A DNA stretch of 64,000 nt, from NCBI RefSeq assembly GCF_044704955.1, contig NC_091990.1, forward strand, positions 176,700,001 through 176,764,000. The letters are read 5' to 3'. The notes beneath the pieces are model-generated. The model was not told the DNA's origin, made no database searches, and was given only the letters and a program-made list of their open reading frames with translations. The translations under genes were made by a program, and so were the position numbers. Of the stretch, positions 1-64,000 are shown one piece after another. The stretch is from Pristiophorus japonicus. Its lineage: Eukaryota. Position 1 is the first letter of the stretch. The number at the start of each line of letters is the position of its first letter.

Positions 1-278
1 AGGGGCTGCGTGCTTCAGGCCCCTCCCACAGTTTTGGGCGCCTGGAGCTACTGCACATGCGAGCCCACTGTAGCGCACATGTGCAGAGGTCCCGCCACTG
101 TTTTCAGCGCAGGGACCTGGCTCCGCCCCCCACAGCTCATGCTGCGACGCGCCCAGCTCCAGAGGACCTGCAGGGAACCGGAGAAGAGGTGAGTTGTTTT
201 AGGCGCACTTTGTGGCGCAAAAAACGGGCATTCAGGTCTGGGCTGCGCCGTTCTAGGCACGGCCCGAAACTTAGGCCC
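1..278. mobile_element. Partial non-autonomous DNA transposon (same family as 38560-39665)
   Basis: Closely similar to ~39385-39665; ends GAAACTTAGGCCC (TIR). Confidence 0.75.
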
Positions 279-404
279 AATAAGTCAGCATAAAGGTCAG
301 AATAGCAAAGAGCAAATTATTAAGGAGTTTATGAATGCAGAACAAAGATACTAAGCAGAACATTTTTGAAAATTATCCACCAAAATACAAAACACAAATA
401 CACT

Positions 405-1169
405 GGGCTCTATTTTCGCCACGAATGTACGCCGATTTTTGGCGTCCAAACGTTTGATGGCGTGAAATACTCACTTTCTAACTTTTGCAACGTTTGGACG
501 CCAGCGCCGACCATGTGCGCCAGTTAAAACATTTTTGGCGCAGACACGAGTCAAAATGGGATCGGCCGCTGTTTTTGTGGACTTAAATCAATTTTGGCCG
601 ACCACAAATGTTTTCAGTGTGGCACATACTGCCCAAAAGCCCCACAAAAAAAACGTACATTAACTTAAGGAATCAGTGTGGCGCACAAGAGGACAGGAGC
701 GAGGCAAAAAGAATACGCAATAAAATACTTAAAACATTTTTGGCGCAGGCACGGGTCCAGCTTGGGGTTGGGGGGTGGAGAGAGAGCGGTGCCCGTGGAT
801 CCAGCCGGGGGTGGGGGGGGGGGGGGGGGCCAGTGGCCGCAGATCCACCAGGCGGGGGGTGAGAAACTCGGGTTCAGCATTGGGGAGAGGTCCTTTGTGG
901 CCCTTTCGGCAGCAGTGGGCTAGCAAGTCCTTTTGGGGAAGCGGGCTTCAGCGTCTCTGGTTGCCCTGGCAACTTCACCTTTTTGCATATGCCAAGAGTT
1001 TTTAGCGCATACTTTAAGCTCCATGCCCCCCCCAAACTAACTTCAGAGAGCGCAACGCCAAATTCAAATATTTCTTTGGCAAAAGTACCGCTTTTTTTTC
1101 TGCCGCAAACGTACACAAAAAAAACATACAGGCGGGCGCCAAAAATCTAGCAAGTGGAAAATAGGGGCC
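405..1169. mobile_element. MITE-like DNA transposon
   Basis: Imperfect TIRs GGGCTCTATTTTC / GAAAATAGGGGCC. Confidence 0.6.
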
Positions 1170-1327
1170 AATGTACTTCATGGTTAAACATTTCATATGT
1201 AGTTTGCATCTCAATTAAGCATTCAAATTGGCAGATTAACCATCTAATAACACTACAGATTGGTGCTGCTACAACTTGATGCAAAAAAAAATCAAGCAAT
1301 TGTCGAAAGCTTGGGGCAGCATTGGTT

Positions 1328-4300
1328 AGAAACATAGAAATTAACAGCGCAGAAGGAGGCCATTTCAGCCCATCGTGCCCGCGCCAGCTGACAAAGAGCC
1401 ACACGGTCCTCGGTCAGCAACCCTGAAGGTTACATATAAACCTATGAACTATGGAGCCATGGGATCTCCTGGGAGAGGCAAAAAAGATAAAAACCCAGGC
1501 CAATAGAAGAAAAAATCTGGGAAAATTCCTCTCCTACCCATCCAGGTGATCGAAACTAGTCCAGGAGATCACCCTGGCCGTATTAGATTCTCTAAAGTAC
1601 TTACCATTGTATCTGCGCCAGCCAACGAGGTTATCCAGTCTAATCCCACTTACCACCTCTAGGTCCGTAACTCTGCAGGTCACGGCACTTCAAGTGCCTA
1701 TCCAGGCACCTTTTAAATGTGGTGAGGTTTTCTGCCTCTACCACCTTTCCAGGCAGTGAGTTCCAAACCTTCACAACCCTCTGCGTGAAGAAGTTTCCCC
1801 TCATATCCCCTTTAAACGTTCTCCAACCACCTCAAACCTATGCCCGCTCGTAACTGACCCCTCCAACAAGGGAAATAGGCCCTTGCTATCCACTATCTCC
1901 AGGCCCCTCAAAATTTTATACAACTCAATGAGGTGTCCCCTCAGCCGCTTCTATTCCAAGAGGAACAAATCTAGCCTATCCAATTTGTCCTCATAGCTAA
2001 GATTCTCCATTCCAGGCAGCATCCTCGTAAATCTCCTCTGCACCCTCTCCAGTGCAATCACGTCCTTCCTATAATATGGCAACCAGAACTGCATACAGTA
2101 TTTCAGCTGTGGCCTAACCAGTATATTATACAATTTAAGCATAACCTCCCGACTCTTGCATTCGATGCCTTGGCCAATCAAGGCAAGCATTCCGTATGCC
2201 TTCTTAACCATCTTATCCACCTGACCTGCTACTTTCAGGGATCTGTGGGCAAGCACTCCAAGGTCCCTTTGTTCATCTACACTTCTAAGTGGCCTACCGC
2301 TTAATGTGTATACCCTTTCTTTATTAGCCCTCCCCAAGTGCAATACCTCACACTTCTCTGAATTAAATTCAGTTTGTTACTGTTCGGCCCACCTGACCAG
2401 TAGACTGATATCCTCCTATTGTCCATGACTTTCCTCTTCATTATCAACCACACAGCCAATGTTATTGTCATCTGCAAACTTCTTAATCATACCCCCTATA
2501 TTCAAATCTAGATCATTGATGTATACCATAAAAAGCAAGGGACCCAGTACTGAGTCCTGCGCAACCCCACTGGAAACATCCTTCCAGTCACAAAAACATC
2601 CATCCTTTGCTTCCCACCTCTAAGCCAATTTTGGATCCAACTTACCACTTTGCCCAGGACCCCATGGGCTTTTACCTTCATGACCAGTCTACCATGTGGG
2701 ACCTTATCAAATGCTTTGCTAAAGTCCATATACACTACATCGTATGCGCTGCCCTCATCACCCTACTGGTTACCTCCTCGAAAAATTCAATCAGGTTAGT
2801 CAAACACGATCTTCCCTTAACAAATCTGTGCTGACTGTCCCTGGTTAACCCTTGCCTTTCTAAACTTAGGTTTATCCTGTCCTTCAGGATTTTTTCCAAT
2901 AATTTTCCCACCACTGAGGTTAGGCTGACAGCCTGTAATTACTCGGCCTATCTCTTTCTCCCTTCTTAAACAAGGGTACCACATTAGCAGTTCTCCAGCA
3001 ACCTGCCTGAATCCAAAGAGGACTGTAAAATGATAGTCAAGGCCTCTGCTTATTTCCTCTTTCGCTTCACTCAAAAGCCTGGGAAGCATTTCATCCAGGC
3101 CTGGGAACTTATCCACTTTCAAAGTTGCTAAACCCCTTAATACTCCTCTCTCACTAGGTTTCCATAATTTCACACTCCTCCTCGACAGCAGTATCTGCAT
3201 TGCCCCTTTCCTTTGTGAAAAAAGACAAAGTATTCATTTAAAACCATACCCACATCTTCCGCCTCCACACAGATTATCCTCATGGTCTCAAAAAAGCCCT
3301 ACATCCTTACTTTAGTTATCCTCTTGCTCTTAATATATTTATAGAACATCTTTGGGTTTTCCTTGATTTTACTTGCCAAGAATTTCACAGTGGAAGACAC
3401 AAAAACCATGCCAAAAATTGCTGGTCATAGGAATGTGGGAAGGGAGGTCCTTGAGATGATCACTATCACTAGGGAGGTAGTGCTGGACAGACTAATGGGA
3501 TTGAAGGTAGACAAGTCCCCTGGTCCTGATGAAATGCATCCCAGGGTATTAAATGAGATGGCGGATGTTATAGCAGATGCATTTGTTATAATCTACCAAA
3601 ATTCTCTGGACTCTGGGGAGGTACCAGCGGATTGGAGAGTAGCTAATGTAACGCCTATGTTTAAAAAAGGGGGCAGGCAAAAGGCAGGTAACTATAGGCC
3701 AGTTAGTTTAACATCTATAGTGGGGAAAATGCTTGAAGCTATCATTAAGGAAGAAATAGCAGGACATCTGGATAGGAATAGTGCAATCAAGCAGACGCAG
3801 CATGGATTCATGAAAGGGAAATCATGTTTAACTAACTTACTGGAATTCTTTGAGGATATAACGAGCATGGTGGATAGAGGTGTACCGATGGATGTGGTGT
3901 ATTTAGATTTCCAAAAGGCATTCGATAAGGTGTCACACAAAAGGTTACTGCAGAAGATAAAGGTACGCGGAGTCAGAGGAAATGTATTAGCATGGATAGA
4001 GAATTGGCTGGCGAACAGAAAGCAGAGAGTCGGGATAAATGGGTCCTTTTCCAGTTGGAAATCAGTGGTTAGTGGTGTGCCACAGGGATCAGTGCTGGGA
4101 CCACAACTGTTTACAATATACATAGATGACCTAGAGGAGGGGACAGAGTGCAGTGCAACAAAATTTGCAGATGACACTAAGATTAGTGGGAAAGCGGGTT
4201 GTGTAGAGAACTGAGAGAGGCTACAAGGGGATTTGGATAGGTTAAGCGAATGGGCTAAGGTTTGGCAGATGGAATACAATGTCGGAAAGTGTGAGGTCAT

Positions 4301-6340
4301 CCACCTTGGGGAAAAAAAACAGTAAAAGGGAATATTATTTGAATGGGGAGAAATTACAACATGCTGTGGTGCAGAGGGACCTGGGGGTCCTTGTGCATGA
4401 ATCCCAAAAGGTTGGTTTGCAGGTGCAACAGGTAATCAGGAAGGCAAATGGAATGTTGGCCTTCATTGCGAAAGGGATGGAGTACAAAAGCAGGGAGGTG
4501 TTGCTGCAACTGTATAAGGTATTGGTAAGGCCGCACCTGGAGTACTGCGTGCAGTTTTGGTCACCTTACTTAAGGAAGGATATACTAGCTTTGGAAGGGG
4601 TAGAGAGACGATTCACTAGGCTGATTCCAGAAATGAGGGGGTTACCTTATGATGATAGATTGAGTAGACTGGGTCTTTACTCCTTGGAGTTCAGAAGGAT
4701 GAGGGGTGATCTTACAGAAACATTTAAAATCATGAAAGGGATAGACAAGATAGAGGCAGAGAGGTTGTTTCCATTGGTGGGGGAAACTAGAACTAGGGGG
4801 CACAGCCTCAAAATACGGAGGAGCCAATTTAAAACCGAGTTGAGAAAGAATTTCTTCGCCCAGAGGGTTGTGAATCTGTGGAATTCGCTGCCCAAGGAAG
4901 CAGTTGAGGCTGGCTCATTGAATGTTTTCAAGTCAAAGATAGATAGATTTTTAAGCAATTAGGGAATTAAGGGTTATGGGGAGAGGGCGGGTAAGTGGAG
5001 CTGAGTCCACGACCAGATCAGCCATGATCTTATTGAATGGCGGAGCAGGCTCGAGGGGCTAGATGGCCTACTCCTGTTCCTAGTTCCTATGTGCTCTCTC
5101 TTAGCATTCCTAATATCCTTTCTAATTTCACTACTGAATTTTCAATATTCCTCCAGAGATTCTACAGTATTTAGCCGTCAGTATATGACATAAGCTTCCC
5201 TTTTTTTCTTTATCCTCCCCTGTAAGTCCCTAGACATCCAGGGGGCTCTAGAATTGTTATTACCACCCTTTTTCTTTAAGGGCACATGCTTGGCCTGAGC
5301 CTTCCAGATCTCCTTCCTGAATGCCTTCCACTATTCTGACACTGATTTATCTTCAAGTAGCTATTTCCAGTCCACTGTGGTCAAATCACTTCTCAACTTA
5401 GCAAAGTTAGCTGTTCCCCAATTTGGGACTTTTATTCCTAGTCTTATTCTTGGCCTTATCCATAACTAACTTGAATCTGACTGAATTATGGTCACTAGCA
5501 CCCAAGTGCTCTCCCACTGATACCCCTTCCACCTGTCCAGCTTCATTCCCCAAAACTAAATCCAGAACCACCCCCTCCCATGTTGGGCTTGTTATATACT
5601 GACTAAAAAAGTTCTCTTGAATGCATTTTAGGAATTACACACCCTCTATACCCTTCACACTATATTTGTCCCAATCAATACCACGATAGTTGAAATCCTC
5701 TACTATTACTATCCTATGGTTTTTGGACCACAGAAATTTGCCTACATATTTGCTCTTCTATCTCCCTCCCACTGTTTGGGGGTCTATAATACACGGCCAG
5801 CATTGTGATCGCCCTTTTTTTATTTTTCAGTTCGACCCATATGGCCTCATTTGATGATCCTTCTAACATATCATCCCTCCTCACAGCTGTGATAGCTTTT
5901 TTTTTTAAATCAATACTGCGACTCCCCTCCCCCTTTTTACCCTCCTCTCTGTCTTGTCTAAAAATCCTGTAACCAGGAATATTGAGCTGCCAAACCTGCC
6001 TGTCTCTGTAATGGCTATAATGTCATACTCCCAAGTGTCTACTTGTACTCTTAGCTCATCCGCGTTATTCACTATACTCCTTGCATTGAAGTATATACCA
6101 TTTAGCACAGGAAGACCTCCTTGATTACTACTAACTAACCCTTGTTTCCTCTGTCTTATAGATTCACTTTCTACATTCTTGCTTTCCAATTTCAGCTTTA
6201 CTTCCTTTCCTTTTGAAGTTACTTCCTTCCTTATTGAATTTGTTCTCAGGTTCCCATCCCCCTGCCAAGCTAGTTTAAACTCTCCCCAACAGCACTAGCA
6301 AAACTCCCCATGAGGATATTGGTCCCGGCACTGTTCCATG
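1328..6340 (-). mobile_element. Degraded CR1 LINE (APE + RT remnants), interrupted by a younger CR1
   Basis: ORF fragments YMDFSKAFDKVPH, RPQLKYC, YFNARSIVN...YDIIAITET; host sequence resumes after 5090. Confidence 0.85.
3385..5090 (+). mobile_element. 5'-truncated CR1 LINE, RT disrupted by stop/frameshift
   Basis: [30 protein letters not shown] motifs and CR1 3' UTR. Confidence 0.92.
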
Positions 6341-6536
6341 CCACAGGAATTTAAAACCCTCCTAAACTTAACCAGAAGTTATAAGAATTTGCTGTAACAG
6401 CAGGAACTATGCGATAGTCAAGAGTTTTCATTGCCCCCTCCCCCCTATAATCCAAGTTTCCTTTGAGTCATTTTACTCCCAAATTTATTCCCTAATCTGT
6501 CCAAAGTAGCACACAGTAACGAGAATGTAGGTTTAC

Positions 6537-6653
6537 CTTTATAATAGAGCCGCATGTAGAGGAAAATTCCTGTTGCTATTACTGCAACAGAAATAATAAT
6601 GCTCGCAATGATGCTTCCAACTATTGATCCTGTGGCCAGACGAATTTCTGCTT
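6537..6653 (-). CDS. Gene B transmembrane exon (EAEIRLATGSIVGSIIASIIISVAVIATGIFLYMRLYYK)
   Basis: ttacag| acceptor, G|gtaaac donor, 117 nt; same length as, and aligns without gaps to, the gene A TM exon. Confidence 0.9.
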
Positions 6654-9600
6654 CTGTAAAAGAAAAGTTACATATTTCCCATATTGGATCTTTTTTAATG
6701 GTTCCACAAGTCACTAGTGTAAAACTGCATTAAGTGTAAAACTATATAAAAGAGTAAAGTATACCAGGGAAATACTTAGCACAGCTCTGGACCAGCCAAT
6801 CAGAGAAAGTGCTCACAAATATCAGGCATTTGTTTTAACACCCGAGTGTCTCATATTTGCAACTATATAAAAGAGTAAAGTGTACCAGGGAAATACTTAG
6901 CACAGCTCTGGACCAGCCAATCAGAGAAAGTGCTCACAAATATCAGGCATTTGTTTTAACACCCGAGTGTCTCATATTTGCAACTTAGTTGTGTTTCTTG
7001 GAAAACTGGCTATTGGCAAGTTAGAAAGCAACGTCCCACAAGGATCAGCAATGGGCTTACATTAATGATTTTGGCTTCGGAACAAGCAAACCAATATCAA
7101 AATTGCAGGTGATACTAAACTCGGGGGGTGAGGAAGGACAGGTATGGCTAACACTGAGGAAGAATGCAACACGAGAAGACATTGGGGGGAAAATTGCAGT
7201 CGGTACGAACGCATCAGACCCGAAAAAAATCTTTGCAAGTACCTGGTGATCCCAGAAGAACGTAGGATTCAGGTCAGTGGCCTAGATTCACTGTGCAGCG
7301 CACAGGGAGATGTCTTTCATGTACGTACATGCTGGACCACCAATCACTATGCAGTATTCTCATTGATACAAATGGGAGCTCTGTTTGTACGGGCTCCCAT
7401 TACTATCAATGAGAAAACCCCCTAAAACACTGAAACACAACATAATAAATAAATAAATAAATAAATAAAACACCTCACATATTTTAAATTAACTGAAATT
7501 AAATGTAATTAAATGTTTTTAAAAATATTTTTTTTTGACTTTTTTTTTTAAAATGTGTTTTAATAGTGTTAAACTTACCTTAATGGACAGGGTTTTTAAT
7601 ATAAAAATAAGTGTTAAATGTAATTTTTATATGTTTTAAAAGTGTTACACTGGTAAAAAAGTAAGCTATGCGCCTGCTTTTACCAGGCGTAAAAGTTTGA
7701 AGGACATTTGCTGGGCATGAGTTGAGCAAATAGCCCAATCTCTGCTGCGCGGATGGATGTCCTTCTCCCGGGGATGCGTAGGATCTGTATGCAAAAATCT
7801 TGACAGATCGCAAAAGTTGGTTCTCGGCGCATGCGCATCGCGCCCCGAAAACCGGCTTTTGCGAGGCCTTGTTGGATCTGTGCGCACTTCGTACGGACCC
7901 AGCGAGGCTGGAATTTTCGGTCCATTAGAAAATGTGCAGACTGGGCAGTTAAGTAACAAATGAACATTAACATGGATAACTGTGAGGTGATGCACCTTGG
8001 TAGGAAAAATAGAAACATCACCCGACATCCTAGAACATAAAAAATGGAGTAGAAGATCAAAGGGATCTGGGGATACAAGTGAACAAATTAGTAAAAGCAA
8101 CATCGCAGCAAAGGCATTAAAATTGTTAACAAAACACTGGGATTTATTTCTAGGTGTACAGAATTTGTTAAATTTGTATAGGACCCTGTTCAGGCAGCAA
8201 TTAGGAGTACTGTGCACAGTTCTGGACCCCTAATATAAAAAGGACATAGATGCACTGGAGAAAGTGCAAAAAAGATTTACAGGGATGGTACCAGAACTGA
8301 GATATTACAGATATTGGAAAAGATTGAACAGGTAAAGACTTAGAGGTCACCTGATAGAGATCTTTAAAATTATTAATGGGTTGGACAGTATAGATGTGGA
8401 GAGAATATTTCCACTTATGGGAGAATCCATAACTAAAGACCATAAATACAAGATAGTTACTAATGAATCCAATAGTGAAATAAAGAGAAATTTCTTTACT
8501 CAATGTGGTTTGAATGTGAAACTCATTACCATAGGACATGGATGTGGCAAATAACTTGGATGCTTTCAAAAGCAAACTAGACGAGTAAATGAGAGAAAAG
8601 GGAATAGAAAGATATACTGAAAGGCTGAGATGAAGCAGATGGAATGGGAGAAGACTCGTGGAGTATAAACACCAGCACAGCCTAGTTGAGCCGAATGTTC
8701 TATTTCAGTGTTGTATATTCAATGTAAAAATCTTAGTCAAGATTGGAACCTACTCTCTGAGGAACAATGGTCGTAGGCTAATTTCCTACTAAAAAGATTT
8801 GTTAATGTAATGAAGTGGAAAATATTGGTCAAATAAACAAATTACAATTAACCTTTCACAAGAGTCATGAAAAGTCATTGAGACATATGTTGAGGTCAGA
8901 ACTGGATGTTTGGAAAGGAAAAGGTGTCCAGGTTATTGGATGGAACACAAGTCTAGTATTTAAAAATGCTTTCCATGGATTCAAAAAACCTCCCACAAAA
9001 TGCTCAAAACCGTAGAAAAATAATTATTCACAATATATACATGTAATCTAATTTACTGTGGGAAGAAGTCAATAGCAGAGTTCTGTATTAACACCAATTT
9101 AAAACCTTTTGTAAAAATACATCAGTTTAATAAACAAATTACAATTAACCTTTCTCAAGAGTCATGAAAAGTAATTGAGACATATGTTGAGGTCAGAACT
9201 GGATGTTTGGAAAGGAAAAGGTGTCCAGGTTATTGTTCAAAAGGCCATTGCCTTTCTGTATCAAACGAATCCATAAAAAAGCGTAAATTGCATCCTCTAT
9301 AAAAATTAAAACTACAATACATCGGTTAACACTGGAGTGCTTTTCAATACTAACTTAACCAAAATGTTTTGTGCTTTGCATTTTAATAAAAAGCCAAGAC
9401 CACCACAACTGACCTTTCAAAGTCACGAAAGCAGTCACCAAGTATGGCTCTGAAAAAGTCTTGTGTGTCACACGGCATTGGAAAGTACTGCCAATGTCTT
9501 CTACATGAGGTTCCAATCTAACTTCAGTGGTTACATTACATGTTCCATCGGGGTTTTTAACTGGTGGAGCGATGCAAATGTCAGTTAATAGTTTTGTTTC

Positions 9601-12600
9601 TCCTTGTGATGGGGTTGACTGAAGCCATTCAGCATTGCTGTCACAAGGATAATAGCCACTTAACTGGCAACCCAAGGCCATCTCTCCACCAGTGCCAACT
9701 TCCACAATTTTTTCTGAAACCACAGTCACTGTGGGACGTGCTGCCAAAACAAACAGGTACATTAGCATCACTAATAACAGTGACGATACTTCAAAAGTAA
9801 TTAATTGGATTGGATCTGTGCATATTAAAATAAATTGGAGAAAAGGTAGCAGAGGCATTATTACATATATATATTTATATATAATCATTAGAAAAGGGAA
9901 TAGTGCCAGAGGACAGGTATTTAAAAGGGGTGTTAAACAGGGGTCATGGAACTATAGAACAGTATGTGTAACATCAGTTGCAAGAAAAATAATGGAATCT
10001 TTACTCAAAGATGTAATAGAAAAACATCTAGGGCCCAAGTTTCCACACGATAAAAAACGGGCGCCCCTCTGAGCTGGGCGCCCGTTTTTCGCGCCTAAAA
10101 AAAACCGCGCTATTCTCGAGCGCCCTGCAGCTCCTTGTCTGCCTGGCGCGGCGCCCAGGGGGGCGGAGCCTACACTCGCGCCGATTTTGTAAGTGGGAGG
10201 GGGCGGGTACCATTGAAATTAGTTTTTTTCCTGCCGGCAACGCTGCGCGTGCGCGTTGGAGCGTTCGCGCACGCGCAGTGTGAAGGAAACATTGGCACTC
10301 GGCCATTTTTGTAGTTCTTTGTAGCTGTTTAATTTTTGAACATTTTTTAATAAAAGCACATTACCCTTCCATGATCAGCACTGAGGCTTCTTGCAGCAGT
10401 GAGAAGGTACAGGAAGCCTCAGAAAGTTGAGGCAGCCGTTTCCCTCCCCACCCCCGCCCGTCATCGGGAACGAACGGAACGGCTCCTCCCCCCTCTCCCC
10501 CCCGCCCCCGCGGGAACGAACGGAACGGCTCCCCCCCCCCCGCGGGAACGAACGATGGCTGAAGCACTTTCACACAGGTAGGAAGATGGTTTATTTAATC
10601 TTTTCTTTGCTTATAAATGTTTATTCAGATTGGATTTATTTGTATAATATTTGTAAAGTATAAATAAGGATTTATTATAGAATTTAATGACTTCCCTTCC
10701 CCCCCCCCCTCGTTCTGGACGCCTAATTTGTAACCTGCGCCTGATTTTTTTAATGTGTAGAACAGGTTTTTTCAGTTCTACAAAAATCTTCACTTGCTCC
10801 ATTCTAAGTTAGTTTGGAGTACGTTTTCACTGTGGAAACTTTGAAATCAGGCGTCAGTGGCCGGACACGCCCCCTTTTGAAGAAAAAATTGTGTTCCAAA
10901 GTGGAACTGTTCTACCTGCCTAGAACGGCAGAAAAAAAATGTGGAGAATTGCGATTTCTAAGATAGTCCGTTCTCCACCAGTTACTCCTAAAAATCAGGC
11001 GCAAATCATGTGGAAACTTGGGCTCCTAGAAACCAAAAATATAATTAAGAGTAGTCAGCAGATTTCAATAGGGAAGGTCATGCTTGATCAACCTTATTGA
11101 ATTCTTTGAAGAAGTAACAGAAAGAGTAGACAAGGGTAATGCAGTAGTTACAATATATTTGAATTTTCACATGGCCTTCAATGAGGTACCACATAGTAAA
11201 CTCATGACTAAGATCAGCTCAAATGGATTCAGGAGACATGTAGCAGAGTGATTAGCAAGTTGGCTGCAAAACAGAAGAGAGTGGATAAAGGTGGGAAGTG
11301 GGGTTCCACAGGGATCGGTCCTAGGACCACATTGTTCATAATTTACGTAAACGATTTGAACTCAGGAACCGGAAGTAACTACGGTTAATTATGATTGACA
11401 ATTAAGTGTTAATGCAGCACACATCAGTGGGCAACAATATGCTTATTTGAGGCTTATGTTTTATTTCCCTTTGTATATGCTGACTGTTACACTTTTACAT
11501 TACATCTAGCTCTTGTTAATTCAATTAGTGAATGATATACAATACATTGAAAAATACATGATTTGATACCAATATGTATTGTTTTGTATTTGATATTGTT
11601 AAATATATAAAGGAACATGATTGGGGATACATTTGGCAATGTTGTGAAGTTTACATTGGTATTATTTTGTTCTGTTAGCTATAGTTCATTGCGTATGCTG
11701 TAAGCAAGGTTTGTGAAATGTAAAAAAAAGTTTGCATTTTAAGAAACTCCAGCATTTGTACAAATACTTTGTCTAAAAACTTGATCACTTAATCAAGTGA
11801 TTTGCCTATGTTTATATCATTCCATTATTAGAATTTGAACAATACCAAGCAGAGAGAGATATCCATAAATCTGGCAAGTTCCCTAAAGGTGATGAGAAAG
11901 TTCCAACTAATTGTGAGCTCTGCATGGCTGTCTGAAAATTAGACGGCATTCATTGGTTATTACTAATTCTTATTATTGTATCAGCTGTAGTGTGCCAGAA
12001 GGATCAGATAATCATAGTGTGCAAGTGAAGGTAAAGAAAAATTGTTGTTAGAACCTCCTTCTACTTCTGCTGGGATGAAAGTTAGAATGCTTTCAAACTT
12101 TCATTTTGATGCTACAGCACATAAAAGTCAGCGTCAACTGAGTACTTTAACTCCCACCAACCCAAGCACCTTACAGAATCAACTACCTTTGACCAGTCCT
12201 TTTGGTGATCACCTTAATTAAATTTTACTGTGCATCATACAAATAAAATGTTTCAAAGTCTGAATGAGGATTGTCAGATTGTCTGGCAACTTCTACACAC
12301 ATGTATTATTGGGCCATTAATAAATGTATACTAATCAGTTCAGAAAGCTTAAGACAGTAGATGCAAAGCATTTTCTTTTTTAATACAGGTAGTTCGGATG
12401 AAAGATCAACCTGAAACTTTAACTCTTTCTCTTCACAGATTCTGCCTGGCCTGCTGAGAGTTTCCAGCATTTTCTGTTTTTATTTCAGATTTGCAGCTTC
12501 AGGTGTATATCGATTTTATATTTAAGGGTATTTCATTTGCAAGATTTTGTTTCCAAAAGCAGCTTTCATAGAAAGACAAACTGTTATGATATATGAACAC

Positions 12601-15600
12601 GCATGGCATTGTTACACTGCAATGTGCAACAGTTTACAGTATTGTACATAAATCAGCTTACCTAAAACCTCTAGCTTTATTGTCTTAGAGGCTTTATAAT
12701 TTGGTGAAATAAAAACATCACATCGATACTGTCCAGTGTGTTTAAATGTGACACTTTTTAGCAACAGTGACATGTTTCCACTTAGAATTGAGCTTTCTGA
12801 CAGCTCAGCTTCTTTCCATTGCTCATTTATTACTCCATGCATGTAGACAAAGGGCTTTGAATTTCCAGTGTCACTAGTGAAAGCCCATAAAACTCCCAAG
12901 TTGTTTGCGCTCAGTGTAGACCCGGTGAGTTCAGCAATTTCGCACTGTAGAAGTCCATTTTCATGAAACATTACTTCCACAGAAGGTTGACTCACTTTCA
13001 ACTCCAACTTTCCATCTGCAGATTCAATAAGAACATGATGCTGTTTTATTAGCGTCCACCATACAAGTGTGCCGATATTTACTTCAACTAACATAGGTGG
13101 TGCGGCAAAGACCATTTGGTCCAACTGTTCCACACAAGCCTCTCCCACCCTTCATCTAACCCCAACAGCATAACCCTTCTATTCCTTTCTCTCTTATGTG
13201 ATTATCTAAATATTCCAAAAACTTCAGCTCATTGTGATCTCTGCTGCCATATCACAATTCGCACCAAGTCCCGCCTCAACCTTGATCCACCCCTGTGCTC
13301 GCTGACCTTCAATAGTCCGGCAATGCCTCAATTTTAAAATTATCATCCTTGTTTTCAAATCCCTCCAACCTATACCATATATGTATAGCCCTACAACTCC
13401 TCCAATTTTGGCCTCTTGCACATCACCGATTTTAATCACTCCAAAATTTTTGGCCATGCCTTCAGCTGCCGACGCCCAAGCTCTGAATTTCCCTCCTAAA
13501 ACCTCCCTGCCTCTCTCTACTCCTTTAAGACATCCCTTAAAACCCACCTCTTTGAACAAGCTTTTAGTCAGCTGTCCAAATATCCCCTCAGTGTCAAATT
13601 TTGTTTGATAACACTCCTGAGAAGTGCCCACCCACCTTCTAAAGGCAGAATCCTTGCTGGAATGTGCTCCCAGTACCTCACCCAGGTAATCATTCATTCA
13701 CAGACAAGCCAAAAGAGCAAGTTTCAATCAGAAGAGGAAAACATCGTAGCTGAGCAACTTTGGAGGGTATCTTCTCACCAAGTTTCTCCCAAAAGTGAGT
13801 CCTTGCTCGGCTATAGCTCCACAGGCACAGCTGAACTGGACTTTGCCTATCAAGTAGTCACTATTTACCTGCGAGCCACAACAGTGAGTGTCAGCAGCTG
13901 ATACGACCAAGGAGAACATCACAGGTAAGCCTAATCCTGTCCTCACCCAACATTCACACACGCAAGATTCCAGTAACCCCAAACAGCAATGAGAATGCTA
14001 GACAATTTCAAATTCTCCAACTCCCAGTGCTGAAGCCATAAGTACAATCCTACTGCCGATTGAGCACTGGTAAAACGTTGTGTGCGCGCGAAGGGGAAGG
14101 GGTCGAGGGAGTGGGGACGGAGGGGCAACGCGCGGGGGGTCGCAGGTCGTGCGCGGGGGAACGGGGGGCGCACGCAGGGACCGGGGGGAGATCGTGCGTG
14201 GGGGAACGGGGGGCCGGGGGGGGGGGGGAGGTCGTGCGCGGGGCGAAGGGGGGCGCGCGGGGGGACGGGGGGGCGGGCCACGGGGGGGTTGGGGAGACGC
14301 GCGCCGTGACAGGGGGGGGGGGGCGCGCGGGGACGGAGGGGGTGCGGGGACAGAGAGCGGGGAATGGTGAGAGGGGAATAGTGACAGAATGGGCTTAGAG
14401 AGAGTGGGTATAGAGAGAGGGTGGGGAAGGAAGGAAGGATGTGAAAGCCTTGGAGAGGGTACAGTGGAGATTTACTAGAATGGTACGAGAGATCAGGTAC
14501 TTCAATTTTGTGGAGAAACTGGCATTTTGCTCCTTAGAGTAGAGAAGGTAAGGGGAAGTAAAAACACAAAATGCTGAAAATACTCAGCAGGACAGGCAGC
14601 AACTGTGGAGACACAAGCAGAGTTAAGGGTTCTGGTCGATCATCTTGCGTCAAAACTGGAAAAGATTAGAGATGCAACAGGTGTTAAGCAAGTACAGAGG
14701 CAGGGAAAGGAGGGAGGGGAGGAAAGAAAAGGGAAGGCCTGTGATAGGCTGCAAGCCAGGAGAGATTAAATGACAAACGGGTGGCTGGATATAGGACTAA
14801 TCATCATAGGCAGTCCCTCGGAATCGAGGAAGACTTGCTGCCACTCTTAACACGAGTTCTTAGGTGGCTGAACAGTCCAATATGAGAACCACAGTCCCCG
14901 TCACAGGTGGGACAGAGTTGTTGACGGTAAGGGTGGGTGGGACAGGTTTGCCGCACGCTCTTTCCGCTGCCTGTGCTTGATTTCTGCATGCTCTTGGCGA
15001 TGAGACTCGAGGTGCTCAGTGTCCTCCCGGATGCTCTTCCTCCACTTAGGGCGGTCTTTAGCCAGGGACTCCCAGGTGTCAGTGGAGATGTTGCATTTTA
15101 TCAGGGAGGCTTTGAGGGTGTCCTTGTAACGTTTCCTCTGCCCAGCTTTGGCTCGTTTGCCGTGAAGGAGTTCAGAGTAGAGCGCTTGCTTTGGGAGTCT
15201 CGTGTCTGGCATGCGAACTATGTGACCTGCCCAGCGGAGCTGATCAAGTTGCTCAGTGCTTCAATGATGGGGATGTTAGCCTGGTCGAGAATGCTAACGT
15301 TGGTGCGTCTGTCCTCCCAGGGGATTTGTAGGATCTTGCGGAGACATCGTTGGTGGTATTTCTCCAGCAACTTGCGGTGTCAACTGTACATGGTCCATGT
15401 TTCTGAGCCATACAGGAGGGCGGGTATTACTACAGCCCTATAGACCATGAACTTGGTGACAGTTTTGAGGGCCTGGTCTTCAAACACTCTATTTGCGGTT
15501 AAGAAAGCAAATGGCATGTTGGCCTTCATAGCAAGGGGATTTGAGTACAGGGGCAGGGAGGTGTTGCTACAGTTGTACAGGGCATTGGTGAGGCCACACC

Positions 15601-18600
15601 TGGAGTATTGTGTACAGTTTTGGTCTCCTAACCTGAGGAAGGACATTCTTGCTATTGAGGGAGTGCAGCGAAGGTTCACCAGACTGATTCCCGGGATGGC
15701 GGGACTGACCTATCAAGAAAGACTGGATCAACTGGGCTTGTATTCACTGGAGTTCAGAAGAATGAGAGGGGATTTCATAGAAACATTTAAAATTCTGATG
15801 GGGTTAGACAGGTTAGATGCAGGAAGAATGTTCCCAATCTTGGGGAAGTCCAGAACCAGAGGTCACAGTCTAAGGATAAGGGGTAAGCCATTTAGGACCG
15901 AGATGCGGAGGAACTTCTTCACCCAGAGAGTGGTGAACCTGTGGAATTCTCTACCACAGAAAGTTGTTGAGGCCAATTCACTAAATATATTCAAAAAGGA
16001 GTTAGATGAGGTCCTTACTACTAGGGGGATCAAGGGGTATGGCGAGAAAGCAGGAATGGGGTACTGAAGTTGAATGTTCAGCCATGAACTCATTGAATGG
16101 CGGTGCAGGCTAGAAGGGCCGAATGGCCTACTCCTGCACCTATTTTCTATGTTTTCTATGTTTCTATTCCTCAGGACTAATAGGACTAGTAAAGAAACAA
16201 AAGATGGATCTAGAGGTGTAAATGGGACGATCAGAACCAAAAGATCCAAAAGAATGGCGGCAGAGGTCATGATCTGAAATTGTTGAACTCGATGTTGAGT
16301 CTAGAAGGCTGTAAAGTGCCTAATAGAAAGATGAGGTGCTGTTCCTTAAGCTTACATTGGAACAGTGCAGGAGACTAAGGACAGAGAGGTCAGAGTGGGA
16401 GTAGTCCAAAGAATTAAAGTGACAGGCGACCAGAAGCTCGTGGTCATGCTTAGGGACTGAATGGTGTGTTCCGCAAAACGGTCACCCAATCTGCGTTTGG
16501 TTTCCCAAGTGTAGAGACCAGCGCAGAGACCAGCACAATGTGAGCAGTGAATACAGTACACTAAATTGAAGGAACTATAAGTAAATCGCTGTTTCACCTG
16601 GAAGGAGTGTTTGGGGCCCTGAACGGGAGGAAGTAAAAGGGCAGGTGTTGCATCTCCTGTACTTGCACGGGAAGGTGCTGTGGGAAGGGGAGTGGGTGTT
16701 TGGGGAGTGGACCAGGGTGTCGCAGAGGGCACGGTCCCTTCAGAATGCTGAAAGGGGAGGGGAGAGGAAGACGTGTTCATATAATCATAGAAATTTACAG
16801 CATGGAAGGAGGCCATTTCGGCCCATCATGTTCGCACCGGCCGACCAAAAGCTATCCAGCCGAATCCCACTTTCCAGCTCTTGGTCCGCAGCCCTGTAGG
16901 TTACGGCATTTTAAATGCACATCCAAGTATTTTTAAATGTGGTGAAGGTTTCTGCCTCTACCATCCTTTCAGGCAGTGAGTTCCAGATCCCACCACCCTC
17001 TGGGTGAAGAAATTACCCTTCATATTTCCTTTAACCTCTCCCCAATTACTTTAAATCTATGCCCACTGGTTGTTGACCCCTCTGCTAAAGGAAACAGGTC
17101 CTTCTTATCCACTCCATGAAAGGCTGCATTAGAGGGAGTACCGTGCGGCGGCCCGGAAATCGGTGCGGTCCCAACCTGCAAGACCATTAGCAGCAGGCCG
17201 GGGCAATCAGAGGGAGCAGCGTGCGGCGGCATACCACTGCAGGAGGGCGACGGCTGCGAAGTTAGGTGCAGATTGCAGTGCGGGCAGGCACAGTAGGAGG
17301 GCGAAGAAGCTGCAAGAGTTTGTAGAAGGAAGTGATCGGGACCCAGGAGAGGCATGAGTCTGGGGCCCAGAATAGGCGAGGGCCCAGGGGCAGCACGAGC
17401 CAGCCCACACTGCTATATGTGTGCGCACTCGGTCCGTGCAGCAGAGCTGGTCTCCAGTCGTCCTGGTTAACCATTGCCACTGGATAAAGGCCGAGCTCTG
17501 TCGAGCCTGTGTGGTGGCTGGTGTGCAACGGTCACCACAAGTTAAAAAAATCCATGCACAGGCATCTTCTACCCTCCAAGATGTAGTTCGGGATCCGGAA
17601 TATTAGGTCCTTCATTGAAACATCTGTGAATTCATTCCTTTTTGGCTTGGAAGCAAGTCTATCCTCGCTTTGAGGGACTGCCTATGATGATCCAGGCCCC
17701 TCATAATTTTATTCACCTCAATCAGGTCTCCCCTCCTCTGTTCCAAAGAAAACTGACCCAGCCTATCCAATCTTTCCTCAGCCAAAATTCTTCAGTCCAG
17801 GCAACATTCTTGTAAATCTCCTCTGCACCCTTTCCAGTGCAATCACATCTTTCCTGTAATGTGGTGACCAGAACTGCACACAGCACTCCAGCTGTGGCCT
17901 AACCAGTGTTTTATACAGTTCAAGCATAACCTCCTTGCTCTTGTATTCCAGGCCTCAACTAATAAAGGCAAGTATTTCATATGCTTTCTTAACCATCTTA
18001 TCTACCTAGCCTGCTACCTTCAGGAATCTGTGGACCTGCACTTTTCAGTGTCGTACCATTTAATGTGTATTCCCTTGCCTTGTTAGACCTCCCCAAATAC
18101 ATTTTTGGACTTTCAAAAGGCTTTTGACAAGGTCCCACACAAGAGATTGGTGTGAAAAATTAAAGCACATGGTATTGGGGGTAATGTATTGACGTGGATA
18201 GAGAACTGGTTGGCAGACAGGAAGCAGAGAGTCAGGATAAATGGGTCCTTTTCTGAATGGCAGGCAGAGACTACTGGGGTGCCGCAGGGCTCAGTGCTGG
18301 GACCCCAGCTATTTACAATATACATCAATGATTTAGATGAAGGAATTGAGTGTAATATCTCCAAGTTTGCAGATGACATTAAGCTGGGTGGCGGTGTGAG
18401 CTGTGAGGAGGATGCTAAGAGGCTGCAGGGTGACTTGGACAGGTTAGGTGAGTGGGCAAATGCATGGCAGATGCAGTATAATGTGGATAAATGTGAGGTT
18501 ATCCATTTTGGGGGCAAAAACAGGAAGGCAGAATATCTGAATGGTCTCAGATTAGGAAAAGGGGAGGTGTAACGAGAGCTGGGTGTCATGGTACATCAGT

Positions 18601-19678
18601 CATTGAAAGTTGGCATGCAGGTACAGCAGGCGATGAAGGCGGCAAATGGCATGTTGGCCTTCATAGCTTGGGGATTTGAGTATAGTAGCAGGGAGACCTT
18701 ACTGCAGTTGTACAGGGCCTTGCTGAGGCCTCACCTGGAATATTGTGTTCCGTTTTGGTCTCCTAATCTGAAGAAGGACGTTCTTGCTATTGAGGAAGTG
18801 CAGCGAAGGTTCACCAGACTGATTCCCAAGATGGCAGGACTGACATATGAGGAGAGACTGGATCGACTGGGCGTGTATTCACTGGAGTTTAGAAGAATGA
18901 GAAGGGATCGCATAGAAACATATAAAATTCTGACGGGACTGGACAGGTTAGATGCAGGAAGAATGTTCCCGATGTTGGGGAAGTCCAGAACCAGGGGACA
19001 CAGTCTAAGGATAAGGGGTAAGCCATTTAGGAGAGGTGATCTTATCGAAACGTGTAAGATTATGAGGGGGCTCGACAAGGTGGATGCAGAGAGGATGATG
19101 GGGGAGACTAGAACTAGAGGGCATGATCTTAGAATAAGGGACCGTCCATTTATAAACAGAGGTGAGGAGGAATTCCTTATCTCAGAGGGTTGTAAATCGG
19201 TGGAATTCGCTGCCTCAGAGAGCTGTGGAAGCTGGGACCTTGAATAAATTTAAGGCAGAGATAGAGAGTTTCTTAACCAGGAAGGGGTTATGGGGAGCGG
19301 TCTGGGAAGTGGACTTGAGTCCATGATCGGATCAGGCATGATCGCATTAACTATCATAGGTACAGGAGTAAGCCATACGGCCCCTCGAGCCTGCTCCGCC
19401 ATATAATAAGACACGGGGAGAGGGCGGGTGGGAAAGAGCTGGTCACTTGTCACCATTTTAGCCCCGGCTGCTTCAATTCCATCTCCAAGCCTTCTTCCCT
19501 GGGACCCCGCCGAGCCCCAGCACAGCCCCACCCGACCCGACCCCGGTCAGACCGTGTGATTCCCAGCCTCCAGGCCCGAGGCCCAGGAGCCGCGCACTTT
19601 ACCTGAAAGCCGCATCAGAGCGGCCAGCGCGACCACCGCCGGCACCAGGAGCGGCAGCGAGTCCCGGCTCGGGCCCAT
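6537..19678 (-). CDS. Gene B (5' part): B7/B7-H6(NCR3LG1)/tapasin-like receptor, SP-IgV-IgC1-TM; continues beyond the window start
   Basis: Four exons (19603-19678, 12662-13015, 9414-9740, 6537-6653) joined by phase-1 GT-AG introns into one frame; no stop in the TM exon. Confidence 0.88.
6740..6985. repeat. 121-bp tandem duplication (2 copies)
   Basis: Unit starting AACTATATAAAAGAGTAAAG at 6740 and 6861, nearly identical. Confidence 0.92.
6990..8730 (+). mobile_element. Old CR1 fragment hosting a MITE
   Basis: Degenerate VPQGS / KxAGDTK / LYRTL...QF motifs. Confidence 0.7.
7184..7923. mobile_element. MITE (PIF/Harbinger-like) with ATT TSD
   Basis: Imperfect TIRs, ATT on both sides; removing it restores the CR1 sequence (EDI-RKCADWA). 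Confidence 0.7.
8832..9235. repeat. Direct duplication of 107 bp (8832-8938 and 9129-9235)
   Basis: Near-identical AATAAACAAATTACAATTAACC...GGTTATTG copies. Confidence 0.9.
9414..9740 (-). CDS. Gene B extracellular Ig C1-set exon
   Basis: ggcag| acceptor, G|gtcagt donor, 327 nt; LGCQLSGYYP...EW...NPDGTCNVT...FQCRVTH, both canonical Cys present. Confidence 0.92.
10031..11025. mobile_element. Non-autonomous Harbinger-like DNA transposon, CTA TSD, inside a CR1 fragment (~9900-11380)
   Basis: TIR GGGCCCAAGTTTCCAC / GTGGAAACTTGGGCTC; CTA duplicated; CR1 frame IEKHL-ETKNII resumes. Confidence 0.85.
12662..13015 (-). CDS. Gene B IgV-set exon
   Basis: ctgcag| acceptor, G|gtaagc donor, 354 nt; LQCE...LGVLW...GNMSLLL...HTGQYRC (B7/tapasin-type GNxSL motif). 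Confidence 0.92.
14085..14420. repeat. G-rich low-complexity CpG tract in gene B intron 1
   Basis: Many G5-G11 runs with GCGCG motifs. Confidence 0.75.
14800..15490 (-). mobile_element. RTE-clade LINE 3' fragment
   Basis: YRAVVIPALLYGSETW and [15 protein letters not shown] motifs; ATGATGA-type tail. Confidence 0.85.
15495..16165 (+). mobile_element. Young CR1 3' fragment
   Basis: [11 protein letters not shown]...RTRGHSL; (TTTCTATG)n tail. Confidence 0.9.
16270..16770 (-). mobile_element. Penelope-like element fragment (GIY-YIG endonuclease)
   Basis: FTYSSFNLVYCIHC...LYTWETKRRLGDRFAEH. Confidence 0.8.
16785..18100 (-). mobile_element. CR1 3' fragment with an RTE-tailed short element inserted (~17115-17690)
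   Basis: Similar to ~1335-2340; the insert ends GGGACTGCCTATGATGA like the RTE tail. Confidence 0.7.
18100..19350 (+). mobile_element. CR1 RT/3' fragments (two subfamilies joined near 19030)
   Basis: [20 protein letters not shown]; RGDLIET...TRGH segment appears twice. Confidence 0.85.
19603..19678 (-). CDS. Gene B signal-peptide exon (MGPSRDSLPLLVPAVVALAALMRLS/D)
   Basis: GTGATGG start context in a CpG island; 25 codons + 1 nt; hydrophobic core; CAG|gtaaag phase-1 donor matching the V exon. Too short for the ORF track. Confidence 0.85.
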
Positions 19679-19737
19679 CACCCCCTCTCCGGGGCTCCGC
19701 TTTTCTCCCGCACCGACCGTCAAACAGCCGCCTTCTC

Positions 19738-19749
19738 ACTTTCACTTTC
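19738..19749 (-). promoter_or_regulatory. ISRE / IRF-binding element GAAAGTGAAAGT
   Basis: Perfect GAAANNGAAA tandem core 60 nt upstream of the ATG. Confidence 0.75.
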
Positions 19750-19752
19750 GCC

Positions 19753-20045
19753 GCCAGCAACAGGCGGAGGTGCGCGCGCAGCCGCCCCCCGGCAACGGAT
19801 GGAGGTGCGCGCGCAGCCGCCCCCGGCAACGGATGGAGGTGCGCGCGCAGCCGCAGCCGCAACCGCAGCCGCCCCCAGCAACGGATGAAGGTGCGCGCAG
19901 CCGCAGCCGCCCCCGGCAACGGATGAAGGTGCGCGCAGCCGCAACCGCAGCCGCCCCCAGCAACGGATGGAGGTGCGCGCAGCCGCAGCCGCAGCCGCCC
20001 CCGGCAACGGATGGAGGTGCGCGCAGCCGCAGCCGCCGCCGCCGC
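19753..20045. repeat. GC-rich minisatellite, 7 units with core CCC(A/G)GCAACGGATG(G/A)AGGTGCGCGC and variable GCAGCC spacers
   Basis: Directly visible tandem repeat; the first unit is degenerate. Confidence 0.92.
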
Positions 20046-20109
20046 TGGGGGGCGCTGCCAACAAAGTATGGAGCGTTGTCGATGGGCAACAAAGTCAAAG
20101 TTGTTCGAC

Positions 20110-20430
20110 AAATCATCAACACAGGCAGTCCCTTAGAATGAGTCTTTAAAGGGTGGCTGAACAGTCCAATACGAGAACCACAATCCCTGTCACAGGTGGG
20201 ACAGAGGGGAAGGGAGGGTGGGCAGGTTTGCCGCACGCTCTTTCCGCTGTCTGCGCTTGTCTTCTGCGTGCAATCAGCGACAATACTCGAGGTGCTCAGC
20301 GCCCGTCCGAATGCACTTTCTCCACTTAGGGCGACCTTTGGCTCATTTGCCATGAAGGAGTTCCGAGTAGACCGCTTGCTTTGGGAGTCTCGCATGTCTG
20401 GCATGCGGACAATGTGGCCTGCCCAGTGGA
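20110..20430 (-). mobile_element. RTE 3' fragment
   Basis: Homologous to 14800-15240. Confidence 0.8.
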
Positions 20431-20442
20431 GCTACATAAAAA

Positions 20443-23400
20443 CATAAGAACATAAGAATTAGGAACAGGAGTAGGCCATCTAGCCCCTCGAGCCTGCTCC
20501 GCCATTCAATAAGATCATGGCTGATCTGGCCGTGGACTCAGCTCCACTTACCCGCCCGCTCCCCGTAACCCTTAATTCCCTTATTGGTTAAAAATCTATC
20601 TATCTGTGACTTGAATACATTCAATGAGCTAGCCTCAACTGCTTCCTTGGGCAGAGAATTCCACAGATTCACAACCCTCTGGGAGAAGAAATTCCTTCTC
20701 AACTCGGTTTTAAATTGGCTCCCCCGTATTTTGAGGCTGTACCCCCTAGTTCTAGTCTCCCCGACCAGTGGAAACAACCTCTCTGCCTCTATTATGTCTA
20801 TCCCTTTCATTATTTTAAATGTTTCGATAAGATCACCCCTCATCCTTCTGAACTCCAACGAGTAAAGACCAAGTCTACTCAATCTAACATCATAAGGTAA
20901 CCCCCTCACCTCCGGAATCAGCCTAGTGAATCGTCTCTATACCCCCTCCAAAGCCAGTATATCCTTCCTTAAGTAAGGTGACCAAAACTGCACGCAGTAC
21001 TCCAGGTGCGGCCTATACAGTTGCAGCAGGACCTCCCTGCTTTTTTGTACTCCATCCCTCTCACAATGAAGGCCAACATTCCATCCGTCTTCCTGATTAC
21101 CTGCTGCACCTGCAAACTTTTTTTGGGGGGGATTCATGCACAAGGAGGCCTTGAAAATGTCTGCTGTGTCACCCAGGCGGGTGGCACGGTTTAATGTTTA
21201 TGTTTATTTTCAGGTAAACTCAAAAGAATTTCATGCACAAGGACCACCAGGTCCCTCTGCACCTCAGCATGTTGTAATTTCTCTCCATTAAAATAATATT
21301 CCCTTTTACTGTTTTTTTTCCCAAGGTGGATGACCTCACACTTTTCGACATTGTATTCCATCTGCCAAACCTTAGCCCATTCGCTTAACCTATCCAAATC
21401 TCTTTGCAGCCTCTCTGTGTCCTCTACACAACCCGCTTTCCAACTAATCTTTGTGTCATCTGCAAATTTTGTTACACTACACTCTGTCCCCTCTTCCAGG
21501 TCATCTATGTATATTGTAAACAGTTGTGGTCCCAGCACCGATCCCTGTGGCACACCACTAACCACCGATTTCCAACCCGAAAAGGACCCATTTATCCCGA
21601 CTCTCTGCTTTCTGTTAGCCAGCAAATTCTCTATCCATGCTAATAGATTTCCTCTGACTCCGCGTACCTGTATCTTCTGCAGTAACCTTTTGTGTGGCAC
21701 CTTATCGAATGCCTTTTGGAAATCTAAATATAGAAACATAGAAACATAGAAAAAAGGTGCAGGAGTAGGCCATTCGGCCCTTCTAGCCTGCACCGCCATT
21801 CAATGAGTTCATGGCTGAACATGCAACTTCAGTACCCCATTCCTGCTTTCTCACCATATCCCTTGATTCCCCTAGTAGTAAGGACTTCATCTAACTCCTT
21901 TTTGAATATATTTAGTGAATTGGCCTCAACAACTTTCCGTGGTAGAGAATTCCACAGGTTCACCACTCTCTGGGTGAAGAAATTCCTCCTCATCTCAATC
22001 CTAAATGGCTTCCCCCTTATCCTTAGACTGTGTCCCCTGGTTCTGGACTTCCCCAACATTGGGAACATTCTTCCTGCATCTAACCTGTCTAACCCCGTCA
22101 GAATTTTAAACGTTTCTATGAGGTCCCCTCTCATTCTTCTGAATTCCAGTGAATACAAGCCCAGTTGATCCAGTCTTTCTTGATAGGTCAGTCCCGCCAT
22201 CCCGGGAATCAGTCTGGTGAACCTTCGCTGCACTCCCTCAATAGCAAGAATGTCCTTCCTCAGGTTAGGAGACCAAAACTGTACACAATACTCCAGGTGT
22301 GGCCTCACCAAGGCCCTGTACAATTGTAGCAACACCTCTCTGCCCTTGTACTCAAATCCCCTTGCTATGAAGGCCAACATGCCATTTGCTTTCTTAACCG
22401 CCTGCTGTACCTGCATGCCAACCTTCAATGACTGATGTACCATGACACCCAGGTCTCGTTGCACCTCTCCTTTTCCTAATCTGTCACCATTCAGATAATA
22501 GTCTGTCTCTCTGTTTTTACCACCAAAGTGGATAACCTCACATTTATCCACATTATACTTCATCTGCCATGCATTTGCCCACTCACCTAACCTATCCAAG
22601 TCGCTCTGCAGCCTCATAGAATCCTCCTTGCAGCTCACACTGCCACCCAACTTAGTGTCATCCGCAAATTTGGAGATACTACATTTAATCCCCTCGTCTA
22701 AATCATTAATGTACAGTGTAAACAGCTGGGGCCCCAGCACAGAACCTTGCGGTACCCCACTAGTCACTGCCTGCCATTCTGAAAAGTCCCCATTTACTCC
22801 TACTCTTTGCTTCCTGTCTGACAACCAGTTCTCAATCCATGTCAGCACACTACCCCCAATCCCATGTGCTTTAACTTTGCACATTAATCTCTTGTGTGGG
22901 ACCTTGTCGAAAGCCTTCTGAAAGTCCAAATATACCACATCGACTGGTTCTCCCTTGTCCACTCTACTGGAAACATCCTCAAAAAATTCCAGAAGATTTG
23001 TCAAGCATGATTTCCCTTTCACAAATCCATGCTGACTTGGACCTATCATATTACCTCTTTCCAAATGCACTGCGATGACATCCTTAATAATTGATTCCAT
23101 CATTTTACCCACTACCGATGTCAGGCTGACCGGTCTGTAATTCCCTGTTTTCTCTCTCCCTCCTTTTTTAAAAAGTGGGGTTACATTGGCTACCCTCCAC
23201 ATCCATCGGTACACCTCATCCACCATGCTCGTTATATCCTCAAAGAATTCCAGTAAATTAGTTAAACATGATTTCCCTTTCATGAATCCATGCTGCGTCT
23301 GCTTAATTGCACTATTCCTATCTAGATGTCCCGCTATTTCTTCCTTAATGATAGTTTCAAGCATTTTCCCCACTACAGATGTTAAACTAACCGGCCTATA

Positions 23401-24280
23401 GTTACCTGCCTTTTGTCTGCCCCCTTTTTTAAACAGAGACGTTACATTAGCTGCTTTCCAATCCACTGGTACCTCCCCAGAGTCCAGATAATTTTGGTAG
23501 ATTATAACGAATGCATCTGCTATAACTTCCGCCATCTCTTTTAATACCCTGGGATGCATTTCATCAGGACCAGGGGACTTGTCTATCTTGAGTCCCATTA
23601 GCCTGTACAGCACTACCCCCCTAGTGATAGTGATTATCTCAATGTCCTCCCTTCCCACTTTCCTGTGACCAGCAATTTTTGGCATGGTTTTTGTGTCTTC
23701 CACTGTGAAGACCGAAGCAAAATCCGTTTTATATATCTGTAAAAGCTTTTACTATCTGTTTTTATGTTTTGCGCAAGTTTACCTTCATAATCTATCTTCC
23801 CTTTCTTTATTGCTTTTTTAGTCATTCTTTGCTGTTGCTTAAAAACTTCCCAATCCTCTAGTATCCCACTAACCTTGGCCACCTTATACGCATTGGTCTT
23901 TGATTTGATACTCTCCTTTATTTCCTTGGTTATCCACGGCTGGTTATCCCTTCTCTTACCACCCTTCTTTTTCACTGGAATATATTTTTGTTGCGCACTA
24001 TGAAAGAGCGCCTTAAAAGTCCTCCACTGTTCCTCAATTGTGCCACCATTTAGTCTGTGTTTCCAATCTACTTTAGCCAACTCTGTCCTCATTCCACTGT
24101 AGTCCCCTTTGTTTAAGCATAGTACGCTCGTTTCTGACACAACTTCCTCACCCTCAATCTGTATTACAAATTCAACCATACTGTGATCACTCATTCCGAG
24201 AGGATCTTTTACTAGGAGATCGTTTATTTTTCCTGCCTCATTACACAGGACCAGATCTAAGATAGCTTGCTCCCTTGTAG
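20443..24280 (-). mobile_element. CR1 LINE with a second CR1 subfamily (~21731-23198) nested in the same orientation
   Basis: Duplicated RT segment in the 624-aa ORF; internal TAGAAACATAGAAAC tail at 21731. Confidence 0.88.
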
Positions 24281-24282
24281 GT

Positions 24283-25290
24283 AAGTGTGGTCAGTGCTTC
24301 AATGCTGAGGATGTTGACCTGGACAAGGACACTGGTGTTTGTGCGTCTGTCCTCCCAGGGGATTTGTAGGATCTTGGGGAGACATCGTTGGTGGTATTTC
24401 TCCAGCAACTTGCGGTGTCTATTGTACATGGTCCATGTCTCTGAGCCATACAGGAGGGCGGGTATTACTACAGCCCTGAAGACCATGAGCTTGATGATAG
24501 ATTTGAGGACCTGGTCTTCAAATACTGTTTTCCTCAGGCAGCCGAAAGCTGCGCTGGCGCACTAGATGTGGTGTTGAATCTCCTCATCAATGTCTGCTTT
24601 TGTTGATAAAAGGCTCCCGAGGTATGGGAAATGGTCCACGTTGTCCAGGGCCGCGCCATGGATTTTGATGACTGGGGGACAGTGCTGTGCGGCGAGGACA
24701 GGCTGGTGGAGGACCTTTGTCTTACGGATGTTTAGCGTCAGGCCTATGTTTTTGTATGCCTCAGTAAATACGGCGACTATGTCCTGGAGTTCAGCCTCTG
24801 AATGTGCGCAGACACAGCCGTTGTCCGCATACTGTAGCTCGACGACAGAGGTTGGGATGGTCTTGGACCTGGTCTGGAGGGGTGAAGGTTGAACAGGTTC
24901 CTACTGGTTCTGTGGTTTAGTTCCACTCCACCGGGGAGCTTGTTGCCTGTGAGGTGGAGCATGGCAGCGAGGAAGATTGAGAAGAGGGTTGGGGCGATGA
25001 CGCAGCCCGGTCCGGACGTGAATTGGGTCTGTAATGGATCCGTTGGTAAGGATCACGGCCTGCATGTTGTCGTGGAACAGGCGGAGGATGTTGACGAACT
25101 TTTGGGCGCATGCAAAATGGAGGAGGGCGCTCCATAAACCCTCGTGATTGACAGTGTCAAAGGCCATTGTAAGGTCGAAGAAAGCCATGTATAATGGCTG
25201 GCGCTGCTCCCTGCATTTTTCCTGCAACTGTCGCGCTGCAAAGATCATGTCCGTTGTGCCCCGTAGGGGACGAAATCTGCACTGTGACTA
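24283..25290 (-). mobile_element. RTE LINE RT fragment
   Basis: MIFAARQLQEKCREQ...FFDLTMAFDTV; PALLYGSETW. Confidence 0.85.
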
Positions 25291-25864
25291 CAGGAGGGCA
25301 CCCCGTTCTACAAAGAGGGGGCAATGACACCAGTTTTGAAAAGGAGAAAGTACCTGAAAGGGAAGCCCCAAATATGAATATGTTTGATTTATCTGCGCTG
25401 ATTTTTAACTCTTGCTTTAAATTGACAAATCTGTAAGTAAATTTTACATTACATTGGATCTACAGCTGAGAAACAGGCCATTCAGCCCAATCAGTCTATG
25501 CCAGTATTTATGCTCCACTCGCGCCCCCTCTCATCTAACTCTATCAGCATAACCCGCTATTCCCTTCTCCTTCCTATGCTTTTCTGTACTCTCCTTAAAT
25601 GCATCTGTACTATTTGCTTCAACTGTTCCCTGTGGTAGCAAGTTCCACACTCTGGATAAAGATGTTCCTTCTGAATTCCCTATTTGAATTCTTGGTGACT
25701 ATCTTATATTGCTCTTCCCCACAAGTGGAAACATCCTCTGTATCTACTCTATCAAAACCTTTCATACTTTTAAAGACCTCTATTAGGTCACCCCTCAGCC
25801 TTCTTTTTTCAAGTGACCCAGTCTGTTCATCCTTTCCTGATATATACCTTTACATTTCTGGCAT

Positions 25865-26824
25865 TGTAAGGGATAAATTGTAAGAGTTGCAAATAGGTGG
25901 TCAGAATTATGCTGAAGTTAGTGAACTTATCAATAGTAGGAGGGTCTGTATAATTACCCATAGTATGTAACACTTGCTTATGTAGGTATAGCACAAATGT
26001 ATAACGCATTAAACTGAATCCGTAACTTCTGTAATACTTAAACAGCAAAATCAGCAGTTGTTAATCAATACTTAAACAGCAAAATCAGCAGTTGTTAATC
26101 AGTAATCTCTGAGGAAGAGATAAGGAAGCCAGTTTAGGCATCTATTATACTGTGGCAAAGTGCAAGTCATGGAGCAACACCATAAAGATGGGCAATTGCA
26201 TACACCACTCAGAGACCGTTTGATAAGAGTCGACAAATCAATGTAACTTCACTGATAGCATGAGACCTGTGGTGTATCTAGCACACAAATCACTGACTCC
26301 ACACGGTCTGGTGTAAGTCTAACTGCTGTGACCTTCGTCCTTTATTGTTCAGCTCCAGAGTGCCTCTCAGGTGTGGTGGTCAGCCTTATATAGTGCCTGT
26401 TCGAGGTACTTCCAGGTTTCCCACCACAGCGCCCTCTGTGGTGTGGCATAGTGCTTACATTACATTTAAGGTACATGGACGATACACACATCATTACATA
26501 ACAAGACCTATGGAGGATTTTGTAGGAAGGTGCTCCTATTCAAAACCTGTATAAATTGTACTTGAAACCTCTTGTATTTCGGAGGTTTCAGGCTGAAACT
26601 TCCCATGCATTGCTCGTAATAAAACCGGTAAACCTGAGGTTTTGTTTGTTTACTTCCGTAGTCATTATACAATGGGAGCTGGGCGAGGTGTCAATTAACT
26701 ATATCAGTTAATCCAACCCGAGGAAGAGAAGCCTTCCTTTTAACCCCAACTGATGGGCGAGGTGTTGATTAACTATATCAGTTAGTCCACTTTGAAGGAG
26801 AGAAGCCTCCTTTGTACCCCTACA
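25865..26824 (+). mobile_element. Solo LTR (TG...CA, 5-bp TSD GGCAT) inserted into a CR1 3' fragment
   Basis: GGCAT|TGTAAGGG ... CCCCTACA|GGCAT; AATAAA at ~26617; internal tandem repeats. Confidence 0.85.
26268..26503 (-). mobile_element. 236-bp solo LTR nested in the previous LTR (5-bp TSD AGACC)
   Basis: AGACC|TGTGGT ... ATAACA|AGACC; TATATAA and AATAAA on the minus strand. Confidence 0.85.
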
Positions 26825-27449
26825 GGCATCATACTTGTAAATCTTTTTTGCACCCTCTCCAGTGCTTCTATATCCTTTTTAGAATATGGCGACCAGAATT
26901 ATAACATTTTTTTGGTAACATTTTGCTACTTATTTTCTTTAGCTGTTAATGAAAGTTAATATGGATTTAGAAAAAGTCAGTCACTTTCTAACAATTTTAA
27001 AAGAGCTCTTTGAGGAAATCGAGTACATTGATAAAGGAAACAGTGTATATTGTGTACATGGATTCTCAAAAGGCATTTAATAAGGGTGCTGCATAGAACA
27101 ATTACCGGTTTTATTACGAGCAATGCACAGGAAGCACACAATATTAAAGAGAATATGAAAGCAGGGATAGGATGTCGGTTTAAGGACAGAAAAGAAAGAA
27201 CAGTTGTTGATGGGCGTTCTTGGACTGGAGGGATGTAAACAGAGGTCATCCCCCAGGAATCAGTGTTGGGGACATGGCTCTTAATCCATATTCATAATCT
27301 GGATTTAGGCATGGGGCTTGATAACAGAAATTGCAAACACAAAATAAGATGCATGGGCAACTGTGAAGAGGACCGTTGGCGACTACAGGACATAAACTCG
27401 TTAGTACATTTTGAAGATAGATGTCAGATGAAATTTACAATAACTTGCA

Positions 27450-30400
27450 TTTATACAACACATTTAACGTAGAAAAATGTCCCAAGGCACATCACACAAA
27501 AGTAGTCAGACAAAAATGCACACCAAGCCAAAAATGAGATAGTAGATGGGGTGACTAAAAGCTGAGTAAAATCACTGGGTTTTGAGGAGGGTCTTAAAAC
27601 AAGAGAGGGAGGTGAAGAGGTTAAGGGAGGTGATTATGTTTAGGGAGGGAATTCAGTGTTTAGGGCCCAAACGGCTGAAGGCACAGCTGCTCGTAGTGGG
27701 GCGAAGGAACTGGGGGAAGTGCAAGAGGCAAGAGTTGTAGGGACAGAGTCCTATGATGGTTGTAGGGCTGGAGCAAGATATAAAGATAGGGAAGGGGGGG
27801 GGGCGGGAGAAAGACACCATGAAGGGATATGAACAACATTTAATGATGAGAATTTTAAAATTGAAGGTGTTGGGGGGGACCAGGAGCCAAAGTCAGAGAG
27901 CACACAAATGATGGGTGAGGGGGGCTTGGTGCAGAATAGGATACGGGCAGCAGACTTTTGGATGACCTAAAATTTATTGAGGGTGCTGGATAGGCGGCCA
28001 GCCAGGAGAGCACTGGAATAGCTGGAGGTGACCACCAGCATCAATGAGGGATTCAGCAGCAGATGGACTGAAGCAAGCAATGTTACGAAGGTGGAAGTAG
28101 GCACTCCTTAATAATGGAGAGGATATGGGGTCAGAAGCTCAACTGGGATAAAATAAGGCACAGAGGTTATGAAGAGTCTGATTCAATGTAGGGACAGTTG
28201 CTGGAGAGGGGATGGATTCAGTGGCAAAGGTGCTCAGTTTGTGGTGAGGGCCAAATAGGATGGACTTCCTAGTGTTTATCAGTATTAATAACTTTTATTT
28301 ATATAGCACCTTTAACGTAGTAAAACGTCCCAAGGCGCTTCACAGCAGTGTTAACAAGACAAAATAGATAAATTTGACATAGAGCCACAAAAGAATTAAG
28401 GCAGAAAGCCAAAAGCTTGGTTGAAGAGGTAGGTTTTAAGGAGCATCTTAACGGAGCAAAACAGGTAGAGAGGTTTAGGGAGGGAGTTCCAGAGCTTAGG
28501 GCCCAAACAGCTGAAGGCACAGCCACCGATGGTTGAGGAGTTATAATGAGGGATGTTCAAGAGGGCAGAATTTGAGGAGCGCAGACATCTTGTGGGGTTG
28601 TGAGGCTGAAAAAGATGAGATAGGGAGGGCAAGGCCATGGAGTGATTTGTAAACAAGGATGAGAATTTTGAAATTGAGGTGGTGTTTAACTGGGAGCCAA
28701 TGTAGGTTAGAAAGCACAGGGGTGATGGGCGATCGTGATTTGGTGTGAATTAGGACGCAGGCTGCTGAGTTTAGGATGACCTCAAGTTTACGTAGTGTGG
28801 AATGTGGGAGGCCGGCCAGGAGTGAGTTGGAGTAGTCAAGTCTAGAGGTAACAAAGGCATGGATGAACTTTCCAGCAGCAGAAAAGCAGGCGGAGGCGGG
28901 CAATGTTATGGAGGTGGAAAAAGGCAGTTTTAGTTATGCCGTGGATATGTGGCCAGAAACTCATTTCATGGTTAAATATGACACCTTGGTTGCGAACAGT
29001 CTTTTCATCCTCAGATTGATGCTAGGGAGTGGGATGGAGTTAGTGGTAAGAGAATACAGTTTGTGACAGGGACCAAAGATAATGGCTTTGATCTTCCCAA
29101 TATTTAATTGGAGAAAATGTCTGCTCCTCCAGTACTGGATGTCGGACAAGCATCTGACAATTTAAATACCAAGCAGGGGTGGAGAGGTCGAGCTGGGTGT
29201 CGTCAGTGTACATGTGGAAACTGACTCCGTGTTTTTGGATGATAGCGCCAAGGGGCAGCATATAGATGAGAAATAGGAGGGGGCCAAGGATAGATCTTTG
29301 AGGGACACCAGAGGTAACGATTCAGGAGTGCGAAGAGAAGCCATTGCAGGAGATTTTCTGGCTACGATTAGATCGATAAGAATGGAACCAGACAAGTGCA
29401 GTCCCGCCCAGCTGGATAATGGAGAGTTGGAGGAGGATGGAGTAGTCAGCTATGTTAAAGGCTGCAGACAGGTCCAGAAGGACAAGGATAGTTTACCTTT
29501 ATCAGTCACAAAGGATGTCATTTGTGACTTTGATGAGAGCCGTTTCGATACTGTGGCAGGGGCAAAAACCAGATTGAAGTGATTCAAACATTGAATTCAG
29601 GAAAAGGTGGTCATTGATTTGAGAAGCGACAACACGTTCAAGTACTTTGGACAGGAAAGGGAGGTTGGAGATGGGGCAATAGCTAGCAAGTGAAGTGGGG
29701 TCAAGGGTTGGTTTTTTGAGGAGCGTGGTGATGACAGCAGATTTGAAGGTAAGGGGAACAGTACTTGAGAGAGAACCGTTAACAATGTCTGCTAACATGG
29801 GAGCCAAAAAAGGAAATTGGGTGGTCAGCAGTTTAGTGGGAATAGGGTCAAGGGAGCAGGGTGTGGGTCTCATGGATAAGTTGAGCTTGGCGAGGTCAAG
29901 AGGAGAGATCAGAGAGAAACTAGAGAAAGATATGAGTTTAGGGTTAGGGAAGGTGGGAGTGTCAGAGGAAGTTTGGCTCTGTGGGCTAGGTGAAGGAAGG
30001 GAACTCAGAGGCAGCTGATCGGATGCTCTCAACCTTGAAGACAAAGAAGTCTATAAGCTCCTCACACTTGTTGGAGGAGAGTGTGGTGGAGACAGGAGAG
30101 AGGGGTTTAAGGAGACAGCAGTAGCAAATAGTAGCCGGGAGTTATTTTTGCATTCCAGAATGATCCTGGAATAGTGAGCAGTTTTTGTAGACAAAAAGAG
30201 TAGGAACTGATGTTTTGTGTGTTCGAGCCAGATCTGGCGCTGAATGGCTAAACCAGTTGTCTGCCACATTCGTTCAAGTCTGCGCCCTTTTGACTTGAGG
30301 GAGCGAAGATGAGGGCTGGGGACCAGGGGGAATGGCCAATGTGGAAGAACGTAATCTTTTTAAATAGAGCATCAAAGGTGATGGTGAGGGTGTGGTTGAG

Positions 30401-31570
30401 CAGATCGATGACTGCAGAAATGTCATTGTTAAAAGAGGGCCAAATGTTGGACAGTTTTGAGTTGATAAGTTGTAGAGAGTTGAGAGTTTTTTTCCAGGGG
30501 CGGATGCAGAAGGAAGTAGGTTTGGATTGGGGACAGGGGATGTGGGTCAAGAGCGATACAAGGGAATGGTCACGGTTGGAATAGCAAGACCAAGAGGGTA
30601 GCTGTGAATATGGTTTGAGGAATTTACATGGAGCGAGAGATTACGGGAGGACAGGAGGGTAGTGAACTCAGAGGGGAGAACACAATGAATTAAAGTGGAG
30701 GTTGAAGTCACCAAGGATGAGCAGTTGCTCGGTGCATAGGCTGAGGGAGGAAAGCAGTGAGGATATATCCGTAATAACATTTTTTAATCATACTTAGGTG
30801 GACAGTAGAGAACGAGAATTTTGAAATGAGGCGAGCGGGGTCGAATAAAGCAAGATGTTCAAAAGATGAGAAAGTGCCGGTGGAGTAGGGGGGGGGGAGA
30901 CCAAGATATGATTTGGTGATGAGAGCTATACTGCTACCACAGCAGTCTGGGCGGAGCAAGTGGTGGAAGATATAGACGGGAAGGGAGGATTCAATTAAAG
31001 GTAGTGTCATTATCCCTCAGCCACGTTTCTGTTAGTGCCATGATGTCAATGCAATCATCTTCAATAAGGTCATGGATGGCAAGGGCCTTATTTGCAAGTG
31101 AACGGACATTCTGCAAGGAGATTTTGAGATGATCTGTGATGGCTGATGTACTACCAACATTCACAGGGTCACTGCTTGGAGGGGTGAATTGTACAGGGAG
31201 GTGATTTGGGCAAGCTAGGCAGTAAGGTCACATACAGTAGGATAGGACAGTTGGGGTTGTTGCTTGTGAGGAGACATTGACGAGTGCCACAATGGGCCCT
31301 TCGGAGAATGCCAAGAGAGGCACAGAGGAAACTGCAGGCTTGTCTAAAAGGGATTCAAGTCTGTGACGGTGGCACGAGAGTAGGAAGGTTGCAGAGTAAT
31401 GAAGTGTTGCCATAGGGATTTGGAGTATACGAGACCGGAGAGATGAGAGGTGACATAACGACATAAGAGACTGACCAGGAAGGGAGAGAAAAAGCAGGAG
31501 AAGGAAGTGTAAAAAGTCAATGGCTTGGGACAGAAGCGGCAGCCAAAAAGCGCACACAAATAGACACAGG
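27450..31570 (-). mobile_element. Degraded L2-clade LINE(s)
   Basis: HAFVTSRLDYSNSLL, LDPIPTKLL, PISNLPFLSKVLERVV, ETALIKVTND. Confidence 0.85.
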
Positions 31571-32723
31571 CGGAAAACTAAAAAATAAATTCAATTTACA
31601 TGGTAAATATTACAATATGGATTCTACAATAATAGATTCAGTATAATCAAGATTAATTATATCAAAATTAAATATATAGAATTATAAATGAAGTTAAAAT
31701 CAGTAATTGAAAAGTTAACTCAGTCTTTAGCTGTCTTAATAATTCACTCTGTCCAATCACTTCCGCCTTTGTTGATTATTTTTTATTTATTTTTGACAGG
31801 TTTGTTTCCAAATCCCGACAGCTCCACTCACGTGATTAACTAGAGAAAATGGCACCTCCCTCAGAGCTAGTGGAGGAATCAAAGAGTGGTGGCATGGTAG
31901 AGCTGTGTGCTATTAGTGCACTTGTGGAATCTAACTTCCGATGATGTTGCCAAGGGGTAGCATGCAGATAAGGAAGAGATAGCTAGATTAGCTTGGGGCA
32001 CTCCAGAGGTAATTTAATGAGAAATGTGAAGAAATGTATATTAATTTGTAAAACTTTAAAAAGGAAAAGGGAGAATCTTAAGGGTACAGATACACAAATC
32101 ATTCAAAATGGGAAGCCAAGTCAACATAGCTGTAATTTAAAAAAAGCAGAAAAGGTGTTATGAATAGGGTGTAGCATAAAAGGCAGATTCTAAATCTATA
32201 CAAGACATTGAATAAACCATAATTGGAATACTGCGTCCAGCTTTGCCGGCCTTACTTTAGGAAAACATCAGAGTAGCAAGTTTACCCAATTTTCAGTGTC
32301 TTCCAGGGCAGTTCAAAGTATCACTGAAATGGCTCTGGAGGCATTTATAAGCAATTGTAAAGAAGGTATTTGTCAATAAGGAAGCAAACAGAATATTATT
32401 CAGTGGTATATATTTTATTTTTTTACTATTTATTTATCCCTTTTATATTTTAGCACAATGCAATACAATCACTCAATTAAAAATAATCTTACATGTCAAA
32501 TGCCATCATTTTGTATTTACAGACATCCATATACAGTAGAAAAATAAAGATTCAGTAACAATTCAGCAGTTTATAAACATGATGTGGGAAACATTGCAAC
32601 ATTAACTAGAGCAGTATTTTGGTTAGGCTAGAATAAAACGCTAGCATAATTAAAACTGGAAATAATAGAAATGCATGATAGATTGATCAGCATCTAAAAG
32701 AGAATTTTCAGTATTGTAAGATC

Positions 32724-33234
32724 TGTAAATCTCTGGCATTGACAGCGAGACTGATTCTTTTAAAACAATTCAGAATAATTTATTAAAACACACACACGTA
32801 CACATTTATCAGAGGTCGTCAGCTATCCCACGGATCTACTTAGTTACAACAGAGATACAATGAGGTTACAATAAAAACAGTATACTTTACTTCCCTCTGG
32901 CTGGTTAGCCGAGCAGACGGTCTGCTGTTTCGGCTGGTCTTGAGCAGGCGGTTTGCCGTGTGCTCAGGAGAGGAGAGAGAGAGCTGTCTTTGGCTTGAGT
33001 TTTTATACCTCTCAAAGCTATTGTTCCTCAGAGTTGGATCTTGGTTCCAGGGCAGTTCCTTATTGGCTCTCCTCACACGTGTCTGTCTGGGGGGTTGCTG
33101 GCATTCCTTGATTAGGTCAATGGCTTTCCAATACACATCTTTAAGCTCTGTCCAGCCAGAAGATAATAGACACACAGAACATGCTGGAAGTCAGAGCGTC
33201 CATTTTGTCTCTTTCAAAACTGTCTTTTCGTACA
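32724..33234 (-). mobile_element. Probable solo LTR
   Basis: TGTA...TACA ends flanked by ATC on both sides; TATAAAA, CT-tract and AATAAA in LTR order on the minus strand. Confidence 0.6.
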
Positions 33235-33689
33235 ATCTCATTTTTTTAGCAATTATACATACACAGAATCAATTTTATCATTACTGAACACTTTTATTCT
33301 TACAGTATTTACATTTGTTAAATCTCTTACTGATAGAATAGACAGACATGGAGTCTTATTATTTCTATTGATTTATTTTAGATCAATTTTAAAGGGGACA
33401 TTAAACGCAAAAAAAGAATTAAGGACAATTTTCTTACTCTACCTCACTGGAAAAAGATGGATTCTATTGCAACAATTTTCCAGGCTCAAGAGATTTTCTG
33501 CAAGTGGTACTCACGTTATTACATTAAGGCTATAGGACTAGAACCCACTGGATAAGGGGTAAATTTAAAATTAAACAAAATGAGTGTCCCTGGACTGCCT
33601 TTTATGTTCTAAAATTTCAGACTGGAGAATCTTGTAGTTACCACCAATTACTCAATTAACCAACATGAAGTCTTAATACCAGTGGGTTT

Positions 33690-35125
33690 TTTTTCAGTCA
33701 TGGGATGTGGGCATTTATTGCCCATCCCTAATTGCCCTCAAGAAGATGGTGGTGTGCCACCTTCTTAAACCGCTGCAGTCCGTGTAGTGATGGTGCTCCC
33801 ACAGTGCTGTTAGAGAGGGAGTTCCAGGATTTTGAACCAGCGACGATGAAGGAATGGCGATATGCTTCCAAATCAGGATGGTGTGTGACTTGGAGGGGAA
33901 TGTGGAGGTGGTGGTGTTCCCATGCGCCTGCTGCCCTTGTCCTTCTAGGTGGTAGAGGTCGCGGGTTTGGGAGGTGCTGTCAAAAATGCGTTGGCGAGTT
34001 GCTGCAGTGCATCTTGTAGATGGTGCACACTGCAGCCATGGTGCGCCGGTGGTGGAGGGAGTGAATGTTGAAGGTGGTGGATGGGGTGCCAATCAAGTGG
34101 GATGCTTTGTCCTGGGTAATGTCAAGCTTCTTGAGTGTTGTGGGAACTGCACTCATCCATCACACTCCTGACTTATGCCTTGTAGATGGTGGCAAGGCTT
34201 TGGGGAGTTAGGAGGCGAGATACTCGCCACAGAATACCCAGCCTCTAACCTGCTCTTGTTGCCACAGTATTTATGTGGCTGGTCCAGTTAAGTTTCTGGT
34301 CGATGGTGACCCCTAGGATGTTGATGGTAGGGGATTCGGCGATGGTAATGCCGTTGAGTGTTATGGGACGGTTGTTAGCCTCTCTCTTGTTGGAGATAGT
34401 CATTGCCTGGCACGAATGTTACTTGCCACTTATCAGCCCAAGCCTGAATGTTGGCCAGGTCTTGCTGTATGCGGGCATGGACTGCTTCATTATCTGAGGA
34501 TTTGCGAATGGAACTGAACACTGTGCAGTCATCAGCGAACATCCCCACTTCTGACCTTATGCTGGAAGGTAGGTAATTGATGAAGCAACTGAAGGTGGTT
34601 GGGCCTAGGACACTGCCCCCAGGAACCCATGCAACGATGTCCTGGGGCTTTGATGATTGATCTACAACCATCTTCCTTTGTGCTAGGTATGATTCCCGCC
34701 AGTGGAGAGTCCTCCCCACCCCCCCTCTATTTCTATTGACTTCAGTTTTACTAGGGCTCCTTGATGCCACACTTGAGAGGGTAGTCACTCTCACCTCACC
34801 TCTGGAATTCAGCTCTTTTGTCCATATTTGGACCAAGGCTGTAATGAGGTCTGAAGCAGAGTGGTCCTGGCGAAACCCAAACTGGGCATCAGTGAGCAGG
34901 TTATTGGTGAGTAAGTGCCGCTTGATAGCACTGTTAACGACACCTTTCATCACTTTGCTGATGATTGAGAGTAGACTAATGGGTAGCAATTGGTCGGATT
35001 GGATTTGTCCTGTTTTTGTGGACAGGACATACCTGGGCAGTTTTCCACATTGTCGGATAGATACCAGTGTTATAGCTGTACTGGAACAGCTTGGCTAGAG
35101 GTGCGGCTAGTTCTGGAGCACAAGT
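33690..35125 (-). mobile_element. Non-LTR retrotransposon RT + 3' end (CR1/L2 group, distinct family)
   Basis: PISLLSIISKVM...QFGFR...GSVLGP...MFADD. Confidence 0.8.
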
Positions 35126-36749
35126 CTGTAGGAAATATTTTGGATGATGTTTGGAGTGAACTTTACAGCTATAAACCGATTTTGGTTACAAGTCACCGCA
35201 ATATTAAAAAAGGATTCAAAAAAGGTACATTAAAACATTACAATGATTATTGAAAGTGCATTACAGCACTAATAAGACTTAAGCCTTAATCTTAGAGACA
35301 TCAAGGACATGATCTGATAAAACTAGGAACTGGGAGTTGATTAGTTAACACATTGGACACTATGGCCTAGATATTCTATTTTAGCATGGTGGAACTTCTG
35401 CACATCCCCCCTTTTTACCTCAGCTAATTTTCAAGTTCCTTTAAATATTTCTGGCAAGCTCCCCTAACTCTACTGGGGAGTCTGCCTAATGTGGGGCAGA
35501 GATTGGCTACAGCAGGCCTCTATTTATCTAGCAACTTATTTGCTTCTGTACAAAAACAGTCAATTTTTCCACAATTTGGCACTTAGAACTATAGGAAATT
35601 GAGCATTTAAATTTTAAATGGCCACTATGCTGCCATTGGAACAATTTGACACAAATAAAATGTATGTCAGATGATGTATTTGTGTCATGTGCATATGATT
35701 TTGATGCACCCACCCATATATTGTATACCCCCTTGTTGGCAGAAATCCCAAAAGTGGCAGGGAGCAGCATAGAACTGGCAAAGCAGCTCTGAAGCAGTTT
35801 CCCACCAATGTCCAATGGAGTTTAGTCAGCTTGCCAGCTTAAGTCCATCTATATTAACTCTAAAAATGAAATATTACAACAAACAATCATTTCAATCTGG
35901 CAACAGATGTGTAGAAATTCCTGGGGTACAGTTCAGACTCAGTCTGGTAGTGACCAGCAGTTGGTCTACCTTCCGGTTCAGTATACCAATTGAAATGTCT
36001 TGGGTTTGCTGGACTGCAGATCAAGTCTTATGCTGCTAAACTCTTCTCATTTTGTTATCTTCTATTCCAATGGACCTGGTTTCTTCCCAGTCTGAGGTTG
36101 CAAGAGGAAAGAGGAGCAGATGTCTTTCTGAAAATCCCCGACAGAAAATACATACTGAATTCTATTTCTAAAGTCAATCCTGAAATATAACAATATATTA
36201 TTAAACTTGGTGTGCAAATGGAGAACCAAAAATGCATTACAAATCTAAAACTGCTACTTGGATATTCTCAGTTTTAGGCACATCAAATTCAGCTATCGGG
36301 GATGTACTAAAATCAAATTAAACACCTTGATCCTCTCCTTTGTCCTTCTCAAATATTTAACAAGCTTCCTTGTTTTAACGATAAAACTTTACCTAATATT
36401 GTGCCCGATAAATGGATAGAAAGTTTAGTCTCTTATTGAGAAATAACTTGTATTTATGTAGTGTCTTATCATGTCCATAGGACAGCCCAAAGTAGTTCAT
36501 GTCCAACGATTTACTTCAAAAAGAAATGTGTAGTCAGTGTTATGTGGCAAATTTGTCTATTGGCATACAGCAAGATCCCGAAAACAGTAGATTTGATGAA
36601 TGACCAGTTAACCTGTTTCGGTGGTGCAGTCTGAGGGAGGAATGCTGGCAATGGCTCTGGGAGAACTCCCAATTCTTCAAATAGTGCCAAGGGATTTCTA
36701 TGCCCATTTAAATAAGACAGATGGTTTAACGTTCCATGCAAGCAATGGC

Positions 36750-37295
36750 ATCTATAATAATACAAACCCCCTCAACACCTTGGCTGCCCGTGCTTACAAA
36801 CATCGCACCACCACTCCTACACCGCGAATATTCAGTCTCCAGAGAATATAACCGCTACACCAGCAAAGACATGTCGATCCAGGACGACTTGAACAACCTA
36901 CCACCAACTCGTCTCAAATATAGGAGGCCATTTTGGGCCATCGCCGAAGCCCTTCAGCAATCTCCCCTCCGCTTCGATGACCCATGGTGAAATTCTTGGA
37001 AAAACTGAGACATACGGAATGGATTCCTTACAGAGGACCCCACAGTACACCCTGAAAGATCAAACCTGCCTCGCAAACAGTGGACAATCATCAGCCGCCT
37101 CAGAACTGGTCATGGTAGATGCTGTCACCTTCTCCATAGATGGAGAAGCATCCCCATCGTGCGACTAATCCAAATCAGACCCTGGAGGACATCACTGAGC
37201 AATGCCCTCAGAGCAAATTCGCAGGCAGCGTACGAGCTGTTACACGGGAAGCTTTGGCCTGGATATCTGACTTAGATATTGACATTTGATTTGCT
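36750..37295 (+). mobile_element. LINE 3' fragment (Vingi/Ingi-like)
   Basis: PWLPVLTNIAPP; RLRTGHGRC and a C-terminal Cys/His knuckle remnant. Confidence 0.55.
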
Positions 37296-37522
37296 TTGCT
37301 GCTACCATACGAAAGTAGCAGTAGTGGTACTGCACTGAACTGTCAGCCGAGGTTATTCATAAAATCCTGGATGGGGCTTAGAACCACAACTTTGAGTCAT
37401 AGGTAAAAAAATACTGCCGGCTGGTTTGATTATTACCCATAAATGCATTACAACTTCAGTTGGATCAGGTTGATTTGAAATTCCACGTGTCAAAGCAAAA
37501 AGCAGCAGCAGAACTTGGGTTT

Positions 37523-38559
37523 CATAAGAAGATAAGAAATAGGAGCAGGAGTAGGCCATACAGCCCCTCGAGCCTGCTCTGCCATTTAATGCGATCATGG
37601 CTGATCCAATCATGGACTCGGGTCCACTTCCCTGACCGCTCCCCATAACCCTTATCGTTTAAGAAACCGTCTATTTCTGTCTTAAATTTATTCAATGTCC
37701 CAGTTTCCACAGCTCTCTGAGGCAGCGAATTCCACAGATTTACAACCCGCTGAGAAGAAAAAATTTCTCATCTCAGTTTTAAATGGGCGGCCTCTTATTC
37801 TAAGATCATGCCTTCTAGTGCTAGTCTCCCCTATCAGTGGAAACATCCTCTCTGCATTCACCTTGTCAAGCCCCCTCAATCTTATACGTTTCGATAAGAT
37901 CACTTCTTATTCTTCTGAATTCCAATGAGTAGAGGCCCAACCTACTCAACCTTTCCTCATAAGTCAACTCCCTCATCTCCGGAATCAACCGAGTGAACCT
38001 TCTCTGAACTGCCTCCAAAGCAAGTACATCCTTTCGTAAACATGGAAATGAAAATTGCACGCAGTATTCCAGGTGTGGCCTCACCAATATCCTGTATAAC
38101 TGTAGCAAGACTTCCCTGCTTTTATACTCCATCCCCTTTGCAATAAAGGCCAAGATTCCATTGGCCTTCCTGATCACTTGCTGTACCTGCATACTATCCT
38201 TTTGTGTTTCATGCACAAGTACCCCCATGTCCCACTGTACTGCAGTACTTGGCAATCTTTCTCCGTTTAAATAATAACTTGCTCTTTGATTTTTTTCTGC
38301 CAAAGTGCATGACCTCACACCTTCCAACATTATACTCTATCTGCCAAAGTTTTGCCCACTCACTTAGCCTGTCTATGTCTTTTTGCAGATTTTGTGTATC
38401 CTCCTCACACATTGCTTTTCTCCCATCTTTGTATCGTCAGCAAACTTGGCTACATTACACTCGGTCTCTTTTTCCAAGTCGTTAACATAGATTGTAAATA
38501 GTTGGGGTCCGAGCACTGATCCCTGCAGTACCCCACTAGTTACAGATTGCCAACCCGAT
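37523..38559 (-). mobile_element. CR1 3' fragment
   Basis: KFADDTK, RPHLEYC. Confidence 0.85.
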
Positions 38560-39084
38560 GGGCCCAAGTTTCCACATGATTCGCGCCTGATTTTTAGGAG
38601 CAACTGGTGGAGAATGGACTATTTTAAAAATCGCAATTCTCCGCATTTTTTTTTCTGCAGTTCTAGTCAGGTAGAACAGTTCTACTTTGGAACAGAATTT
38701 TTTCTTCAAAAGGGGGCGTGTCCGGCCACTGACGCCTGATTTGAAAGTTTCCACAGTGAAAATGTACTCCAAACTAAAGTAGAATGGAGCCAGTGAAGAT
38801 TTTTGTAGAACTGAAAAAACCTGTTCTACACATTAAAAAAATCAGGCGCAGGTTACAAATTAGGCGTCCAGAACGAGGTGGGGGGGGGGGGAGAGGGGGG
38901 AGGGAACTCATTAAATTCGACAATAAATCCTTATTTATACTTCTACAAATATTATACAAATAAATCCAACCTGAATAAACATTTATAAGCCAAGAAAAGA
39001 TTAAATAAACCATCTTCCTACCTGTGTGAAAGTGCTTCAGCCAGGGAGAATTCTGCAGCCGTTCGTGCCGCTGAGCGAGAGAGG

Positions 39085-39120
<36 letters not shown>

Positions 39121-39665
39121 GTCGGGTTGGTTCGGCGGGAGGGGGAGAAAGAGAGCGGGTGTTGGGTCAGGTCGGCAGGGGGGGGGGGGGGGGAGCAGGT
39201 GTTGGGTTGGGTCGGGTCGGGTCGGCGGGGGGGGGGCGCGGGTGTCGGGTCGGGGGGGTGTCGGTTCTGGTCCGGAGGCAGGGGGGAGCGGGTGTCGGGT
39301 CCGGTCGGGGGGGGGGTGGGGAGCAGGAGCTGGCCGTGGAAGGAGCCTTATTCACGCAGACCCAGTGAGGCCACTGGGCCAGGGCTAGGGGCTCTGTGCT
39401 TCGGGCCCCTCCCACACAGTTCGGCGCCTGGAGCTACTGCACTTGCGTGCCAACTGTAGCGCGCATGTGCAGAGGTCCCGGCACTGTTTTCAGCGCAGGG
39501 ACCTGGCTCCGCCCTCCCACAGCTCGTGCTGGCTGCGCCTAGGGCCAGAGGACCTGTAAGTAGGTGGAGAATACCGAGGATTTTTTTAGGCGCCGTTTTA
39601 GGCGCGAAAAACGGGCGCCCAGCTCGGAGGAGCGCCCGTTTTTTTTCTTGTGGAAACTTGGGCCC
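38560..39665. mobile_element. Non-autonomous Harbinger-like DNA transposon, GAT TSD
   Basis: Perfect 16-bp TIR GGGCCCAAGTTTCCAC / GTGGAAACTTGGGCCC; inverted homolog of 10031-11025. Confidence 0.88.
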
Positions 39666-40779
39666 GATAAGTGGTGTAATATCTCGTCCAAGAATCTATC
39701 ACAGAGTGCTTTGAAATTACATTGGCTGTGATATAATTCCAGTCCACTAAAATACATTATAAAAATGCATCGGGTTTAAAACTTTGTACAGGTGGAACCT
39801 CTCTGGTCCGGGAACTTCTGTGGTTCGGCATTAGTTTGTAGAATTGACGCTTTGCGTGGGTGGCATCCCAGTTCCAACGTATCACTCTAAACTGTCTGCA
39901 AATCTTCCCCTCTAACTCATTTCTGCTGTTTGGTGGTCTTAATGTATACTGAGAATTATATTACAATATTTCCTTCCTACTGCTTAACCCTATCCATATG
40001 GATTATGTCTCAATACAACCCTGTAGATTTAATTTAATCTAAGAGAATGAAAAATAGTAAGCAAGTGCACTCCAAGTGAGGAGTCAGATTTGCAGCCATT
40101 AAAGTCTAATTTTGGGAGAAAGAGGCCCCTTAACATTTCATATAAAATAGATTATCTGCTGGTCTAACTGTTTTTGAAGCTGCTTCTACAGATGTGCACC
40201 CTAGTATTTGAAAAAGATTTATAATGCAAGGATGAATATTTTTCTTTGCTTTGCTCAACAACACTGGGGAAAGAAGAGCATAGCGCACTATGTGCCCTGG
40301 GGTAATGCAGAGTCAAGGCACCATAAAAGAGCAACAGACTACAACTGATCTGCATGCCACAATATTTGAAACTGGAATTGATCTGCCCAGGAGAGCGGTG
40401 AGCAGCACTCTACAGGTACCGGTAAGCCTAGGCTAGGCGTATGCTTATGTAGGGTGTATCGGTACAGTCATATACTGACCTCCTGTGGTTCGGAAAATTC
40501 TGTTTCAGCACCAATCAGGTCCCGAGGGGGCTGGACTACAGAGGTCCAAACTGTATACAGCCTTTTTAACGTTAGAACAAAGCTGATGCTCCAGCTCACA
40601 AACTCCTTTCATTGAAATTAGCCATTGGGGGACTAGAGTTCTGTGGATGAACTGTGAACCAATATTGATGCATTACAGTGCTGGTTTGACTGAAGTCAGT
40701 CTGCAGTTTAACAAGAGTCCACAGAGAGTGCAATTGTAACCTAACATGCTCACAAACCCCCCCCCCCCCCCCCCCCAAA

Positions 40780-42370
40780 AATGCTGAAATGTGCCAAACT
40801 CAATACGGTAACATTTAGGACCCGAAATACATCGACATACCGCCCAAAAATTTTATTTTGGTGAAAAAATACCTTCATGCCACACCGGTATGCACACCGC
40901 CCGCCCATGCATACCGCCGACATACTGCCCAAAAGTGCAAAATTCATGACATACCATCGGAACGGCATACCGTCCTGGAGAAGGTGCTTTTAAGTGGATC
41001 TTAAGTGGGCGGTATGTACACAGAGCTGACAGGTTTGTTTGATATTATACAGATCTTTATAGTTCTCCATGTATTTTTAAATGGATTGTAGTATTTTCTA
41101 ATGTTAGGCAATAGTATAAAAGGTCTAATAAAGCCTTATTTACTCCTTTATTAATGAACTACAATAAAAATATTAGTCTCTCACCCAACAGTCTCTCCCA
41201 TACCTGTCTCTCTCCCCCCTGCCCCACAGCGATCTCGTCCCTTTCCCACTCCCCCCAGCGGTCTCTTCCCTTTCTCTTTCCTCCACCCCCCCCTCCCAGC
41301 GATGTCTTCCCTTTCCCCCCCGCCCCCCCCACCCCATCCCCCCCGCCCCCCCCACCCCATCCCCCTGTCTTCTCCACAATCAACTGATGCTGCACAGCAC
41401 ACAGGGCATTAGCAACTGACCACAATGCCACACCATGGCCACATTTACTTCCCTTGACGCTGTGCACCCTGGCTGCTACATGATGCCCCAGGTTGGCATC
41501 ACCCCACACCAGCACCATAAAGTAACCTTGCAATGCCCAAGCAATTCCTTTCACACTCATCACCATTGTGCAGGGAACCCTTATGTCTGGCCATTCACTA
41601 TGCCACTTCCAAAGGTGCACACAAATCTGACCAAGAACATAAAGTTTGACAACATATCTGCAGAAACTCTACATGAACATTGGCTAAAACACCCAAGTTC
41701 CTACCCTTGTTTGTTGTTCGTTGGTATGATTGTAGAAGAATGAGGGCGACTAATGAGATGAGGAAGTGATAATGTAGATAGAGAGGAATGATTGGAGGTG
41801 CAAGGTCAATTGGTGTAAGGATGTGTAAGAGTAGGGTTCGGAAGGCAGAGTGATGGTGATGTGATGAGTGGCACAGCAGGATGAGGTTGAGTGCGGCTTT
41901 GCAGTACAATGATCTACTGAGATCATTGAAAGGTTTGCACCATTGCAGCCAGGTCCTTCTGATGACATCCCTGCTTGTGTCCTCCTGTGCAGTACGCAAC
42001 CAGGCTATGTTGCTGTCTTGAGGAGGTCTCTTCCATCCATTGAAAGAGAAGAGAACCTCCCTGCAAGCTGAGACTCCCTCCATAAGCATCTGGAAGGAGT
42101 CATTGGAGAGCCTGGGTGCAGCTGTGCACCTTTGTGCAGTGCTTGTCAGTGTGTGCAGCAGCTCAATGCTGTAGAACACTGACAGAACAGTAAAAAAAAA
42201 CCCGACTGATGACGCGACATCAGACTGGCTTCCCATTAATTGGCCAGGAACCTCGCAGGGTGGGTTTAACAAGCCCAATCATCGTAAAATTGTGTTGAGA
42301 GGGCAGGAAGGAGGCAGGAACGCATTCCCCACAAGCCACCAGTACTGGCTGCACCCGAAATCATGGCCTT
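40780..42370 (-). mobile_element. Degenerate Harbinger-type element with Myb/SANT-like ORF remnant (~41920-42120)
   Basis: PRLSNDSFQMLMEGV..REVLF..AWLRTAQE..RRTWLQWCKPFNDL resembles the Harbinger Myb/SANT protein. Confidence 0.6.
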
Positions 42371-43017
42371 TGTGCGTGAGGCTAGATGCCGTACCAGTCG
42401 GGTATTCCACTGTGATGATCATCTAGACATAATCCCATCTTCATCCAACATCCTCACTTGCACTTACCAGTCGGAACAATTGGATAGTAATCAACGAGAA
42501 TCCCTCCCTAACCCAGGGGTACACAGAGTTGAAATATAGCAGTAATTAACTGATCCAAGATCTGCTTTTTCAACACAATCTGAAAATTGAACCTAGGTCC
42601 AACGTTCTCGCCAAGCCGCATGGCGGTCTGGAGGTGCCACACAGGCCACACGACAATGTGAATGGGCCACGTAGCCGCGTACCTAAAACAAAAATTAGAG
42701 GGAACATCGCCTGGAACCCCTGATTTTAATTGCTCACTACATCAGATGGTACATTTGCCTATTGAGCCACTGAAATCAAAAGGGTCAATACAAACTCCAA
42801 GAAGGTAATTAAAATCCCATTTTTGAATGGGCTAAAAATTTAAAGCTGGGTTTTTCATTTTAATATCTACCTGCTTCATAAAACACTACTTGTCAAATTT
42901 CCAAATGTTAAAAGCATAATGAAGTAGTTTGTTTTGCCTGCGGGAACAATTTAAAATAACATTTGGACTGTCTAAAATTGACAGACAAAACAGGTGCAAC
43001 AAAATGTTATATTTACC

Positions 43018-43331
43018 TTAAAATTCCAAAGAAAAAGTTTGTTCCACAACTTCTTTAGTTTCTGAGTGAGTAACCTTGCAACTGATTACTGTGCCCTGAT
43101 CAGATGCATCAGGAGCGAATTCTATTTTTGTTACTGAAGAGAAGAGACCATTTGCAGCAATTTCAGGCTTTGTATTATCCACTGGTCCTATGAAAGGCTG
43201 CTTTTCTTTGAACCACTTAACTTCAATTTCTTGAGGTGCATAATCAGTCAGTGAAACAGTGAACGTTGCCACTTTGTTTTTCTCTGGACGTGTTGGGTTG
43301 CATCTGATTTCAGACACAGTGGGAGCAGAAC
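43018..43331 (-). CDS. Gene A post-TM Ig C1 domain 6, last coding exon (B-strand Cys absent)
   Basis: ttttaag| acceptor; [19 protein letters not shown]...NGLFSS...ISCKVTHSE...LEF-TAA, then G|gtaaat. Confidence 0.88.
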
Positions 43332-46300
43332 CTTAAAACAGAATGGAATATGCAAATACTGAGTTTTCTGTGGACTGAAATACATTTACCAGAATGTTGA
43401 GACAAATTAAGATAACTTTGGCAAACTGAATTCTTTAATTTGGAAAATTCAGTTATTATACTGATACGGTGCAGCTGGGACCACGAGTGACGAAGGTAGG
43501 ACCGGAGGAGGATGTGGAAGAGCCACAACTGCAGATAAATATTCAACAGGACACCATTTTTTAAAGACTAAAAATAGATGTCATCGGCCCAGATGATATG
43601 CATCCCACAATACTGAAGGACGATACTAAAAATCTTTGGGAATGGGAATTCTTCCAAGTTGACTAGAAAACTGCAAATGTTAAAAATTTTGTTCAAGAAA
43701 GTGAAAAAAATTCAGGGAATTAGTCTTGCCTCAATTGTGGGGAAACATATACACACAGTCCATAAGACATAATTAAATGACTCAACAATTAGAAAGGCAT
43801 GGACAGTCAGCAGGAGTTTACAAAAGGCAAGTTGTGTTTTGGGTGAGCCCAAAAGGTAGTACCTCTGCATGGCAAACATCTGCACCCAGACGGGTGGTTT
43901 TAGTTATCATCATCGGCAGTCCCTCGGAATCGAGGAAGACTTGCTTCCACTCTTAAAATATGAGTCCTTAGTTGGTTGAATAGTCCAATAGTCCCTGTCA
44001 CAGGTGGGACAGATAGTCGTTGAGGGAAAGGGAGAGTCTGGTTTGCCGCACGCTCTTTCCGCTGCCTGCGCCTGATTTCTGCACGCTCTCGGCGATGAGA
44101 CTCGAGGTGCTCAGCACCTTCCCAGATGCACTTCCTCCACTTAGGGCGGTCTTCGGCCAGGGACTCCCAGGTGTCAGTGGGGAATGTTGCACTTTTTCAG
44201 GGAGGCTTTGAGGGTGTCCTTGTAACGTTTCCTCTGCCCATCTTTGGCTCGTGAAGGAGTTCCGAGTAGAGCGCTTGCTTTGGGAGTCTCGTATCTGGCA
44301 TGCGGACAATGTGGCCTGCCCAGTGGAGCTGATCAAGTGTGGTCAGTGCTTCGATGCTGGGGATGTTTGCCTGGTTGAGGACGCTAATGTTGGTGGTTTT
44401 AGCAGCAATTGGTCCTGATGACACACCCAGCTCTCACTTAAGGCTCCAAGCACCACACCCGGGACCTTGCCTCAGCTGGCATGCTAAACTTGGAGAGAGT
44501 AGTCAAGGAGTAACGATTGAACACGTGTCGAATTCCAGTCCTCTGAAACCAAACATTCAGCCCCGTCACTGCTGATCTGACAGATGGGAATTTAGTAGTT
44601 GTGATTGACTAACTGAATTTCTTTGACTAATTCACATTTCCTATCAAGTTATACTGGCTCCCTGCCATAACTACAGCGGGCAGAAGAAAATTGGATGGAA
44701 AGCCATTCCACTAGCCTCCTGCATTGTCACTTCCATGATTTCCCACTGAAACCCAGTCATCAGGTGTCCAATCCATTCACTTAAATATGATCAGAAGTAT
44801 TGTCGAGAGGCAAAAGAAAGAAATAGGACTTTTGACTTTTTTCTCATAATTTTACCACAGCAATGTTGGATGGTATGAATGCCTTATCTTATTGGTGAGC
44901 TACTGCTGTCGCGTGTGATGGTGGCGGTTTAAAATTTAAAGGACCCAAGGGAGGGCAAGAGACTGTAGAGGAATTAATTGCACTCCCTGACTCCAATTTT
45001 ACAAAGTTTAAAAAAAGGCTACTTCTCTTAATTCAACATTTCTTAATTTTCCTGTAATCTTATTAATTCTACTATCAAGGTCCTGTACCCATCTAGGTCC
45101 ATTTACAATGAATAGAAATACATTAGAAACAAACATTCAAGCACAAATTGCCTTCTTCAAAAATTAAATTTTATTGATAACTATGATCAGTTGTTACCTA
45201 AATCAATCATTATTATAGATTCCAGCATAATTAGGGTTTTACACCAGTTTAACGTACCTGGAAGTGTTAAATATAGCTGTTTTTTTATACTGTTGGATAA
45301 AGCTTTATGTTCCAATACAAAGGCAAATTCCTTATTGTGATCCAAAGCTGTTGGTGTCAACTTCAGGCAGGAAACTAACCGATAATATCCACCTTCTTCC
45401 TTCTCAGGGTCGGTATTTTTGACTCCATTATGGACAGGCTTGTCATCCATTAGCCAGTTGGTTGAGATTATTTTTGGAGAAAAATTACTTACAACACACT
45501 GAAGAAGAAGAGGCTGGCCATATGATGGAATTTCTGGCTCAAGAATGATGTCAGAAACTATTGGAATTCCTGTTTGAAAAGAAGAAGAATTGTTTACAAG
45601 AATGACAATGAGCAATATGTACCTGGTGTACCTGTAGTCAACCCTGCCCCTCCCAGACCATGAAGTATTGTAATTTGATGAAATTCTGCGGACCAATACT
45701 ATAGCACAATAACAAAGTAAACTAACAATCTGAAAGATGGCACTAATACTATTTTAAATTGTATCCATGTTAGCAAACCAGTCTGACATGGTAAATGATT
45801 GATGCATACTTTAAAACATTTAACTCCTCGTTATTGTGGGTAAACAACAACAAACGGGTATCAACTTTATTACCGTTGTAATCTTAAATTCAACATTAAA
45901 AATCTGTAATTTTAAAGTTAACTTGGCCTCTCAACATTCTACTTCTCAACTTTCAATCCCTTCGTTAGTTTATTGCAAACAACCTGAAATTGGACTCTTC
46001 AAATACTGTATTACAAACAATTAACGCTTTCAGACAATAACAAAGCATTTATTTTACCTTTACGTTCTATTACTATCCAAGACTGTTTTAACCATCAACA
46101 TTTTGATGCAGAAAAGACAAAGGCTTGGATTTCACAATCAGCGCCGAAATGACAGCGCTTGCTGCTGACCTCGAAGAAAGCTGCCCACAAAGATCTAGCG
46201 ATCTCTGACATGGATGTCACCTTTCCCAATGTTAAATTCATTCTGGCGTCACCTATAGGGGATCTTCAGCAACAGTGATGTCATCAAGCAGGCTAAGCAA

Positions 46301-49300
46301 CCAATCACATTGAAGAATACTCAAACAGCAAACCAGGAAGTAAAATGTACTTTTTAATCATTTTACAGAGAATGAAATAAAGATTGAAAGCTACACATGG
46401 GATTAAGAAACTCGTATCATAAACAAACTTAAAAAATATTTTTTTTACATTCCAGAAATATAAAATTAGTTTTTCAGGCCCAGAGAGGGTTTTCACCAGT
46501 AATTATGACTTATACACTGTTTAAAAACCCAGTTACACCTCATTCAACAAGGTTTAACTTTTTGGGGTGTTTTTACAGCAAAATTAGAATGTAAAAAATG
46601 GAGGTTCACGTTAATTCAAGTGTTTTATAAAGATTTCTGTCTGCGGGGACTTCAACAGTGCACCCTGTGGAGGTGCAGGGAATCACTGAAAGCAACTTCT
46701 GGATTTTTGCGATTAACTGCGCATGTGCGGACGCCAGAAGTTTGTGTCAGTTTCACGAGGAATGCTGACAGTTTCACCGTCATTCCAACTGCAAGTTCCA
46801 GGCCAGTAAGTTCTGAGGCTAAATGAAATTGTGCATTTACTGGAATTTCAGAATAACTTACCCATTATATGTTGATCTATGAGCTAGTAAGAGTAGTACT
46901 GTAAATCAAGATTAGTGCAAGGAAGGTTTAATATGTTGATATTCAAAGAGCTCAATTTAAAGGCAAAATTTTTGCATCACCCATTACTTATAATAATTCC
47001 CCTTGGGTCGGTTTGCCCCTTAATTCTTAGTCCATGGTAGTAACATTTGATATTTTCAGCTGCTCGCAATGTACTGAAGGTGATCAGTCACTTACTTTGG
47101 CTTGATTCCTGACCATGTTTTGCCTTTTATCCCGTTTTCAGAATTAGTCAATCTCTGAATTCCCCCATCTCCACCCCAATGCCTAGAATTCCAGGCATGG
47201 TTGGTCTGTCAGGTAAAACTACTATGCTATTTATTCAACCTATTCCAAATTATGAGCATTCTGTGTTGTGGCCCTGGAAGCAGCTAGGTTGAGTCTCCCA
47301 AAAAGATTAATCATTCTTGGCTAAATTCAAACCTAGGCGGTGGAAGGACAATACTAACCAAACACTTCTTCTCAGTTTTTCTAGGTTTTTAAGCCCAAGT
47401 AAATTGTAATTATTCAAATCAGTCAATAATCAAGAAATTGTGTGTTTATCATGGATCTTAGCAACCCAGGTATTACTCAGATATGAGATGATCTGAAGTA
47501 TCATACCAGGCCTGTGCGTGCTAAAACCAAGATCAACTCGTAGATTTGATAAGATACAGTACAGGTACAGTAGCATAGTGGTTATGATATTGGACTATTA
47601 ATCCAGAGGCTTGGACTAATAATCCAGAGACAGAAGTTCAAATCTCAACATGGCAGCTAAGGATTTATTTTAGTTAAATAAATCTGGAATTTAAAAATAA
47701 GTTAGCACCAGTAATGGCGACCATGAAACTACCAGATTGTCGTAAAAACACAACTGGTTCACTAATGTCCTTCAGGGAAGGAAATCTGCCGTCCTCGCCC
47801 GGTCTGGCCTATACGAGACTCCAGACCCACAGCAATGTGGTTGACTCTTAACTACCCTCTGAAATGGCGTAGCAAGCTACTCAGTTGTACCAAATCGCTA
47901 CGACAGAGTCAGCACTGTGGGAGTACTTTCATCACAAGGCGGCGGCTCAACCCCACCTTCTCAAGAGCAATTAGGGATGGGCAATAAATGCCTGCCATGT
48001 CAGTGACGCCCACATCCCATGAACGAATAAATGATTTGAGCTCAATATTACCACTGTATAATAATTGGGTTACTTGCTTATAAACATTCATAATTATTAA
48101 TATTTTAACAGCTGTTTTGATGCAAAAATAAAAATAGTTTATGGTTGAATATAAGTATTAGAATTTCAAAATAACTCTAATCCAACCAGGACCCCATTTC
48201 ATACTCATCTAATAAAATAGAAAGGGAGTGGAAAACAAAAAATATTACTATAAAGTATATATTCCATAAGCAAGAGTGCATCAACATTTTCTGTCAAAAT
48301 TATTTTGATACAACATATTTGCGTTAAATTTGCATTTAGTTACTTAAGTATGTGAAAATTTGTAGAAAACAAATTGAAATGTGCAGCTTACTAGAAGTTT
48401 AGTGTTATTGCAGTCCAGTATAGAAACAAATATGCATTTAATTCATACCTCCAAGATGTAAGGTGAAACAGGACCTTGAAGGTCTGTGTGAAGTTGGGAA
48501 ATGAAGAACCTCAACTTTGAATTCAATTTGATGATATTCTGGCTTAATTAACAATTTCCATTGACTTTCACAGCAGAAATAACCAGTTTTTTCATCTATA
48601 CGGGGCTCCGCAGAAATGATTCCTGGATCATCAGTTCTCTCATCATTTTTGAACCACATGAACATGGAGTCCTTTGGATAAAAGCCATGTGCATAGCATA
48701 CAATTGTTGCTTCTTTTCCTGCTGCTGGGAATTCTGGTTCACATCTTATGTATCCTACTAATGGAGAAGATACTGTAACAACACAAAAAAAGTTAGATGT
48801 AGTATCTTGCAAGCTACTTCAATAACCCTCAGAAAATAAACCAGCACGGAAGTGGCCAAAACTCGCGGGAGGACAGAAGATTGGGAAACTTTTAAAAGCC
48901 AGCAAAGAATGACTAAAAAAATGATTAAGAAAAGGAAGATAGACTATGAAAGTAAACTAGCACGAAATATAAAAATAGATAGCAAGAGATTCTGCAGGTA
49001 TATAAAAAGAAAAAAAAAGAGTGGCTAAAGTAAATCTTGGTCCCTTAGAGGACGAGAGCAGGGAATTAGTAATGGGGAACATGGAGATGGCAGAAACTCT
49101 GAACAAATATTTTGGATCAGTCTTTACGATAAGAGGACACTAACAATATTCCAACAGTGGATAGTCAAAGAGCTATAGGGGGGGAGGAACTTAACACAAT
49201 CACTAAGGAAGTGGTACTCAGTAAGCTAATGAAACTAAAAGGTAGATAAATCCCCTGGACCTGATGGCTTGCATTCTAGGGTTTTAAGAGGAGTAGCGGC

Positions 49301-52300
49301 AGGGATAGTGGATGCATTGATGTAATTTGCCAAAATTCCCTGGATTCTGAAGAGGTTCCAGCAGATTGGAAAACTGCAAATCTAACACCCCAATCTAAAA
49401 AAGGAAGCAGACAAAAAGCAGGAAACTATAGATCAGTTAGCCTAACAACTGTGGTTGGGAAAATGTTGAAGTCCATTATTAAAGCAGGAGCAGGACATTT
49501 GGAAAAGCATCATTCAGTCAGGCAGAGTCAGATGGATTAATGAAGGGAAAGTCATGTTTGACAAATTTGCTGCAATTCTTTGAGGATGTAACAAATAGGG
49601 TGGATGTGGTGTATTTGGACTTCAAGAAAGCATTTAATAAGGTGCCACATAAAAGGTTACTGCACAAGATAAAAGTTCACGGGGTTGGGGTAATATATTG
49701 GCATGGATAGAGGATTGGCTAACTAACAGAAAACAGAGAGTCAGGATAAATGCTTCATTCTCGGATTGGCAATCAATAACTAGTGGGGTGCCACAGGGAT
49801 CAGTGCTGGGACCCCAACTATTTACTATCTATATTAACGACTTGGATGAAGGGACTGAATGTAACGTAGCCAAGTTTGTTGACAATACAAAGATGGGAGG
49901 AAAAGCAATGTGTGAGTAGGACACAAAAAACCTGCAAAAGGACATAGGCAGGCTAAGTGAGTGGAGTATAATGTTGGAAAGTGTGAGGTTATGCACTTTG
50001 TCTCGAAGAGCAAGTTATTATTTAAATAGAGAAAAATTGCAACATGCTGCAGCGGGATCTGGGGGTCCTGGTGCATGAAACGCAGCAAGTGATCAAGAAG
50101 GCCAATGGAATCTTGGCCTTTATTGCAAAGGGGATGGAGTATAAAAGCAGGGAAATCTTGCTACAGTTATACAGGGTATTGATAGAAACATAGAAAATAG
50201 GTGCAGGAGTAGGCCATTCGGCCCTTCTAGCCTGCACCGCCATTCAATGAGTTCATGGCTGAACATGCAACTTCAGTACCCCATTCCTGCTTTCTCACCA
50301 TACCCCTTGATTCCCCTAGTAGTAAGGACTTCATCTAACTCCTTTTTGAATATATTTAGTGAATTGGCCTCAACAACTTTCTGTGGTAGAGAATTCCACA
50401 GGTTCACCACCCTCTGGGTGAAGAAATTCCTCCTCATCTTGGTCCTAAATGGCTTACCCCTTATCCTCAGACTGTGCCCCCTGGTTCTGGACTTCCCCAA
50501 CATTGGGAACATTCTTCCTGCATCTAACCTGTCTAACCCCGTCAGAATTTTAAACGTTTCTATGATGTCCCCTCTCATTCTTCTGAACTCCAGTGAATAC
50601 AAGACCAGTTGATCCAGTCTTTCTTGATAGGTCAGTCCCGCCATCCCGGGAATCAGTCTGGTGAACCTTCGCTGCACGCCCTCAATAGCAAGAATGTCCT
50701 TCCTCAGGTTAGGAGACCAATACTGTACACAGTACTCCAGGTGTGGCCTCACCAAGGCCCTGTACAACTGTAGCAACACCTCCCTGCCCCTGTACTCAAA
50801 TCCCCTCGCTATGAAGGCCAACATGCCATTTGCTTTCTTAACCGCCTGCTGTAACTGCATGCCAACCTTCAATGACTGATGTACCATGACACCCAGGTCT
50901 CTTTGCACCTCCCCTTTTCCTAATCTGTCACCATTCAGATAATAGTCTGTCTCTCGGTTTTTACCACCAAAGTGGATAAACTCACATTTATCCACATTAT
51001 ACTTCTACACATGGAATACTGTGTAGTTTTGGTTTCCATATTTAAGAAAGGATATATTTTTGCTTTGGAGGCAGATCAGAGAAGGTTCACTAGGATGATT
51101 CTGGACATTAGGGGGTTGACTTATGAGGAAAGGTTGAGTAGGTTGGGCCTCTACTCATTGGAATTCAGAAGAATGAGAGGTGATCTTATCGAAACGTATA
51201 AGATTATGAGGGGGTTTAGTAAGGTGGATGCAGAGAGGATGTTTCCACTGATAGGGGAGACTAGAACTAGAGGGCATAATCTTAGATTAAGGGACCGCCC
51301 ATTTAAAACTGAGATGAGCTCTCTGAGGGTTGTAAATCTGTGGAATTCGCTGCCTCAGAGAGCTGTGGAAGCTGGGTCATTGAATAAATTGAAGACAGGT
51401 AAAGACAGTTTCTTAACCGATAAGGGAATAAGGGATTATGGCGAGCGGGCAGGGAAGTGGACCCAAGTCCATGATCGGATCAGCCATGATCGTATTAAAT
51501 GGCGGAGCAGGCTCGAGGGGCTGTATGGCCTACTCCTGCACCAATTTCTTACGTTCTTATGTTCACTTCGGGACCAGCGGCGAATGCATTCACCTTACTT
51601 ACCCACTGGAACCAGTTTAAGGTCAGTTTTTCTGGATTTTGCGATACTTTCGTGCTGGAATTCACAAGTTAATGTCTTCCCCAAATCTTCCCTAACTGGA
51701 ATGAATTTTAAACGACTTATAAAGAAATAAAGGTGATCCTTTCCAAAGACTGCTTCAGTATCAGTATCCATTTCGTCCATGACGATATTATCCTTTTTCC
51801 AAATAACTTTAATATCTTTTGGAAAGAAGGAATATATTCTACAAGATGCGTGTGCATATTCATCTGCAATTGCGGCTTCTGGCATCAGTTTTATATTATC
51901 ACATTTTGGGATAGCTGAGCAAAAAAGGAAAATACAAATTGAAGAATTTTGAAAATAACAGATTTTTAAAAACTTTAAATTGAATCATTGAAAAGAAAGT
52001 TAACAGCTTAAACAGAAACTGATATTCAGCTCGACAGGTACACTGTCACAAGCTACAGTACAAATGTTTGATATTATACATCTGTATCATCACCCCTCCA
52101 CAAAATCCAACAAACCAGAAGTAAAAATAAAAAGCTACTCCACTATCACTGGAAAGGTCCATTCCTTGCACCTCCCCGATCACTTCTGATTGTGCCCGCT
52201 CTTGAAGGGATATTCTAACCACCCACAGGAACTGTATTCTGTGAGATCCACAGAATCGAACAATAAGTGTCGTATACCAACACACTGTTAAGCAAACAGC

Positions 52301-55300
52301 TGGTTTTGGAAAAGTGTGCATTGTAATGAAACCACAGTCAGGTTTCAATATATTTTAGACCAGAGAACAAAACACTTGCTTATATTCAAGCTTTGCTACA
52401 TCAAGAGGTCTGTTTTGGTGCAGAGATCAGGCAATTTGTACACCACTGTGCCTACCCATTTCAAACTAACAAACGCAGTGGAACAGATAGAAGTAACCCT
52501 GACTATTCTGAATCCTGATCTCATGCTATTAGGTACACGACAGAAGAAAGCAGCAGACCCCTCTGAAAAGTTATGTAGAGGACTACTTGGCCACCTTATG
52601 GAACAGACAATCAGTCCTGGGATTGCAACACAAGTAATGTTAAGTGATCGTTCTTAGTGCTAACTAACCACCCAAATCAATATTCTTTTAACCTCTTTAA
52701 AAATACACTCATTGTTCATTCTGTGCGGATTTTGAGAACACTTAAATATTGCAGCTAAGATTGCAAAAATATATTTTAAACAAAATGATCAGAGAAATGA
52801 TGACAGTACCTTTTATATTTAATTTAACCTCTTTTTGTATTTTGGAAGCCGTGGCTGGATGCATCACTTCACAAATATACACTGTGTTATGGTCTTCACT
52901 AATGGTTGGTATAAAAGCTAGAACACTGGCAACACTGTACGTGTCGTCTTCGTATTGCTGCTCAGTTATACTGTGTAAATATTTGGGTTGCTCGGTTTCG
53001 TTCCCAGCAATGAACACTGGTTTCCCTGGCTCAAGTTTCACAATTTCTTTCAATTTGTTGTTCTGTTTTGTGTACCAAATGATAGTCAGCGGTCTTGGTT
53101 TAAATCCATTAATTGGACAGGTCACAGCGAGCGCTTCTTCATGAATAATATGAGGAGGTATCACAATATCCGTCATCCTTGGTTCAACTTTTTTTTTTTT
53201 TAAAAAGGGAAAAAATATTACGTATGTTTACAAAGTTCTCAGAATTCATTGAATATCGACTACTTAAAAACACATTTAAAGAGTTTATGTTATGTCATAT
53301 CAAGTATGAAAAGTGATTCAGCAATCCTGGCAAATAAAGCTGCTAACACTGCTGTACAAGGTCCAAACTGGGTATTGGCAGAATGGTCAGGTGCTACAAA
53401 CCAGGAATATACTTTTAAAATAAAAACAGAAAATGCTTGAAATACTCAGCAGGTCAGGCACTTGAGAGAAAGAGAAACAGAGGTAACGTTTCAGGTCAAT
53501 GAATGTTCACCAGAATCGAACCGAAATGTTGGGTTGAACTTTCCGGATTGGTGGCACGTGCGAACAGTGGCGGGTCAGGTGGGAAAGTTGTTATTTTTGA
53601 CAGGGGGTCGGAAACTCGCTGTCATCTTGCTCCCACGTGCCTTTCCCCCAGGTGCATCTGTCTTTGTGGATCCGACCCGACCAGCGGCAGACCCAATTGA
53701 GATAATTATCAGACACTTAAGAGTCTTTTTTCACTTTTTAAATTTCCCTGCATGGTCATGTGATTCATGCATCTTGGAGTGTGTGCGCTCGCGCTCGCGC
53801 GCGCGTGCGGCTTTTCTGCAGAGGCCTAAAAAGATCCTAACTAGCTGAGTTACACTGCTGCAAATTGATTGGGGAAACTGTGGTTTTTCAACTTAGGCCA
53901 AAAAGAGCAGCCTGCTCCAAAAAAACGGCACAAATCACTGGGAAAAATTGAGCCCAATAATCCTGTCATAATTAATTTTACCATTGCATCACTTCATTTA
54001 TGAAAGTGTATTTGAGGCATTTTAAAAATAAAATTACAAGTAAAAATTGTCTCCTAAAAATTGCTAAAAAAAACATTAAAAATTTCAATATGAAAAAATG
54101 CCAAAAAGGTCCTGTAAACATTGCAACTAAAAATGTAACGCCTGTGGCACATTAAAAGCTCCTTCGTGTGCAGCTTTCCTTGCTCTCATTCTCATCAATT
54201 CACAAAGGATAAAGAGGAAACCTGGCACAAAAGTTACAGAATTGTGCTCGATGTGGGCATAAATGACACCAAGACACAAAATGTGCACAAATACTTCATC
54301 TGACTAAAAGCACAAGAATGCTGAATTATAAACCAGTAACTAATATAGAACCTGCTCTTCAAATTTTGTGATCCGACCGCATCTGTTGCACAACTGCTCT
54401 TAATGCAAGGTTAAAATTAAACACTAGGGGGCCGAAATTGCCCCTTTTTGAGCCATCAGTGAAGGTGCAGAAAGCACTCACTGCTCGGTCGAGTCACCGA
54501 CAATCGCGACATTGCCCTCATTTTGGGGGGGGGGGGGGGGCGGTGGACGCTCCTGCCCCGACGGAGTCCCCGCCCCGTCGACCCCTTACTGACTAGTGGC
54601 GACCCCCTTTCTGCCCCACATGGGAAATTGCCCCGTGGGAGTGGATCGGTGTCCCCAACAGCTTTCCCCTGTGGGGAGCTGCCTGTGACTGGGCAGCACG
54701 TCCGCCCATTAAAGGGGAGTGCGCACTGCCGCGGCTGCCATTTTATTTTAATTGTCGGCTGACTCAGAGGTCAGCCCGACAATGGCGGCCGCAGGTTCAG
54801 CCGAGCCGCCAACAGACAGCTTGGCAACCCCTCTAGGGTGCCAGACCGTTGGCCCGGCCGAAACCCTCCCTGGTGGCCCAGTGGATGCCACTAACGTGGC
54901 TGCAGAGTTCGCAGTGGCCCTCCCCTTTAACTGAAGTGGAGGGATGTTCATAGAAACATAGAAAATAGGTGCAGGAGTAGGCCATTCGGCCCTTCTAGCC
55001 TGTACCGCCATTCAATGAGTTCATGGCTGAACATTCAACTTCAGTACCCCATTGCTGCTTTCTCGCCATACCCCTTGATCCCCCTAGTAGTAAGGACCTC
55101 ATCTAACTCCTTTTTGAATATATTTAGTGAATTAGCCTCAACAACTTTCTGTGGTAGAGAATTCCACAGGTTCACCACTCTCTGGGTGAAGAAGTTCCTC
55201 CGCATCTCGGTCCTAAATGGCTTACCCCTTATCCTTAGACTGTGACCTCTGGTTCTGGACTTCCCCAACATTGGGAACATTCTTCCTGCATCTAACCTGT

Positions 55301-58300
55301 CGAACCCCGTCAGAATTTTAAATATTTCTATGAGGTCCCCTCTCATTCTTCTGAACTCCAGTGAATACAAGCCCAGTTGATCCAGTCTTTCTTGATAGGT
55401 CAGTCCCGCCATCCCAGGAATCAGTCTGGTGAACCTTCGCTGCACTCCCTCAATAGCAAGAATGTCCTTCCTCAGGTTAGGAGACCAAAACTGTACACAA
55501 TACTCCAGGTGTGGCCTCACCAATGCCCTGTACAACTGTAGCAACACCTCCCTGCCCCTGTACTCAAATCCCCTTGCTATGAAGGCCAACATGTCATTTG
55601 CTTTCTTAACCGCCTGCTGCACCTGCATGCCAATCTTCAATGACTGATGTACCACGACACCCAGGTCTCTTTGCACCTCCCCTTTTCCTAATCTGTCACC
55701 ATTCAGATAATAGTCTGTCTCTCTGTTTTTACCACCAAAGTGGATAACCTCACATTTATCCACATTATACTTCATCTGCCATGCATTTGCCCACTCACCT
55801 AACCTATCCAAGTCGCTCTGCAGCCTCACAGCATCCTCCTCGCAGCTCACACTGCCACCCAACTTAATGTCATCCGCAAATTTGGAGATACTACATTTAA
55901 TCCCCTCATCTAAATCATTCATGTACAGTGTAAACAGCTGGGGCCCCAGCACAGAACCTTGCGGTACCCCACTAGTCACTGCCTGCCATTCTGAAAAGTA
56001 CCCATTTACTCCTACTCTTTGCTTCCTGTCTGACAACCAGTTCTCAATCCATGTCAGCACACTACCCCCAATCCCATGTGCTCTAACTTCGCACATCAAT
56101 CTCTTGTGTGGGACCTTGTCGAACACCTTCTGAAAGTCCAAATATACCACATCAACTGGTTCTCCCTTGTCCACTCTACTGGAAACATCCTCAAAAAATT
56201 CCAGAAGATTTGTCAAGCATGATTTCCCTTTCACAAATCCATGCTGACTTGGACCTATCATGTCACCTCTTTCCAAATGCACTGCTATGACATCCTTAAT
56301 AATTGATTCCATCATTTTACCCACTACCGATGTCAGGCTGACCGGTCTATAATTCCATTTTCTCTCTCCCTCCTACGTATCAGCGCGACGCTGCTGACAC
56401 CGACCGACATCCGTCCAACTCCACATCGACTTCCGCCCCGAAGAAGAAAAATTATTTGAAGAACTCAATTTCGAACCTCTCTCCGCCCCATGGATTTGGG
56501 CGCAGAAAAATCTTAAATAATGGTGGGTGCGCCTCCTTTCAGTAGGGGGGCATTTCCACCCCATGGAATGCAGTGGTATAAGAGGAGGCAGCTCAGAATT
56601 TATAGAATGAGTTGAATAAAATACATAAATGGTCAGAGCAATTTGGGACTTAAGTGTCAGTGACAAGTTTTCCAATTCGTGTAATGGTGGATCGTTTTAC
56701 CCATAATCTTCTGGAAACCATTCTATAACAAGTTCGTTTCATCTGTGTCAAAATAAATGTATACATATATCTCTTCATAAACAAAAATTCTTCAGTTATG
56801 TTCGCTTGGTATCACTTGTAATTCACACTTACTTCCTTCAACACTCAGCTTGATCATCTTAGTAATAGGCCTTCCAAGAGTGGTATGTATGACTTTAACT
56901 CGGAGGATAGCTTTATCATCTTTATAAATGTCAGGACATAGTGAAGCTTTGCAGTTCACACTGGAGCTACCATCTTTGTTGTGTTTCACAGCTGGCATCT
57001 CAAACTTGAAGGATCCATCAAGTTGAAGTCCATTATTTGAAATAAGTTTGTGCTGGTCATCTGGTACAGGTTCTAGTGGGTTCCTCGTTTCATGAGTCCA
57101 CTGGTAAATCACTTTTGGGCTATTTTCCTCTTTTCTTTGCAGTAACCAGTGAACAGAAATGTTCTCAGGCTTATACCCAGAAATCTGACAATTCAGAACA
57201 GCCTCTTGCAAATGTATAAACCGTGGAGGTTTGCTTATATCAGAAACTTTTGGAGGAACTAAAAAAAATGTTTAAAAACATTTAGAAATGTATCCATTCT
57301 TTGCCACAAGGTCTTCCTATTACTTCAAAAACATCAGCATGAATCCATTCTAAGACTAAACATAACTATTACTGAAATAAAAACACCTACATGACAATAC
57401 AACAGTTGGTTTAATAGATCGCTAAATATGAAATGAAATAAGTTGTTCCTTGTTGAAACAAATTTGCCTTGCCCATAATAATCATCAGCAACTCTAGTTA
57501 AAATACAAGTATGAGAGGTAGAGAGACACAAATAGACAGATTAGAGACAAAAAGAGAAGCTGAGGCAAAGGGAAGGAAACATCAAGACTCAAGGACAGAA
57601 ATCAGTGAAGAAACACAACAGCAGAGATCAGTAATGCATGATGGATGCCAGAAACAAAGCGAGAAAGATCAAGAAAAAGCTAGACACAGACAAATCAGGT
57701 CGGCACACAGATCTGGGGAGAAAGATAAGGGGCATAGAGATCTGGCAGAAAAACACCACAGTGATAGTGAGACACAAACCTCCAAAGGGAGAGAGATGAC
57801 AAAATAGAAACACATCAACTGCGCAAAAAACAGACTTACAGCGATGAATGGACAGATCGATACAACCAAATGAGAGACAAAGATCAAGAGATCAGAGTAC
57901 TTATCATGAGTAGCATCATGGGAGATCCACCATATTGGTATCTTAATAAAAATCTTACACCTTCACACATGCCCTGCACCACTTGACTTCCAGCAATTAC
58001 GGTCTTCTCACACTTTATGAATTGCTATGTTCACATTTACTATGGGTTTTGCCGATGTAAACAAGTCACTCTACAATCTGGCAACCGGGTTCCCACAAAT
58101 CGCTCAAAATGCTGAGAGAAATATTTTCGCATCTAACATTATTTCCCTCGGTAACTAATACTTTTAATGTCAAAATAAGGATTTAAATAAAATATTTTTT
58201 TAATTACATATTTCACATTAACATGATTAAATTTGTCCATTGAATTGTCATGTCTTTTAATGCCTTCATTAAAGTTTTTATTTGAAGATCTCAGCCTCTC

Positions 58301-59523
58301 TTAAAGACTAGGTTTGGATTTGATCTCTTTGCTCGGAGCTATGACTTTCAGTTGAATTTGATTTCTGCAGTCTGACCATGAGCAGTGCATCGAATTTCCC
58401 AGACTACATCAGTACCAGTCAGCTGTACCAATGGAATATTTTCCATCAGCTTCTAGCACTTTCTGCCCAGTAGCATTTTTTCAAAAAAAACAATGGAATA
58501 AAGTTCAAAAGTTTAACTTAAGTAACACTTTATTTTGATTTTATTTTAAAAAGACTGTCTTTGTGAGTGGAAAAGGTGATTAGTTTAACTGTAGTACAAT
58601 ATGCTGTGTTTATAAACTTCTGAACATACATTAAATTAAATGAGAGTATAAGTGAGAGCACAGAGAGAGGTGAGAGCATGAGAGCTGGGGATCTGGGGGA
58701 CAGGGGTTGGGGAGGGGGAACGGTTTGTTTTCTAGCTGCTTTTCTCACTCTGGATTTCTACATTCCCTGCTCCTCAGTTCAGATGTTACTATTTCATTTT
58801 GAGTCAAACACTGAAGCCAGAAGTGCATGATATCTTACCAATATTTACATTTTCCTCTTTTTATGGACAATGTAGTTTTAAACGGAAGTGTTCAAAAGTA
58901 AACACATGCAAAGTAATATTCCGTCAAATGCAGAATAAAAAACTTTTTTTAAACTGTGGAGTATGGTAACTTAAAACTGGGAAGAAAAGTCTTTGTTCAC
59001 AGTACTCTTTATTGACTATTTGCAAGTTATGTTTATAAACAAATGCTTCATTTTATTTTAAACCTGAAGTTTCTTATTTGAACAGATCCACTGTGTTGGG
59101 TCTCCTTGCCTACAAGCTGCAGTGACACTCATGGGAAGCTGCTCATTACGCACAATGCAATGGGGCCCATAATTTTAGACTGACCTCTGAACAAACCTGC
59201 ACTGCCCAGCCCCAAGAGAAGCACTTTAAACAAAAACACTGACAGAGATCAGCTAACTCGGTGCAGATCAAGGATTATCTGATAGCTCAGCTTCACATGG
59301 GGAAATGTATCAAATTAATTAGACACAGCAAAAGAGATCAAGACCATTTTGAAAGATTATATGATGTGCTTCTTACATTTCTGAAGTGTACAGAAGGATA
59401 TTTTACCTTTTCGGAAATACTTTAGATACGTAAAAAATCCAACGCCCAAGATCGCCATACACATCAATACACTAACAATTACACTTCCAGCTATTGTTCC
59501 CGTTGGTGTAACAAATTCTGGTT
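43018..59523 (-). CDS. Gene A (3' part): Ig-superfamily membrane protein, TM exon + six C1-set Ig exons + stop; 5' exons lie beyond the window end
   Basis: Seven exons (59407-59523, 56833-57258, 52810-53187, 51603-51914, 48449-48772, 45258-45569, 43017-43331), all AG/GT flanked, phase 1-1, lengths multiples of 3. They splice into one open frame ending TAA at 43018-43020. Confidence 0.88.
43905..44395 (-). mobile_element. RTE 3' fragment
   Basis: [25 protein letters not shown]. Confidence 0.85.
45258..45569 (-). CDS. Gene A post-TM Ig C1 domain 5 (F-strand Cys absent)
   Basis: aaacag| acceptor, G|gtacgt donor, 312 nt; [17 protein letters not shown]...[11 protein letters not shown]. Confidence 0.9.
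46122..46804. mobile_element. MITE-like element
   Basis: Imperfect TIRs GGCTTGGATTTC / GCAAGTTCCAGGCC; internal motifs resemble 7184-7923. Confidence 0.5.
47565..48030 (+). mobile_element. tRNA-derived SINE
   Basis: Pol III box A (TAGCATAGTGG) and box B (GTTCAAATC); 3' tail matches the LINE end at ~33690-33760. Confidence 0.75.
48449..48772 (-). CDS. Gene A post-TM Ig C1 domain 4 (F-strand Cys absent)
   Basis: ttacag| acceptor, G|gtatga donor, 324 nt; [20 protein letters not shown]...EFKVEVLH. Confidence 0.9.
48833..51560 (+). mobile_element. CR1 LINE with an inverted younger CR1 (~50183-51008) inserted
   Basis: RT motifs on + strand, interrupted by a minus-strand copy carrying the TAGAAACATAGAAA tail. 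Confidence 0.88.
51603..51914 (-). CDS. Gene A post-TM Ig C1 domain 3
   Basis: gctcag| acceptor, G|gtaagt donor, 312 nt; [17 protein letters not shown]...LTCEFQHES. Confidence 0.9.
52810..53187 (-). CDS. Gene A post-TM Ig C1 domain 2
   Basis: 378 nt, G|gtactg donor, A-rich acceptor; [10 protein letters not shown]...IIW...DDTYSV...YICEVMH. Confidence 0.87.
53531..53955. mobile_element. MITE-like element
   Basis: Imperfect TIRs GGGTTGAACTTTCC / GGAAAAATTGAGCCC. Confidence 0.45.
54428..56562. mobile_element. GC-rich MITE split by a CR1 insertion
   Basis: TIR-like GGGGCCGAAATTGCCCC / GGGGCATTTCCACCCC on either side of the CR1. Confidence 0.55.
54950..56370 (-). mobile_element. Young 5'-truncated CR1 with uninterrupted 427-aa RT ORF
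   Basis: ORF 55041-56324 nearly identical to the copy at 21731-23198. Confidence 0.92.
56833..57258 (-). CDS. Gene A post-TM Ig C1 domain 1 (long insertion, F-strand Cys absent)
   Basis: Polypyrimidine-ag| acceptor, A|gtaagt donor, 426 nt; [10 protein letters not shown]...VHW...DGSSSV...LRVKVIH. Confidence 0.87.
59407..59523 (-). CDS. Gene A transmembrane exon ([39 protein letters not shown])
   Basis: cccacag| acceptor, G|gtaaaa donor, 117 nt; ~24-aa hydrophobic stretch followed by KYFRK basic stop-transfer. Confidence 0.88.
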
Positions 59524-60529
59524 CTGTGGGTAAAACACACAAGGTACATTTTAACAGTGAATAGCAAAATAGAGCAACATCTGCAAATTAAGCCTTATTC
59601 CAAGACACTGATTTACCTTAAAGCAAAACATAACACACTACGAATACACAGTAAGTTGATCGAGAAAGGTTAACATTTCAGGTTGAAGATTCTTCAGAGT
59701 TCTGATTAACATTAACCTATCTCCCTCAGCTGCTGCTCAGTCTGTTGCACCTTTTAGCATTTCTTGATTTGACTTGAGCTCCAAAATTTGCAGATTTAAA
59801 AAAAAATCTTCACAATGGATTACTTTTATGAAATAAAAATGTTACAGCAATGTAGCTTTCTTAAGTCATGGTACACTGCACTGAATACCTAAAGCAAATT
59901 ACATCAATTAAAACGTTAAACACAAAAATGTCCAGGTGCTAGAAATCTGAAACACAAACAGAAAATGTTGCAAACATTCAGCAGATCAAGCAGTATCTGT
60001 GGAGAGAACACCAACAACTTAACGTTTTGGGTGCTGAACTGTCCTCAAAACAGAGAAGGAAGAGGCAGACAGGGATATTAATACAATTAGAAGGGATGGA
60101 GAAAATATATATTTTTTTAAACTGCCAAACCCAGAGAGGAATCACGAGTGCAAAAGACCATCTCCGTAATGGATTAAATCATAAGTGAAACAAATAGAAT
60201 ATGACAAATGAACAGCATTTAAAAAGGAACAGAACAACTGGAACAGCAAAGAATGAGACAATTGGAAGCATAATGAGAGAAATCAAAAAAATTTAAAAAG
60301 GTATTTATTACATTACACCGAGAACATGTGAATAGCTGAAGCTGTGGGAAGTTAGGCAGGAATAAATTAAAGTACAGAATATTGGCAAAGTGGAGTAGAG
60401 TCCAGAAACTCCAGAACCTGGGAAAAGAATAAAAGCAGGTTGACACCAAGAATGCAGGATTTACCTCGAACAGAGCCTTCACTACCCCCTGCAAACACCA
60501 GCATACCTATTCCACATCACCAGTACTTT

Positions 60530-62090
60530 TTCTGACAAAGAAAAAGTGGGATTTGGTTAGTAAAGTCAATATTAAGGCATGTAGGTTCCAGAGCGCTTAA
60601 TAGAAAGATATGATGCTCTACCTCAAGTTTCTATAGAACAAAGACAGAAAGGTCAGAGTGGGAGTGGGACGGAGAACTGAAGTGGCAGGTGGCAAGGAAT
60701 TTAGGGGTACACTTATGGACAGAACAGAGGTGTTCAGCAAAATGATCACTAAATCAGATGTTGGAGGTGGTGGAAATGGAGGAAGGTGACCTACCTGTTG
60801 AATGTGGAAAAACATAAGAAATATGAGGAGTAGGCCATACGGCCCCTCGAGCCTGCTCCACCATTTAATACGTTCATGGCTGATCTGATCATGGACTCAG
60901 GTCCACTTCTCTGCCCGCTCCCCATAACCCCTTATCGGTTAAGAAACTGTCTATTTGTGTCTTAAATTTATTCACTGTCCCAGCTTCCACAGCTCTCTGA
61001 GGAAGTGAATTCCACAGATTTACAACCCTCAGAAGAAATTCTTCCTTATCTCAGTATTCAATGGGTGGCCCCTTATTCTAAGATTATGCCCTCTAGTTCT
61101 AGTCTCCCTTATCAGTGGAAACATCCTCTCTGCAGCCACCTGGTCAAGCCCTTTCAATCTTATACATTTCGATAAGATCACCTCTCATTCTTCTGAATTA
61201 TAATGAGTAGAGGTCCAACCTACTCAACCTTTCCTGATAAGTCAACCCCCTCATCTCCGAAATCAACCGAGTGAACCTTCGCTGAACTGCCTCCAAAGCA
61301 AGTATAATCTTTTCTTAAATATGGAAAGCAAAACTGCACGCAGTATTCCAGGTGTGGCCTTACCAATACCTTGTATAACTGTAGCAAGACTTCCCTGATT
61401 TTATACTCCATCCCCTTTCCAATAAAGGCCAAGATTCCATTGGCCTTTCTGATCACTTGCTGAACCTGCATACTAACCTTTTGTGTTTTGTGCACAAGTA
61501 CCCCCAGGTCCCGCTGTGCTGCAGCACTTTGCAATCTTTCTCCATTTAAATAATAACAACTTGCTCTTTGATTTTTTTTCTGCCAAAGTGCATGACCTCA
61601 TACTTTCCAACATTATTCTCCATCTGCCAAATTTTTACCCACTCACTTAGCTTGTCTATGTCCTTTTGGAGATTTTGTGTGTTCTCCCCATTACATTGCT
61701 TTTCCTCCCATCTTTGTATTGTCAGCAAACTTGGCTCCGTTACACTTGGTCCTTACTTCCAAGTCGTTAATATAGAAGTCATTAATATAGATTGTGAAGA
61801 GTTGGGTTCCCAGCACTGATCCCTGCGGCACCCCACTAGTTACTGATTGCCAACCCGAGAATGAAGCATTTATCCCGACTCTCTGTTTTCTGTTAATTAG
61901 CCAATCCTCTATCCATGTTAATATATTACCCCCAACCCCGTGAACTTTTATCTTATTCAGTAACCTTTTATGTGGCACCTTGTAAAAGTGGAAAGTGACC
62001 AAAGGGAGACCCCATCAATGCTGTATGGGGAGTGGAGGGGGTGAGCGCAAAAACATGAAAAATGGAATGGACCCAGTCAAGGGTTGCAAA
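60530..62090 (-). mobile_element. Penelope-like fragment interrupted by a CR1 (~60813-61980)
   Basis: Flanks resemble 16270-16770; CR1 RT motifs in the middle. Confidence 0.7.
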
Positions 62091-63719
62091 AGTTCAGCAA
62101 GGTAGAAGTTCTCCCTCCATACAACAACCCTCTTTGTCAGTGAGTTTGATAACAATGCTGGGCTTGAACTGAAGAGAATGGAGTGCTGCAAGTTCAGACA
62201 GAGAAAGATTTGAGTCTGAGGAGTGGAAGAAACAGACTAGGTTGATATCATGCCAATAGCTGGCATGATATCAACCTAAAGATCTTGAGAGGGTAGGTGG
62301 TGAGAGGGATGGATCCATGTGGATCAGGAAGGCAGAAGCCAGGAGAAAGATGTGAGAGAGGAAGCCACTTGGCCAAAAAGGTAACTATGGAGATACAGGT
62401 GACAGAAGAAGAGCTCAGTATCATGTCAAATTTGGAATTTGTTTTTGTGAGGCTGTAGGGAGCTGAAGCCCTTGCAGAGGAAGGATGGCTTGAGGACAGA
62501 TCATAGTTAAAATACAACAATCGCCTGCATTCATATTGAAAGATTTTAGACTTTAATACCAGTTTTTAAAGAAAACTATAAAGGATGGGCTAGAAACCCT
62601 GGATTGCTCAAAGAGCAGAATTTGGTTAAAAGTATTAATAACAATGGATATAACACACAACTGTCAGTTTGGAAGGCATGCTGGGAAGGTTGATCAAGTT
62701 CAAAAGGTTGTGGGCCAGATTTTGCCGGAGTGGGACATCTCACAGCGTGCGGCGTTAGTTAGACTTGTTTGTGCATGTTTAAAGAAAATTTGCTCGAAGT
62801 GTGAGCTGATAACGGTGCAGTGAGGGCAACAGGGCATCTGGGACCTTGGTGAATGGGACAAACAGTGTATCTCCTTAGCTAATGAGATTTAAGGGATGAA
62901 AAATAAACAAAGAGACAGGAGTGAGGAGGAGGGTGAAATTGAGTTGGTTAAATTCAGGTATAGAAAGAGAGAGAGAGAGAGGAAAAGAAAGGTTGGATTA
63001 AGAGAGAGAGAAAAACACAATGAGAATTTTACAAAGGCAAGAGGGGTGGATCTGAACAAGGTGCTCGAACGTGTCAGAGGCAATGGGCGTGAGACACATC
63101 AAGGTGTGCCTTGGTGATAATGGCCACACTGGCAGTGTGACAAATTGGATGGGACAGTTAAAACAAGGGACTACTGTAGGAGGAAATTCCACCTATTTTC
63201 TGAGATTTGAAAGACAGGTTTCAACATGCAAAATGAAAGACAAAGGACTGGCAGGATATACAGTACTAATAAGTAATGACACATTGCCTGGGTCTCACAC
63301 CAGCCAAAGCCTGGAACAATGTACATTAAAACTTCAATAAGAGAATATTTTTGATGGTTCTGCCATTGGAGATAATCCATTTCTCTCTCAATCTGTAAAT
63401 TTATATACATTAGCATTTCAAAAACATGAGATTAACTTGTAAATGCAGGCAATTGAACAGGCTGGGTGCAAGTGGCCCCCAGGACATGTGAATGATGCCT
63501 AGGTAGTTCAGTATATTCTTATTCTCCTTCAACACCAAGACAAGAGAGCTCATATCTCAGTTACTGCTAACTAAATTCCATTTTAAATACATATTTTTTT
63601 TTAAAAACATTAAAAATTAGAAAATTATCCTGTGGGCATCTAGCACAAAAATACTTATTGCATTCATCTGAAATTACCCTCTTTGCTGCACTTAAAATCA
63701 TTCCGTCCATTCTGGGAAA

Positions 63720-64000
63720 TAGAATATTCATGCAGCTGGAATCAACCCGCCATCCAGAGGAACGGAAACGTGGGACACATGCAACATAGAGAACCAACAC
63801 GTCATCGCTGACCCAATAGCAGAGGTCCCTGGCTTCGCCCTCCCAGTGGACAACACTCAATCGAACCCTGCTCCGCATGTGGAAGATGGAGGATGACCTG
63901 AAGTGTGACTGTGGCCATGAGCCCCAGACCGTGGAACATATCACGTCAACCTGCCCTCTAAGACCTCATTTCTTCGCAAAGTATCTCAGGAGGCCATCGA
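63720..64000 (+). mobile_element. LINE 3' fragment (Vingi-like)
   Basis: WTTLNR...CDCGHEPQTVEHITSTCP. Confidence 0.5.

Follow-up and report, generated by a model that had tools for sequence, protein, structure and literature searches.

Genes of MHC classes I and II are controlled through the SXY module, a single spaced arrangement for RFX5-RFXAP-RFXANK, CREB/ATF1 and NF-Y, and MHC class I promoters have an ISRE nearby. The S box stands about 15–16 bases upstream of X. At targets of NLRC5, the Y box is found at 20–22 or 48 bases and spacing is a critical determinant; X boxes reversed relative to the gene also occur at NLRC5 peaks (PMC4374748). As B7-family V-C genes targeted by CIITA/NLRC5, human BTN2A2 and BTN3A may serve as the best precedent for a functional X box in a B7-family gene; BTN3A uses an atypical module, the S-X region of which was not activated by NLRC5 until a CCAAT box was included (PMC7753138). 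For salmon cells, a role of STAT1/IRF1 was favoured by the authors over that of an enhanceosome (PMC7573153). RFX5 and RFX7 share a box with a single half-site (PMC8287911, PMC11344851), usually close to CCAAT boxes (PMC11344851), and RFX5 has 7,877 human sites (PMC8287911). Another control is exerted at overlapping IRF-E/BLIMP1 sites, for which IRF1/IRF2 and BLIMP1 compete, as at PSMB8 and PSMB10; a human BTN3A3 probe has a GAAAGT double core of this kind (PMC2938208).

In this study, we analysed the promoter of a gene, termed gene B, in a 64-kb stretch of DNA of Pristiophorus japonicus, which as a whole is called the window. An earlier note had taken this promoter for an ISRE combined with a minisatellite of MHC X1-box-like (RFX) motifs. 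Our best reading, with a probability of about 55%, is that a B7-H6-like gene has an IRF-regulated promoter in a CpG island, accompanied by a minisatellite that is local and probably polymorphic, and not an NLRC5/CIITA module.

Sequence data and scoring

Four of seven sequencing runs were examined, one genomic (X1) and three non-genomic (X5, X6, and X7). The samples of the latter belong to one study, and their contigs were taken as transcript contigs solely because they are spliced, no run being on record as RNA. Motif frequencies were compared with shuffles of the whole window or of a collapsed promoter of 220 bases with the array reduced to one unit. As its six copies represent one event, one unit was scored.

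Gene B is transcribed and spliced

Gene B is a real, spliced immune-type gene, and the stretch under study is its promoter and 5′ end. The following parts lie within the window:

19603..19678, minus strand: coding portion of exon 1, with a signal peptide of 25 residues and a phase-1 GT donor
12662..13015, minus strand: Ig V-domain exon (best PDB match B7-H6/NCR3LG1)
9414..9740, minus strand: Ig C1-domain exon (limits read from the sequence)
6537..6650, minus strand: transmembrane (TM) exon
19679..19825, minus strand: 5′ leader under spliced contigs (ends at 19757, 19784, and 19825)

The source gene corresponds to an uncharacterised 969-residue UniRef protein of P. japonicus, to which the V exon is 100% identical and whose residues 1–25 are exon 1 of the window. 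Its architecture is leader-V-C1-TM followed by six Ig domains. For these six domains no exons were found within the window; they presumably sit beyond its position 1. Contigs of all three non-genomic runs break at 19603, and the loose end of the X5 and X7 contigs is the exact start of the V exon; thus, gene B is transcribed and spliced as read. The 5′ ends of the contigs lie at 19825 (X5), 19784 (X6), and 19757 (X7), but such ends are not equivalent to start sites, and the main start site cannot be placed from them. At least some RNA takes in the IRF element described below and up to two repeat units. The contigs reveal expression, but no level or condition. The gene strand has no upstream ATG in 19679–20110, the leader shows nothing remarkable in its RNA structure (z −0.31), and it has 0 matches in Rfam. 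Plus-strand and overlapping minus-strand ORFs across the repeat array were not accepted as genes, because a Pfam scan of one of them gave no match and the spliced reading accounts for the RNA.

Further details were noted along the gene. At 19638, all three spliced runs have G>A, by which Ala becomes Val at residue 14 of the signal peptide. The TM exon has tandem AG acceptors (6650–6653), consistent with isoforms of 969 and 970 residues, and the intron preceding this exon contains a near-perfect 121-bp tandem duplication (6740–6985).

Relationship to B7-H6 and topology of the protein

The leader-V-C1-TM ectodomain comes closest to B7-H6 (NCR3LG1). In PDB comparisons, B7-H6 is the closest solved relative of the V exon (E 1.6e-5) and ranks second of 822 matches for the C1 exon (E 1.7e-10). 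Thirteen more full-length relatives with 53–70% identity were found. Of these, 12 are named and come from sharks, rays, and a chimaera, whereas the remaining one is unnamed; a skate protein in the cluster of the latter carries the annotation NCR3LG1. Gene B and B7-H6 thus share the order leader-V-C1-TM, whereas the match is distant and gene B adds six Ig domains after the TM segment; gene B may be an orthologue of B7-H6 or may belong to a sister family. NCR3LG1 itself clusters with tapasin and TAPBPL (PMC13262535).

All 14 B-type proteins have a single hydrophobic segment beyond the leader, located after V-C1. Six C1-type domains follow the single TM segment in gene B (P0001, residues 290–969) and also in a second gene of the window, gene A (43021–57268), and a structure model has six beta-sandwich domains after this segment (mean pLDDT 72, pTM 0.37). 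This arrangement is kept across sharks, rays, and the chimaera, in proteins mostly annotated as uncharacterised, and the six domains are predicted to be cytoplasmic. Against the cytoplasmic side stand a glycosylation sequon at 447, which is kept in 10 of 13 proteins, and four conserved cysteine pairs after the TM segment; per 100 residues, sequon density is 0.68 after and 1.17 before the TM segment. The conserved sequon makes the cytoplasmic placement tentative. In the Atlas, there are chordate clusters of similar length and domain content. B7-like genes with intracellular Ig domains may have come up in work on B7-H6 evolution, so the architecture is not to be called unpublished. Our literature search, covering titles and abstract openings of the top 7–20 hits per query, gave nothing on the gene B family or on an X-box minisatellite, and neither this family nor such an array is described in the available portions of PMC10751288, PMC2913254, PMC4243378, PMC7936349, PMC7922096, PMC13262535, PMC12151841, and PMC3245922.

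Gene A and similarity of the first exons

43021..59524, minus strand: gene A, upstream paralogue (TM exon 59408–59524 and six C1-type exons)

Leader, V, and first C1 exons of gene A were not found within the window. The gene corresponds to a 978-residue UniRef protein with the same architecture as gene B. Both proteins are 35% identical overall, their V domains 21–33%, and they fall into separate clades with full support. The peptides of exon 1, compared for 12 of 14 B and 8 of 11 A proteins (the remainder having no usable leader), are 86% identical between A and B in Pristiophorus, 85% in Heterodontus, 100% in Cetorhinus, and 48% in Pristis, the fourth same-species pair. Values for pairs of close relatives are 85% (two Scyliorhinus), 83–92% (carpet sharks, and Carcharodon with Cetorhinus), and 76% (Scyliorhinus with Mustelus), and identities across orders are 31–71%. 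This identity table was used instead of an exon-1 tree, which with 25 columns had no well-supported fork. The pattern suggests concerted evolution or gene conversion of the 5′ ends of A and B, which would be the simplest reading and possibly takes in the promoter too; the 100% in Cetorhinus could also be caused by shared annotation. Another contig of X6 agrees with exon 1 along 46 bases, apart from 3 differences, and then, across a 9-base gap, has 12 letters encoding the gene A leader; as it follows this leader, the sawshark has two distinct expressed copies.

Separately, gene A isoforms of two lamniform sharks (P0018 and P0019; 742 residues) keep the leader and show no transmembrane segment, so that the Ig domains otherwise located after it would enter the secretory path.

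Promoter setting and IRF element

The promoter is of the TATA-less CpG-island type and is enclosed by interspersed repeats, one of which ends at 19411 and the other begins at 20138:

19451..20250, no strand: CpG island enclosing array, IRF element, and exon 1
20138..20433, minus strand: interspersed-repeat remnant bounding the promoter upstream and containing the nearest CCAAT (copies at 14863–15241 and 43960–44330)
20436..21146, minus strand: interspersed-repeat remnant (copies at 8 other places of the window)

We take these remnants to resemble the 3′ end of an RTE-type LINE and a CR1-type LINE, respectively; Pfam gave no match for them. Consensus motifs for GAS, NF-kB, and TATA are absent from 19590–20130. 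Two other CpG-rich segments (13951–14550 and 39001–39650) have GC-rich tandem repeats unrelated to the array, and a short unique stretch upstream of the array (20054–20110) contains a 9-base direct repeat and, at 20085, a further RFX-type half-site.

19738..19749, minus strand: IRF element, an ISRE-type direct repeat with two GAAAGT cores, also of BLIMP1 type
19718..19722, minus strand: TGACG CRE half-site (exact string)

The IRF element reads GAAAGTGAAAGT and lies at a distance of 59 bases from the ATG (A at 19678), and thereby the perfect IRF/ISRE motif that the earlier note had placed about 60 nt upstream of the ATG is confirmed. Its tandem GAAA cores with a 2-base spacer are close to the start site, about 10–80 bases from the 5′ ends of the spliced contigs, and it falls within the transcribed leader of at least some RNA. 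The IRF/ISRE consensus GAAASYGAAASY has a single match in the 64-kb window. It arises in 0.17% of 3000 shuffles of the collapsed promoter and somewhere in 19 of 100 whole-window shuffles; its significance depends on its position and was judged after the fact. Together with its flank, the element agrees with the published BLIMP1 motif (PMC2938208) in 12 of 13 positions. It resembles the overlapping sites of PSMB8 and PSMB10 (PMC2938208) in the BLIMP1 motif and in the IRF core AANNGAAA, but the candidate site of gene B sits in the 5′ leader of at least some transcripts. The TGACG half-site, also claimed before, is indeed present, but is not above chance, as it occurs in 27% of 3000 collapsed-promoter shuffles.

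As a sequence feature, the IRF element is well supported, and IRF control of gene B is likely in view of this sequence. The opposite view, that IRF-like 12-mer and array are both incidental, would make the array a neutral GC-rich minisatellite at a constitutive CpG-island promoter and the 12-mer unused or a repressor site only. Other GC-rich tandem repeats do occur in the window (14113–14272 and 39105–39315), the frequency of the 12-mer in whole-window shuffles and the binding of BLIMP1 to the same motif (PMC2938208) fit this view, and the spliced contigs in all three runs show expression, not induction. Nevertheless, we consider it improbable, because the only perfect IRF 12-mer of the window is found at the 5′ end of a B7-family gene, with the low local frequency given above.

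The array is a local compound minisatellite

19749..20045, plus strand: compound GC-rich minisatellite, six full units (19768–20014) plus a part-unit at each end
19753..19762, plus strand: X-like site of the degenerate part-unit, separated from the IRF element by 3 bases (RFX5/RFX7 core, 8 of 10)

The units are arranged head-to-tail at a single locus, as in a promoter VNTR, with about 7 periods in all (35, 34, 52, 38, 44, and 44 bp; unit range 34–52 bp). The motif CCC(A/G)GCAACGGATG occurs six times, starting at 19788, 19822, 19874, 19912, 19956, and 20000, and the degenerate form CCAGCAACAGG once, at 19754, which agrees with the six X1-like units and one degenerate unit reported previously. 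On the plus strand, a single X1-like 14-mer and a single Myb-type core (YAACKG) are found in every full unit, which also has one GC-box (GGGCGG) on the minus strand and a (GC)3–4 run; GC-box and Myb-type core are thus present in 6/6 units. Units differ in the (GC)3–4 run, in 0–3 internal hexamers, and at two A/G positions, and as slippage of (GC)n and hexamers varies the units internally, the array is compound. With up to 2 mismatches, the array 14-mer has 6 matches in 64 kb versus 0.54 expected, a number reached in 0 of 100 shuffles. This excess arises because one site was duplicated in tandem; the six copies are one duplication event. The site in the part-unit is in phase with the array and is possibly its seed.

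In the X5 contig, 1 base is missing at 19785 and 10 are added after 19811, giving a unit variant absent from the window. This suggests another array allele, the support being one contig end, and the array is probably polymorphic between individuals. Compared with promoter VNTRs multiplying factor sites, such as MNS16A at TERT, the array is likewise a local, GC-rich promoter array with variant units and hinted allelic variation, but unit and gene are different.

The array is confined to this locus. It might be suspected to consist of a dispersed transposable element, which the earlier note had named as an outcome that would speak against its reading, or to be an assembly artefact, the more so as the CpG island has interspersed repeats on both sides. 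Yet, no word of more than 10 bases is shared between the array and the rest of the window, including its repeats, and in the genomic run X1 all 11 contigs are 99+% alike and 0 run into unlike flanks. The 8 X1 contigs shown tile 19401–20033 without differences at a depth of 3–6 versus 5.3 in the flank. X1 is possibly the source of the assembly itself and therefore checks the assembly without being independent; its sensitivity is limited by the search at 90% identity, low depth, and a hole at 20034–20150, and the similar first exon of gene A was missed. At 90% identity, this explanation is largely refuted, and we regard it as extremely improbable.

X-like motifs do not form an SXY module

According to the earlier note, the units carry MHC X1-box-like (RFX) motifs and the gene is co-regulated with antigen-presentation genes; on this reading, an SXY enhanceosome of RFX, CREB, and NF-Y would recruit NLRC5 or CIITA. 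Against the DRA X1 14-mer quoted there, four units have 3 mismatches and two units have 2 (11–12 of 14). In 3000 shuffles of the collapsed promoter, up to 3 mismatches occur in 0.8% and up to 2 in 0.03%, which stands against our best reading, and four other sites at that level lie elsewhere in the window. It is the final four bases that account for the surplus likeness to DRA. When compared with the published RFX5/RFX7 core (PMC11344851), the units agree in 7 or 8 of 10 positions. The window has 435 sites with at least 7 of 10 and 52 with at least 8 of 10, and among 5000 shuffles 75% hold a site at 7 of 10 and 14% at 8 of 10. Scored on this core, the units are no better than chance. Also elsewhere in the window, GAAAGTGAAA is found at 43697–43706 within an intron of gene A, and a site at 35896–35909 between the genes agrees with the quoted X1 box in 12 of 14 positions; they show the background rate of such motifs.

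An X2 (CRE-like) box after X1 is absent at all 7 X-like sites, with 5–7 of 9 mismatches to the DRA X2 zone, and the TGACG at 19718 is not at X2 position. Likewise, no Y box (CCAAT/ATTGG) lies within 60 bases on either side and in either orientation of the 7 sites; the nearest CCAAT is at 20166, within an interspersed repeat. Two remarks of the earlier note are thereby upheld, namely that no Y box is adjacent and that the X-like motifs are inverted relative to the gene (sites on plus, gene B on minus strand), while the proposed module itself has neither X2 nor Y at any of the 7 sites. The locus is comparable to MHC genes in the X1-like 14-mer and the nearby ISRE, but in place of a single spaced module it has six copies in tandem, their orientation is opposite to that of the gene, and the RFX5 core is at chance level. 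The BTN3A1-3 and BTN2A2 promoters control B7-family V-C genes by RFX-dependent and IRF/BLIMP1-type elements (PMC7753138, PMC2938208), and the BTN3A3 probe has the same GAAAGT double core as the IRF element of gene B. BTN3A, however, needs a CCAAT box 13 bases from X (PMC7753138), which gene B does not have, and a repeat array is not mentioned for these promoters in the available text of both papers. The MHC reading of the array is weak, and recruitment of NLRC5 or CIITA with co-regulation of antigen-presentation genes is very unlikely. The likeness to the DRA box, the BTN targets of CIITA/NLRC5 (PMC7753138), and the reversed X boxes at NLRC5 peaks (PMC4374748) fit it, but they are outweighed by the missing X2 and Y boxes, the inactivity of the BTN3A S-X region by itself (PMC7753138), the critical spacing (PMC4374748), and the preference for STAT1/IRF1 in salmon (PMC7573153). 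As the RFX5/RFX7 core is common to thousands of non-MHC sites (PMC8287911), co-regulation with MHC genes would not follow even if the X box were bound.

RFX factors could also act without NLRC5 or CIITA, RFX5 or RFX7 binding one half-site per unit and cooperating with IRF1, so that unit number tunes expression. The palindromic X-box of RFX1-3, GTNRCC N1-3 RGYAAC (bioRxiv 2021.02.03.429678), is matched with one mismatch by 5/6 units and the part-unit, none being perfect. This too stands against our best reading, one mismatch being found in 7% of shuffles; the window has 16 sites with 0–1 mismatch. The half-site RGYAAC is intact in 6/6 units and the part-unit, the variation in it being the tolerated A/G, and the site of the part-unit is just 3 bases from the IRF element. 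Boxes with a single half-site are bound by RFX5 and RFX7 (PMC8287911, PMC11344851), and in C. elegans expression can be driven or tuned by X-boxes in tandem (bioRxiv 2021.02.03.429678, PMC3245922), but there tandem half-sites alone (5′ half) drove no expression (bioRxiv 2021.02.03.429678). Moreover, the core match is at chance level, the CCAAT box usual near RFX5/7 sites is absent, and sameness of the units is expected from recent duplication. Due to the GC-box and Myb-type core in every unit, RFX is not the sole reading. A functional RFX multimer is the main rival, but a rather doubtful one.

Proposed mode of action and meaning

For the preferred reading, an IRF-regulated CpG-island promoter with a local minisatellite, we propose that IRF1/IRF2, opposed by BLIMP1, act via the single IRF element and would render the gene interferon-responsive. 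A stretch of about 34 bp beside this element may have been duplicated locally, and slippage and unequal exchange may then have diversified the copies into a compound minisatellite, probably variable between individuals. Thereby, the array would multiply the sites of its seed, i.e. GC-box, Myb-type core, and imperfect RFX half-site, and may thereby alter how strong the promoter is at base level or which start site is chosen. The array would form no SXY module, making recruitment of NLRC5 or CIITA unlikely.

A more far-reaching combination appears quite unlikely to us: the array would be an allele-variable, multimerised RFX5/RFX7 half-site that cooperates with IRF1 and needs neither X2 and Y nor NLRC5 and CIITA, and a cassette of promoter and first exon would be repeatedly gene-converted between two B7-H6-like paralogues that predate the separation of sharks and rays, which would lock the co-expression of two receptors with six cytoplasmic-side Ig domains.

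The result is a modest one, namely a likely IRF-controlled promoter with a local repeat at a conserved, uncharacterised B7-family gene of elasmobranchs. If the X-like site were conserved and bound, it would show that B7-family genes of cartilaginous fish are controlled by RFX together with IRF, and the array would offer a natural allelic series on site number. The surrounding locus may outweigh the motif, with two ancient paralogues, six Ig domains after the membrane segment, and first exons that look homogenised within lineages.

Follow-up and report, generated by a model that had tools for sequence, protein, structure and literature searches.

The window analyzed here, a 64,000-nucleotide stretch of the Pristiophorus japonicus genome (NC_091990.1, positions 176,700,001 to 176,764,000), contains parts of two genes that we term gene A and gene B (Table 1). 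The gene A product (P0001) is 978 residues long and consists of a leader, a V domain, a C1 domain, a transmembrane (TM) segment and six additional C1-set domains, D1 to D6, and our ten-exon model translates to P0001 letter for letter. The D1–D6 exons have open frames and AG/GT ends and are all in phase 1. The last of them closes with a TAA stop at 43020-43018, and a splice donor follows one base further on. Because gene B has its own start, the gene A domains are not its N terminus, and the D6 stop codon together with the separate gene B leader rules out D1–D6 as a gene B ectodomain. The six post-TM Ig exons of gene B itself fall outside the window, at distances of 3.4 to 34.2 kb below its base 1.

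Table 1. Exons of genes A and B in window coordinates
Feature	Position	Strand	Remark
Gene A leader exon	window-equivalent 72348-72282, past window end	(-)	gene model
Gene A V exon	window-equivalent 69379-69014, past window end	(-)	gene model
Gene A C1 exon	window-equivalent 64554-64234, past window end	(-)	gene model
Gene A TM exon	59407..59523	(-)	single hydrophobic span, then KYFRK
Gene A D1 exon	56833..57258	(-)	C1-set, long low-confidence insertion
Gene A D2 exon	52810..53187	(-)	both canonical Cys kept
Gene A D3 exon	51603..51914	(-)	both canonical Cys kept
Gene A D4 exon	48449..48772	(-)	F-Cys to Val
Gene A D5 exon	45258..45569	(-)	F-Cys to Phe
Gene A D6 exon	43017..43331	(-)	B-Cys to Val
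Gene B leader coding stretch	19604..19678	(-)	own start
Gene B V exon	12662..13015	(-)	both Cys kept
Gene B extracellular C1 exon	9414..9740	(-)	both Cys kept
Gene B TM exon	6537..6653	(-)	

The position of D1–D6 behind the TM segment is established at the transcript level, because a single spliced contig of 2993 nt, found in runs X1 and X3, joins C1 and TM to all six domains in the order D1-D2-D3-D4-D5-D6 with GT-AG ends. The TM–D1 joint is seen in three of three runs and the C1–TM joint in two of three, all from one study, with the spliced nature of X1-X3 judged from the exon joints. All six tail domains pass the 21-bit cut-off of the Pfam C1-set profile (PF07654), with scores of 22.7, 36.7, 45.4, 26.8, 57.4 and 44.6 bits for D1 to D6, of which D1 and D4 match part of the profile only. 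As the earlier note had described, all six carry the F/Y-x-P motif, the C-strand Trp and the following His, with intact frames and splice sites. In the AlphaFold model of the gene A protein (mean pLDDT 84.4), strands are formed in every tail domain, and each is predicted to be a β-sandwich with a pLDDT mostly of 85-92 outside the D1 insertion.

The membrane topology was predicted from the protein sequences. P0001 contains one hydrophobic span with a 19-residue mean of 2.37, compared with a tail maximum of 1.26, and the leader exon, the single span and the positive charge behind it point to a type I protein with one TM. In 72 of the 84 family proteins, net charge increases from the stretch before the TM to that behind it. 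N-glycosylation sequons occur at 1.23 per 100 residues in the ectodomain (observed/shuffled 1.54) and at 0.57 in the tail (1.03, the chance level), with the ectodomain denser in 75/84 proteins, a signal weakened by a reversed control motif that is likewise enriched in the ectodomain (1.36). The P0001 tail has three sequons (N323, N495 and N799), and the one in D1 recurs in most shark orthologues. Taken together, these predictions make it highly probable that V-C1 lies outside the cell and D1–D6 in the cytosol. IGSF1 also carries Ig domains after an internal hydrophobic segment, and there a further internal signal sends the later domains back to the lumen. P0001 differs in having no second hydrophobic segment, which rules out a second signal of the IGSF1 type.

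The canonical B–F cysteine pair is present in D2 and D3 and absent from D1, D4, D5 and D6. The F-strand position is Val in D1 (GTT, 56899-56897) and D4 (GTT, 48515-48513) and Phe in D5 (TTT, 45321-45319), and the B-strand position of D6 is Val (GTT, 43257-43255), so that the four losses claimed in the earlier note are borne out by the codons. D1 retains its B-strand Cys and has an additional E-strand Cys at 56953-56951. The V and C1 domains of gene B, which had been offered as the contrast, do keep both Cys; gene B, however, is a tandem paralogue of gene A with six post-TM domains of its own, not an unrelated gene, and its D4 and D5 lack the canonical Cys. The proper control for the tail losses is instead the V and C1 of gene A, outside the window, both of which retain the two Cys.

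The losses are conserved in an alignment of the orthologues. Across the 84 family proteins, both Cys are retained in V (81/83) and C1 (84/84) and, within the tail, in D2 (53/56) and D3 (58/61), or ≈95%, as against D1 (3/84), D4 (0/50), D5 (10/43) and D6 (4/38). The pair totals are 84/84 for pre-TM C domains versus 141/329 for post-TM domains, a contrast that exceeds chance, with the caveat that the rows are related by descent. Three tandem C arrays (P0115, P0158 and P0175), which we read as Ig heavy-chain-like, retain the pair in 41 of 41 cases. At single sites, Cys is found in 7/83 proteins at D1-F and 4/38 at D6-B, compared with 56/56 at D2-B and 38/38 at D6-F, and it is lost from D4-F in all 50 proteins. 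On a FastTree phylogeny, we count at least 32 changes over the 12 canonical tail sites against 1 over the 4 ectodomain sites. One change each suffices for D1-F and D6-B, and the D1-B site accounts for at least 17 changes, the new residue being W, F, V, I, S or Y, a pattern that looks like true relaxation. The residues swapped in are hydrophobic in 223 of 232 cases. Because these replacements are hydrophobic, mostly ancient and conserved, the tail swaps represent an old repacking of the core, not decay.

The earlier note had attributed the losses to selection on the disulfide that was relaxed in a reducing cytosol. The sites do change far more after the TM, but they are not four fresh relaxations: D4-F, D1-F and D6-B were exchanged long ago for bulky hydrophobic residues that have become fixed. 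A reducing environment alone also does not predict which domain loses its pair, because D2 and D3, which share that side of the membrane, keep theirs. Its further point, that the losses independently support an intracellular location, stands as support; they are consistent with a cytosolic tail without proving one and are not diagnostic of location, because the pair is also missing from 10 of 47 pre-TM C domains of a sister clade. Pseudogene decay is correctly dismissed. Transcripts of the gene are spliced in frame, and D4–D6 are as conserved as the ectodomain, measured as protein identity (76, 76 and 81% for D4, D5 and D6 versus 78 for V and 74 for C1 in Heptranchias; 64 for D6 versus 53 for V in chimaera).

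Gene A is a shark co-orthologue of NCR3LG1, which encodes B7-H6, and one of three tandem paralogues, an assignment that follows from the best PDB sequence match, human B7-H6 (E 1.8e-30), and from the location of the locus next to KCNJ11 (Kir6.2), whose gene lies ~28 kb beyond gene B. The modeled ectodomain overlays B7-H6 with a TM score of 0.83-0.90, depending on the target, and relatives in axolotl, Discoglossus, Lacerta and Dromiciops carry the NCBI name NCR3LG1. In a quick IQ-TREE of V-C1 that left out human B7-H6, the gene A clade and the tetrapod NCR3LG1 clade fall within a 104-row group (SH-aLRT 93) lacking internal resolution, and the gene B type sits just outside it. For ABCC8, no ABC-membrane match was found on C14 among the 88 of 128 candidates scored, a scope that is uninformative. 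A whole-chain fold search returned mostly generic multi-Ig proteins, and an ESM Atlas search only unnamed chordate Ig clusters. Human B7-H6 is likewise a type I protein with a V-C ectodomain and a KCNJ11 neighbor, and human NCR3LG1 is described as a neighboring gene within the same domain as an ABCC8/KCNJ11 enhancer (PMC8065166). The human protein is reported to have 454 residues and a Gag polyprotein-homologous tail with ITIM, SH2 and SH3 motifs (PMC2715080). The shark protein differs in its tail of six C1-set domains and in its locus of three tandem paralogues. No ITIM-like motif ([ILVS]xYxx[LIV]) occurs in the P0001 tail and the human Gag-like ITIM tail is not found in P0001, a feature not required for orthology.

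We consider it probable that D1–D6 are the post-TM part of a shark B7-H6 gene and form a likely cytoplasmic chain of six predicted C1-set domains that would serve as a protein-binding scaffold. The predicted signal peptide and single stop-transfer span would leave V-C1 outside and D1–D6 inside, each predicted to fold as a β-sandwich. In a cytosol that lacks oxidative folding, the B–F pair would serve only for core packing, and early in jawed vertebrates one Cys may have been exchanged for Val, Ile, Leu, Phe or Met wherever packing permitted, the replacements presumably being conserved thereafter. D2 and D3 would have kept their pairs in buried positions, as appears to be the case for many titin domains. 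The tail lacks both an ITIM-like motif and a catalytic domain and so most likely binds partners, either cytosolic proteins or other copies of itself. Such binding could set the clustering, surface display or reverse signaling of an NKp30-type ligand, in parallel with the control of butyrophilins by a cytosolic B30.2 domain. A scaffold that tunes these properties is our tentative assignment for the tail, at somewhat short of even odds. The gene A protein is likely a cell-surface ligand of lymphocyte receptors.

The Cys changes might instead be selected, domain-specific specializations in which repacking serves an interface or mechanical pliancy, with the compartment incidental. This is a minority view that can coexist with a cytoplasmic scaffold. 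It would explain why the losses are site-specific and nearly fixed, as at D4-F compared with D2-B, and why in the sister clade, beyond its pre-TM losses, Cys-free and Cys-paired domains alternate as a two-domain repeat. It fits less well with the single ectodomain change set against the many tail changes in the same 84 proteins, or with the relaxation-like history of D1-B. An improbable alternative is a secreted or luminal main form, in which the TM is skipped or the span inverted and D1–D6 pass through the ER, with sequons used and alternative disulfides such as D1 B–E. RefSeq X2 isoforms of Carcharodon and Cetorhinus miss exactly the TM exon and would route the same domains via the secretory path; P0046, P0056 and P0084 have no TM between C1 and D1, and an E-strand Cys is found in 41 of 49 D1 domains that have the B-Cys and lack the F-Cys. 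The sawshark contigs, which drop rare forms, nevertheless contain C1–TM and TM–D1 joints and, among 15 of 32, no C1–D1 joint. Alternative pairing was assessed by covariation: the E-Cys is kept in 20 of 27 proteins that also lack the B-Cys (Fisher p 0.37), so it is not kept for a B–E pair. The D4 FCC and D5 VSC cysteines that the earlier note had raised as possible partners vary among orthologues, and disulfides through them were rejected. The tail sequons, at chance level, also speak against this route.

C1-set domains are typical of MHC-pathway proteins, and the V-C1-TM portion also resembles tapasin-related protein (E 4.6e-13), so we considered a tapasin-like ER chaperone or intracellular-membrane adaptor whose tail couples to cytosolic machinery. 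We regard it as very unlikely given the far stronger B7-H6 match and the adjoining KCNJ11; in P0001, moreover, V directly follows the leader with no tapasin/TAPBPR N-terminal domain, and there is no C-terminal dilysine (ER retention) motif. An artefact, whether annotation-fused genes, gene B extracellular domains or decayed pseudo-exons, has a negligible probability. Only the unusual architecture favors it, and it is refuted by the spliced contigs and the exact ten-exon model; the D6 stop, the gene B leader and a domain order that recurs across 84 proteins spanning chimaera to marsupial also contradict it.

The main finding is the post-TM C1-set architecture, which is larger than the Cys loss; the latter alone is supporting evidence. 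Such arrays are also found in chimaera, rays, sturgeon, reedfish, coelacanth, lungfish, amphibians, a lizard and a marsupial. The occurrence of related tails from chimaera to marsupial makes it likely that the tail is an old scaffold for binding in the cytoplasm. A more speculative and rather doubtful proposal is that the ancestral jawed-vertebrate B7-H6 was a two-way signaling molecule, whose cytosolic chain, six to seven C1-set domains long, would sense or bind an intracellular cue and switch the visibility of the ectodomain to NK or T cells; the chain would have shrunk to two domains in the marsupial and, in humans, given way to a retroviral Gag-like module. As part of this proposal, it would head an undescribed receptor class of at least three clades with up to 14 tail domains. 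A conserved post-TM array would also recast B7-H6 as bidirectional in origin and the human Gag-like tail as a late replacement, which would give a concrete handle on what the B7-H6 tail does. Antibodies, T-cell receptors and MHC are built from C1-set domains, which normally sit outside the cell and are held there by a disulfide. A cytosolic tail would be a natural experiment on this fold without its disulfide, and the recurring swaps to Val, Ile, Leu, Phe or Met bear on antibody domains folding in the cytosol. The titles and abstract openings searched, a coverage that stops short of the key B7-H6 evolution papers, contain no description of cytoplasmic Ig domains on B7-H6.

Butyrophilin control acts through the cytosolic B30.2 domain. 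BTN3A1 and BTN2A1 resemble the shark protein as B7-related V-C-TM ligands of lymphocyte receptors whose state is controlled via a folded cytosolic domain, and their oligomers are reported to dissociate upon phosphoantigen binding (PMC13457854). The likeness is an analogy only, as their module is B30.2 rather than Ig and no B30.2/PRY-SPRY Pfam domain is present on P0001. Titin-type chains are built of I-set domains in soluble cytoskeletal proteins, and they differ in this from a C1-set tail on a membrane ligand. Both are tandem Ig arrays in a reducing compartment, a location that is probable for the shark tail, and both keep the B and F Cys in part only, CysB being reported in 43% and CysF in 42% of titin Ig domains (PMC5766482). 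Shark UrIg2 is, like gene A, non-rearranging and combines a V domain with many C1 domains; as described for it (PMC12227049), its C1 domains, nine or more in number, lie ahead of the TM, and those with solved structures keep the B–F disulfide.

Gene A carries the six tail domains D1-D6 downstream of its transmembrane (TM) exon. Their exons are open, all in phase 1 and flanked by AG/GT borders, and every one of the six domains exceeds the Pfam C1-set cut-off. Translating the 2937-nt frame of gene A, which spans ten exons, reproduces exactly P0001, a 978-aa uncharacterized database entry labelled Pristiophorus japonicus that also matches D1 at 100%. Splicing was judged from exact intron skipping in contigs of three runs (X1, X2 and X3), all from one study. 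A 2993-nt contig present in X1 and X3 joins C1, TM and D1-D6 in order, with the TM-D1 joint found in all three runs and the C1-TM joint in two. Because D6 ends in a stop codon and gene B has a leader of its own, the six domains are those of gene A, downstream of its TM.

Features of gene A and its tandem paralogues (window positions unless a contig is named)
Feature	Position	Strand	Content
Upstream paralogue		minus	V, C1, TM exon, seven tail domains
Gene A	past window end to 43017	minus	leader, V and C1 past window end, then TM, six tail domains (D1-D6)
Gene A leader	G000:C14:176772283-176772348	minus	
D1-D6 exons	57258 to 43017	minus	six exons
D1-D2 intron	54950-56372		reverse-transcriptase LINE fragments
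D3-D4 intron	48840-51560		reverse-transcriptase LINE fragments
Nested LINE copies	~50165-51003		opposite orientations
Mismatch in D5 exon	45306		one base
Splice donor	43017-43015		one base beyond gene A stop codon
Low-depth contig	42666-43008		
Gene B (P0048)	within window and past its start	minus	six tail domains, past window start
Gene B leader	19678-19604	minus	separate from gene A leader
D2-like exon	G000:C11:188736695-188736970		different contig

Family searches returned 183 proteins, of which 84 were retained after removing six duplicates or isoforms and every row without the order V-C1-TM-D1. The taxon range is read from the named members, names being available for 20 of the 147 new representatives; these cover chimaera, rays, sharks, sturgeon, reedfish, coelacanth, lungfish, caecilian, salamanders, frogs, the lizard Lacerta (five tail domains) and the marsupial Dromiciops (two), and four tetrapod members carry the record name NCR3LG1. 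All six domains of gene A are retained in carpet sharks, rays, sevengill, sawshark and chimaera; the records found for its orthologues in horn, mackerel and ground sharks (P0002, P0006, P0010, P0011, P0024) stop after D4. P0058, P0072, P0087 and P0120, which fall among the shark paralogues on the tree, have tails built of D1 repeats only, in two to seven copies. The shortest members still have D1, and some carry as many as seven copies of it, which suggests that D1 is the core unit. P0105 runs from V-C1-TM-D1 into a tachylectin domain (E 6e-30), and may be a true fusion or a merged gene model. Two further clades share the V-C1-TM-tail plan: one (P0109, P0123 and relatives) has three tail domains and extends to bichirs and to at least one teleost, Prochilodus; the other (P0066, P0079, P0096, P0102 and relatives), present in frogs, reedfish and coelacanth, has as many as 14 and is arranged as V-C(-C)-TM with Cys-paired and Cys-free C1-like units alternating after the TM.

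In gene A, the F-strand cysteine is replaced by Val in D1 and D4 and by Phe in D5, and the B-strand cysteine by Val in D6, while D2 and D3 keep both, exactly the pattern first noted; D4 and D5 of gene B likewise lack canonical cysteines. Across the 84 proteins, both cysteines are kept in 81/83 V and 84/84 C1 domains of the ectodomain, and in the tail in 3/84 D1, 53/56 D2, 58/61 D3, 0/50 D4, 10/43 D5 and 4/38 D6. A generic profile, with seven duplicate rows left out, found both in 84/84 pre-TM C domains and 141/329 post-TM domains; they were present in 41/41 domains of three tandem arrays that we read as Ig heavy-chain-like. On a FastTree tree, one change suffices for the four canonical ectodomain sites, against a minimum of 32 for the twelve in the tail, 17 of these at D1-B. 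With one change each needed at D1-F and D6-B and none at D4-F, the losses in gene A are for the most part inherited ones that predate the split of sharks and bony vertebrates, and they are conserved among orthologues. Of 232 replacing residues, 223 are hydrophobic; D4-D6 match the ectodomain in conservation, and the AlphaFold model gives a beta-sandwich for all six tail domains (mean pLDDT 84.4).

The earlier note had read these losses as relaxed selection in a reducing cytosol, an interpretation that is partly supported. A single hydrophobic span is present in P0001, with no further one in the tail, and net charge is greater after the span than before it in 72 of 84 proteins. Relative to shuffled sequence, the observed-to-expected ratio of sequons is 1.54 for ectodomains and 1.03 for tails, although ectodomains are enriched in the reversed control motif as well (1.36). 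The TM exon is skipped in isoform records of two lamniform sharks; no such joint was among those listed for P. japonicus. The tail of the main form is, by prediction, very probably cytosolic. Cysteine loss raises the odds of this location but is not diagnostic of it, since D2 and D3 retain the pair although they lie on the same membrane side, 24/28 post-TM domains of the three-domain clade have it, and 10/47 pre-TM domains of the frog-rich clade lack it. Titin illustrates that these cysteines are often retained in cytosolic Ig domains (43% and 42%; PMC5766482). The extra cysteines in D1, D4 and D5 appear unlikely to form substitute bonds: the D1 E-strand cysteine persists in 20/27 proteins without either canonical cysteine and in 41/49 with the B-strand one (p 0.37), and the extras of D4 and D5 vary among orthologues.

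Within 264 kb around the window we found three tandem paralogues, all on the minus strand. A single-exon Kir6.2/KCNJ11 gene lies ~28 kb beyond gene B, tail to tail, and human NCR3LG1 is described as a neighbour of the ABCC8/KCNJ11 region (PMC8065166). Given the KCNJ11 neighbour and human B7-H6 as the top PDB sequence match of P0001 (E 1.8e-30), the three genes are shark members of the B7-H6 lineage, with putative NKp30 binding. Human B7-H6 is an NKp30 ligand displayed on the cell exterior (PMC2715080; PMC6514059); on this model, V-C1 would act outside the cell as a putative ligand for an NKp30-type receptor. Neither an ITIM-like motif nor an enzyme domain was found in the 690-residue tail, and its role is therefore likely binding. 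It might serve as a modular scaffold setting clustering, display or reverse signalling, a function we propose tentatively, at a little under even odds; butyrophilins offer the nearest working analogy (PMC13457854).

The B7-H6 ectodomain and the KCNJ11-side locus are of known kinds. The human B7-H6 tail is Gag-like (PMC2715080), whereas the shark protein carries a C1-set array. Shark and fish family records are mostly uncharacterized. The literature searched, whose reach stopped short of the main B7-H6 evolution papers, yielded no account of a B7-H6 with cytoplasmic Ig domains. Those papers may mention additional Ig domains in the tail of Xenopus B7H6; that the post-TM Ig architecture has been noted descriptively somewhere is a prospect approaching an even chance. 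No paper found in that literature addresses the cysteine pattern, range or function of the Ig tail. The finding draws its weight less from the cysteine loss itself than from the C1-set array conserved after the membrane span.

Genes A and B have V domains that are far apart, yet their leaders are 76% alike, and the leader of gene B in Stegostoma is almost identical to that of gene A in Rhincodon; gene conversion of the leader exon is possible. The D2-like exon is a weak match (E 9e-5, 30% identity) and may belong to an ordinary C1-set gene or a sister-clade member. The main contig carries 447 extra bases without placement on 42500-43016, where a separate low-depth contig lies, and gene A possibly has two 3' ends. 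The mismatch to the assembly in the D5 exon occurs in X1 and X3, is absent in X2, and is likely an allele.
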